A stretch of 64,000 bases of DNA from positions 30,939,178 through 31,003,177 of the forward strand of contig NC_057728.1 in assembly GCF_004010195.1 (NCBI RefSeq). The letters run 5' to 3'. Below are positions 1 through 64,000 of the stretch, piece after piece. Made by a program: the position numbers and the translations under genes. The notes beneath the pieces were generated by a model. That model was not told the origin of the DNA. It saw only the letters and a program-made list of their open reading frames with translations, and did not search any database. The DNA comes from Chiloscyllium plagiosum (Eukaryota). Each line of letters begins with the position of its first letter. The stretch's first letter is position 1.

Positions 1-685
1 AGCACCTGTGATATGAAGAGATGGCAGTCCCAGAGTGCACTGGAAAATTGAAAATATGTAACATTTGGCTGTGAAACGGATAACTGAGTTGGTTGCTGTT
101 TTGACAGCATTTTGAATTTAGCCAATCAGTTTAAATTATGCCCCAGGATACTAAAACACAATCGCGTTTGAATTTGTTGTTTTGCCCACATTGAACCAAT
201 AAGACAGTCTGATGTTGGGAATTTAAAAATGCAGGCATTTTGAAAATTGGAGATAGAGCAACTGCTGTCAACACAGAGCCAAGAAATTAGGAAACACTAG
301 GAAAAGGGTACCTTTTCGCATGAAACCTATTCACAGTAAAAAGAAAGAAGATGATCCAGGGAGATCTTCAGCTGGAAGAAGACACACACTGAAGACAACA
401 GCGGCGGTATGGTTTTGAAATTAAGTTGATGTAATTTTAATAAGTGTCTTATTGGAACAGCATATTGTTATAGAGTTGGAGTTAAGAGAAAGGGGAACTG
501 AGAGTTGTGAATAGTTGTTGTTTAATGTTCACTTATAGAGTTAAAGAATAAATTGATATTATTGTCTTTAAATAGTGGAATTTGGGAGTTCTCTGTCACT
601 CATATTTTAACAGATTACAAGATGAGGTGAGCTTTTCTGGATGTTTGGTTTAATTAACAGAGGGGTTCACTGCTATGTCATAACA
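1..685 (+). mobile_element. Probable 3' part of an LTR (truncated by the window edge)
   Basis: CCAAT motifs near 122 and 196, AATAAA at 548-553, ends in ...GTCATAACA (685), a typical LTR TG...CA 3' terminus. The 5' end and TSD are not visible. Confidence 0.45.
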
Positions 686-3045
686 ATAGAAACCCAAAAA
701 GTATTGTTCCGGTATCTATTCTAGTCATAGTCCATGACACATTTCTGTACCCTACAGTTTGGTGTGCCACTGTCTTTCTTCCCTCTAATTTTCCAACCTG
801 GCTTGTTCTGACATTTCACCGTCTATTGTTGCTGATATTCGACTCTAACCCCATCTTTTCCATTGGTTGTATTTTCTAAATTTCTGCTTCTGCGAAATGC
901 ACATGCGATGCTGTTGAGGATATCCGTGGATAAGTATTTTACTGACTTGATCTGATTTATTTCATGTACCAATACTGTGCTACAATGACAGCATTTGTCT
1001 GCTAGTGTTAATAATAATTATTATTATAAAAGTGATTGAAATAAATCAAAATCCTTAAAGTGAAATATTACACATGTTGAGAGAAATAGTATATTCTACT
1101 AAACAAAGTTTATTATTGACTTGTACAAAATCACAACACACAAGGTGGGATGTTTAAAAGCACAGTAACAGATTTAGAGAGACATTATTGGATTTTAATC
1201 TCCTAATCCTTGGAAGGCCAGGAGGTAATGTAATGCTTTGTTGATTGTCTTCTAAGGAACTAACAGCTTGTTTCTCCTAAATTATTCAAGATTCTGCTTG
1301 ATTTACCTTTCTGCACCTTAGCAGCTTAAAGGGTTTTGGTTAAGGATTTTGTACATTTGTATTGATATAGTTTGGAGCATTTTAGTTTGGTTCACTCCTA
1401 CAAAATGTACTAATGGACAGCAACAACTTAACAAATAGTGAGATTTTTTTTAAATTCCAGAAGAAATTCAACCAGTTGTCTGCAAATTTCATTTTTTTTT
1501 CTTTCGGCAATAGAAATACTAAGCTCCTTGTTAGGGGTTTCCTAATCTTCGTTCTTACTGTAAAACCTGTAGGAATTTGGAATGTTCCCTGAAGCTAACA
1601 TGCATCCAATTTTAGGTTTTAGATTTCTTTTTGAGCAGCACAGAAAATACTTTCTTAAGTCAGTAATGTGGCCTGCTATCAAATTATATTTCATAGCTTT
1701 ATAACCTCAGCATGTTGACGTTTTTACAAATTTGATAAATGAAGTGAAAAAACACATCATGGATATAGCCAGAGAAATGTATTTATCAATGTGTAATTTT
1801 GAAAAGGTGTGAGACATTGTGCTGAAGTAAAATTCACTTGAATAATTAGATGCAGTGAATATTTTTGGTAGAGTTGGTGGAAGGTCTCACTTTAACTTTC
1901 TATTTAACATCTTTATTTGTGAGAGAGAACACCTCTTAAGAAGCTAACTAAATTCAAAGGACAGCTCTACCTGAATTAAGTCTACAGATTGTCACACACT
2001 ACTGGGACAGCGGCTCAGAAATCAAGCCGCACTATTCCCAGAATCATTATCGAAGTTAAAGATGAAAGTACACAAAATTCCACAATCGTCTTATTTATTT
2101 AGACTCAGGCTAACAGAAAGCACAGATTAGGTGAATACTTAACATGATTTAATATATATTACAAATATTTTGATTGTATCTACAGTTAAATAATTATGAC
2201 CGGTCAACATATAACTTTTCTAGTTAAAACTCTAACTCTCCTCTACACACATACATACAAACCAAATGAGAATAGTGTCATGTGTTGAGTGAAAAACTGG
2301 GATGGCAGATCAATGGTCCCTGTCCCAAGGGTTCACTGAGGTGATAGCTTTGGTTTTCCAGCACTAGCTGATTCTTGATATTTCTCCAGGTACTTTTGCT
2401 TGTAGGAGGCACAGAGTGACTGATTGACAGTTTATAAATCACTTGGTTAAATGCCACAGCTACAGCAACTGGTGAAGAAAAATATGCTGGCTTTCTTCGG
2501 AATGTATTTGTTTATCACTGCAGAGAAAAGACAGCAACAGTCTTTCCGGAGGTCTGAAGGCTTCTTGCTATCTTGGAAGCAATATTGTAGTTGTTGGCAG
2601 GCAGAAGACCTTTGCCATTAACAAATGATCACCATTCCACAGACCAATCAGTTACTTGTTCGCAACCACATCTCCCTTCATACATACCCACAATTCCAGT
2701 TCATTTCCAACTAGACTTTCCCACTACTTGGATGAACAGCACTTAACAATGATTGCTGGTAGCTTGCTTTTAACAGTGTAGCAATCCCTTTCAAGAGCAT
2801 TTTTTAAAATGTTATTTTCCCATTTTTGCCCACAATCAAAATGCAGAAAAATTAAGAGGGTACAGCCTTTCCAAGCTGCACGATCATATCACTTAGTCAG
2901 ATAACGTAAAGAATTTCTTCATTCTAATTGTCACATCGGTTCCGTATTTTTGATTTTGTAAAGTTGATGTTGTGCAGGTAGGGTGTAGGTGGATGTGTGA
3001 AAGTACTGGCAGAGAAAATTCTACTTGAATAAAAATATCTTAAAT

Positions 3046-3440
3046 TGATTTGAATTAGCTTTAATGTCACATGTACTCAGATGAGTACAATGAAAAGTTT
3101 ACAAGTTGCTGCTTATGCCACCATCTTAGGTACAAGGTACCTAGGTACAGATCTTTCAGTACAAGTTCTTTGTGGAATAAATTAGAAAGTAAACAAAATA
3201 AAAAGTTCAGAACAATAATCCTTCCAACCCAGTCCATGTTGGTACCTAGCCCTCGGTCTGCACCAGGCCTTGACTCTAGACATTGGCAGGCTTCACCTAT
3301 AGGTTCTTGCGGCCAGGAGATTGCTCTGGAACCACCTCTGGAAGTCTTTGCTGAAGCCACTCTGGGTCGAAAGACCAACATTGGCTGCTGAAAGGCCACC
3401 ATGCCAGGCTAAAAGATGACCAAGCCCAGCCAAACGACCG
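3046..3440 (-). mobile_element. 3' tail fragment of a non-LTR retroelement
   Basis: The minus strand ends GTACATGTGACATTAAAGCTAATTCAAATCAA (polyA-like signal plus short-repeat tail), typical of fish/shark non-LTR 3' ends. The overlapping ORFs 3067-3402 look spurious. Confidence 0.45.
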
Positions 3441-4164
3441 GACGTTAACCAGTTGTTTGCAACATACCTTGTTTCACCAAATATTCACATTAATGGCAAT
3501 GGTGCAAATCAAAGCAAACTACAATCATAAATAAAATTTGGAGTTGTGCTATCATTTTTGAGATGTTTACCTATTCCCCTGGACTTAATATCCATTTGCT
3601 CAAATGTATATGCTATACGTTTTTGTTTTAGTGGTGAGTAGTTGATTAATTGAAGTGTACACTCCACGTGCACAGGAACACAGAGGTCCATCTGGTACAA
3701 CATTTTCAGATTGCTGTACAGTCATGAAGCAAAGAGGTAAAATTGTTTATAGGGTTATTGGCAGTTTTGTAACTATACTTATCTAATATAATCAAGATTG
3801 GAATTGATAGTTTTTTTCGCTCTTGGAATCAATAGATATGTAGAATGGGCAGGAAATTGAGAAAATCAGCCATAGTCTTATTATGTGCTAGGCTTGAGGA
3901 GTCATATAGTCTCTTCTGCTGCTCCTCATGTTTTTAATTTCTTTTTCTTATATTTACAGCAAGAATAACAATCAGGCATGTGTCCTAACGTGGATCATCT
4001 GCAACAGAAAGGTAATAATATTTAATTATCCTTTAACTTGTAACAGTTGCCATATTTTGCTGCAAAACTAATTGTGAGACTAACAGCATAACTGTAACTT
4101 CTAGTGAACATATATATTGTTAAATGGAAAATCCAGAAATTTTCATCAAAGATAATTTGGGGGA

Positions 4165-4410
4165 ATTCTTTCATGGGGTGTAGCCACTGCTGACAAGGAC
4201 AGAATTTGTTGTCCATTCCCAATTGTTATTGAACTGAAGTGGTCGTTAGTTCATTTCAGAGGACAGTTAAGAATCAACCACATTGGTGTGGGTCAGGAAT
4301 CCCATATAGGCCAAACCAAAGAAGAATTCAAGTTTCATCAGCTGTCATAGGAGGATTTGAACCCATGACCCTAGAGCATCCAGTGACCTAATTATGCCAC
4401 CATTTCCCTA
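4165..4410 (-). mobile_element. Degenerate tRNA-derived SINE (same family as 49828-50176)
   Basis: The reverse complement matches the copy at 49828 (CAGTTAAGAATCAACCACATTG, GGATTTGAACCC B-box remnant). Confidence 0.65.
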
Positions 4411-4699
4411 TTTTGCAGAGAAGAAAACAAAATACACAATAAATGATAGAATGCTGAGAAGTGTGTCAGAAAAGGGGACCTTGAAATGCACTGATCCTTA
4501 AAGCTAGCAGAATATTTCAATAAGGTGGTTAAGAAGTGTTGCAATCTCCACAGATTGTAATTTAAAAAGATACTTAAATTTCTGGTAACTTACTCAAAGG
4601 ATCACATGACAAGGTTTCATATTTTAAGATTTATTGTGACAAACAAACAAAAATCAGCATGGACTAAATATTATTTAGTAGGCAATTGATATACAAAAA

Positions 4700-5576
4700 A
4701 TGGACAGTGAAGAAGGTTACTCAAAGTACAGTGGGATCTTGAGCAGATGGGCCAATGGGCTGAGGAGTGGCAGATGGAGTTTAGTTTAGATAAATGCGAG
4801 GTGCTGCATTTTGGAAAAGCAAATCAGAACAGGACTTACACACATAATGGTAAGTTCCTGGGGAGTGTTGCTGAACAAAGAGACCCTGGAGTGCAGGTTC
4901 ATAGTTCCTTGAAAGTAGAATCGCAGGTAGATAGGATAGTGAAGAAGATGTTTGGTATGCTTTCCTTTATTGGTCAGAACATTGAGTGCAGGAGTTGGGA
5001 GGTCATATTGCAGCTGTACAAGACATTGGTTAGACCACTTTTGGAATATTCCGTGCAAATTCTCATTCCTATCAGAAGGATGTTGTGAAACTTGAAAGGG
5101 CTCAGAAAAGATTTACAAGGATGTTGCCAGGGTTGGAGGATTTGAGCTATAGGGAGAGGGACTGAATAGGCTGCGGCTGTTTTCCCTGGAATATCGGAGG
5201 CTGAGGGATTAGCTCATAGTGGTTTATAAAATCATGAGGCATGGATAGGATAAATAGACAAGGGCTTTTCCCTGAGATGGGGGAGTCCAGAACTAGAGGA
5301 CATAAATTTATGGGAAGAGGGAAAGATATAAAAGGGACTCAAGGAGCAATTTTTTCACGCAGAGGGTAGTGCCTATATGGAATGAGCTAGCAGAGGAAGT
5401 GATGGGAAGCTGGTACAATTACAGCATTTAAAAAGCATCTGCATGGGTATATGAATAGGAAGGGTATAGAGGAATATGGGCCAAGTACTAGCAAATGGGA
5501 TTAGGTTAGGTTAGGATATCTGGTTGGCATGGATGAGTTGGACCGAAGGGTCCATTTCCATGCTGTACAACTCTAC
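4700..5576 (+). mobile_element. CR1/HER1 LINE, 5'-truncated 3' fragment
   Basis: ORF 4747-5088 has WAEEWQMEF..KCEVLHFG..RDPGV..LYKTLVRPLLEY (CR1 RT C-terminus), followed by a CR1 3' UTR with GGACCGAAGGG...CTGTAC. Confidence 0.92.
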
Positions 5577-5639
5577 TCAAATGCCCAAAGAATTCACGTA
5601 AGATGGATAAACAAATCACACAAATATATCTAATTGTCA

Positions 5640-5880
5640 TTATAAAGAGGTTACAAGCTGACCAAGGATGGGAAATATATATTCCATATTATACATCATT
5701 TTGAAAATACAGACAGAATGGAAGAGTGGGAGGAATAACCTTGATAGTAAATGATGACATGCGGACAGTAGTTAGAAAGGATCTTAGTTCAGATGTTTGG
5801 GAAATACAATCTATATGTGTGGAGATTATAAATAATAAGGGTCAGAGAATACTGTGGATGTAGTTACAGCACCCTTTTAA
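5640..5880 (+). mobile_element. Old CR1 endonuclease-domain fragment
   Basis: Degenerate match to the W..N...RKDR..GGG..L.V...SIWVE..N.KG segment seen intact at 9250-9470. Confidence 0.5.
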
Positions 5881-8247
5881 GTAATGTAGTAATCAAGAAT
5901 TTGACTCTTCAGTTGTTCTTTCACAGCTGTTTTGAACTGGACAAGTTCATTGGTATTGAATTTTGTTCAAACTGAACTTTAGTGTTATGCATTTTATTTT
6001 TAATATGATATAACCTAACCAACAATAAAAATATCAAATAAATTTGAGTTAAGCTTTTTATCAACAAATAATATCAAGAGAGCATTTGCCATTTGCTCAG
6101 TTTTTCAAATGTTATTTTGTACTGTGTGGTGAAGTGCTATTATATGAAGGTTATGAATAGAGAGGCTGCATTCCATTTCTGCATGTGCTCCAGCTATTTT
6201 GTCATCAAATGTTATTTAACCATCAATCTCAGGCTATCTTTTGTCCATTAAGACTGGCATTCAATAATCCAATGGTAAAGTGTATGCCACGTATTATCAT
6301 AAATTTACAAAAGCAAAGTTAAACTTTAACTTAATTTTCTACTATTTGTATATTTTTGAAAGACGTTTATACAATATAAATATGCAACCTTCTGTATTAA
6401 CTTAGAAATCAATAACTTAGAAATCAACAACAAGTTACCTATTGGCTCTTGTATTAGAACATGCAAGTTATTTTCTCTGTACCGTCAGTTGTCATTATCA
6501 GTGACTTTACAAAGTATCTTGGAAATGTTGTTCAGGCTTTGGCTAAATTGGTAACATACCATTTAAGATTCAAGATGGAGGACGGGAAAAATTTCTGGCT
6601 GTAACAGGCTGCTCCTTTTTTGAGGTATTTTAGGTGCTGGAGGTGATTCCCTCGAGCAGCAATTACTGTTTTGCATGCTGTTGCATTGTTTTGGAATGTT
6701 GGAGAGAAAAAAAGTCAAAACAATGGCACTTTTAAAAGGGAGAGGGACAAACAAAGACAGCATATGGTGAGGTCAGTGCAGGAGAGAAAGAGAAAGAAAC
6801 CCACACTGCTAACTGACTCAACAGTGAACTTGCGCAGTTACTGCCTTTGCTGTTGAATTCATGTATCGCTGGACATCAGAGTGCATCTGGGAAAATTAAC
6901 AAACAGTGAAATTCACAACTGATCTTGGAAGAACCTGTTTGGGAGAGGTCACAGCATAGAGACAGATAAATGAATAATTTTAAGTGTAGCCTTGGGGCCT
7001 CGCTGTAAGTCTGCAGTCGTGAACAGAGTGGGCTCTTTCTTGATTATATGTTTTATTGTGATATGTCTCTTGATTAAACTTAAAAATATAAGCTATAAGT
7101 ATTAAGTTAGCCTGGAGCAGTGTTTTGTAGAGGAATAAGATGGTTCTATTTTCTGGGACTGTAGATTGGAAGAAGCAAAAATGGCCCTTAGTAGAGTGAT
7201 ATGTTCTTCTTGGCGGATCAGAGTTCAGGGAGAGTTTACATGTTACTGAGGATTATATCTACAATAAATGCCATTGGTTGTGAATCCTATCAGGTCAAAT
7301 GTAACAGTTGGAGTGACAGTTAGAGGCAATCAGGAATTTACAAGAGCAAGGGGATGTGATGGATGGCAGTTATAGGAAGGGAGAAAAGTTGCAGATACAG
7401 TCACATAGCTGGGTTAACTCCAGGAAATGTAAAAGAGGCAGGCAGGTAGTGCAGGAGTCTTCTGTGGCTATCTTCATTTCAAACAGGTATGCTGTTTTGG
7501 AAAATGAAGGGGGGTAATGGATTCTCACAGGAACATAGCACAAACGGCCAAGGTTCTGGTATTGAGACTGGCTCTAATGCAATGAGGGTACATCAGGTTC
7601 CAAGAATTGATTGTGTTAGGGGACTCTCTAGTTCGATGTCCAAACAGACATTTCTGTAGCCAGCAACGAAAAATCAGAATGATGAATTGCTAGCCTGGTG
7701 TCAAGATCAAGGATGTCTCAGAGTGGGTGCAGAATGTTCTAAAGGGAGAGAGGGGCCAGCAGGAGGTCATTGTACATATTGGAACCAATGACATAGGAAG
7801 GGAAAAGCTTGAGATTCTGAAGGGAGATTACAGAGAATTAGGCAGGAATTTAAAAAGAAGGTCCTCGAGAGTAGTAATATGTGAATTATTCCCTATAAAT
7901 AGGAGGAGAGAGCAGATGAATGCATGGCTGAGGAGCTGGTGTATGGGAGAAGGATTCACATTTTTGGATCATAGGAAGCTCTTTTGGGGTAGAAGTGACC
8001 TGTACAAGAAGGATGGATTGCACCTGAATTGGAAGGGTCTAATATACTGGCAGGGAAATTTACTGGAGCTGTTCGGGAGGATTTAAACTAGTGAGGTGGA
8101 CGGGGGTGTTCTCAAGGAGATAGTGAGGAAAGAGATCAATCTGAAACTGGTACAGTTGAGAAAAGAAGCAAGTCAAATAGTCAGGGCAGGCAGGGACAAA
8201 GCAGAGAACAAGGTAGGATTGATAAATTAAACTGCATTTATTTCAAA

Positions 8248-8590
8248 GTTTGTGAAAAGATTTGTAGCTCGGGTGCTCGCCAAAAACAGATACCCGCGCA
8301 ATTTCATCAACAGATGCCTAAGGGAAAGACAATGGAATGAGGACATGCCACAACCCAAAGGACTAGCACACTACCATACATCAAGAGCATTTCCGAACTG
8401 ACAGCCAGACTACTGCGACCACTAGGACTCATAACAGCACACAAACCAACAGCCACTCTCAGACAACAACTCACCAGAACGAAGGACCCGATTACCCAGC
8501 ATGAGCAAAACCAATGTAGTGTACAAAATCATATGCAAGGACTACACAAAACACTACATAGGACAAACAGGAAGACAGCTAACGATCCAA
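8248..8590 (+). mobile_element. Penelope-like element fragment (RT thumb/linker + GIY-YIG endonuclease) inserted in CR1 ORF2
   Basis: Translates to KN.YPRNFINRCL...LPYIKSISELTARLLRPLG...NVVYKI.CKD..KHYIGQTGR (GIY-YIG motif) and runs into the gap. Confidence 0.88.
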
Positions 8591-9053
8591 ANNNNNNNNN
8601 NNNNNNNNNNNNNNNNNNNNNNNNNNNNNNNNNNNNNNNNNNNNNNNNNNNNNNNNNNNNNNNNNNNNNNNNNNNNNNNNNNNNNNNNNNNNNNNNNNNN
8701 NNNNNNNNNNNNNNNNNNNNNNNNNNNNNNNNNNNNNNNNNNNNNNNNNNNNNNNNNNNNNNNNNNNNNNNNNNNNNNNNNNNNNNNNNNNNNNNNNNNN
8801 NNNNNNNNNNNNNNNNNNNNNNNNNNNNNNNNNNNNNNNNNNNNNNNNNNNNNNNNNNNNNNNNNNNNNNNNNNNNNNNNNNNNNNNNNNNNNNNNNNNN
8901 NNNNNNNNNNNNNNNNNNNNNNNNNNNNNNNNNNNNNNNNNNNNNNNNNNNNNNNNNNNNNNNNNNNNNNNNNNNNNNNNNNNNNNNNNNNNNNNNNNNN
9001 NNNNNNNNNNNNNNNNNNNNNNNNNNNNNNNNNNNNNNNNNNNNNNNNNNNNN
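8591..9053. other. Assembly gap (run of N)
   Basis: 463 consecutive n characters. Confidence 1.
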
Positions 9054-9226
9054 ACCTGCACATTTTTTTTGGACTGTGGGAGGAAACCGGAGCACCCGGA
9101 GGAAACCCACGCAGACACGGGGAGAATGTGCAAACTCCACACAGTCAGTCGCCTGAGGCGGGAATTGAACCTGGGTCTCAGGCGCTGTGAGGCAGCAGTG
9201 CTAACCACTGTGCAACCGTGCCGCCC
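9054..9226 (-). mobile_element. HE1-type tRNA-derived V-SINE (5' half)
   Basis: Reverse complement GGGCGGCACGGTTGCACAGTGGTTAGCACTGCTGCCTCACAGCGCC...GGTTCAATTCC (A/B boxes) plus the V-domain GTGTCTGCGTGGGTTTCCTCCGGGTGCTCCGG. Confidence 0.92.
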
Positions 9227-10376
9227 ACTAATCATAACAAATACAGAAACATGGCTCAGGGATGGACCGGACTGGCAGCTTAATGTTCCAAGATACAAAT
9301 GCTACAGGAAGGACAGAAAGGGAAGCAAGAGAGGAGGGGGAGCGGCTTTTTTTATAAGGGATAGCATTACAGCTGTACCAAGGGAGGATATTCCTGGAAA
9401 TACATCCAGGGAAGTTATTTGGGTAGAACTGAGAAATAAGAAAGGGATTATCACCTCATTGGGATTGTATTATAGACCTCTAAATAGTCAGAGGGAAATT
9501 GAGAAACAAATTTGTAAGGAGATCTCAGTTACCTGTAAGAATAATATGGTGGTTATGGTAGGGGATTTTAACTTTCCAAACATAGACTGGGACTGCCATA
9601 GTGTTAAGGATTTAGATGGAGAGGAATTTGTTCAGTGTGTAAAAGAACATTTTCTGATTCAGTATGTAGATGTACCTAGTACAGAAGGTGCAAACTTGAC
9701 CTTCTCTTGGTGATTGAGGTGTCAGTGGGTGAGCACTTTGGGGCCAGCAACCTTAATTCTATTAGTTTTAAAATAATGATGGAAAAAGACAGACCAGATC
9801 TAAAAGTTGAAGTTCTAAATTGGAGAAAGGCTAATTTTGACGGTATTAGGCAAGAACTTTCAAAAGCTGATTGGGGGCAGATGTTCGCAGATAAAGGGAC
9901 GGTTGGAAAATGGGAAGCCTTCAGAAATGAGATAACAAGAGTCCAGAGACAGTATATTCCTGTTAGGGTGAAAGGTAAGGCTGGTAGGTATAGGGAATGC
10001 TGGATGACTAAAGAAATTAAAGGTTTAGTTTAGAAACAGAAGGAAGCATATTCAGATATAGACAGGATAGATCAACTGAATCCTTAGAAGAGTATAAGGC
10101 AGTAGGAGTATACTTTAGAGAGAACTCAAGAGGGCAAAAAGGGGACATGAGATAGCTTTGGCAAGTAGAGTTAAGGAGATTCCAAAGGGTTTTTACAAAT
10201 ACATTAAGGACAAAAGGGTAACTAGGGAGAGAATAGGGCCCCTCAAAGATCAGCAAAGATCAGATGGCCTTTGAATAGAGCCACAGGAGATGGGGGAGAT
10301 ACTAAACAAGTATTTTGCATCAGTATTTACTGTGGAAAAGGACATGGAAGATATAGAATGTAGGGAAATAGATGGT

Positions 10377-10599
10377 GACATCTTGAAAAATGTCCAGATT
10401 ACAGAGGAAGTGCTGGATTTCATGAACCGCATAAAAGTGGATAAATCCTCAGGCCCTGATCAGGTGTGCCCTCGAACTCTGTGGGAGACATCTTGAAAAA
10501 TGTCCAGATTACAGAGGAGGAAGTGCTGGATTTCATGAACCGCATAAAAGTGGATAAATCCTCAGGCCCTGATCAGGTGTGCCCTCGAACTCTGTGGGA
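10377..10599 (+). repeat. Tandem duplication of 110/113 bp inside CR1 ORF2
   Basis: 10377-10486 and 10487-10599 are identical except for an extra GAG in the second copy. Confidence 0.95.
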
Positions 10600-12844
10600 A
10601 GCTAGGGAAGTAATTGCTGGGCCTCTTACTGAAATGTTTGTATCATCGATAGTCACAGGTGAGGTGCCAGAAGACTGGAGGGTGGCTATTATGGTGCCAC
10701 TATTTAAGAAAGGTGGGTAAGAACAAGCCAGGGAACTATGGACCAGTGAGCCTGACATCGGTGGTGGGCTAGTTGTTTGGAGGGCATATACATGTATTTG
10801 GAAAGGTAACGACTGATTAGGGATAGTCAACATGGCTTTGTGCATGGGAAATCATGTCTCAGAAACATGACTAAGTTTTCTGAGGAAGTAACAAAGAGGA
10901 TTGATGAGGGAAGAGTGGTAGATGTGATCGATATGGACTTCAGTAAGGCGTTTGACATGTTTCCCCATGGGAGACTGATTAGCAAGGTTAGAGCTCATGG
11001 AATACAGGGAGAACTAGCCATTTGGATACAGAACTGGCTCAAAGGTAGAAGACAGAGGGTGGTGGTGGAGGGTTGTTTTTCAGATTGGTGACTTCTGACT
11101 AGTGGAGTGCCACAGTAATTGGTGCTGATTCCACTACTTTTAGTCATTTATATAAATGATTTGGATGTGAGCTTAAGAGGTCAGTTAGTAAGTTTGCAGA
11201 TGACATCAAAATTGGAGGTGTAGTGGACTGCGAAATTTACCTTAGATTATAATCGGATCTTGATTAGATGAGCTAATGTGCTGAGGAGTGGCAGATGGAG
11301 TTTAATTTAGATTAGTGCGAGGTGCTGCATTTTGGGAAAGCAAACCTTAACAGGACTTATACACTTAATGGTAATGTCCTAGGGAGTGTTGCTGAACAAA
11401 GAGACCTTGGAGTGCAGGTTCATAGCTCTTTGAAAGTGGAGTCACAGGTAGATAGGATAGTGAAGAAGGCGTTTGATATGCTTTCCTTTATTGGTCAGAG
11501 TATTGATTCTGGGAGTTGGGAGGTCATATTGCGGCTGTACAGGACATTGGTTAGGCCACTTTTGGAATATTGTGTGCAATTCAGGATTCCCTCCTATCGG
11601 AAAGATGTTGTGAAACTTGAAAGGGTTCAGAAAAGATTTACAAGGATGTTGCCAGGGTTGGAGGATTTGAGCTATAGGAAGAGGTTGAATAGGCTGGGGC
11701 TGTTTTCCCTGGAGTGTCAGAGGCTGTGGGGTGACCTTGTAGAGGTTTATAAAATCATGAGGGGCACGGATAGGATAAATAAACAAAGTCCCTTCCCTGG
11801 AGAGTCCAGAACTAGAGGGCATAGGTTTAGGGTGAGAGGGGAAAAACAGAAAAGAGACCTAAGGGGCAACTTTTTCATGCAAAGGATGGTACATGTATAA
11901 AATGAGCTGCCAGAGGAAGTGGTGGAGGCTAGTAGGATTGCAACATTTGAAAGATATCTGGATGGGTATGTGAATTGGAAGGGATTGGAGGGATATGGGC
12001 CAGGTGCTGGCAGTTGGGAGTAGATTGGGTTGGGATATCTGGTTGGCATGGACAGTTTGGACCGACAGGGTCTGTTTCTGTGCTGTACATCTCTATGACT
12101 CTGTGTACATTAAACCACGCATAAGCAACGTATACACGAACACGGACAGACATTTGTAACATTTTCTACAAAACTCTTACGTTACGTAGAGCATATCAGG
12201 AATACAAAAAAAAACTTCTGGCATTCAATTACAAAGAAAAAGTGAGCAATTTTATTTTCTGAAAAACTGTAATCACAACCTTCATTAAAACCACTCGGCA
12301 AAAGAGAAAAATAGACAAATGAGATTTGTTTAAAAAGCAAAGGTTGGCGCAGTATTAATGTTTCGCCGCTAGTGGCCACTGGTACTTTTAGTAAAGACTA
12401 TGACCGTCTTCGCAACCAAGGGCAGAAAGCTGTCCAACAATGTATTCCTTTTAACTTGTTCCTTAAAGCTGTGATTAGATTCTGGCTACCCGATGTGAGA
12501 TTCATTGTGGATTCAACTTCACAGTATGAGATATAACTGTTTGTACGGATTAATGAAGAAACTACAAGCTAATATTTCTCAGTACCAACCGTTTAAAACC
12601 CTAGATTTATTATAAAAAGAAATCGAGCAGCCGGTGTAGTTCAAATAGAAGAAAGTATTTGCATGATGAGTATAATGTTCATACGGAAGGGTATCAATTC
12701 TCAGTTTAAGTGGTTGAAACGGGTTCCCTCTTTCAGTTTTAGGACAAATTAATGATCATGCTATAAAGTGATCTATTATAATTATTAATTCAAGCCATTT
12801 CGTATAAGCTGACTCTAGCCGTGTGTTCATTGTACATGTGTTTT

Positions 12845-13497
12845 CTATCCCGCGTCACCTGGCTGAAGAGTTTCATAGTGACCCCTGTTTTTCCGGCACC
12901 GTGCTGCTATCCATAGGAGAGTACAAAAACAGGTTAATGTGATTACTGAGATCATCGACAAGGGAGTCAACAAAATCTTTGGGCCCAGCTGCAATCGTGA
13001 AGGAGTCGTGGTGTTAGCAATGGTCTGGTTCTTGTCAGAGGTCCCTTTCGTGGTGTTCCCCTGGTTCAGAGGGAGGATGTTGGAAGTCGGTGTAACGTCG
13101 GCAAATCCTTCGGTGTAGTAGTCGGCAGCTGGGAAGTGAGAGAGCCGGGCCATGCTTTGCCTCGTGATGCTAACGGCCACGTCGCCTTCAATTAAGGCTG
13201 GAGCCTCCGACGGCGCAGGCGAGTAGGTTCGGCTGCTATTTGCACCATTGGTAATATTTGCAGAATCGTTGCTGGACACTAGGTTGAAAATGGAAGGAAG
13301 AGGTGTCTGTGGTGGAAGTGACACAGACTTGTACCAGTTGTAAGTGGGAAGAGTGGCTTGTGAGAGAAGGGAAACGTACCTGTTGTAGTGGCGTTGTTTG
13401 TCCAAACCCAGATATTCTGAATTATTAAATCTTGACGTGTTGGTTGGCTCTCTGCTTTTACTCCGATTTCCAAAAATGAGTAAATCTGGATCCTCTC
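12845..13497 (-). CDS. MANSC4: MANSC domain-containing protein 4, last coding exon (Ser/Thr-rich stalk, TM helix, short tail)
   Basis: Acceptor TCGTCCGCAG (AG at 13499-13498); reads GEDPDLLIFG (human GIDPDLLVFE), then an S/T-rich stalk, hydrophobic ILLTPLSMISVITLTCFCTLLWIAA, and stop TAG at 12847-12845. Confidence 0.88.
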
Positions 13498-13669
13498 CTG
13501 CGGACGAATTAGGTAAAAAGTTGAGGCCACGAAATTGAAACAAAACATCAAAATTTAACTACCAGTTTAAAACTGACAGTGAAAAATATACCATCCGTTT
13601 TCTACTGTTAAAATCTTACCAATGCTTCACTCGCTGAAGTAGGAATTTGAATTTATCCAGCATCACTTA

Positions 13670-13830
13670 CATTCTAGAACCTCTTCAAAGCACATTGCTG
13701 AGTGAATTACTCTGAAATAAAGCCGCACTTATGTTGATAGTTTACACCGCCATATCCCACGAACAGCAGTGAGATCAACTGATAGCAAATCTATTTCGGG
13801 ATATGTTTGTTGAAGTATGAATGATGGCGA
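13670..13830 (-). mobile_element. Old DeuSINE (SacSINE1/AmnSINE1-like Deu domain) fragment in a MANSC4 intron
   Basis: Reverse complement CTTCAACAAACAT...AATAGATT...GATCTCACTGCTGTTCGTGGGATATGGCGGTG resembles the Deu core (CCTCAACCAACATCAC...CATTGCTGTTTGTGGGATCTTGCTGTG). Confidence 0.55.
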
Positions 13831-13967
13831 TTTGCAGCTAGATTACGCTGAAATAACTGCTTCATTACTGGTTTTCAGGTCAAAATTAAACACTTGCAAT
13901 AACAAAAATAATTGCATGAATATCATTAATTCATTCGCTTTTGAATGTCATGACGTGGTGTGTTTAC

Positions 13968-14102
13968 CTTTTCTCACATTAAAGAGTATAAAATCAATCT
14001 TCCTTCTCATTATGCAGCTCTCCTGACTTGGGCAGTTGAGGTGAAAACAGTTGGAACGGCTCTGATCTTGAATAAATTTGAAAACGGCTACATTACAAGT
14101 AT
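13968..14102 (-). CDS. MANSC4: MANSC4 middle coding exon (second half of the MANSC domain); missed by the ORF track
   Basis: Acceptor TTATTGTTACAG, donor G|GTAAAC; 135 nt, phase 1-1. Translates DTCNVAVFKFIQDQSRSNCFHLNCPSQESCIMRRKIDFILFNVRKG (human SCNLAVFY...NCLHVHCPTLESCIL). Confidence 0.92.
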
Positions 14103-15063
14103 CTGTAACAATAAATGGAAAGCAAAGACGAATTAGCTCGAAAAGTTATTCAAATATGGTGTCTCAGAGTTGGGGGGGGGGGGGGGGAGGGGCGAAGAGG
14201 GAGGGTCCCATACAAGGTCTCATACCCATTGATTAGACATATACAGGGAGACTCGAAGCATTCTTTTGCCGAGCAGAAGACTACATTATCTGAATTGGAG
14301 AATGCAGAACGAGCGGTGCATATCTGCAGAGGAGGAATACAAAGTACATACGAGCTTTAGGACCATGTTGTGCAGAAGCAATAAGCAGCACAGTTATTGT
14401 TACTAGTTGAATGAAAGAATGTAGAGTGGCATCTAGCGTGCAGCAGGAAGGTCGTAGCAACACCTGGGTTGGGCTGGACTGCAGGAACACAACCATCATT
14501 GTATTGAATGGGAACAAGGTTCAGTTTCATGAAATTTAAGCTTCAGTCAAAATGTCAGTTTTATCGATCAACAATGCTCTTAATTCTTTTAGTCAAATCT
14601 GTTTTTCAATGCAAATTCCAGCCTCGTTTTATATTAGCTTTAGGAATCCTTAAAGGTGGAATCGAAACGGTTTGCTTAAAAAAAATCAAACCTCCTGCAA
14701 TTAAAATGTTACAGCTGGGGCGTTGTTTTGATTGAGCGGCGAAAGCTCGTTAGGGAGGCCAATATTAATCGTCGTTGTGATCAGTGTTTTTTTATGTCAG
14801 TGGGTTAGTCATTTGAGACCTTAATAATAACCGGCTTATCTCGAAAATGATTCGATTTTTTTCTGTATCCCCAGTTCAGTCATTTGCCTCCAATGCACGT
14901 TGAGTGATTACAGGCGACAAGTAACAATTGTGTTATTCATAGTGAATATAGTTAAATTGAATTTGGGTGATTAATTAATCGTGAAAAATGATCCTGGTGT
15001 AATTTACTGCAAATTCCGACCGCCTGCCGTTCTGAGGGCAGATTGGAGACTGTGAAAACTCAC

Positions 15064-15283
15064 CATTCTGTCTTAGACAGCAAGTCCTGATGCACTGCCA
15101 AGCTGTCTTCGCATTGTAATCATTGACCAAATGGGCGCCTCTGCTCCTGGACAGAGGCACGTCTATAAGTACCCCAGGAAGACGATGCATCCAGCAGTTT
15201 CTATAAAATACTGTAGGCGAACACCGAGAAGCTGATTTCTGGAAAATAGGAAAGAACATCAGCAAGGACAAGGTGAGAATCAT
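15064..15283 (-). CDS. MANSC4: MANSC4 first coding exon (signal peptide + first half of the MANSC domain)
   Basis: MILTLSLLMFFPIFQKSASRCSPTVFYRNCWMHRLPGVLID...QCIRTCCLRQN (human [21 protein letters not shown]...KCSRSCCLRK); donor G|GTGAGT at 15063. The three exons total 1008 nt (335 aa). Confidence 0.92.
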
Positions 15284-15778
15284 AGTTTCAGATCTGGTGG
15301 GGGCGACCGACCTTCAATGTCCGCGCTCTTGCAACAAGATGCTTATTAAGGCGAGGTATTGCTCCGGTGCCAGTATCGACCATGTCCACTTTGGCATTGC
15401 TTCAAGATTTTTAATGACAATAGGGAAGGTGGAAGTGGCTGCGTCCTGACATTTTGGATAGGAGTTTTTTATTTATAACCCCATTATCGGCAGGTGAGTT
15501 TCTGATCGTTCAAACAATTTTCTGTCCCTGTCTAGAATTCATACAAAGTCGAGTTAATGGAAAGTAAATTGGAGAATTTTGTAAGAGTTTGACATCGTAC
15601 AGGGCTTAATTGTATTTTAACAGTCATAACTAAGGTGATAATGAATCTAAATGTTACAAGTGTGTGTAAATGTTTTTGTAAGAACAAGTACACTCGCGCC
15701 GTAGATCAAACAGGGAAAGAAATGGTCATTCGGATTTTCACGAATGACAGCCGAATCTCTCTGTCAGCCTCCCGATCC

Positions 15779-15784
15779 TTTATA
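15779..15784 (-). promoter_or_regulatory. Candidate TATA box for MANSC4
   Basis: TATAAA on the minus strand in a CpG-retaining, repeat-free context about 500 bp upstream of the ATG. Confidence 0.3.
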
Positions 15785-17790
15785 CTGGCGTCCGTCAGGG
15801 TTACTAAGTTTCAACATGAACCTTGCTGAAGTAACTCTTGACACCTTCCGTGGACCAGCGACTAGAAATCCTCTTGTTATTTCAGGTGTGAGCTTGTAGT
15901 GGACATTTTCCTCCATTAGGTTGTATTATTTACTGACATGAAATATAAAATTCGAAAATTAAATTTTGTATAACAGAGCAAGCATATTGTTTTAAGTCAG
16001 ATAAATTTTAGTGAGTTTTTTTTTAAATCAGAGACATGCCAAACACAGAATATTTAATTACTCCCCACGAGGATAATCACAAGGAAATATTTCCCCCACT
16101 CCCTAAACCATGAATACACCCACAGTACTGTGAGATCTCATTGTTGGGAGAAAGAAAGTCGACCGAGAATAGCGTAACATTCATCATCAAGGAAAACAAT
16201 TCGTCCACACTTGGCAAAGTTGAAAGAAAACATTGTTCTCAAGGACAAGCTTAAGTTTTCCATGATGTAGTTTAATTCTAAATAGAGACATCAGCACATT
16301 TTTGACACCGAATGTGCATTTCAGTTGTTGCAAAGGGTAACATTTCACCAGCTCAACCTTCTCATCTTCGTAATCGAGGTTTCTTGTGACAATTCCGTAT
16401 TGTACTATATAAACAGAAGTTCCTTGTTTTACAAACAGTGCTGCTTTTGAGATAGCTCATTTAACTCATAAATTGAGGCAGTGATAGGATTTCTGTGTGG
16501 CCAAGAAGAATGCCAGGACCACATATAAAGCAAGGCAAAGTGAATTGGTAATTCTGTTTGTTATTGCAAGGGGATGTGTCTTTTTAAAGTGAAGGCCCGA
16601 TCACTAATTGAGTTACACAAATATGGGTTGGCAATAAAGCACCCTCTTACATTGACTTGATTTAGAGCTGCATAACTAAATAATCTTGCTTTTATCCCTT
16701 TGTATAAACTTTATTTACCAGGTAATCTACAGCAACTAAGTTCAGTGTATGATATAAATTATGATTAGTTTACTATCTTGTAAATGGGGAAGCACATTAT
16801 AATTAAACCTCAGACCTCAAAAGTAAACCATCTTCCTTCTCCCGATTCAGCCACATCTATTGAATATTTCCAGCATTTTCTATTTGTATCTCAGAACACG
16901 ACTGAATTATGTGGTATATGAACTCAGTTGTTTGAGTTGAATTCAGATACTGTCACAGTATCTGAATGAATGTATTGTGTCTTACTTAATTCAGAAAAGA
17001 CAATTGAAAAGTTTATGCAGAGAACTCAACATTATTTCTGTCATTTTATGGTGTTTAATCATCTTCAGATAAGAGATGTCCTAGGGAAAGATCACTATCC
17101 ACATGTAGGACCCCTGTCAATAACAAATGCTGCCAGGTTATTTAATGCTAGTTGTATATTAACTCTAATCTTGGCACAGTATGTTTTATTGCCATTGTGT
17201 CTGCTCAGGTATCCCCACTGGCAAACTTTGTTACTTTTCAAGTACAATCACAATTTTGTGCCAAATTGGGGATCTTTTCAATAAATTAATATCCACACTC
17301 AACTAGTCAATGATGCAAGCTAATTTCAAATAATAACAATCAGCAGAGACAGACAAGACTCTAATCCCATTATTCTGGGTGGAGGTCAAATGCAGATTCA
17401 TGAATGAGAAGGATGTTTGCAAATGAGGCAGAGTGAAAAAGGCCAACGGGTTGTCCACGTTACAACTTGTGTGCATCAGCAACCTACTTTTCAAAGCACC
17501 AAAACCAAGAGCCATCAAAAACAAACAAAAGACTTGGGTTAATCCAGGAAGTATTTTAAAATACATTTCTTTCTGAACTTATCTCAAAAAGGCAATCAAC
17601 CAATCTTCAGCACTTGACTTTAGTCTCAGGTATGTTCTATTATTTCAGAATTTGGGGGTATTGTTTTTTACTCATAAGATAACTTAAGATATTTTACATT
17701 TATTTGAAATCATACAACTTCCTTTTGAAGACCAGTACTGAATCCATTTTTAATGTATGGCAATCCATTCCATTATCAATGTCTCATTGA

Positions 17791-18131
17791 CTCCCTACAG
17801 GATGGAAGTAGGCCATTTGGCTCAGTGAGTCCACACTGACTCTCTGAAGAGCATCCTACTCAGACCCAATCCCTACTGTTATCTCTGTAACCCTGCATTT
17901 CCCATGGCTAATCCATCAAGCCTGCACATCCTTGGACACTATGGGCAATTTAGCATGGCCAATCCACCTAACCTGTACATCTTTGTGCTGGGGCTGGTGT
18001 GCCTAGAGGAAACCTACACAGACATGGGGAGAATGTGCAAACTTCACACAGACAGTCACCTGAAGGCGGAATATAACCTGCGCCCCGGTGCTGTAAAACA
18101 GCTGTGCTAACCATTGTGCTACCATGCCACC
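17791..18131 (-). mobile_element. HE1-type SINE, diverged
   Basis: Minus-strand head GGTGGCATGGTAGCACAATGGTTAGCAC, a V-domain and a CR1-like 3' tail. Confidence 0.85.
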
Positions 18132-18264
18132 TGTCTCTGTAAAATTACTTCTTAGCATTTAACCTTGTGTTTTCTTAATTTGCACAAATGCCACTTAGAT
18201 TTTCTCTGCCTCCTTCAATTTCTTTTTTTTGTCATATTCATGAATCATATAACTGTCTCATGAC

Positions 18265-18905
18265 CCATCATCACTAATCCTGGGTATGTTCTTTATTTCA
18301 GGACAGGCGTATGAGAGATGAGAGCACTATGGTGTAACATTGGGATGGAGTTGAGCCCATGAAATCTCATGGTATCAGGTCAAACACGGGTAATGAGATC
18401 CATGCTGGAACCTCCTGCTGACTACCACCTATTTATCCCACCCCCTCAGCTGATGTTGAATCAATACTCCATGCTGAACACATGCTAGATAAAGCACAAA
18501 GGGTGGTTAGGACACAATGATTTCTTGATGGAAGGTTTCAACATCAGTTACCAACAGCACTTTGGTAGAACCACTGCTGACTAAGCAGACCAAATCCTAA
18601 AAGGCATAGCTGCTAGACTGAGTTGAACTGAGGGGAATAACAGGAGGGAAAAATTTACTTGACTTTGTCCTTACCAATCTTCCTGTCACAGATGCATCCT
18701 TCTAAGACAGTGATGTTAAGACTGACCACTGCGCAGTATTTTGGAGAAAAAGTCCCATCTGACATTGAAGATACCATCCATCATATTGTAAAGCACTACC
18801 ACTGTGCAAAATGGGTCAAACTTTGAATAGACTTAGCCACTCAAAATTGGGCAGCCCTGTGGCACTGTGGGCAATCATCAGCAGCAGAATAGCATTCAGT
18901 TACCA
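18265..18905 (+). mobile_element. Endonuclease-region fragment of the same LINE family as 38500-43498
   Basis: Colinear with 40410-41040 (CAGGTCAAACACGG, CCTCAGCTGATG, CTTACCAATCTTCCTGTCACAGATGCATC, CATCAGCAGCAGAA). Confidence 0.75.
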
Positions 18906-20059
18906 ATATGTAACTGAATGGGATTAGATAGCTGAATGGTTGTTTTTTGATAGGTACAAACTTGATGGACCAAAGGGGCTTTTCCTGTGCTGCACCACTA
19001 TGACTCTGACTCTAAGTTGCTCCTGACATCGAGATTGGCTTCATCAGATTCTGTCACAAATCTCAGACCCCTAAGCAATTTCCCAAATGGTGATATTTTA
19101 TTCAGTACAAGCAGGACTTGGGACATGCTAATGTTTGGATAGCAGTTGTGTCCTGGGTGGAATCGTTGGCCCAGCACTAGTACATGTGTGATCCCGCCTC
19201 GGTCTGTCCTTCAGTGAGGGCGCATCAGCAGAAGATTCCCAAACCTTGGCCAAATGCCTCTAAACCTTAAGTTCATAGGGCGATTTTTCTTACATTCTTG
19301 TTAACCAACAAAGGTCGTGGATAATGATTTAACCAATCATTGCTCTGTTATTTGAGCTGCCCACTTACAAAATATTGTCTGATACTCATCCATTCACTTA
19401 GGCCCGTTAAGTATCTCATAATTCCTGAAGTCACTAGCTTTATCCATTCTCAGACCTGATCAGCATGTCAATATTTCAATGCTAGTACCTGGTCAAAGCA
19501 AAACAAAATTGGAATTCAGCTATTTTGAATGATTTCAAGATACTATTATTTTTCTATCTCTTCACTTGGATGTTTGAATCCTATCAAGGTGTAATCTTTT
19601 GGTTTCATATTTACATTCTGCTTTTACACTTCATTTAAATTTCTGCTCAAGTTTGTAATTTGTTATTTGATCCCTTTTAACTGTACTGGGTCTATTCAGG
19701 GTGAATAAAACATTAGGTAATTAAAGATCCAGAAAGCAACTTCACACTATATCACCTCTTAGCCTCTTTTAACTGGGGCATATCCCAATCAGGGTTAAAA
19801 TACATTTCATAATAAAGTTCTCACATCTAATTTCTAATTATTCAGTCATGGTATTTAAATTAGCTCTCATTAATTAACAAGAAAATCTGAGATAGGAATT
19901 TCCTGGGGTTTTCACATTTTGTTAAAGTAACCTATTTACAACATGAAATTTGACTCTTAATCTCAATGGATGCCTACTTATTTAACACTTTATCAGATTT
20001 ACTTTATCAGATGAACAATTGGAAATTAAACTATCTTGAAAGGAGATGAAGAGAATCAT

Positions 20060-21640
20060 TAATGTTGTCATAGACCAGAAATGCATTTTCTCTTTGGGTG
20101 CTTCTTCAATTCCTTTTTGAAAGCCATGACTGAATCTGTCTCCACCATATTTGCACGTACTTTACAGACCTCACCATTTTGCTAAATAAATAATTTATTT
20201 CCTTAGGATCCCACTAGTTCTCTTATATCAATTCCTGCTGGTTCTCAACCTTTTTGCCATTGAGAACAGTTTCCCTCTACCGGTTGTGACAGCAGCCCTC
20301 ATAATTTTGAACATCACTCATATTTTGTCCCAACCTCTCTTCTCTGAGAAGAGCATTCTCAGTTTTGGCAAAAAAGTTTAGCCTTATCCCCTAAAAGATT
20401 CTCTTAAATCTGACCTGGAATGCATTGCCAGACGGAATGGTGGCAGAAGAAGGAAACTGAATGTACATTTGTGAAAACATTCCCAGGCATGGGGCAAAGG
20501 GGGATCATGACTAACTTGATAAATCTTTCACATAGTTGACACAATCTTTCAAATAGTTGACACATGCCATAATGGACCGGATAGCTTCCTTCTGTGGTTG
20601 TGATCTATGAGGGTATTATCATCCAATTCTGAGCTCTTCAAAAAAGCCTTAATTAGATAGCCCAAACCTTCCAACACTGACAACATCCTTATAAATCTTT
20701 TCTGAACCCTTTCAAATTAACAGCATTCTTCCTAGGACACTAGAATTGAATGTAATATTCCAAAAAAATGGCCTAACCAATGTCCTGTACAGCTACAACA
20801 TGACCTCCCAACTCCTATACTCAATGCATTGACCAATAAAGGCAAGTGTAACAAACGCCTTCTTCACCACCCTGTCTACCTGCAACTCCACTTTAAGGAA
20901 CTATGAACCTGCACTCCAAGGTCTTTTTGTTCAGCAACACTCCTCAGGACCTTACCATTAAGTGTACAAGACCTGCCCTGATTTGCCTTACCAAAATGCA
21001 GCACCTCACATTTATCTACATGAAACTCCATCTGCAACTCCTTGGCTGTTTAGCCCATCTGATCAAAGTTCTGTTGTACTCTGAGGTAACCTTCTTTGCT
21101 GTCCACTACAGCACTAATTTTGGTGTCATCTACAAATTTACTAACCATATCTCCTACGTACACGTCCAAATCAATGATATAAATAACAAAAGCAGTGGAC
21201 CCAGCACTGATTCCCGTGGCATACCACAGGTCACAGGCCTCCAGTCCGAAAAGCAACACCACACCACCACCCTCTCTCTCCTACCTTTAAGCCTATTTTG
21301 TATCCAACTGACTATGTTCTCCCTGTATCCCGTGTGATCGAACCTTGTTAACTAGTCTACCTTGCAGAACCTTGTTGAATACTCTTACTGAAGTCCATAT
21401 AGACAAGTTCACCATTCTGCTTTCATCCTCTTTGTCACTTCTTAAAAAAAAAATTCAAGTTAGTGAGATATGGTTTCCCAAGCACAAAGCCATGTTGACT
21501 ATCTCTAACCAGGCCTTGCCTTTCCAAATGTAAATTCTGTCCCTGAGAAACCCCTCCAATGACTTGCACCACTGATGTCAGGCTCACCAGTCTATAGTGC
21601 TCTGGCTTTTCCTTATTACCTTTCTTAAATAATGTATCAT
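20060..21640 (-). mobile_element. Cluster of CR1 fragments (main RT fragment 20655-21640 on minus, plus older 3' ends on both strands)
   Basis: Minus-strand translation VSKFVDDTKI..VDSKEGYLRVQQ (CR1 RT); degenerate CR1 3' UTRs at 20060-20610. Confidence 0.85.
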
Positions 21641-21894
21641 GTTACCTTGAATTTGTTCTTTGAACTTGAATACAGCACACCAAATGCAGCAAAATTTAAA
21701 AAAGCTATGAAATTACATGAAAGTTCATTTTAAGATGGTAGATGTTTCATGTACAATAACCAATTGAGGAGATCAGTCATGCCTATAACAAAAAAAAGTT
21801 AAATATTTTACCTTTCTAACAACGTAATTTCTTTTGATTTAATATCAGAAAGACTGAAGCTATGTCTTTGGCCTCAACCAGTAACAGAATACAA

Positions 21895-23000
21895 TAGGAA
21901 ATCAAATGGTGTCTTTTGATTTTCAAAAAGCTTTTATTGATGCACATGCAAGATTATTGCACAAGATAAGGGCTCACTGGGGAGAGCAAAATGGAATAGA
22001 ATGAACTTAAATGACAGAAAACAAAGAATAGGAATAAGTAGATCATTTTGGTGTTGGCCATCTTTAACTAGTGGAGTGCCAGAAGGATCAGTGCAGGACC
22101 TCAATTATTGCTATATATAAAACAATGACTTGCATGAAAGGACCAAATCTAATGTATCAGAATTGCTAATGATACTGCACTATATGAGAAAGCAAGCTAT
22201 GAGGCTGCCATATGAATGTGCAAAGGAATATGAATAGGTTAGGTGAATGGGCGGAAAGGTAAAAGATGGATTATAATGTATAGAAATGTGAGTTTATTCA
22301 TTTTGGTAAGAAAAATACAATCGTTATTTTTTTTTAAATGTGAAAAAAACTTTTAAATGTTGATGTTCAAAGAGATTTGTTTTCTATGTCCAAGAAAAAT
22401 AGAAAGTTTATGTGCAGTTGCAGGAACTAGCTGAGAAGTTAAACTCTATCATAAGGGCATTGCATATTTTGTTTAAGAAAATCTTGATTGAATTACACAG
22501 AGCTTTTTTGAGACTGCATTGCATATTGTTGGGAATAACTTTGGTCATTCCACACCTTTGGAGGAATATACTTGCTTGAGAAGGTTTGTAGCAATGGTTC
22601 ACTGGTTTGTTATCTGACTGGGAGGACTGTCCTAGGAGGAGCTATTGAGTAGAGTGTGTCTACACTCTTGGGTATATAGAAGATTGAGGTGATATTATTC
22701 ATATATGATTGTGGAGAGGACTTGACAAGGTAGATACATGTTAATAAGTTGCTTTACCTAGGTGGAAATTCCAGAACCATGAGGTAAAAAGAATTTCACT
22801 GCAAAGGATATTTAGAATTCTCTGAACCAGACAGCAGTAGATGTTCATTCATCAGATTGACAGGTCTTTGTACTCTAAGATAATCAAGTTATATAGGAAT
22901 AAAACCAAAGTACTCTGAATACTAGAGATCTAAAAGGAAGTAGGAACTGGCAAAGAGGATTTGTAGTTGAGGGTCAGCTATGATCTTATTAAATGGAAGA
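21895..23000 (+). mobile_element. Old CR1 RT-to-3'-end fragment
   Basis: Degenerate DFQKAF, SGVP.GSV.GP, ANDT and KCEFIHFG equivalents, followed by a CR1 3' UTR. Confidence 0.75.
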
Positions 23001-23234
23001 CACGTTCCTGTTCCATTTAATGTACAGAGATAAAAGGTAATTGAACTGAAACTTGACTGTTTCTCGCTCCGGCATTTCCTGTTTTTTATTTAGTAATTCC
23101 AATATCTGCAATATTTTGCTTTTGTATCCTTCCTGTGTTTTTAAGAACCTCTGTTGTCTGCAGACCTATATAAATATTCTTTTTATCAACTCCACCACTT
23201 AATATGTCCTTCCAGCTGACCTTTGATGTAGCAA

Positions 23235-23450
23235 TGATGTGTCATATTTCAGCTGAGGCATGAAACGAGGGTCCTGTCTGCTTGTTGAAGTGGATGTAAA
23301 AGATTCTGTAGCCAAATATTATCCCTCAACGGTCAGCACCAAATAACAATTATTTGTGGAACCTTGCGCTCTATAATTTGCCTCATTACCATGATTACAC
23401 GTCAAATCTTACCATTATTTATGAAAATGTCTTGAGAGGTGAAAGGCTCA
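23235..23450 (+). mobile_element. Old DeuSINE (SacSINE1-like) with internal deletions, upstream of KLHL42
   Basis: TTTCAGCTGAGGCATGAAACGAGGGTCCTGTCTGC...GTGGATGTAAAAGATTC...CCAAATATTATCCCTCAAC...TTTGTGGAACCTTGC...GTGAAAGGC follows the Deu-domain consensus in order. Confidence 0.65.
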
Positions 23451-23859
23451 CTTACCTCCTTTATTACTAAGTATTGTGATTTATCTTTTTAAAAATGTTC
23501 TTCCTGACTCTGTTCTCTTAAACAATTGGACTATTGGACTAGCTTTATACTCTTTTAAAAACTTGGCATGTTTTCTTTGTGCACGGTGGCCAGTACTGAA
23601 TGCAGTACTCAATGTAATCTGACCGACAAAAATTCTATCCTAATACTGCAAAATTATAATCTGATGCTCAGGATTCCTGTTGTCTCTAGGTACATGCTGA
23701 GTTTTTTTTTATTCAAATGAAGTTTAGATAACTAATTATTTATCTTTAAAACAGTTTGATTTTTATTTTGTAAGTTGGTCGACTGTTTAAAAATCCCATT
23801 GCATCATAATTTGTAAAACAATCCGAACAATAATATATTACTCTTTTTGGTTTTGAATA

Positions 23860-24321
23860 CACCGTTGATAGACTTTCACAGATAATACATGTAACTCGTG
23901 CAGGAACAGTCAGAACGGGTTGACTGCCTTTTAAAGGTAAGATACGAGAGGAGCAGAATGTGTTGGTTGTTGCCTTTTACAGTCGGAGATTGGCTGATGG
24001 AAACGGAACAAGAAGTGACGATACAAAAAATGACAAGGAAACGAGATTAAAGAAACAAGCGAGCAGGCTCTGAAACTTCATTCGAATGTGCAAGGGAGCC
24101 GAGTAAGCATTTAGAGATTGATTGTAAGCACTGTGTGCAACAAGATCCTGCTGTTAAATTACACAGGACACAGCAATGTTAGTAAATCAACTGAAACGGA
24201 TGCTTTGTCTGATGTAGGCCCACGTGCAGATTCGAATAAATATAAATAAAAGCTGAAACTGCCCGCCAAAAGAAAACAGTTGCACAGACGGGCATTCATT
24301 CAGTCCTCATCCGCTGATACG
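23860..24321 (+). promoter_or_regulatory. Probable KLHL42 promoter / 5' UTR
   Basis: CpG-retaining, repeat-free region before the ATG with an inverted CCAAT box GATTGGCT (23988-23995), CGGAA (24004-24008) and GTGACG (24015-24020). Confidence 0.5.
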
Positions 24322-25082
24322 ATGTCCTCTGAAGAAATCATAGCTATCATAATCGACGGTAAGACGTACAATGTCAGCAAGAGTAAGTTAATTGAGGAAA
24401 GCGATTATTTCAAAGCCCTCTATAACTCTGGAATGAAGGAATCCGAAGAGGGCTCGGTGCAGCTGCAGGGCTTGAGTGCTCATGGTCTGGAGTTAGTCAT
24501 TGAATTCATCAATACTTCCAAAGTACATTTTGACAACGAGACCTTGGAAGATTTAGTGGAAACAGCGTCTTTTCTCCAGGTGTCTTCCATCTTGAAGCTG
24601 CTCCTCTCTGAGGTTAAGGTGGATAACTGCGTGGAGTTATATAAACTTTCTGAAATTTATGGAATCACTGATCTGAGAAATGCCTGTCTCAGGTTCATGG
24701 TATGTCACTACCACCCAATGCTGAGGAGGCAGGAATTTAGGCATCTGCCCAACACTTTGCGTCAACAAGTCAGGGAGATGCGCCTTAAAGGCACAGCTGT
24801 CTTGGTGGCAGTGGGGGATTTCTTTAGCACCTCCTTGGACCAGTCTCTTGATGAGGCCTGGTCAATGCTGAGATATGATGAGGTTGGACAGAGATGGCTA
24901 CCCCTGGCGAACAGCCTCCCTCCGGACATGGTGAATGTGAGAGGCTACGGTTCTGTAGTCCTGAACAATTACCTTTTCATCATTGGCGGATATAGAATGA
25001 CTAGTCAAGAGATCTCGGCTGCACATTGCTACAATCCTTGCAAAAATGAGTGGAATCAGATTGCACCAATGAATCAAAAAAG
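24322..25082 (+). CDS. KLHL42: Kelch-like protein 42, exon 1 (BTB, partial BACK, first kelch repeats)
   Basis: MSSEEIIAIIIDGKTYNVSKSKLIEESDYFKALYNSGMKES (human MSAEEMVQIRLEDRCYPVSKRKLIEQSDYFRALYRSGMRE); LPPDMVNVRGYGS..LNNYLFIIGGYR; donor AG|GTACAA at 25083, phase 2. Confidence 0.95.
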
Positions 25083-25127
25083 GTACAAAGTTGGTACTCA
25101 TGTAGTTCACTGTCAGTGTGATGTCTG

Positions 25128-25253
25128 AAATACAAATCAAAATTGCTGGAAATACTCAGCAAGTCTGATAGTGTGCTGTCAGATGCCAGATCCACTGAGT
25201 TGTTTTTAGCAATTTCTGTTTGTGTTTCAGATTTGCAGCGTCTGCAGTTCTTT
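25128..25253. mobile_element. Short palindromic Penelope-derived non-autonomous repeat
   Basis: Inverted arms AAATTGCTGGAAATACTCAG / CTGAGTTGTTTTTAGCAATTT plus the tail TCAGATTTGCAGCGTCTGCAG; same family as 38760-38938. Confidence 0.6.
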
Positions 25254-25889
25254 AGGTTTTTCTGTGATATCAGAGATGTTATATTTCACATGTATTTCTT
25301 CTGTAACTAACAATCTTTCTTTTTTGTACACACTGTTATATGTCTTAAAAATGTCAGTTCTACAAAATTTTGTAGGAAAGGTAACTTTCCTACAGAAGAC
25401 ATAAGAAACTGTATAAATGGTTGAAATAATCAGAATCACAACAACCCAGATCCTTTATCAATCAGTTCTTGATAATGTGGCAGAACTTTTACCAAGCATT
25501 TCCAATCTGTGAAAAGCTAATGAAGTGGGGAAACCCCTCTCTTACAAAGGTAAAAATAATCTTTTAGTGCTACACATTTCAAACAGGCCTTATTTGTAGT
25601 AACAAAAGTAGTAAATCAGAGCACTAACAATATCTTGATTAGGTGTCATTTGTAGTCTTGCTGTATCTGCACTTGGTAGAGGTGGGGAGACCTATGTACT
25701 GACCAGATAATTCATTGATTGAAAGGCTTACAGTGAGCGTTTGGTCCAGGCTCAATAGCCTACTCCTTCTCCAAATTCTTATGTTTTTAAGTAGCAGTTA
25801 TTTCACTATTTGGGATATTTACTCAGTGTTAAAGGTCATTTTTCTTTCATGGGTACAACACACCGGCGTTTTAACTGAAACAAAGTTAA

Positions 25890-26982
25890 TTGAAACAATA
25901 TTTTTGAAGATCAGTAAATGGGTTGAAACAATTTTGTGATGACTGTTGTACTAGTGGTGGTTGATGGGTAATATTCATCCTGGAGTTCAGTTATTAGTGG
26001 GGTACCGCAAGGATCTGTTTTGGGTCCACTGTTGTTTGTCATTTTTATAAATGACCTGGATGAGGGCATAGAAGGATAGGTTAGTAAATTTGCGGATGAC
26101 ACTAAGATCAGTAGAGTTATGGATAGTGACAAAGGATGTTCGGGGTTACAGAGAGACATAGAAAAGCTGCAGAGCTGGGCTGAGAGGTGGCAAATGGAGT
26201 TTATTGCGAAAAAGTGTGAAGTGATTCACTTTGGAAGGAGTAACAGGCTTACAGAGTACTGGGCTAATGGTACGATTCTTGGTAATGTAGATGAACAGAG
26301 AGATCTCAGTCCAGATATATAGAGCCTTGAAAGTTTCCACCCAGATTGATAAGGTTGTTAAGAAGACATACGGTGTGTTAGCTTTTACTGGTAGAAAGAT
26401 TGAGTTTTGGAGCCATGAGATCATGCTGCAGCTGTACAAAACACTGGTGCGGCCATATTTGGAGTATTATGTACAGTTTTGGTCACTGCATTATAGGAAG
26501 GACGTGGAAGCTTTGGAATGGGCTCAGAGTAGATTCACTAGGATGTTGCCTGGTATGGAGGGAAGGTCATACGAGGAAAGGCTGAGGGACTTGAGGCTGT
26601 TTTCATTAGAAAGAAGAAGGTTGAGAGGTGACCTAAATGAGACGTATAAGATCATCAGAGGGTTAGATAGGGTGGACAGTTAGAGCCTTTTTCCTCAGAT
26701 GGCAATGGCTAGCATGAGGGGACATAACTTTAAATTGAGGGGTGATTGATATAGGACTGATGTCACAGGTTGTTTGTTTACTTAGAGAGTAGGAGGGGAG
26801 TAGAACACACTGCCTACAACAGTAGTAGATTCGCCAACTTTAAGAGCATTTAAATGATCATTGGATAGGCATATGGATGCGAATGGAATAGTGTAGGTTA
26901 GATGGGCTTTAGATTGGTTTCACAGGTCAGCTCAACATCGAGGGCCGTAGGGCCTGTACTGCATTGTAAGGTTCTATGTTCT
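25890..26982 (+). mobile_element. CR1 LINE 3' fragment in KLHL42 intron 1
   Basis: [46 protein letters not shown]; tail GTTCTATGTTCT. Confidence 0.92.
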
Positions 26983-26989
26983 GCCAGTT

Positions 26990-29920
26990 ATGAACATAAG
27001 ATATAGGAGCAGGAGTATTCAAATCATACCTTTGAGCCTGCTATAGAATTATAGTCATACAACACGGAAACAGACCCTTAGGTCCAACCATTCCATGCTG
27101 ACCATGTTCCCAAACTAAACTAGTCCCACCTGCCTGCACTTGGCCCATATTCCTCCAAACACTTCTTATTCATGTACTTATCTAAATGCCTTTTAAACAT
27201 TGTAACTGTGCTCACATGCACTGCTTCCTCGAGAAGTTCATTCCACATATGAACCAATCTTTGTGTAAAAGAAAATTGCACCTCATGTCTTATTTAAATC
27301 TTTTTCCTTTCACCTTAGAAATAGTCCCCCAGTCTTGAAATCCCCCACCTTAGCGAGAAGACACCTGCCATTCAACTTAGCTATAACCTTCATGGTTTTA
27401 TAAACCTCTATAGGGTCACCTCTCAACTTCCCACGCTGCAGTGAAAAACGTTCCAGCCTATACAGCCTCTCCTTGTAACTCAAATCCTCCAGTCCCAGCA
27501 ACTGGTAAATTTCTTCTGAAACCCTCTCTAACTTAATAATATCTTTCCTATAACCGGAGGACTAGAACTGGACACAGTACTCAAGAACAGGCTTCACCAA
27601 TGTCCTGTACAACCTTAACATAATGTCCTATAATAAAAGGTTTGAGAAATTAAGGCAAGCATGCTAAATACCTACTTAACCACCCCACCTACATGAGATG
27701 CAAACTTCAAAGAATTATGTACCTGAACACCTCAGTCTCTCTGTTCTACAACCCTTTGGATAAGTACATGAATAGGAAAGGTTTGGAGGGATATGGGCCA
27801 GGAACAGGCAGGTTGGACTAGCTTAGTTGGGATTATGTTCGGCAGGGACTAGTTGGACTGAAGAGTCTGTTTCCATGCTGTAAGACTCTAAGACTACCCA
27901 AGACCCTACTTTTAATTGAATAAGTCTTTCTTTTGTATGTTTTACCAAAGTGCAATACCTTGTATTTATCCAAATTAAACTCCATCTGGCTCTCCTCAGC
28001 TCATTGACCAAGATCAAGATCTGTTTGTACTCTTGGATAATCTTCTTCACTGTCCACTATATCACAATCTTGGTGTCATCCGCAAACCTAGTAACCATGC
28101 TTTCTATATTCTCACCTAAATCATTTATATAAATGACAAACAAAAATGAACCCAGCACCAATCCCTGTGGAAAACCTCTGGTCACAGTCCTCCAGTCAGA
28201 AAAACAACCATCCACCATCACACACTGTCTCCTGCTGTTGCCAATTTTTTATCTAATTTCAAAACTCATGCTGAATTCCATGTGATCTAACTTTAACAAA
28301 TTAGTCTACCATGCAGAACCTTGTCCAAGGCTTCACTAACATCCATGTAAACAATGTCTACCACTTTGCCCTCATCAATCTTCTTGATTGCTTCCTCAAA
28401 AAACTCAAATCAAATTTAAGACAGGATTTCCCTCACACAAAATGATGCTGACTGTCCTTAATCATTCCTTGCCTCCCAAATGCATATAAATACTAACTTT
28501 CAAAATCATTTATAGCAACTTACCCACCATTGAATTTCTACCACTCAATAAGATCATGGCTTCTCTGATTGCCAGTCCCCATCAACCTAAACTCTCTTTT
28601 CAATCAAAAATCTGACGAATTCAGCTCAAATATATTCAATGACTCAGCCTCCTCTGCTCTAGGGTAAGGGAATTCCAAAGACTAATGACAATCTGACAGA
28701 AGAACTTCAATCCTCAACTTTGTCTTAAATGAGAAACCCATTGCTTTTAAAACTGTGCCCCTGGTTCTAGATTCTCCCACAGGATAAACATTAGGCAGAA
28801 TTTAATGCTCTCTCCTGAAGTGTATTTGCACGTAGACCTGAGTTATTTGGGTTAGAAGCAGTGGGAATCTTGATGCCGTCTTGCCTCTTCCATGATTAAA
28901 TCCAGGAGAGGATGGTTCAGGGATGGTCTTCCCATCTCAATGCCAAGTAAGGTTTTTCAGTGGGCAATGAAAACCCATCATCTCATTTCATGTCGTCTGG
29001 TATTGAACCAAAGGAGGTTGGGATTCAACATGCAGGAAGCCAGAAAAGCAAGCTGTTTGTTTGTGACAGGAGTCCTTTGTTTTCACAAAGCATAATCATG
29101 AAGGACCTGAAATTCACCTGCCATTTCTGGTCACCCCAGCTGACCACCTGTCCCTCTGCCATAGCTAATGACCTCCTCACCATGATTCCATCCCACCCTC
29201 ATTCGATTCTGGGCCTCTGGGACTCAATTATGCCCATCGCCTGAGTGTCTGTATGTTTTAATAAAATCGTCTGTCATTCTGCTAAACTCTAGTTGGTATA
29301 GACAAACATGTTGGGTCTTTCTTCATAAGACAGCTTCTTCATCCCAGGAATTAGCCCAGTGAACATCCTCTGAATTACTTCTAATTAAAGCAAATCTCTT
29401 CTTAGGTAGGAGACTAAACTTGTACACAGTACACTAGTATGGTCTCACTAATGCCCTGTGGTGTTGTGGCAAGTCTTATCTACCTTTACACTCCATACCC
29501 TTTGCAATGAAGGTCACCATTCTATTTCCCAATTATTTTTTGGAACTGCATACTAATGTTTTTTGACATTCATGTACAAGTACATTCAGATCCCTCTGTA
29601 ATGCAATATTCTACCAACTCTCTCCAAATAAATAATATTCTAGCTTTCTAGTTTTTGCTGCCAAAGTGGACGAGCTTGCATTATCCCACACTCTACTCCA
29701 TCTGCCAAACTGTGTGCCCACTCACTTAACTTATCCTTATCCCTTTGCAGACCATGTGGTCTCCACACAATCTCCTACTAATGTTTGTCAGCAAATTTAC
29801 TACAGTTCATTCAGTGCCTCCATCCAAACCAACAACATAGATTGCAAATTGTTGAGGTCCCAGCACAGGTCCCTATGGTAGTCCATCAGTTACTGTTTGC
29901 CAACCTTAAATTGACCCATT
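26990..29920 (-). mobile_element. Nested CR1 stack: an old minus CR1 interrupted by a younger minus CR1 (27045-28530, itself holding a plus CR1 tail at 27755-27890) and by an unclassified insert (~28790-29240)
   Basis: CR1 3' ends at 26990 and 27045; RT motifs on the minus strand; the old element resumes colinearly at ~28537 and ~29245. Confidence 0.78.
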
Positions 29921-29924
29921 TAGA

Positions 29925-30960
29925 TCATCAGACCATAATTCGTAGGAGCAGAAATTAGGCCATTCAGCCCATCGAGTCTGTGCTGCCATTCAATCATGGC
30001 TAATAAGTTTCTCAATCCCATTCTCCCGCTTTCTCCCCATAACCCTTGATCCCCTTGATACTGGAGAACCTATCTATCTCAGTCTTAAATACACTCAATG
30101 ACCTAGCCTCCACAGCCTTCTGTCGCAATGAATTCCACAGATGCACCATTCTGTGGCTGAAGAAAGTTCTCCTTATCTCCATTCTAAAAGGTCTTCCTTA
30201 CTAACGGAAACAACTTACCAACATCTATTCTGTTCAGGCCATTCAGTATTCTGCATGTTTCAATTAGATCAAATCTTTCTAAACTCTCTCAAGTATAAAC
30301 TCAGAGTCCTCAAGCATTCCTCAAATGTGAAGTTTTTCATTCCTGAGACCATTCATGAACCAACCTCTGAACACACTCCAGGGCTAGTACATCCTTCCTG
30401 AGATATGGGGCCCAAAACTGCACAATACTCCAAATGTTGCCTGACCAAGAACCTTACAGAGCGTCAGAAGTACATTCCTGCTTTTATATTCGACTCCTCT
30501 CAAAATAAATGCCATCATTGCATTTGCCTTCCTAACCGCTGACTCAACCTGCAAGCTTACCATGAGAGAATCCTGGACTAGAACTCCCAAGTTTCTTTGC
30601 ACTTCAGAATTCTGAATTTTCTGCCCATTTAGAAAATAGTCCATGCCTCTATTCTTGCACCATAACCTCACATTTTCCCTTTCAAAATAATGCCATCATT
30701 GCATTTGCCTTCCTAACCGCTGACTCAACCTGCAAGCTTACCATGAGAGAATCCTGGACTAGAACTCCCAAGTTTCTTTGCACTTCAGAATTCTGAATTT
30801 TCTGCCCATTTAGAAAATAGTCCATGCCTCTATTCTTGCACCATAACCTCACATTTTCCTGTGTTGTACTCCATCTGTCACTTCTTTACCCACTTTCCTT
30901 ACCTGTCCAAATCCTTCTGCCATCTCCAGCCTCCTCAATGCTACCTGTCCCAACTCTCCT
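29925..30960 (-). mobile_element. CR1 LINE 3' fragment
   Basis: 3' end AGACCATAA..TAGGAGCAGAAATTAGGCCATTCAGCCC; ORF 30384-30671 YFLNG...QRNLGVLV..SL.V..QV..AVRKAN. Confidence 0.9.
30500..30860 (+). repeat. Tandem duplication of ~180 bp inside CR1
   Basis: 30500-30679 is repeated at 30682-30860, essentially identical apart from a 1-nt indel (AAAATAAATG vs AAAATAATG). Confidence 0.93.
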
Positions 30961-32459
30961 TTCCTTCTAGCCAATCCTTTATCCATACTCATATATTAAA
31001 CAGCTCTTTTTGGAATATAATTTATATTTCCATGAGCAATTCGTATGGAAGCCTTTAAAATGAAATACAAATATTTTACAGCAATGAATGACATTCATTG
31101 CACTCTATTTGTCAACTATGGTACTGATATTGTCCTAGAACTGCTGGTACTGGTTTGTTTATGTTCCTTTGTAACATGGAAAGGGAATATCTACAGTCTT
31201 GCGTGAAATAATTCTAAATATGTAGCTTATTAATCCAAATGTATGGATATAGTGCCCAAGTGCATTTGAGCTGCTATGCTGTTATCTGTGGGCTGAATCT
31301 GCTCAGCAATAACAGTCATGGTCACTCGTTCCAACTGCTTTAACTTCAGAGAAATCTCCACTTTTCTGGCAGGAATTTCCATACATGGCTCCTGCAGAAA
31401 TGTGGAGTGTATCTCTAATCCAGTTGAGACCTTGGTGTGAAGGAGAAAGCTAACTACACTCCCTTTTTCGTGATAGTTAGCAGTTGCTGTGTTCTGTGAC
31501 TTAAATGTCCAGCGGCACAGTCAGTCACTTTGACAGATGCTGTGTATTTAAGCTAAGTGTAAAGCTAGAGTGCTATGGTACCTGATCAGTAGGGTGTCTG
31601 GTGGATAGGGTAACAGCTAAGTGATTGAGTGTTGAGTGTAAATTGGGTTGGCAGGGCTGTAGAGTCTGGTGGGGAAATAGGAGTGTCATTTCCAACAAAG
31701 GGGGTGGGGTTGGAGGTGTGATGGCATTTGAGCACTGAGGGGTGGTGATTGGTCTAGTAACAGGGCAGTCAGATCCCAGTGGAGGGGGGTTTGTTGAGTC
31801 ACAGTGAGAGGAATGGTCTCGGGTCCTGGAGAGGAGGGGACACTGGGTCCCAGTGATGAAGAGGGCTTGTTTGGTATTTGTAGCAGGGTAAGAGTATCAG
31901 TGGAGAGATGTGTATTGGCTCTGGCAGGGTGCACAATGGAGGGGTCCTGCAGGGCTCTGAGGAAGGTAGAGTTCTCAGGTCAGGGCCTGGGGCTTGTAAG
32001 GACTGGAGGGGGAGTGTTTTGGAGATGTGTGCAGTAAGTTGTGGGTGAAATTTATAATTGCCCAGTAATTTTAAATTGTTTTTAATTGTCTAACTTTTCC
32101 TGGATAACTTACTTATTTACAGTGGAGCCCTCTGAATGCTCCAATTTAAATAGACACTTTTGCAGAGTTCTGGCACAGCAGAATTGCCCATCAGAATCTT
32201 CAGTTTCCTGGGCAGTTTGCTTGGAACCTGCAATGTCTGGGATTCCACAAGGTCCCAGTGCACAACTCCCAACGACACTGCAGAAATGACTACCTATGTA
32301 AATGTTAAAATGTGATATAAAATACCTCAGTATGTCAGAACTGGCAACAGCCAGTAGGGAATGCAGACTGGCAAATATTTATTCTTTTCTAAAGGTTCCT
32401 TTTCAGCAAGAGAGATACATGATTTTGCAAAGACTAAACTGTATTCTAAAAATACGAAT

Positions 32460-33015
32460 TTGAGCATAAGATTTAGCAGCAAAGGTAGGACATTTGGCCC
32501 CTCAAGTCTACCTAGCCATTTGATGAGATTATGACAGATCTGGTTGTATCCGTATCTCTACTTTCCTGTCCACACTACATCCTTTGAGTCCCTTGTCAAT
32601 CAAAAATCTCTCGAACTCTGCCTTGAAAATATTTAATGGCAGCCTCCACTGCCGTCCAGGGAAGAGATTTCCACAGATTAAAAATGCTTTAAGAGAGAAA
32701 GAAAATCTCCTCATCTATGCTTTTAATAGAGGAGACCCCTTATTTTTGAACTGTGTCCCCTAGTTCTGGTCTGTTCTACAAGGGGAAACACCCGTTCAGC
32801 ATCCATTCTGTCAAGTCCTGTCAGGATCTTATATATTCGAATAAAATTACTTTTCATTCATCTAAACTCCAATTAATATTTGTCCACCCTGTCCATTCTT
32901 CCTCATAAGATAATCTCTTTTTCCCAGAAATCTTTTCTGAGCATTCTTTGAATAGATTCTGCTGCAAGTTAATACTTTATTAAATAAGGAGACCAAAACT
33001 GTAAATAGTATTCTG
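32460..33015 (-). mobile_element. Old CR1 3' fragment
   Basis: CR1 3' UTR and C-terminal RRFSFS....WN.LP...LNIFKAE..RFL pattern. Confidence 0.8.
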
Positions 33016-33104
33016 TGATTTTGGAGGAGAAATTTTAATTGTATTAAGTGTCGATCTCCAGCAAGTTAACTGCAGTGATTAAAAAAGGTAACTCACAGCC
33101 ATCT

Positions 33105-35320
33105 TAGAACAAAGAAAATTGCAGCGCAGGAACAGGCCCTTTGGCCCTCCAAGCCTGAGCTGATCCAGATCCAGATCATCTATCTAAATCTGCCGTCTGT
33201 TTTCTAAGGGCCTGTATCCCTTCGCTCCCTGCCCATTCATGTATCTTAAATGACGCTATCGCTCCCCCCACTACCACCACCTCCGCTGGCAATACATTCC
33301 AGGCACCTACGATGCCTCTGTGTAAAGAGCTTTCCATGTATATTTCCCTTAAACTTTTCCCCTCTCACTTTGAACTCGTGACCCCTAGTAATTGAGTCCT
33401 CTGCTCTGGGGAAAAAGTTTCTTGCTATCCATCCTGTCTATACCTCTCATGATTTTGTAGGCCTCAATCAGGTCCCCCCTCACTCACCTTCTTTCCAATG
33501 AAAATAAGCCTAATCTACTCAACCTCTCCTCATAGCTAGCTCTCCTCTATACCAGTCAACATCCTGGTGAACTTCCTCTGCACCCTCTCCAAAGTGTCCA
33601 CATCCTTTTGGTAATTCAGTATTCCAAATGTGGCCGAACCAAAGTCATACAATTGTAACATGACCTGCCAACTCTTGCACTCAATACCCTGTCTGATGAA
33701 GAAAAGCATGCCGTATGCCTTCTTAACCATTCTACTGATCTGCGTTGCCACCTTCAGGAAATAATGGATCTGAACACCCAAATCTCTCTGTACATCAATT
33801 TTCCCCAGGACTTTTCCATTTACTGTATAGTTCACTCTGGAATTACATCTTCCAAAATGCATCACCTCGCATTTGTCTGGTTTGAACTTCATCTGTCATT
33901 TCTCTCCAATCTATCTATATTCTGCTGTATTCTCTGACAGTCCCTTTCACTATCTGCTACGCCACCAATCTTAGTGTCATCTGCAAATTTGCTAACGAGG
34001 CAACCTACATCTTCCTCCAAATCATTTATGTATATCACAAACAACAGTGGTCCTAGCACGAATCCCTGTTGGACACCACTGGTCACTGGCCTCCCTTTGG
34101 AGAAACTCCCTTCCACTACTACTGTTTGTCCCCTGTTGCCCAACCAGTTCTCTATCCATCTAGATAGAACACCCTGGACCCCATGCAACTTCACCTTCTT
34201 CATCAGTCTTACTAAAGTCCATGTGTGTGACATCACTTCCCTCATCAATCAACTTTGTCACCTCTTCAAAGGATTCTACTGGGTTTGTAAGACATGACCT
34301 TCCCTGCACAAAACCATGCTGCCTATCACTGATAGCCCATTTTCTTCCAAATGGGTATATATCCTATCCATTAGTATCTTCTCCAGTAGCTTCCCTATGA
34401 CTGAGGTCAGGCTCACAGGTCTGTAATTACCTGGATTATCCCTGCTCCCCTTCTTAAACAAGGGGACAACATTAGCAATTCTCCAGTTTTCTGGGACCTC
34501 CCCTGTTTTCAAGGATACTGCAAAGATATCTGTTGAAGCCCCAGCTATTTTCTCTCTCACTTCTGTCAGTAACCTGGAATAGATCCCATTCAGTGCTGGG
34601 GACTTGTCCATCTAATGCCTTTTAGAATACACAACATTTCCTCCTTCCTTATGCCAACTTGACCTAGAGTAAGGGCGGCACGGTGGCACAGTGGTTAGCA
34701 CTGCTGCCTCACAGCGCCAGAGACCCAGGTTCATTTCCTGCCTCAGGCGACTCTCTGTGTGGCGTTTGCACATTCTCCCCATGTCTGCGTGGGTTTCCTC
34801 TGGGTGCTCCGGTTTCCTCCCACAATCCAAAAATGTGCAGTTTAGGTGAATTGGCCATGCTAAATTGCCCGTAGTGTTAGGTGAAGGGGTAAATATAGGG
34901 GAGTGGGTCTGGGTGGGTTGCGCTTAGGCGGGTCGGTGTGGACTTGTTTCCACACTGCAAGTAATCTAATCTAATCAAAGATCTAGCCCTAACCTCAACA
35001 CCCACCATGTCCCTCTCCTTGGTGAATACCGATGCAAAGTACTCATTAAGGATCTCACCCATTTTCTCTGGCTCCATGCATATCTTTCCTCCTTTGTCCT
35101 TGTGTGTGCCAACCCTTTCCCTTGTTACCCTCTTGCTCCTTATAAATGAATAAAAGGCTTTGGGGTTTTCCTTAACCCTGCTCACTAAGGATACTTCATG
35201 ACCTCTTTTAACCCTCTTAATTCCTTGTTTCAGATTGGTCCTACATTCCCGATATTCTTCCAAAGCTTTGTTTGACTTCAGTCGCTTAGACCTTATGTAC
35301 ACATCCTTTTTCCTCTTCTG
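33105..35320 (-). mobile_element. CR1 LINE, 2.2 kb RT-containing fragment
   Basis: ORFs 33536-35371: KENPKAFY, DKSP..GIY.RLL, ANVVPLFKKG...[38 protein letters not shown]. Confidence 0.93.
34673..34976 (+). mobile_element. Young HE1-type V-SINE inserted in CR1
   Basis: GGGCGGCACGGTGGCACAGTGGTTAGCACTGCTGCCTCACAGCGCCAGAGACCCAGGTTC head; (TAATC)n tail. Confidence 0.93.
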
Positions 35321-35439
35321 AAGGATAACTAACGATGGGTAACTAATGCTGATCCAGCCAATGATATCCATATCTCATGAATTACTTTTAACAAATGACT
35401 GGAAAAGATTGTCACTTTCACGTGAGGATGGGATGGCTT

Positions 35440-36245
35440 TTCTTAATTGGTGCATCATATTGAGGTTGTGCAGAACTTTGGTAAAGCCAGTTTTGGAGTA
35501 CAATCTGTTCTGATATGACGCAATAGTTCCATTCCTGAGTTATATGAAAATCACATACTAGAAGCACCATTTAAACCATAATCACATTATAGCCAATACA
35601 GATAAGGAAAGTTTGCATTTTACAAATAATAGTCTAAATTCTTAATTCGCGTTATAGCCAATTCACATTGAAGAAACAGGCATTATTGCAGAACTGACTG
35701 TACTGTGTACAGTTCTGGTCACCCTGCTATAGAAAGGGTGACCAGAACATTGGCGAGGATTCAGAAAATATTTACCAGGCTGTTGTCGCGACTGGAGATT
35801 GTGAGTAATAAGAATAGGCTGCATAGATTGTGATTTATTTCACTAGAGCGTAGAAGTTTGAGGGGTGACCTTATAGAGGGTTTTAAAATCATGAGGTGCA
35901 AAGATAAGGTGAATAACAAAGTTTTTTTTTTCCCTGGGATGGTTGAGTTCAAAACTAGAGGGCATAATTTTAACGTGACAGGAGAAAGATTTAAGAGGGA
36001 CCTGAGGAGGCAACTTTTTCACACAGAGGGTGGCTCTTATGTGGAATGAGCTACCAAATGGAGTGGTTGATGCTGGTAAAATTGCAATATTTAAAAGACA
36101 TTTGGAGAGGTACATGAATAGGAAAGGTTTAGAGGGATGTGGGCCAAACAGAATCAAGTGGGACTAGTTTAGTTTGGGAAACTTGGTCGGCATGGATGAG
36201 TTGGACAAAAGGGTCTGTTTCCATGCTGTATGACGCTGACTCTAT
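35440..36245 (+). mobile_element. CR1 3' fragment carrying a MITE
   Basis: L.L.RTLVKPVLEY|CVQFWSP split by the insert; MRGDLIEGFKIM...KTRGH; CR1 tail. Confidence 0.88.
35501..35700. mobile_element. 200-bp Tc1/mariner (pogo/Tigger-like) MITE
   Basis: TA duplication at 35499-35500 and 35701-35702; imperfect TIRs CAATCTGTTCTGATAT / ATTGCAGAACTGACTG; removing it restores CR1 GAGTACTGTGTACAG (EYCVQ). Confidence 0.85.
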
Positions 36246-36631
36246 ATAGCTAGATATCTAAGCACAAGGAGGTTGTGTTGGGGTGTGCATGAAATTGACA
36301 TCCCTGTTGTTTCTTCATGGGGCCAAATTTAATTATATTTAAAAGGTGTTTATTCAGACATTAATTCTCTGCAAGTCATGAGCCTGGCTGAGTCTATGTC
36401 ATGTTTAGCTCTGCAACTGCATATACCCTCTCTTCACTTCTCACCCCCACCTTGTTTATTTTCACCTTCTGAAACATTCTCCTCACTCGTCTCCCTTTTG
36501 GACTTCCATTTGTTGTTCTAATTACTGGCTGTACCTATGCACCCAGAAACTTCTGTGCCACAGAACTCTGTTTCCATTTAAACAATAAACTGTTTTTATA
36601 TAACATTTTCTGTATTTTAGTTCTTATAATG

Positions 36632-36835
36632 TATCCAATCTATCCTTATAAATCAAATTCTCCAACCCCCAGCAACACCCTTGTAAATATTTTCTGGATC
36701 CTCGCCAATTTAATAATATCTTTCCTATAGCAGGGTGACCAAACCTGTACAAAGTACCGTCAGTTCTGCGATAATGTGCATTTCTCCAACGCGAATTGGT
36801 TTTAATGCATTTGAAGAATTTAGACCATTATTTGT
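36632..36835 (-). mobile_element. Second CR1+MITE junction fragment, inverted relative to 35620-35830
   Basis: CTATAGCAGGGTGACCAAACCTGTACAAAG-TA-CCGTCAGTTCTGCGATAATG...GAATTTAGACCATTATTTGT aligns to the reverse complement of 35623-35735. Confidence 0.85.
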
Positions 36836-37285
36836 TTAGCTTTACAATAGAAAGATGCAATGAGATAATCAGAACAGCAGCATGCATGGTAACTTTCAGG
36901 ATAGTTCTCTGTAACCTTTATCTGAATTAAGTCTTTCTTGACAGGATCCAACTGTCCTGTTTGCAGGCATTAAGTGTTGAATATGAAATGAGTTATGCCA
37001 ATCCCAAGCTGCCATTTCTTTGCCCAAAGTGCAAAATTGCCCAAATATCAGCACTAATTGTCACTCTTGCTGTGGTCTCTGTAGTTATGGAAAATGACGC
37101 ACTATTTCTGTAGGGATTCGGGATAAGGTACGGAGGAGAACCTTTTTATCTAACCATGTTGCACCTGAACTGGGAATCTTTGATGCGAGAGAGGGACGAC
37201 CAGAAATATATATTCCGTTACCAAGCAGGAAGGTACTTAATTTGAAGGATAAAGTATATTGTCATTTAATTGGCTGTAATTTATA

Positions 37286-37496
37286 AGAGGAGAAAGTGAG
37301 GACTGCAGATGCTGGAGATCAGAGTCAAGAGTGTGGTGCTAGACAAGCACAGCAGGTCAGGCAGCATCAAAGGATCAGGAGAATTGATGTTTCAAGCGTA
37401 AGCTCTTCATCAGGAATGAGGCTTCTGAGCCAAGGGGGTAGAGAGTTCCTTTATTGCTGCCTGACCTGCGGTTCTTTTCCAGCACCACACTCTCGA
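37286..37496. mobile_element. Palindromic Penelope-derived short element with a 12-bp flanking direct repeat
   Basis: CTGTAATTTATA at 37274-37285 and 37497-37508; inverted arms GAGTGTGGTGCT..GCAGGTCAGGCAGCA / TGCTGCCTGACCTGC..AGCACCACACTC. Confidence 0.8.
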
Positions 37497-37589
37497 CTGT
37501 AATTTATATGATCCTGTCAAAACTGAAAATGGTTTAGAAAAGTAAAGATTAGAATATTTCGTACTGATAACATACTTCTCTTTTTACAG

Positions 37590-37783
37590 ATCAAATTTTA
37601 AACTTGTAGCTGTCAGTGAGAAATTGTATGCAGTCGGTGGTCAGTCCCTTTGCAATGTTGAATGTTACAATCCAGAGATGGATTGGTGGAGTTTTGTAGC
37701 CTCAATGCCAGATCCTCTTGTGGAGTTCTCAGCCTGTGAGTGCAAAGGGATGATCTATGTAATGGGTGGATACACAACACGAG
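37590..37783 (+). CDS. KLHL42: KLHL42 exon 2 (kelch repeats); missed by the ORF track
   Basis: Acceptor CTTTTTACAG, donor G|GTGAGT; 194 nt, phase 2-1. Translates (R)SNFKLVAVSEKLYAVGGQSLCNVECYNPEMDWWSFVASMPDPLVEFSACECKGMIYVMGGYTTR. Confidence 0.95.
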
Positions 37784-38703
37784 GTGAGTTTTAAAGAAGA
37801 TTTAGTGTCTGTCTGCTTAAGCATATCTGGATGGTCTATTTGTACGTGCCACCCTAGCAATGGAGATATTTTACTTTTAATCTTGAGCTCCTGGTCTCAG
37901 CTTCATTGGTGTGAATGAAAGTTTAGTACTTTTGTACAGGCAGGAAAGGAAAGCTGGAGGGGATCCTGGGCAAGTCAAGCTGGCACTCTGTGCATTGTAT
38001 TAATGAGTTATACCACAGAGTCATAAAACAGATTTTAATAAAATTGAACTATTTTATTAATAATTGAACAGTATTAACTTAAAAACTGTAAAATTTGAGT
38101 AACCAAGTTTTAAAACAGTATTTCTTGGAACTTAAAAAAAAAATTGAAAATGTTGCTCTAGTAGCCACTTTATTTCTTTGTGGAAACCACTAACTGACAT
38201 TCTTAACTCTAACCCCAATTCATTGTTACCAGGCAAGTCAATCTCTTATATTTTTCTTGGCTTTTACACCAACTGCAATTCACTGGTTCTCAGTTATCAT
38301 CAATTTCCTGTTCTAAGTCATTAGATCAGCTGGCCAGAGTGATCATCAATCCAACTTTTCTTCCCTTTTTGATGAGATTTGGTTTTGTTGCAGGAACTCT
38401 ACACCAGCTACAGAAGGTGTACTGAGTAAGAGGCTGCAAATTTCAATTCCTCAAGCTATTCTTTTGAGATAATTTCTTGAACAAAACTGAAAAAAAAGGT
38501 GATAGCAGTGGACTAGTACTATTATCACTAGATAAGTAATCCAGAGACCTGTGAAATGTTCCAGATACCCAGGTTCGAATCCCGCCTTGGCAAGTGCTGG
38601 AACTGAATTCAGTTTTAAAAAGCTGGAATTAAAAGTCTAATGATGACCTCAAAACCATTTTCAACCTTTGTACAAATCTGCCTGGTTCACTAATGCTCTT
38701 TCT

Positions 38704-39785
38704 TAAGAATCCCTACAGCATGGAAACAAGCCCTTCAGCCCAACAAGTCCACACTAACCAAAAGAGAAAATGTTGGAAAATCTCAGCAGGTCTGTCAGCA
38801 TCTGTAAGGAGAGAAAAGAGCGAGCTTTGACAAAGGGTCAGTTAGACTCGAAATGTCAGCTCTTTTCTCTCCTTACAGATGCTGCCAGACCTGCTGAGAT
38901 TTTCCAGCATTTTCTGTTTTGGTTTCAGATTCCAGCATCACGGTGGCACAGTGGTTAGCACTGCTGCCTCACAGCACCAGAGACCCGGGTTCAATTCCCG
39001 ACTCAGGCGACTGACTGTGTGGAGTTTGCACATTCTCCCCGTGTCTGCGTGGGTTTCCTCCGGGTGCTCCGGTTTCCTCCCACATCCAAAGATGTGCAGG
39101 TCAGGTGAATTGGCCATGCTAAATTGCCTGTAGTGTTAGGTTAATGTAGCGGAATAGGTGGGATGCGCTTCGGTGGGTCGGTGTGGACTTGTTGGGCCGA
39201 AGGGCCTGTTTCCACACTGTAAGTAATCTAATTTAATCTAATCATCCGCAGTAATTTGCTTTTAAGTCCACACCAACTCTCTGAAGACTAGCCCACCCAG
39301 ATCCATTCCCCTCCCCTATATTTACCCCTGACTAATGCACCTAACCTACAAATCCCTGAACACTATGGGCAATTTAGTATGGCCCATTCACCTAACCTGC
39401 ACATCTTTGGATTGTTACAGGAAACAAGAGCACCTGCAGAATATGTAAACTCCACACAGACAGATGCCTGAGGTTGGAATCAAACCGGAGTCCCTCGCGC
39501 TGTGAGGCAACAGTGCTAACCACTGAGCCACCATCTGCCCCTTTCTTTTTGAAGAGTAGACACCCAAACCCATTCCCCATTACTCTACATTTGCCCCCTG
39601 ACTAATACACCTAACCTATACATCCCAGAATGCTACTGGCAATTTAGCATGGCCAATTCACCTAACCTGCACATCTTTGGAGTGTGGGAGGAAACCAGAG
39701 CACCAGGAGGAAACCCACGCAGACACGGGGAGAACATGAAAAGTCCACACAGACAGTCACCAGAGGCTAGAATTGAACCAAGGTC
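38704..39785. mobile_element. Nested insertion block: minus HE1 (38704-39540) containing a Penelope-derived palindrome (38760-39263) containing a plus HE1 (38940-39243); second minus HE1 at ~39545-39785
   Basis: Direct repeat AAGTCCACACyAAC at 38745 and 39264 flanks the palindrome; HE1 heads, V-domains and TAATC tails are recognisable. Confidence 0.85.
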
Positions 39786-40080
39786 TTCCAGGAAGGGAAC
39801 TGGCATTCTTAGTCTAGCCTACATTTGACTCTTGACCCCAGACCATCAGCAATGTGATTGACTGAGATGACCTGGCAATTGCTAGAATGGGAAAAAAGAA
39901 ATGAAAATTATGGTCTACCTGGCATCAACTCAAGTACCAGAAACAACAATGGCACACATAGCCCTGTAAAGCCAATTCTGTAAAGCCCTCCTTACTAATA
40001 TCCGGGGCTAGTGCCAAAATTGGGAGAGCTGTCTTTGGAGAGGCAATAGTTTGGCATGGCTATACTCATGGAATCATATC

Positions 40081-40390
40081 TAGATTAGATTAGATTCCCT
40101 ACAGTGTAGAAATAGGCCCTTCGGCCCAATCAGTCCACACTGAAGGGTAACCCACCCAGACCCATTTCCCTCTGACTAATGCACCTAAAGCTATGGGCAA
40201 TTTGGCATGACCAATTCACCTGACCTGCATATCTTTGGACTGTGGGAGAAAACCAGGACACCCGGAGGAAACAAGTGCAGACACAGAGAGAATGTCCACA
40301 TGGCACACAGACAGTCGCCTGATGCTGGAATCGAACCTGGGACCCTGGTGCTGTGAGCCAGCAGTGCTGACCACTGAGCCACTGTGCCAC
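40081..40390 (-). mobile_element. HE1-type SINE inserted in the LINE endonuclease
   Basis: (GATTA)n tail at 40081; head GGTGGCACAGTGGCTCAGTGGTCAGCAC on minus; the flanks rejoin as TESYL..N.P. Confidence 0.9.
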
Positions 40391-41905
40391 CTTGCACATA
40401 ATCTCCCACACAATACCATCACATCCCTGGATATATCCTGTCTCACCAGCAAAGGCGGTGGCACAGTGGTATACGGACAGGAGGGAATTGCCGTAGCAGT
40501 TTGGAACATTGACTTCAGGCCTCATCAGATCAAACACAGACAAGAAAGCCTCCTGTTGATTACCACGTACTGCACCCTTCAGCTGATGAATCTGTGCTCC
40601 TCCATGTTGAGCACCATTTGAAGGACACACCAAGAGTGGTAAGAGTGCAGAATATGTTAGATGTGCACCAGGAGTGGCTCAGCAGCACCACTACTGACCA
40701 GGCTGGTTGAGTCTTAAAGGATATAGCTGCTAGGCTGGCTCCCTGTCAGTCGATGAGGGAACCAACAAGAAGGAAAAAAAAAATGCTTGACCTCACCAAT
40801 CTGCCTGTCGCAGATGTATCTATCCATGACCGTATTGGTAAGAGTGACACCTTTACAGTTCTTGTGTATATTGATTCCAGCCTTCACATTCAGAATAAGC
40901 TCCATCTTGCTTTAGGTCATTATCAACTTGCCAAATGGGACAAACTTCAAACAAATCTAGCAACTCAATACTGGGCATCCATGAGTTGATGTGCCCAATC
41001 AGCAGCAACAGAGTTGTACTCCAACACAATCTGTAACATTATGCATTGGCATACCCCTGATTCTTCAATCAAGCCAGGGGATCAACCCTGGTTAAATGCA
41101 GGCTAGCATGTCAGCAGCAGCGCCAGGCATTTCTAAAAATGAGAGGTCAACTTCAAAAGCTACAACACCGGACTACTTGCATGTCAAATAGCATTAGCAA
41201 CAAATGATGGACAGAGCGAAGTGATTCCACAACCAGCTGGTCAGATCTAAGTTCTGTAGACATGTCGCATCCAGTCATGAATGGTGGTGGACAATTAAAT
41301 AACTAAATACAGCATGAGGCACTGCAAGTCCCAGTTCATCAGTGCAAAAGGAAAGGGTAATGCATTTATGACAATCTTCAGCCAGAAACTTCAAATGGGT
41401 GATCTATCTTGGCATCTTCCAGAAATCCCCAGTATCACAGATGCCAGTCTTCTGCCAATTTGTTTCACTCCCCTTTTAGCTAGAAACAATTGGAGGCACA
41501 GGATACTGAAAAGGCTATGAACCCTGACAGTATTCTGACAATAGTAGAAGACTGAAGCTCCAGAATCTGCCATAGCCCTAGCCAAGCTGTTCTAGTACAG
41601 CTACAACACTTGTAGTCACCTGACAATGTGGAAAATTATCCAGGTACGCTCTGTACAAAAAAGCAGGACAAATCCAATCCAGTCAATTACCACCACATTG
41701 ATGTACTCTCGATCATCATTAAAATGATGAAAGATGTCTGCAATTGTGCTATGAAGCAGTGGTTATGTAGCAATAACAAGCTCAATGATGCTCAGTTTGG
41801 GTTCCACTAGGGCCACTCAGCTCCTGAACTCATTATAGCCTTGGTTCAAAAATGGACAAAAGAGCTGAATTCCGGGGAGAGGTGAGGGTGAATCTCCTTG
41901 GCATC

Positions 41906-42358
41906 TGTGGTGTAAAATTCCAAGCAGTGGAATGTGGTGAAACGGTTAAAAATTATGTCCCAATACATGTGTGAATCTAACCGGAATGGAGGTGTTGCTT
42001 AGTCCCGTGTGAATCTTCTTATCTGTATGTAACCAGAATGGAATGTGTTTTTTAGCCTTGCTCTGCTGTTCACATGAATGTTTATATCTGGAAAAGAGTA
42101 TATCAGCTGGAAAAGTCTCCAGTTCGGTGAGTCTGCTCCGGGGTTACGTTTAACCGCCGAGCGTGGGTTGTTGGCAACCGCTCTACGAGAACTGACGGCT
42201 CCCAGTTTTGGTAACATGTAGAGTGAGTATAAGCCAGACCCGTTCTGGCGACGCTGCGGGGAATAAAATGCCCATATTCTAGCAGACTCGCCTCTTGGTC
42301 GTTTGTTCTGTGTCAGACTACTCTCCTACGAACCTGACCTTGAGAATTTTTTGAAACA
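41906..42358 (+). mobile_element. Solo LTR (453 bp) with a 5-bp TSD
   Basis: GCATC at 41901-41905 and 42359-42363; termini TGT...ACA; TATAAG 42228-42233; AATAAA 42262-42267; splits the LINE RT at L.I|K..F. Confidence 0.85.
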
Positions 42359-43936
42359 GCATCAAGGCCACATTTCACCAAATGTGACAACACGAGCCCT
42401 ATCAAGGCTGGAGTTGATGGGAATCAATGGGGAAAACACTCCACTGATTGGTGTCATACTTGGCACAAAGGAAATTGTTGTGGTTGTTGAAGTTCAATCA
42501 CCTTAATTCCAGGACACCTCCACTGGAATTGTCAGGGTAGTGTCTTAGGTCCAACCATCTTTGGCTGCTTCATCAATGACACCCCATCCCCAATCAAAAG
42601 GTCAGAATAGGGTGGAGGGAGTGTTCTCTGATGACTGCACAATGTTCAGCACCATATGTAACTCCTCAGATATTGAAGTAATTCATATCCAAATGCAGCA
42701 TGACATGAAAAATATCCAGGTTTATGCTGAGAAGTGGCACGTAATATTCATGACACAGAGGTGTCAGGTAAAAAAACCACCGTCAGCAAGAGAGAATCTA
42801 ACCATTGCTCTTTGGCAGTCAATGATATTGCCATTCTATCAATGTACGGGGCTTACCATTGATCAGATATTGAACTGGACCAACCACATAAATACTGTGG
42901 CTACAAGATCTGCTTAGAGACCAGGAATCCTGCAGCAATTTGCTCATCTCCCAATACCTGTCCACCATCTAAAAGGCTCAAGGCAAGAGGGTGATGGAAT
43001 AATTTCCCCTTGCCTGCATGAGCAGCTCCAATAACATTTAAGAAACTTGGCACCATCCAAACCCCAGCAGCTTGCTTCATTGGTACAGCACCAACAAACA
43101 TTCACTCCCTCCCCCACTGATACTTGTGGCAGTATCGAGTATCAATTCCAAGATGCAGTGCAAAAATTCATCAAGGCTCCTTAGTCAACACCTTCCAAAC
43201 CATAACCATTACTATCTAGAAGAACAAGGACAACAGATTTATTGGGGAACAACACCATCTGTAAAATCCCCTCCAAGTCACTCACCATCATGACTTAGAA
43301 ATACATCTCTGTTCCTTCACTGTCACTGGCTCAAAATCCTGAAATTCCCTCCCTAACTGCATATGGTCTACCTGCAGCACATGGACTGCAGTGGTTCAAG
43401 AATGTAGCTCACCAACACTTTTTCAAGGGCAACTAGTAATAGGCAAAAATGCTAGTTTAACTAGTGATGTCGTCATCCTTTGAATGAATGAGAATAAATC
43501 AAGGAATTAAAAATCACTTTTAAGTCTACATCTGATCTAATGTAATGTTTAATTCTCATGTCCATGCATACCTGACTGCTAATGATTTAATAATATGCCA
43601 TCTCTGTGACACCTTATCATAACGTGAAGAATTACATTATGGATCAGCACACCTGAACAGTAAACTGCTGAGCTGCAATTTGGATACTTTGATAGGTAAC
43701 ATGAATATCAGGATGTGTCTCCATAACACTGATCTCATTCAATTGCCATTCTAGTCTGCTGTGATAGTGGCCGACTTTGAACAATTATACTTAGCATGCA
43801 TTTTTCAATATTTTGGTTTTATTATTGAGAAGGTACTTCCCAACTTTGACAGTGTTCTGTTATTGGTTTTGTGATGCTATAGATGTTTAAAATGTTAGCC
43901 TCATTTTAAATTAATTAAAAACCCTTATAATTTCAG

Positions 43937-44382
43937 ATAGAAATATGAACATTTTACGGTACTGCCCTACCTCAGATGCTTGGACTGTCCTAGAATCCTG
44001 TGAACTTCATATTCGTAAACAACAAATGGTGTCTGTGGAAGATACAATTTACCTTGTTGGTGGCTGCATCCATGAGAAAGGTGGAAGTAGGAAGGGAAGT
44101 CATACTGAAGATATGCTTACAATTCAGTCCTACAATGTGAACACTAGGGAATGGCTCCACCTCAAGGAAAACACATCGAAATCTGGATTAAATTTGACTT
44201 GTACATTGCACAATGATGGGATCTACATTATAAGTAGAGATATTGCACCAACAACCAGCCTTGAACATCGTGTATTCCTCAAGTACAATCTATTTTCAGA
44301 TATGTGGGAAGCATTCCGACGTTTTCCAGCATTTGGACAAAATACTTTACTTTGCTCATTGTATTTCCCTAACATAATTTAA
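43937..44382 (+). CDS. KLHL42: KLHL42 exon 3 (C-terminal kelch repeats)
   Basis: Acceptor TAATTTCAG; (D)RNMNILRYCPTSDAW...HIRKQQMVSVEDTIYLVGG...NTSKSGLNLTCTLHNDGIYI...LEHRVFLKYNLFSD.WEAFRRFPAFGQN; stop TAA at 44380-44382. CDS total 1401 nt. Confidence 0.95.
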
Positions 44383-44618
44383 CAGTAATTGTTTTGTGAT
44401 GAAATGGAGTTGGTGTAAATGCAGCAAGATCCTAAAATGAAGAGGAATGGTAGATGTGGGCCAATTTAATGGAAGCAAACTGCTCCACCTTAAACGACTC
44501 AGAGTTGATCATTATTCCTAGGCAATTAGTTGTGAACTGAATCTTCACAGTAATAATACAACAGCAGGTATCTCCTACTTAACTTCAAAATTGTAATTGG
44601 GGAACACAAGCTAAAACA

Positions 44619-44859
44619 AATAAATTCCTTCTGATTAATAATACAACTGAATTACTTTTCTTAAATGTTAAAGAACAAAGACAAGATTTTAAAAACACAG
44701 TTATATGGCAGTGATTGGTGTCAATCACTTGAGAAGGGGCCTTGTTATTAAATGACTGTTGATGGCAAAGTTACATTCCAGTGAAGTATGATGTTGAGCC
44801 TAGAAGTGACTCATAATGCATGATGTGTCTTCAGTGCAGAATACTTATAACCTAATAAA
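44619..44859 (+). terminator. Candidate KLHL42 polyadenylation signals
   Basis: AATAAA at 44619-44624 and 44854-44859 in an AT-rich, repeat-free 3' UTR. Actual usage is unknown. Confidence 0.3.
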
Positions 44860-46878
44860 AGCTTAATTTTACTCCACTAAAGAATCTTTCATTGCTCCAA
44901 ACAATAACAATTTTGTTCATATAGACATTTCATCAGCATGACACAAAATGCACTGCAGCAATCTGGTTTATCAAGGTTTGCTGTTTTACAGATGAATGTG
45001 TACTTTAAAATGGGACTGTTTCTGTGTTTTTAAAAATGAATCAATTTCAAAATCTTGATGTCAACACTTTAAAGTATTTAGAATACAGGTTACATGTTTA
45101 ATTTATTTTTGTTAATCATTTGTGTCAAGAGTGAAGAGGAGTGTTGGAGCTGGTCTGATTCTTGTTCTGACAGTGTAAAGGTGCTCAATTAACTCTAAAT
45201 TTTAGACGATAAATATATGAATTCTCCTCGCATTTATGTTTTCCACTTGATTGCCATTGAAACAAGCTCTGATATTACAAAATGAACTTATATTTAGAAA
45301 TCTCTAATATATTAAAAATGTTGCTGATGTCCTGTATTTGTCACACACTTGTGTCAACTTCAGTGATAAATTTCTGTGTCTACAGTTGTATTAGAAATTG
45401 CTTGTGGACTTATTACATTGAAGTTACAACCTTCTGAGATCACTGCAGTTTGTATCTATCAGCTCCTTAATTTGTTGAGGATGAAAATGCCATACCTCCA
45501 GCCAAATCTGCTTCTCAGCTGCATATTTGTTATTCGACCACAAATAATGTAAAAATCAAAGAGAAAGTGACAGTGAAGTTATTAGTGATGATTCTTTGTA
45601 TCTTTTGTTTGCTTTTGACAGGACACTTGTTAATTATTCACTTGGGAGCATTTGTTAATTTTTCACATGTCCCCATAAAAATCATTTCCATAATACTCCA
45701 ATGTTTCCTAATATATCTTTACAACCAAAAAATTACAATGATTCCAATGTTCAGATTTTGCTCTAGCAGTGCACTGACCAGTGTATGCTACTTTAGGTTT
45801 CTAAATATTTGGGAATGACAAGTTGCTGAAAATGGTAGCTGATAATGTTGTTCTGAGGGAAAACTGGGCTTAACTGAGTAAACAGCCAAGCTCCGCTTAT
45901 TTCTTTAATCAATCAGACCGAAGGACAGGGAAGGAAGTGTACATTAAAGGAAGTGAATTTAATGTCATATCAAGTGCAGAAAAAAAATGAGAAATATTAG
46001 ATTGAGACAGATCAACACAAAAGAGAAAAATTGAAAAAAAAGGACTTGATTTAAAATTCTACATTTTTATAATCTCCAATAACAATTCACACCTGAAGGG
46101 ATAATCATTTTCAGTTCTTCAGAAGTTGGCTGTTATTAACATTTCTTCAAGGTCTGCCCAAATGAATGTTCTTGATGATTGTTCACTCAATCACAGCTAA
46201 GTGGCTTCGTTCTTTTACTATTGGTGAGGCATAGCTGCAGGGCCTGAGTCTATTTGAGCTGGAATGGTGATTGAACCCTACATTGTTGTCATTAATATAA
46301 TCCACATGCTGCATGTCTATTAACCATCGTCCTTTATTAACACTTCGCACCTAATTAAAAGTGTTCTTATATTTGAAGTAGCAAGAGTTAATTTTCTGTA
46401 GGAAATTTAGTTCATTTCTACCATCTAAGTAGAGCAACTTCATGATATTGATTATATAGGAACGGTAAGGCAGTTAGAAGGATGGCATGTTTGTAAATTC
46501 TGACAGGTACTTTTGGATGCTGACATTTACACCTAACATCTGTCCCCCACCTGAAATCAAATTACTTTTCAAATTGTTCTAATTTTATTCTACATTTATT
46601 CTGATCATTCATGATTACTATTGTAATAGGAACAGGTGTAGGCAATTAAACCCCTCAAATTTGTCCTGCCATTCAGATAGCTCATGCTTGATCTGTATTT
46701 CACTTCCATCCAACTACCTTCGTGCCTAAGCTGTTATGCCCTATTCTAGCAAAAATCTACAGATCTCTGGATTTAAAATTTGTAATTAGGCCAACATTTA
46801 CAACTTTATGTGGGTGGGATTACAACATTTCGATCACAAGTTGTGTGAACAAGTGTTTCTTAATTCCCTTCCTGTATG

Positions 46879-47000
46879 CTGATTAAGGGTTTATGCCTGA
46901 AACGTCGATTCTCCTGCTCCTCGGATGCTGCCTGACCTGCTGTGCTTTTCCAGCACCACACACTTGACTCTGATCTCCAGCATCTGCAGCACTCACTTTC
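46879..47000 (+). mobile_element. Penelope-derived short element with a 15-bp flanking direct repeat
   Basis: TTCCCTTCCTGTATG at 46864-46878 and 47001-47015; same family as 37286-37496. Confidence 0.82.
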
Positions 47001-47091
47001 TTCCCTTCCTGTATGGCCTGGCTGTGAGTTAGGATTATACATTCATATCCTAGACATCCCCACCAATGGAAAATGTTTTCTTTTTTTAATC

Positions 47092-47375
47092 TATTCACAG
47101 CATGTGAGCATCACTAGCTTAGCCAGCATTCAGTGCCCATCCCTAATTGCCCAGTGGGCAGTTAAGAGTCAGCCACGTTACTATAGGTCTGAGTAACAGG
47201 TAAAGATGGCAGTTTTCCTTCCCTAAAGGATGTTAGTGAACCAGGTGGGTTTTTTCAACATCTGACAATGGTATCATGGACACCATTTGAGGCTTAATTC
47301 CAGATTTTTATTGAATTCATTTTCCACCATCTGTTGTGGCAGGATGGAAACCCAGTCCCCCAGAACATTACCTGA
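47092..47375 (-). mobile_element. tRNA-derived SINE (family of 49828-50176) within old minus-strand CR1 debris (46620-48400)
   Basis: The reverse complement matches 49880-50170 (GCCCATCCCTAATTGCCC, CCTAAAGGATGTTAGTGAACC, CCCCAGAACATTA). Confidence 0.85.
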
Positions 47376-47829
47376 TCTTTAAAAAAAACTATATCATCTT
47401 TTAACTATAAGACAGAAAAATAAACCTTACTTATTTAATCTCTCCTTAGAATTTAATCCTCTACTGAATCTGCTGAACACCTCCAAAGGCCAAAATATCC
47501 TTTCTAAATTGCACTGCCTAGCATTGTATTCCAGATTTGATCCAATCAGTGTTTTGTATAGCTGTGGTTTGGCAACCTCTTTGCTTTAATTTAGATCTCT
47601 AGTTATAAATTTTAACATTCCATAAGCCTTTTGATAGGTTTTTTTTGTTAATGCAATATATTATTAACTGTAAGCATGAACTCCTAAATCTCTTTGTTTC
47701 TCATTTTTTGCCATTAAAATCTAAAATGGATTATCTGTTTTGAATCCTATCTGCTACAGTTTGTCCACTTTATCAAGTAATACTTATTATTCATTTTATG
47801 CACCCATCTAGTAAATCACCATAGGTCCT

Positions 47830-48012
47830 GAGGTCTGCTCTCAGAGAGACACACTGGAGGGAAGTTTAACTTGAGGGTCACCATGCCTCAGGTGAGGGGC
47901 AAGGTTGAGACCTTCATGATGACATTAACCCATACAGGAATGTGAACCAGTGTTGTTGGCATCACTCTGCATTGCCAACCAGCCATCCAGCAAACTGAGT
48001 TAACTGATTCCC
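47830..48012 (-). mobile_element. tRNA-derived SINE of a third family (related copy at 62176-62350)
   Basis: Minus head TCAGTTAACTCAGTT...GGTTCACATTCC; shared body GTTTAACTTGAGGGTCACCATGCCTCAGGTGAGGGGC. Confidence 0.65.
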
Positions 48013-49827
48013 AACTACACACACCCATGTACACACCTAACTGTATCACCATTCTTTGGATCATTGACAAAGTTGAATATATTGCTGTTAATTTTTTCAG
48101 TCATTAATAAATGAAATGCATTTATGAGGTTCTGGCACAGATCCTTGTGTGATGTCAGTAGTCACTCAATTTCAAATTGAATGCATAGCTGTTATGCTAC
48201 TCTCTGTCTTCTGTTATCTAACCAATCTCCCACCCAGAACAAAAGTCTACAATTCCACGAGCTTTAATTTTACAGCCTATTACACAAAAATGTATTGAAT
48301 GCGTTTGGATGTCCATGCAAATTATATCAATAACTAGCAACATTGTTTATTCACTAATTAAATCAGTTTAATTAGACATTATCTACCCTTTCATATATTA
48401 CATGTAAACAACAGCATAGCGATTAAATTACAGGATTGATAATTCAACGGTCTTGATTAATACTTTGGAGACACAACTTTCTTTTTTATAACAACTGAGG
48501 GATTTCCCTTTTTATGTAACTATAAAGACTTTAGTGTTCACCTTGATATCATTCACATATTTCTTCTATCATTTGAATCTTAGTTGACTTGGTCTTATAA
48601 TATTAATGATTACATTGCCAGCAATATGAAACTTCTAAGCTAAACTAAAAAGTTTAAAAATTGATTGTTGCTCAACATGTTGAAAACAACTTATGAATAT
48701 TTTATTATTCCCAACATCTATATACAGGTACACATAAACACAATAAAAAATAAACAAAATTGCTGCTCTTCAGAAATTCAGACTGATACATTTAGAAATC
48801 AAGAATGCTTGCAAGTAATTGATTCTTCTTTTCCTGCAACACTTAAATTCTATAAAATTACAGGAATAATCTGAATAAAGTTGACTTTTTTGTATATTTG
48901 TGTAAAAAATGAAAACGACTGCCCAAATAAAGAACTAATAATAATTTACTACCTCTCATGGTGATGAAAATGAGTTTGCTACTTCCATCCTGGCAATTAG
49001 GGTCCATTTATTTTCTGCCAGACCTGTAGCTAAATTCAGGAAAGCACCTGTGATCATTTTCTATTCCATTTATTTGTTCTAATCTGGTTTCTTTTAGCAG
49101 TGGCATTTTTTGGAACGGTATTATTTAATTATTTAATAATTTGACTATTGGCACATTTGATCATTGAAGATGGATGTGAATGATATTAAAATAATCCCTG
49201 AATAATATTTAAACTCCTATTATGTATGTGTGATATTATTAATAGATACAACCTAATTCATTACTGTGAAGATTGAGAGTTTTGCTAATGTTCATGATTC
49301 ACTGTTAGCTTCATCTCACAGTTTGTGATTTGATTAAATTATAATCTTGTGACTCTCTGGCAGGTATTTCTCTTCTTACATAGAGGAAGGCAAGTCACAT
49401 TGAGGATAGACACACTACCGAATAAGCTGTAATGAATGAATGAAATACAGTTGTCATTAGCATTCAACAAAATAAATAAAATTTAGAAACTTAAGTATTT
49501 CTCCTAAGTAAACATCCATGCACCTTGGTACCAAATTAAAGTACAATAACTTTAACAGGCAATGTGAGCACAATGAATCTAAATAAATTATATTATAATT
49601 GGAATAGACAGTTAGTCATTGTTAGTTGGATATTGCAATGAGATTAAAATATTATATTGAACATTTGAATAAAAATTGTGTTGTTCTGTATTACAAAGCA
49701 AAATTGTTGTCCTATCTGGTGGATGAAATTTATTTACTGTGGAACAGAAATAGAGCCATTCAAATTATGACAACTTGTTAATTTGATGGTCAAACTATAT
49801 GAAGTGAGCCATATGATGAATGGATTA

Positions 49828-50176
49828 GGGAGGTAATGTCCTAGTTGTATTATCACTGGACTGTTAATCCAGAGACCCAGATAATGTTCTGGGGACCTGG
49901 GTTTGAATCCCGCCATGGCAAGTGGTCAATTTGAATTGAATGAATACCTGGAATTAAGAATCTAATGGTGACCATAAATCCATTGCTGATTGTCAGAAAA
50001 GCCCATTAGTTCACCAATGTCCTTTGGGGACTGAAACTGCCAACCTTACCTGATCTGGCCTACATGTGACTCCTGATCCACAGCAATGTAGTTGCCTCTT
50101 AACTGCCCTCTGAGAAATTAGGAATGGGCAATAAATGCTGCCCTGCCAGCAATGCCTCATCCCATGAATGAATAAA
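49828..50176 (+). mobile_element. Complete tRNA-derived SINE sharing both head and tail with the LINE at 38500-43498
   Basis: A box TGTCCTAGTTG; B box GGTTTGAATCC (49900-49910); tail GGGCAATAAATGCTG...CATCCCATGAATGAATAAA. Confidence 0.88.
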
Positions 50177-50966
50177 GGGGAATTATGCAGTTAATAAAGC
50201 AGTAATTTTGCATTTCCCAAGAGCTGCTGGATTTTGTTGTTTCTTCTCCATTTTGAATTGCAAGTTGTTAATCCCTGTATAGGGCTGAGGCAGCCCTGTT
50301 CCTGAAACTTATTCCTGTTCTTTTAATTTATACACTATTTGCAGGGATGGGGCTAGAGCAGTTTAGGTGTTTAGTGTCACCTCTGGCCCCGTTTCTGTTT
50401 TTTTTTAAGATTTTCCATTGTGTTACAATCATTTTCTTGAACTAATCAGGCAAAGCATCAAGTTTACGAAGCTATAGAGGTGCAAATCATTTTACTAGCA
50501 AATTACTTGATTGTTCGATTTACTTTTGAAATTTTAAACAATGTTTATTTTAAAATGTGGGCTGAATAATGTTTTATTTAATTGAACAGAACATATGTTA
50601 CCATTTAAGATGATTATATGATTTCCTCATGTTACAAAGCACATTTCCTTTACATTTATTTTGAATAAATTCGCAGAAAATGTAATTAATCTGTCTATTG
50701 TAGCCTCCCATCAGCTCCCTATTTTCTTACATCCAAAGTACAAATGTTCAGAATCTACCTTTTTTCAGTTAAGTTGCAACATGGTGTTTGCAGATATGGA
50801 AATGAATTTAGCAAAATATATTTTAAACCGCGAATCCCATTTGGCCGATCTGGCAATTACATTTTCTGTGCCACTCGATACTGAATCTTTTTTTAAAAAA
50901 ACCCGTATCTACCCACTTCCCAATTAGATTGCAGAACATTATTGGAATTTATGTAATCTTCGGTTC

Positions 50967-51968
50967 CTAAAAGGAATGGTCTGGTGCTTCCCCGGTAAGC
51001 TTTAACTGGGGACAACTTGTACAGACTGGTGCGTTTTGAGGCGCACACTTTCTCCGGACTGAGAAGATGTCCTGTTCGAGACCTCTCGTGCTGCTCCTGG
51101 GGTGCACTTTATGTGATTTAAAAGACAGAGTCCAGCACCATGTGCGGTATCTCTTTGCTACCAATACGTAAATAACTGAATTGACACACGGATAGAAATA
51201 ATTAAGGATTGTGCAACCAAAAAAGAGCATTTCCCAGTTCTGTCCGCCATGGCATGCACCTAAATACAGGCAGAGCTCTAAGACGTAGCTGGGCAGCCAA
51301 CACGCAGAGAAGGAGCCCGTGGCAAACAGGATCATGATAGACGCCCTCCTTGTGTTTCTGGAACTAACCAGGGACATCATGGGACTCTTCAGAAGGAAGA
51401 TTGCAAGACGAATGTAGTTATAGGCGATCACCAGCATGGGTACCAAGTAAAACACAACGAACTGAGCCAGAATGGTCTTGTATTTGTGCTGGTATAAACC
51501 CGAGACGCAGAACGTGGTATTGTGAGTTCCTGTCCCTGTTGTGGCGTTGATCCGCAGCGGTATGGCGACAGCGAGGCTGAAGACCCAAACAAAGACCAAC
51601 AGGACCATGCTGAGGGTCATTGCAGGGGGTCTGTGAGGTTTCATGATGAACCAGGCACGGGTGATGGAGACAGCGCAAAGGGAGTAAGCGCTGGCAGCCC
51701 CCGAGAACGCCACGAGGAACTGAAGTATCTTGCAGAAGAACCTTCCAAAGGGCCACCTATACTGCAGGGCAGCCACGATCAGGAAGGGGTCCAGCAAAAG
51801 AGCAATGAAATCTGCCACGGCCATGCTCACCAACAGGATGTCCAAGCGGTTCTTCCGGAATGAGACATACTTGGTAAAGATGTAGAACACCAATGTGTGG
51901 GCGAAAACCCCAACCAACACAATGCCAGAGCAAATACTGGCGAAGATGATGCCATATGTAAAAGTCAT
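50967..51968 (-). CDS. Class A (rhodopsin-like) orphan GPCR, galanin/somatostatin/allatostatin-receptor-like; main exon
   Basis: Intact 333-codon ORF with 7 hydrophobic helices; TM2 MAVAD, ECL1 WPFG..FCK, TM3 AVSITRA, TM4 VWVFSL...P, TM5 FYLVP..Y, TM6 FSACWLP, TM7 CVNSVIY, helix 8 KRYR. Confidence 0.9.
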   Translation of the reverse strand: MTFTYGIIFASICSGIVLVGVFAHTLVFYIFTKYVSFRKNRLDILLVSMAVADFIALLLDPFLIVAALQYRWPFGRFFCKILQFLVAFSGAASAYSLCAVSITRAWFIMKPHRPPAMTLSMVLLVFVWVFSLAVAIPLRINATTGTGTHNTTFCVSGLYQHKYKTILAQFVVFYLVPMLVIAYNYIRLAIFLLKSPMMSLVSSRNTRRASIMILFATGSFSACWLPSYVLELCLYLGACHGGQNWEMLFFGCTILNYFYPCVNSVIYVLVAKRYRTWCWTLSFKSHKVHPRSSTRGLEQDIFSVRRKCAPQNAPVCTSCPQLKLTGEAPDHSF

Positions 51969-52083
51969 GATTAGAAATTCAAAGCATCCTGGGTCTTCTT
52001 TCGAAAGGCAGCAACAAGTGATCTTGGTCGACAGATATGGAGGCCGTTCTCTTCAGGGTGGGTAGCTTTTGGACATCTCAAAC

Positions 52084-52102
52084 CAGATGTTCCGTTTGCC
52101 AT
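52084..52102 (-). CDS. Putative 19-nt first coding exon of the GPCR (MANGTS)
   Basis: ATGGCAAACGGAACATCTG|GTTTGA. Splicing to the AG at 51999-51998 gives in-frame MANGTSEDPGCFEFLIMTFTY with an N-glycosylation sequon. Confidence 0.45.
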
Positions 52103-52959
52103 AGGTTCGCTCTGAAGAATGCAGTGCATGTTAATCACTGCCGGGAGAAACAACATCCACGCACATTCATTGAAGCGGCACTGTTTCACCGCCGCATTAA
52201 AAAGTAATGAATTACAAGGTCTTCCTGCTTTTAGATGACGTTATACATAGCTCAATCGATTCGATATCGACAAGTTCGATCCTCGTACAAACAAATCAAA
52301 CGTGGCGCATTCAGGTAACCCAGTTCAGAAAACAAACCTGCTGTGAATAATTAACTTTTTTCGATTTAGTTTTTGGAATACTTGGGCTTTTCTTCCCCCC
52401 TGATAACACCCAGCCCCAGCTCACAGCAATACCTTCTCGACACTATCAGAATACTTCTCTGCAATTCAGCACAATGATACAATGGCCGAGGGGTTAGGGG
52501 AGGCGGGCACAGAGAAAAGATTTTGGACAAGAGATGATTTGGGGGGGGGGGGGGGGATGGAATTTGAGGAAGAACGTTTTTATGCAGTGTGTTGCAATGA
52601 CCCGGAGCCGATTGACTATGAGAGTTGTAGAAGTGAGAAGAGTTAATGAATTCAAATGAAATTGGGTGGACACTAGAAGGAAGTAAACTTATTGGGTTGG
52701 GGATTGAACGGAATGGGACTGATTGGATTGTTCCAAAGTGCCGGCATGAACTTGATGGGGCAAAGAGCTTCCTTCTGTGCACTAATTGCTCTGTGACTCC
52801 ACTTGATCAACTAAAAAAAATCTTGCAATTAAATATTAGGAAGGCTAAAGGCATTGTCCTTGGTTTCTCTTTAAAAATCTATTCCTTAGTCACTGACTTC
52901 ATGGCTGACAACTATCTGAAGTGAAACCAAAGCATCTGTTATATTTAATCTCAAGATAA

Positions 52960-53410
52960 GTTTCTGGCCACATACATGCACCATACTAATTTCACTTATT
53001 TCCACCAACATAACATTTCCTGACTGCGCTCCCTTCTCTGCTTATTGATTGCTTGAACTCTAATTCATTTCTCTCCAGACTTGACAATCTCAAGGGGCTT
53101 CCACTTTTTACCCTCCTTAAACTTGAGATCATCCAAAGTTTTGCTGTCAGTGACCAAGCTCACCAAATTCTATTCACTCACCAACCATATCCCCATTGAC
53201 CAACACTAATGGCTGGTAAAACAACTCTTCAATTTTAACTTTCCTACCCCTGCTTTAAAAATCTGTTGGTGATCCAGCCTATTCCAATCTCTGTAACTCT
53301 TCCAGCTGCACGACTCTCCCCAAGAGATCACTACTCCTACAATCCTGACTTCTTCAGCATCCCATTTTTAACCATCCATTGATGCTTATGCCTTCAACTC
53401 TGGCAAAACT
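52960..53410 (+). mobile_element. Old L2-like LINE fragment
   Basis: Degenerate LIH..SRLD, L.IIQ...A and H.P....HWL..Q...FK pattern of the L2 ORF2 C-terminus. Confidence 0.55.
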
Positions 53411-53544
53411 GCTAATCATGTAATCTAAATGTCGTTATGTTGTTCAGTATCTTATAGATTGGAACATTTTACTATAATGTTTAAATATGCTATTAAAACA
53501 AGATGTTGTCATTATTGCAGTAAATCTTGATGATATCATCAGTA

Positions 53545-54215
53545 GAGTCATAGAGATGTACAGCATGGAAACAGACCCTTCGGTCCAACCCGTCCATGCT
53601 GCCCAGATACAATCTGGTCCCACCTGCCAGCACCCAGCCCATATCCCTCCAAACCCTTCCTATTCATATACCCATCCAAATGCCTCTTAAATGTTGCAAT
53701 TGTACCAGCATCCACCACTTCTTCTGGCAGCTCATTCAATACACATACCACCCTCTGCGTGAAAAAATTGCCCCGTAGGTCTCTTTTATATCTTTCCCCT
53801 CTCACCCTAAACCTATGCCCTCTAGTTCTGGACTCCCTGACCCCAGGGAAAAGACTTTGCCTATTTGCCCTATCCATGCCCCTCATAATATTGTAAACCT
53901 CTATAAGGTTACCCCTCAGCCTCCGATGCTCCAGGGAAAACAGCCCCAGCCTGTTCCGTCTCTCCCTATAGTCAAATCCTCCAACCTTGGCAACATCTTT
54001 TCTGAACCCTTTCAAGTTTCACAACATCTTTCCGATAGGAAGGAGACCAGAATTGCATGCAATATTCCAACAGTGGCCTAACCAATGTCGCCCATTGGCC
54101 CATCTGGTCAAGATCCTGTTGTAATCTGAGGTAACCTCCAATTTTTGTGTCATCTGCAAACTTACTAACTGTATCGTTTATACTCGCATCCAAATTTATG
54201 TAAATGACAAAAAGT
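53545..54215 (-). mobile_element. CR1/HER1 3' fragment with internal deletions
   Basis: [21 protein letters not shown]|TLVRPLLEYCMQFWSP; RLGLFSLEHRRLRG; tail CTCTATGACTCT. Confidence 0.92.
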
Positions 54216-54264
54216 TGTAAATCATTGAGAAAAGTACTAAGCATAACTATTATTTGTAAGTAAC

Positions 54265-56030
54265 AACTTGCCTTTAGATACTGCCGATAAATCCCAAGAT
54301 GCTTCACAAGGGCATTGTTAGACAAAAATAATGACCTGAAGGAGACAGGAGGAGTGATGATTAAAATCTTGGTAAAACAGGTAGGTTTTAAGGTGACTGT
54401 TAAAGAAGAGAGGGTTTGAAAAGCAAAAGAGATTAGTGAATTTAGGGCTTAGATACCTTAAGGCATAGATGCAAGGTGTGAGGTGAAGTGAGAGGAGGTA
54501 TACAAAGTTCAGAATTGAAAGATTGCAGAGTTCTTGGAAGGTTGCAAAGAAGAAGAAATTATCCAGATAAGGAGGATTGAAATCAAAAGTGGATTTGAAC
54601 ACAATGAGAATGTTAAACTGCCTCGTATGTGCAGGAAGGCAAAAGTCAGTATTAGTCAGAAATCGCAAGGTATAAAGTATAAGATGGAGTTGGTGCAGAT
54701 TAGGATACAAAGAGCTTTGAGAAGATGGATGAGCTAGAATATATGTCGGTTGGAAGACTGGCCAGGAAAGCATTGATTTGAAGGAGCCAGTGTTGGACTG
54801 GGGTGGACAAAATTAAAAGTCACACAACACCAGGTTATAGTCCAACAGGTTTATTTGGAGGCACTAACTTTCGAAGTACTGCTTCTTTATCAGGTGGTTG
54901 TGCAGCAGAATCATTAAACACAGACTTTATAGCAACAGAATTGCAGTGACATGGAATGTAATATTAAACAAATTTAGCTTAAATCTTTCATCTTTTAGAA
55001 TACCCATGTTAGTTTCAGTTCCTTCATATGTAAATCCCAGAACCTTTTTAAAGTTACATTCTTAAGACAGCTGTAACAATAGGCACCATCTCAGCTCAGA
55101 TTGAAGGTGTGAGGTTAAAATCTGTCTGTGTCCCAATGTTAGTTAGGTTGATTCTACTTCTAAAGTGATATTTACAGAATGGTACATGGATTTATGCAGT
55201 TTTTAAGCAAAATAAAATGTAATTCTGCAAATATAAATTCATCCCACAAACTTATATGTGTGTGCATGCTGGGGAGACCGAGTGAGTGTGTGCATGTGGT
55301 GTGAGTCTGTGGGAGTGTGCGTGTGCGTGTATGCGTGCGCTTGTGTGCACGTGTGTGTATAGTGCAGCGGGGTCACCTGTAGTGTGACATAAACCCAAGA
55401 TCCAGGTTGTGGCCATCCCCATGGGTATGGAATTGGATATCAGCCTCTGCTGGGCCACTTTGTGCTGTTGCCTGTCCTGAAATCTGCCTTGGAGGATGGT
55501 CACCCGAAAATCTGAAGCTGAATGTCCTGGACCGCTGAAGTGTTCCCTGATTGGGAAGGAACACTCCTGCCTGGTGATCATTGCTTGGTGATATTGGTAT
55601 AGTTGTAAATGGATGCAATGATGACATGGGTAAATGTTTAGGGTAGGATCCTAAACAGATGGACATAAAAAAATGGAGCCATGCAATGTTATAGAAGTAC
55701 AAGTATGAGGTCCTTGCAAAGGAGAATTTGGCACTTATTTTTTAAACAAATAAGATACTGCGATGGTAACTTTAACCAGAGAGGAGATGGTTTGAGTGAT
55801 TAAGGTGCAGAGTTTGTAGTAGGACATGAACCTAACAGTTCTGACCTTCCCAACATTTTAAAAAAGCTATTGTGACTCATCTAGGACTGGATTTTGGGTT
55901 TATGTACATAAACAGAGGCTCATAAACTGAGACAGTAGGCTACAGGATTGAGAACACTGAAAAGAGAGAAAGCTGGATATTATCAGTTTACAAGTGAAAC
56001 CTGGTGGCACATGGGGTAGAATTGTTTGCT
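54265..56030 (-). mobile_element. Old L2-like LINE remnant split by a Penelope insertion
   Basis: Purine-rich plus strand typical of reversed L2; minus-strand HLKTYLFYQDF (LKT.LF..AF L2 C-terminus) at ~54360-54400. Confidence 0.55.
54790..55585 (-). mobile_element. Penelope-like element 3' part (GIY-YIG C-terminus, (CA)n-like tract, pLTR)
   Basis: PIREHFSGPGHSASDFRVTILQG...KVAQQRLI...HTHGDG.NLDLGF; pLTR with AATAAA and a hammerhead-like core at 54862-54897. Confidence 0.85.
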
Positions 56031-57109
56031 CACAGCAATTGTTCAATAGCAACTCTGTTTAATTATTAACACTTAATCACCTGGTTGGTTCAATTACCTC
56101 ATGCTTTCTTTTGAGCCTCAACATAATAGTTTATTTTAGAATTAAAACTCCTAAGATTTATTTCTATGTGTATATATAAATATTCTCAATGTTTGTGATA
56201 GTTTCATACAACAGATAGTTGACAGTATTTCTCATATTAATATGTTTCTGTTTCTGGATTTCTAATAAGATCATATCTCTTTAAGATCAATTTGTACTTC
56301 AGCCAGCTTTTATTAATTTTCTGTTAATACCTGAAGATTGCCTTCCTGTTTGTTTTCCAGAAAATTGAGTTAATGGCTTTTATCGGAGGGTGACTATGAT
56401 TGTATTTTACAGGGCTGTGTTAAGTTTTAGAATGTAAACACTATCTTATCATCATATTTTAAACAATCCATGTTGATGATATTTTATGAGATGAGGTGCA
56501 CACCTGTTCAATATCATGTTCTGTTTGATCTTCCAAGCATTTTCTATCTGAGCAGGTTTTAGGAGAATATTATCAGAAAATACTGTAGTTGAACTGTGCA
56601 TATCTTTGACAGAATTATATCAAATGCATGGCTCTGTCATGCATACTATATAATAGCAGAGGAAAACAGAGAAACAAGCCTGAGCTCTGAGCATTCTATT
56701 TATTCTTCATTTTATATCCAAGAACAGAGTCTGTCAAAGCAATACAGTGTTTATGTAAAAGTCTGCTTTTAAAGTCAGAATAAAATATTCCATTAATAAA
56801 AGAAAGGCAAGGACTGAAAATAATGAGACATTATTTAAGGAATTGTAGCAATTAAGCTCTGTACAATTTAACATACAAATCCTATTTTACTTTGGTATTA
56901 TCTATTCCAGTTCTAAAGGTCCAGCTGCAATTCAGATTTATTTTGTGTGTGATATTGTGAATTATTTTATTCATTTTAATAATCAGAACTTCAAAAACCT
57001 AAGTGCATTAATAGTCCAGTGAAGTTTGGAAGTGGAAACAGACAGGTGTAATGAATATTTTTATGGTTGACAATAAGGGTTCTTGAAAGGTTCGCTTAAT
57101 TCATTTCAG

Positions 57110-58710
57110 ACTAATGGAAAAGGATGACATGGATATAGACATCAGGGTAGGGACTGTGAAATACTGGCAGAAATTAACTTACAGCAAAGAGATACTAGAG
57201 GAATTAGCAGGCTTAAAAGTGGGTAAATCCACAGAGTGTTAAGGGAGGCAAGGGAGGAGATATCAGGGACTCTGGCTGTAATTTTTAAATACTCTCTTTT
57301 CACAGGTGAGGTGCCAAAGGACTGGAGCACCACTATCATTGTCCCAGTATGAAAAAGGGAATGAAGTTATCGACCAAGAAATTGAAAAAAAATCATTTTA
57401 ACCTCAGTGGCAGGGAAATTATTTGGAAGAATTCTGAAGGGTAGGATATTTCTGCACCTTTGGAGATGCAGATTAATCAGAGATAGTCAGGATAAATTTG
57501 TTAAGTTCATGTTTGACAAATTTGATCGAATTGCTTGAGGTGGTAACTAGGAGTGTTGATGAGAAATGTGCATTTGATATGGTCTGCATGAACTTTAGCA
57601 ATGCTTTTGATAAGGTCACTCATAGCAGACTGGTCAAGTAGTTAAGAGCCCATGGGATTCAAGGCAGAGTGACACATAGGATCAAAAATTGGCTGAGATA
57701 CAGGCAGTGAAAGGTGATGGTATGGAAATGTTTCTGTGACTGCACATCTGTTTCCAGTTGGATTCCACAGAGCTCAGTGCTGGGGCCCTCACTGTTTGTG
57801 GTATACGTTAGTGATTTGGTCTTACATGTAGGAGGTATGAGCAAGATGTTTGCAGATGTCATGAAAATTGCTGGGTGTTAAATAGTAAGGAGAATAGCTG
57901 TAAGCAGCAGGAAGATATGAAGGACATAGCAATGCCGAATTAAATTCAACCCAAAAATTATGTGAGGTCATGCACTTGGATAGGGCTAACAAGACAAGGG
58001 ATTACTCAATGAATGGCAGGACCTTGGCAAGTACTGAACAACAGAGAGGCTTTGGTGTTCATATCCACAGATTCCAGAAGCTAGTACGGCAGGTAGGGTT
58101 GATTAGGAAGCATATGGGATCCTTGCCTTTATTAGCTGAGACATAGAATACAACAGCAGGGGGTTAATGCTGCAATTGTATAAAATGCTGGTTAGACTAC
58201 ACCTGAAATACTGCATGCAGTTCAGATAAACAGATCATAACAAAAATGTGGCTGCACTAGATGTGTGCAAAAATGATTTTCCAGGGTGCTGACTGGGCTG
58301 GACAATCTGATCTATAAGGAAAGATTGGGTAGGTTAGACAGCAAAGGTTGGGAGGGGAGTGGATAGAGATGTATATGATTATGAGGGGCATTGATACGGT
58401 AGATGGGAAGGTATGCTTTCCATTAGTAGAGGGGCCAATAAATAGAGTGCACAGATTTAGATTTCAAGGTAAGATAGGAGGTAGAAAGCTAAGAGGAGAG
58501 TTGAGGAGAAATATTTTCATCACAGTATGGTGAAAGTCTGGAAGGGTGGTTGAGTCAGAAAGTTTCATAATATTTAAGCAGTACAGTAGTTGGATATTTG
58601 CTTGCATTTCCATAGCTTCCAGCATTATAGGCCAAGAACTGGAAAATGAATGTACTAAGATCAGAGCTTTGTTGACTGGTACTGACATGATGGAATGAAT
58701 GGCCCATTAA
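57110..58710 (+). mobile_element. Old CR1 LINE RT-to-3' fragment
   Basis: Degenerate TGEVPKDW, NFSNAFDKV.H, IPQSSVLGP, FADV, CEVMHL, LVRLHLKYCMQF and a CR1 tail. Confidence 0.85.
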
Positions 58711-59439
58711 GGGAGTTTATCCCTTATCTGGCTATGTCACATATAATGATTTTGCCAGATTTACTGTTTTTTTAATTGAAGGAGTCATAATCCCGCTTGC
58801 CTACATTTCTTTTCACTGTAAAATTATTTCCCATATTTTATAACATTATTTTATACTGCACTCAAAATAAGCTCTACACTCCCATTTAATGATACAGAGA
58901 AGACAGGATCAGACGCCCCACCGGCCACTCAAGGCCGAGGACGATCCACAAGACGGGCGGCTGCCGGAACGGGCAGCCTGCAGCTCCCAGACACGGTCTG
59001 TGCCTCTCAACACTCTCAATCGATCAACAATCGAGTCGGACCAGCTATCTACCTCCCCACTAATTTACCAGGATTCCTAATTTTTAGAGAATAAACGCAG
59101 TCTTTCAGGATGTATTGTGGCACCAAACACATTTTTGTTTGTACTGACTTGGCTGAAACCTCTGAACTGTAAAGCAGAAGCTAGCCATAAAATTGCATGT
59201 GAATATTCTTATACTAACATGTAAATAAACCAGCTAATTTTATGATATTATTGAACAGAACAATTGCCTATGAATGTGTACTGTCCATTCCTCAATATTC
59301 ATATCAATTTTGTTTGCTTCTGACAGGGAAGCCTGAAATATGAAATTATTATATATGAAGCAACATTGCAAAAGTAAGCAGTAAACTGTAATTTGTCACT
59401 ACATGCTAAAAGCTGTTTCTATAAGGATTAAGGCTGTAT

Positions 59440-59600
59440 TCCAGAAATGAGATATTCCATTCTAATAAAGAGTCATATTGGACTTGAAATGTTAACTCTG
59501 CTTTTCACTCCACAAATGCTGTCAGACCTGCTGAGTTTCTCTGGCGCTTTCTGTTTTTAGTGCATAGCACCAGCATCTGCAATACTTTACTTTTATATGA
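59440..59600 (+). mobile_element. Penelope-derived short repeat, decayed
   Basis: GAGTCATATTGGACTTGAAATGTTAACTCTG...TGCTGTCAGACCTGCTGAG...CAGCATCTGCA; same family as 38760. Confidence 0.7.
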
Positions 59601-60489
59601 TTGAGATTTTCATTGTTTTTTAATAATGACAATGGAATTTATAATAGAAAGGTTTATATAGAGGTATGTGACATTGCTCAACAACACACAACTATTATTA
59701 GATATAACCTTAATAAGTTATTGATAATACTGCTATATGTCATATGTTGATTACTTGAGGCCCTGATGGTAAAAATGGTCATCATCAGTGATGCCCTATG
59801 CTCTCAGGAATGTAGCTAGCTGATTAAAATGCTGGCCTCCTCTTGTTATTCTTGCACTTCATTTGGAAAAATGATGAAGTATTGCTCTTGATAATCAAGG
59901 CTGTGGTGAATTGTTTGATGCAGTGGTATGTGCAAAGATGGTATACTGACAATTACCACTAATGATGCTTAAAAATGAATCAATTGCAAAAATTGTTCAA
60001 TGTCATGGTCATAAAGCTATCCCAGTGCTGGATGTCATCTGCAGTTCAAATACAGTTTTGTAAAGGGCATAACCTGAGGACTGCAGCCCTGCTGAAGGGA
60101 TGAAAGCAGAGGATGTTGACTTCCAATTTGCACATTGATCAGTGCCAGGAGCCTGTCTCACCAATACAGCATCTTTTTCTTTGCATGGATAATTCCTCTT
60201 CATCCTAAATCCAGTACCAATAATTGTTGATCTAAATATAATGCCCATGGTCAGCATTATTTTCAGTTCGAGGGTAAACCCTTGGCAGCAATGATGTTGT
60301 TATGGGGAGGTGGATATTAAGCAATCACTGATTTGAAGAAAACCAACAGCAAACAATCAGGTTTGCTCTACTTAAGGTTTACATTATGAGTAACCCAAGG
60401 GTCACGTGACTACGCTCCAAACAGTCACATTTTCTGGCTTAAGTAAGTCAATTATTAAAGCTCCCAAGCCACTCTGCTGCTTTTGAGAA

Positions 60490-60609
60490 TAGATTAGAGT
60501 GGTGCTGGAAAAGCATAGCAGGTCAGGCAGCATCCGAGGAGTGCTTTTCCAGCACCACTCTAATCTAGACTTTGATTTCTAGCATCTGCAGTCCTCATTT
60601 TTGCCTAGT
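60490..60609. mobile_element. Penelope-derived hairpin element with a 26-bp perfect inverted repeat and a 15-bp flanking direct repeat
   Basis: TAGATTAGAGTGGTGCTGGAAAAGCA (60490-60515) / TGCTTTTCCAGCACCACTCTAATCTA (60542-60567); TGCTTTTGAGAATAG at 60478-60492 and 60610-60624. Confidence 0.85.
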
Positions 60610-61294
60610 TGCTTTTGAGAATAGTTTTCATTAAGTCAAAGTTGATTTATATTGATACATTTTAATTTATAAGCTGGGTCATCTTTTAGCATGTTCTTTG
60701 CAATTATTATGGTGCACCAGAGGAATGAGATTGAGGAGTTAAGGAATGGGAACAAACATTTTAATGTTGCTTTTTTCCCTTTTATTTAATTGAGTATAAA
60801 ACCATGTTCCAAATCTATTCCCTCATTTATGTTGGGCCCAATTAAAAGGCAATGTGTGTAGTTAACCTTGGAAGAAACAAATAAGCGAAGCACATCTGTA
60901 AATTATATTTTTAATCTGTTTCTTTTTGTTATTTTGGATATTTAAGTGAAAATTTTAATTAATGTCAGCTTTATAAATGTTTGATTGACCTTAGATCACC
61001 CCAGTCTCAACATATGTTCACAGTCTGCCACACAAATACAACTGTGAAGAATTAATTTGGGAGGGGGGGGGAGCGGGAGGTGGCACTCTCTTCATAAGAA
61101 AAGCACTAAAGTTTTATTTTCTTGATTATAATTGACTATATGATAAACAGATTTAAAACATTTTGGTGTGACACCCCTGCTGAAAATTATTTTGAGTTGT
61201 TTGGTTTGAAAATTAAGAGCATTTTACCACTTTCTGAAGACAGTTCTCCTTTAATAATTTACCATGGAAATCTATAACTTTCTCAGTAATAATA

Positions 61295-62760
61295 TCAGTA
61301 TGAGGAGGCTATTCTGTCCTTTGAATATGTTGCAAAATTCTACAAGGTCATGGCTGATTCTATATCTCTATTTGACTTTTCTACTCAACCTTCATACCCC
61401 TTGAACCCTTTAATACTCAATCTGGTGAGAAAGCAGAGTTAACATCTTGGGTCAATTTAACTCTGCTTTCTCTTCACAGGTGCTGCCAGACCTGCTGAAT
61501 ATTCGCAGCAATTTCTGTTTTTGTTCCTCTCACCTTATGAATAAGTTCAGTGAATTTATCTTAGATATCCTCCAAGATTAGTATATTATTTTTTAGGTAA
61601 GGTGATCAAAATTGTGCACAATTCTTTGGATTTTTCAGACCCTATATAATTGCAGTAAAACTTCTACACTTTTGTACGTTGAACTCTTTCGAATAAAGGC
61701 CAATGTACTATTTGTTTCCCGACTACCTCATAAAATTTGCATGTTAGCTATCTGTTATTCATATACAAGGACATTCATCATTCTGAATACCCATATTTCC
61801 CCAGACACTCACCAATTCAAGCTATTCTGTTACTCTATTTTACCTAACAAAGTAAGTAACTTCACACTCCTTCATGCCATCTTCTGGCACACTTAGCTAG
61901 TCTGTCTCCTTTTGGAGCCTGTTTATATCCATTTCACAGATCACTTTTCCATCTGATGTTGTATAATCAGTAAACTAGGATACACTAACGTTCATATAGT
62001 TTCCTTATCTAAGCCATTGATATACAGAGACTCCTTCTGTTGCAACATGCCAAGTTGAAATTGATCCATTTTCTACTAAGTAACAGATCCACAATCCATG
62101 CCAAGTATTTCACCCACCTAATGAGTCCTATTTTCTACTTGAAAATTCAAATAAACTAAGATAAAGTTGCTATAGGGCTGCTCTCTTATTAGAGGAGATG
62201 GCAGGTGGCAGTTTAACCTAAGGCTCATCAAGCCTCAAGTGAGGGGGCAGATATTGAGAAGGAGAGTCCTTCATGGTAACCTCAGCTGGTGCAGGAATTC
62301 AGCTCACGCAATTGGCATCACACTATCACAAAACAGACAACTGAGTCAACAGAATGGCTAGCAGTATTTCAAATCAGTAATCATATTATGATTTTTTTAT
62401 GATTCCTGGTATCATGATCTTGAGAATCAATTCTCACATTTACCCCACTAATGTCCTCAGGTTATCTGGGCAATTGTTTTCTCTCTATTTCCTTTCTTGA
62501 ACAGCAAAGTTATGTTTCTGGCTTCCAATCTGTGGGAACGATTCCAAAATGTAAGGAGTTCCAGAAAATCAAAACTAATGGCATCCACTAACTTTGTAAT
62601 GAGCTTTTAAAATTTAAAGGATATAAGTCATTAAGTCAAATTGATTTGGTAGGTTTTGTTTTCATTCCATTAATTTCGCCTGTGCCATTTCTTTTAAGTT
62701 TCTTATTGTCTTATTTTTTGTTTCTGCACTGTTTGAGGAATATTTTAGTATGTTGTTCAC
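61295..62760 (-). mobile_element. Old CR1 debris with an embedded Penelope-derived repeat (61425-61525) and SINE (62176-62350)
   Basis: Degenerate CR1 3' UTR at 61295 and RT-like reversed segments; GCTGCCAGACCTGCTGAATATT arm; SINE body shared with 47830. Confidence 0.6.
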
Positions 62761-64000
62761 CATGCAGACACTTCTGCCGTATTTGTTCAATATCAAACCA
62801 TTTACTTATGTCTGTTATCTTTGCTTGTAACGGAGGCACGTTGACTTTAACTAATCTCCAGCATTTTATATACCTGTCAAAGCTTTTATGGCATATTAAG
62901 TTACTTGCTTGTTTACTAGTGTGTTTGCATTACTCCAGACCCTTAAAAGTAAACCTTTACATAAGTCACGTGACCTTGTTTTAGGAGGATAGAGAAGATA
63001 TTGTAACCCGATTTAAAACTATTGATGTGGAATTGAATTAAGAAGTGTTGCTCCATAGACCAATTGGGGCCGCTGTGGTACAATTGCAAAGGTATTGGAG
63101 TCAGTCTTTCCAGTCAGACTTCATCTGAAGTACAGGTTTTCACCATTAATAGCAAAGTTGATTTTGGCAATTACTTAGAAGTGGATGTCTGACACAGAAA
63201 AAATTACTCATTCAGAGTAAAGATGTTGAGATTCACTTCTTGAATGAGAAACGTACAACAATAAACACGTGTGCAAAAACATATAATACGAATCAGGTTC
63301 GACTTCAAAATAAGATTTGTTTTATATATTTAGTCTCAGTACCAATCAAAGAATAATAATGTTGACTGTCTCGCAGTACGTGTCGGTATTTTTTGCAGTA
63401 TTTACTTCAGTAGGTACTTAATTATTACTTATAAAGTACTATTTAGATCTAAACAAAGACACAAGCTGGTTTCGCCTCCTAAATACGAAGCTTTCCAGTA
63501 CCAAAAAGAGCGGGACATCGGTGTGCTGTGTAGAAGTCTAGAAAAAATGGAATTAACAAGTAAAATGAAATACCTAGATTAGATCATTAAATTCACTTAT
63601 TGGACAGTCGGATATGTTTCCCTCACAGCTGACCTCTCTTTGATAACGCGGCAACAACAACCAAAAAAAAAGTTTAATTTATGCAATCGTTTCAAGTCTG
63701 AAATTGAACTCTGGTCGTTTTAATTTGGAGATTACTTTCTGCTTTTTCTCAATGTACCTCGGATCCGTGCTACCCACTGGCACACGGAAGCCGGCGGTTT
63801 TCATCAGTTCATTTATTCAATTCTTGCTTCATAAACTAACATGTAGATAGCAAAACCTACTGATCGATAGATTGATGTGGTTAGTCATGTGCCTGTGTTA
63901 TTTCACTGAAATCTACTTTATGACTGTCAGACTTTATATTTAAATGTAAGTTTCCCTTCAGATACGATCTCACAACCATGGATCAAACTAAAATCAGAAG

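Follow-up and report, generated by a model that had tools for sequence, protein, structure and literature searches.

The 64,000-nucleotide stretch of the genome of the shark Chiloscyllium plagiosum that was analysed here (hereafter the window) carries the gene of an orphan, G protein-coupled receptor of class A, in which some of the most conserved class A positions are changed. The question raised by this locus is whether the gene represents a known receptor, a decaying copy of one, or a receptor in its own right. The gene belongs to an intact, conserved, single-copy orphan subfamily of the gnathostomes, which is apparently unnamed and is not orthologous to any characterised receptor. The overall reading that we consider rather probable, judged from sequence comparison, is that of a distinct PTHLH-linked subfamily, which would have arisen as an offshoot of the GALR2/3 lineage, would be coupled to G proteins and show elevated basal activity, and would respond to a ligand other than galanin or spexin.

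The receptor gene and its gene model

The receptor is encoded by a single-exon open reading frame (ORF) of 333 codons on the minus strand (50967..51968, ATG to TAG), which is free of internal stops, as stated in the preliminary description, and which scores 115.9 bits against Pfam 7tm_1 (cut-off 30.5). Its product is 100% identical to residues 13-345 of RefSeq entry XP_043564816.1, annotated as 'galanin receptor 2b' of C. plagiosum. The AF2 model of the receptor (mean pLDDT 76) exhibits seven helices (H2-34 to H243-279) and an unstructured tail (residues 277-333, pLDDT below 50). TM1 begins approximately 2-5 residues past the Met, so that the extracellular N-terminus is almost nil. In a fold comparison, the peptide receptors on which the model superposes share 21-27% identity with it, and GALR1 and GALR2 give the lowest RMSD among the top matches listed (2.4-2.7 Å; TM-score 0.72-0.74).

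The shark genome holds one copy of the gene (752 bits, the runner-up scoring 77 bits, with 121 of 294 candidates scored). The ORF had been described as CpG-rich, which is true to a modest degree: its observed/expected CpG ratio is 0.59 versus 0.28 for the window, a value matched by 6 of the 63 1-kb tiles, and that of a coding exon at 12845-13558 is higher still (0.77).

The RefSeq model extends the ORF by an in-frame DPGCFEFLI leader which follows a putative AG splice acceptor at 51999-51998 (together 51969..51999, minus strand). By sequence match, the candidate end of its 5' exon (ATG GTT G, followed by a GTGAGT donor) lies at 53182..53188 on the minus strand, this being the sole such minus-strand match within 52011-64000. 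The first AATAAA 3' of the stop codon (50655..50660, minus strand) represents a candidate polyadenylation signal. Downstream of a TATAA at 52245, nine ATGs precede the start of the ORF (51969-52260, minus strand). None of these is in frame within the stop-to-stop leader; an unspliced receptor leader would translate poorly. A search of Rfam over 44400-64000 returned no matches.

Transcript evidence

Contigs of run X1, which are unstranded and whose RNA origin is a guess, cover 28 of the 30 bins of 48500-52500 and one of the 30 bins of the PTHLH stretch. This cover is ambiguous, since a plus-strand ATTAAA at 52197, i.e., a long KLHL42 3' UTR, explains it equally well as the minus-strand TATAA at 52245. 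One X1 contig (1,246 letters, depth 42) matches 51011-50695 alone, where it is ten times deeper than the contigs over the receptor ORF; its boundary falls in single-copy DNA at a minus-strand AG (51007-51006), 13 codons before the stop. The remaining 929 letters lie elsewhere, outside 48500-52500, and none were seen on L011:2200-10000. This contig has the appearance of a spliced transcript whose point of entry is 13 codons ahead of the receptor stop, possibly a non-coding one that shares the receptor 3' end. Raw reads X8 gave matches on a repeat only.

Genomic neighbourhood

The receptor gene is convergent with a BTB-Kelch gene, the last coding exon of which occupies 43915..44382 on the plus strand and the first coding exon of which falls within 24250-25128. 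The receptor had been placed downstream of KLHL42; it lies on the strand opposite to this BTB-Kelch gene, whose last coding exon ends at 44382 and which is presumably KLHL42, the name given in the preliminary description. The main exon of a PTH-family gene lies 16.4 kb upstream of the receptor on the same strand, just beyond the window, and the receptor gene sits just 3' of PTHLH in both shark and teleosts.

Shark PTHLH (minus strand) has exons at L011:350-674 and L011:4144-4658, i.e., a separate AU-rich terminal exon besides the main exon, which carries a donor 28 bases past its stop codon. In run X7 the upstream PTHLH intron (L011:4658-5362) is spliced. Nesting of the receptor in the last intron of PTHLH, an idea that came from the contig entering the 3' end of the ORF, was ruled out by the likely PTHLH terminal exon (acceptor L011:674, AU-rich, AATAAA), which is located ~12.7 kb upstream of the receptor ATG. 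No X1 contig lies on the PTHLH exon, a gap in cover that proves nothing alone.

Eight teleost GenBank models (P0027, P0083, P0153, P0154, P0332, P0334, P0336 and P0372) join a PTHrP exon to the receptor ORF. These fusions are probably annotation joins, from which the gene order is seen to be the same in catfish and cyprinids; a precomputed PTH Pfam domain is present in P0083 only, and two RefSeq models of the same species (P0155 and P0337) are unfused, in contrast to the GenBank models. In the catfish models P0153, P0154, P0083, P0332, P0334 and P0336 the PTHrP exon terminates in a basic RKKR/RKRR end and is followed by the receptor; P0153 includes a signal peptide and would make a topologically coherent, cleavable precursor. 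The PTHrP-receptor junction of the GenBank models recurs in five genera. For the shark, an in-frame fusion of this kind was rejected, the PTHLH coding exon having no phase-1 donor that matches the acceptor at 51998.

Elsewhere in the window, the CpG-rich coding exon at 12845-13558 (minus strand) ends in a transmembrane segment plus a short tail and has no Pfam match; from human gene order it is presumably MANSC4-like. A run of N (assembly gap) at ~8585-9050 lies inside retroelement-like sequence, and LINE reverse-transcriptase fragments are numerous across the window.

Range and conservation of the subfamily

Two word-seeded protein searches returned 81 and 110 matches, the second having scored the best 7,992 candidates. 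Orthologues with 45-89% identity to the shark receptor are found in sharks, bichir, sturgeons, bowfin, gar, many teleosts, coelacanth, turtles, crocodilians and lizards. The family set was defined as entries scoring >400 bits on the family profile, with fragments below this value left out, and is teleost-heavy; its 239 full-length entries derive from sharks (12 entries from 10 species), ray-finned fishes, coelacanth, turtles, crocodilians and lizards. An unseeded profile search against 1.84 billion sequences, each representing a 50%-identity cluster, gave the family clusters 192-501 bits; they were accompanied by one 113-aa fragment, with unrelated receptors coming next at ≤156 bits.

The protein searches returned no named family entry from birds, amphibians, mammals, snakes, lungfish, skates or chimaera; they covered protein entries only, and a bird copy of >50% identity could hide inside a 50%-identity cluster. 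As a control, a true GALR2 used in the same search retrieved many birds, amphibians and mammals among the 120 matches listed out of 420. The proposal in the preliminary description of an ancestral gnathostome receptor lost in mammals is thus upheld as to age and as to the lack of mammalian entries, but is too narrow, as the absence also covers birds and amphibians. The absence from birds, frogs and mammals represents an apparent loss in each.

The family constitutes a 100/100 clade, the stem of which measures 2.2-2.5 changes per site; its gene tree (38 rows) follows the species tree, with unnamed sauropsid entries all placed inside lizards or crocodilians. The coelacanth has one family gene, the zebrafish member is XP_009295985, and the gar entry is XP_006633720. 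Divergence across the family spans ~450 My; identity between shark and gar is 57%, and 58 positions are at least 98% conserved across the 239 entries.

Ancient and lineage-specific motif changes

The pivotal residues D2.50, C3.25/C45.50, R3.50, W4.50, P5.50, P6.50 and Y7.53 are each present in 236-239 of the 239 entries. All motifs previously listed for the shark protein are found in its translation, both the retained ones (D53, WPFG..C79, W128, C154 and CWLP at 223-226) and the altered ones (A23-H24, T103-R104-A105, NSVIY at 263-267, and LCLYLGAC at 232-239). Of the three motifs that had been regarded as rewired, the DRY motif is changed family-wide, while the other two are intact in most members. 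For example, the T-R-A that replaces DRY in the shark (51654..51662, minus strand) appears as [A/T/V]RA throughout the family, with no acid at 3.49 (A 101, T 99, V 37, G 1), R3.50 in all 239 entries and A3.51 in 236. Position 1.50, usually Asn, is shark-specific in being H24 (51897..51899, minus strand): Asn is kept in 217 entries, His occurs in 12 (every shark entry), Tyr in two (coelacanth), and eight have a gap. Similarly, at 7.50 within N-S-V-I-Y, Pro is kept in 233 entries and replaced by Ser in six, all of carpet sharks. On this alignment, only the DRY loss is ancient, and H1.50 and S7.50 are late shark changes.

The segment containing N-S-V-I-Y also includes Y259-P260 at 7.45-7.46 (51168..51194, minus strand), which is H-P in bony vertebrates; 7.45 is His in 225 entries or Tyr in 12, P7.46 is present in 238 and Y7.53 in 239. 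In TM2, D53 (2.50) and P61 (51786..51812, minus strand) give a P2.58 pattern in the alignment, and the proline is found at 2.58 in 15 of 15 family rows. The CWLP toggle motif is followed by the pocket residues Y228 (6.52) and E231 (6.55) (51276..51302, minus strand); W6.48 is present in 238 entries, P6.50 in 239, P5.50 in 238, F6.44 in 239 and Thr at 6.30 in 239. The next segment (51231..51272, minus strand) holds C233 (6.57), C239 and E246 (7.32), the latter position being acidic in the family. The extra cysteine pair that had been noted in ECL3 is in part inherited, since C6.57 is common to GALR2/3 (also 107 of 120 GALR2 entries); its second member, C239, is new in sharks (11 of 12 shark entries, none of 227 others).

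Of the 239 entries, 24 being truncated models, 173 have a Met no further than 10 residues from TM1. A median of 4 Ser/Thr is found in the short tail, and ICL2 is 3-5 residues shorter than that of GALR2. The near-absent N-terminus, P2.58, H/Y7.45-P7.46 and the pocket residues Q3.29, Y6.52, E6.55 and E/D7.32 are family-wide features that were absent from the preliminary description. Tyr 5.58 is replaced by Ser in 30 of 239 entries, as seen in cyprinids including zebrafish (P0160, P0089 and P0165), and the zebrafish is, given this Ser, perhaps not the most typical model for the family.

Relationship to galanin receptors and origin of the subfamily

The shark genome contains three two-exon GALR2/3-type and two GALR1-type genes, all on other contigs, while the receptor's own contig is without any GALR gene. 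The receptor is 25-28% identical to these galanin receptors, and lacks the intron that the shark GALR2/3 genes carry at the DRY codon. In full-length trees, GALR2/3 form a 100/100 clade that excludes the family. By these sequence comparisons the receptor is not an orthologue of GALR1, 2A, 2B or 3, in agreement with the earlier view of an orphan receptor.

The best solved relatives of the family profile are GALR2 (124 bits), GALR1 (122 bits) and the mu-opioid receptor (120 bits), and the GALR2, GALR3 and GALR1 structures (PDB 7wq4, 7xjk, 7wq3 and 7xjj) combine the best profile match with the lowest RMSD of the top fold matches. A TM5-helix 8 profile gives GALR2/3 a mean of 65.3 bits, with the next group at 49.3 and one full-length GALR1 at 64.0, and a tree of the C-terminal half joins the family to GALR2/3 at 89/89, a value below the star threshold from a bootstrap that had not settled. 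Furthermore, four rare GALR2-type signatures, chosen after seeing the alignment, are common to the family and GALR2: C6.57 (238/239 family, 106/119 GALR2 and 0/142 other entries), a helix-8 S/A-K (233, 108 and 7, respectively), a tail [KR]V[HQ] (218, 95 and 4), and G-x-[FY] in ECL3.

The N-terminal half gives a different picture. GALR2/3 are mid-field in a TM1-TM4 profile, an N-half tree joins the family to the lamprey entry P0295 (85/68, with a long-branch warning), and full-length trees leave the family unplaced and not with GALR2/3. Family rows carry P2.58 and D2.40 where galanin receptors carry P2.59 and Asn; moreover, galanin receptors have DRY, the galanin pocket and a basic triad, whereas the family has [ATV]RA, acidic residues at 6.55 (E) and 7.32 (E/D), and almost no N-terminus. 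In PMC5403833, galanin receptors are listed as P2.59, and the ghrelin and motilin receptors as P2.58 inside the peptide group. Descent from a GALR is weakened by the P2.58 of the family. AU tests rejected none of four placements, i.e., with GALR2/3 (p 0.145), with all GALR-like receptors (p 0.062), with the P2.58 group (p 0.178, the smallest likelihood loss, 1.67 log-likelihood units) and with lamprey P0295 (p 0.064), in trees built without GPR151 or named vertebrate KISS1R sequences. Taken from these sequence data, a fast-diverged offshoot of the GALR2/3 lineage is the somewhat likelier origin, in which, at a similar level of confidence, TM2-TM3 and the pocket would have been rebuilt and the GALR2/3 signatures of the TM5-to-tail half retained.

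A possible though less probable origin is an older lineage, either one that separated before the lamprey split, with P0295 (UniRef S4R7F8) as kin, or one from the P2.58 group of somatostatin, opioid, NPBW, MCH and urotensin receptors; the proposed function would be unchanged. Lamprey P0295 and the sharks have H1.50, D2.40, S2.45, P2.58, a non-acidic 3.49 and Y6.52 in common; among 190 non-family rows, H1.50 is found in 2. P0295 is also the most identical (30.3%) of the ten non-family rows compared. Against kinship, the full-length tree puts P0295 with GALR1 (94/91), its best solved relative is GALR1, and, unlike the family, it keeps Y3.51 and lacks E6.55 and P7.46. As to the P2.58 group, its proline is shared, the MCHR rows also share Y6.52 and D2.40, the placement costs 1.67 log-likelihood units, and the best single-sequence matches are the mu-opioid receptor and SSTR1 (~26%). 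D3.32 is the ligand anchor of P2.58-group receptors; the family is without it (L 211, S 9, Q 8, V 5 of 239), has Ser in place of Asn at 3.35 (alignment A1), lacks DRY, and falls outside the group in full-length trees and in the N-half tree (96/92). P0295 is itself another galanin-receptor-like orphan of divergent sequence, which carries H1.50, P2.58 and NRY; no shark orthologue of it stood out (best score 100.6 bits).

Returning to the GALR2/3 offshoot, the source of the receptor may have been an ancient 5'-truncated retrocopy, given that the gene is intronless, N-terminally bare and on a contig without a GALR gene. Many class A genes are intronless, for which reason retroposition is a candidate origin only. 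A fuller scenario, which we regard as rather unlikely, holds that a 5'-truncated GALR2/3 retrocopy would have landed beside PTHLH before sharks and bony fishes split, that its pocket would have been rebuilt for a new cationic hormone or metabolite, and that the receptor, without an N-terminus, would have become constitutively active and would then have been lost three times (amphibians, mammals and birds). In that case, it would belong to an undescribed vertebrate signalling system, whose ligand would be a signal molecule out of reach of mammal-centred work.

Predicted signalling and ligand

The family would quite probably couple to G proteins, since R3.50 is invariant, as are Y7.53, F6.44 and P6.50, and W6.48 and P5.50 are near-invariant; Y5.58 would contribute likewise. 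Two basic elements, NTRRAS where TM6 begins and helix 8, are also kept and would serve G-protein engagement. R3.50 is known to contact both G-alpha and Y5.58, and a role has been ascribed to D3.49 (PMC3414077, section 6).

It is doubtful that the receptor is instead non-signalling or arrestin-only, e.g., a scavenger, as had been suggested earlier, or a modulatory heterodimer partner. The family-wide loss of DRY, the shortened ICL2 and the extra shark changes at 1.50 and 7.50 are in keeping with such a role. However, the non-signalling receptors C5L2 and DARC have lost the positive charge at 3.50 (PMC3414077), whereas the family retains R3.50, Y7.53 and F6.44 in 239 of 239 entries and P5.50 in 238, and its short tail, with a median of 4 Ser/Thr, also disfavours this alternative.

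Raised basal activity, be it constitutive or hair-trigger, has a close to even chance and would stem from weak inactive-state locks. These locks appear weak because small neutral residues replace the acid at 3.49, which precludes a D3.49-R3.50 salt bridge, because Thr occupies 6.30, and because the sodium site has changed (N7.45 to H/Y, S7.46 to P). Against raised basal activity, a neutralised 3.49 in the thromboxane receptor increased agonist potency with no basal activity (PMC3610872), and His7.45 still coordinates sodium in chemokine receptors (PMC6037435); the single zebrafish H7.45 'SO' sequence in the latter paper may be the zebrafish member of the family.

The binding pocket is polar, with Q3.29 in 239, R139 in 235, Y5.35 in 234, Y6.52 in 239, E6.55 in 235 and E/D7.32 in 237 of 239 entries. 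Because of its invariant acids, this pocket suggests an own, probably cationic ligand. With the residues at 2.61-2.65 and 6.51 being small, it could with even chances accommodate a peptide or amine that is small and cationic, and no N-terminal domain would be needed.

No better placed than the non-signalling alternative is a ligand-free constitutive receptor tuned by protons or metals, which would not be a peptide receptor. The two invariant acids, the missing N-terminal domain and a His cluster of bony-vertebrate members at positions 161, 162, 241 and 7.45 (217, 227, 207 and 225 of 239 entries, respectively) would suit such a receptor; yet three of the four His positions are occupied by Lys, Gly and Tyr in the shark protein of the window, so that the cluster is not universal, and the invariant polar pocket is more simply explained as a ligand site.

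More improbable still is that the receptor binds galanin or spexin after all, as database names say. Galanin is contacted by Q2.61, I2.64, Y2.65, H3.29 and Y7.32 around its Tyr9 and by the triad H6.51/R7.35/H7.39 (PMC8924211), residues which are kept in 118-120 of 120 GALR2 entries (2.64 being I/V). Across the family, Q2.61 is replaced by T/L/I/V, I2.64 by S/T/A, Y2.65 by A/V, H3.29 by Q, H6.51 by G/S, Y7.32 by E/D, R7.35 by Y/H/F and H7.39 by T/N. With its galanin-contact residues replaced, i.e., both the Tyr9 surroundings and the whole triad gone, the receptor is by its pocket not a galanin receptor. The best profile matches are GALR2 and GALR1, and a TM6-ECL3 hydrophobic patch is partly kept (L6.54, V6.58 and an aromatic ECL3 residue in most entries); against these points stand the 25-28% identity to shark GALRs, the five other GALR genes in the genome and the inconsistency of the automatic names. 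A spexin search of the shark genome gave one match on a different contig and was uninformative. Lastly, a decaying retrocopy or pseudogene, to which the intronless structure and three broken-looking teleost or sturgeon entries (P0100, P0101 and P0388/P0389) might point, is virtually ruled out by the 239 full-length entries, the 57% shark-gar identity and the 58 near-invariant sites.

Names and literature

Automatic names given to family members comprise galanin 2a/2b, mu-opioid, nociceptin, NPY6, MCH1 and allatostatin-A receptor, and the ESM Atlas returned generic 7tm_1 clusters only. No paper on this receptor family was found in a literature search whose coverage excluded most subscription journals. 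Among known orphans, we take GPR151 to be GALR-related, intronless and acid-responsive, with a degenerate DRY. Compared by description only, GPR151 differs from the family in being P2.59 (PMC5403833) and in being present in mammals.

Two tentative, unnamed non-human clades, GPR195 and GPR196, have been placed in a CCKR/KISS1R/GALR gene tree (Rinne et al. 2019, PMC6504862). There, GPR195 comprises six sauropsids, five of which are apparently birds (the supplement numbering is shifted), together with two copies from the coelacanth, and GPR196 comprises lamprey and duplicated fishes, without reptiles. The family, in contrast, has one coelacanth gene and reptiles, with no bird seen; on this comparison, made by taxon range only, the ranges do not fit, although the family may overlap with either clade. 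GPR166, described in PMC2651185 as intact in rat and dog and a pseudogene in human, was considered as a name by description only; the family matches comprise no mammal entry. NMOGPR, listed in the GPR139/142 clade, could likewise be neither matched nor mapped to the family.

Significance

In the survey mentioned above (PMC6504862), a further 28 orphan clades of non-human receptors are counted as unstudied. The present subfamily is a testable orphan receptor that is apparently unnamed and is represented in zebrafish, and its invariant pocket would point to a ligand of its own. It also represents a natural DRY experiment, in which a subfamily has run on [A/T/V]RA and P7.46 for the age of the jawed vertebrates, and in which the carpet sharks then dropped P7.50. 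Furthermore, dozens of fish and reptile RefSeq entries that are named 'galanin receptor 2a/2b', 'mu-type opioid receptor' or 'allatostatin-A receptor' are this gene, and such misnaming can mislead expression studies.
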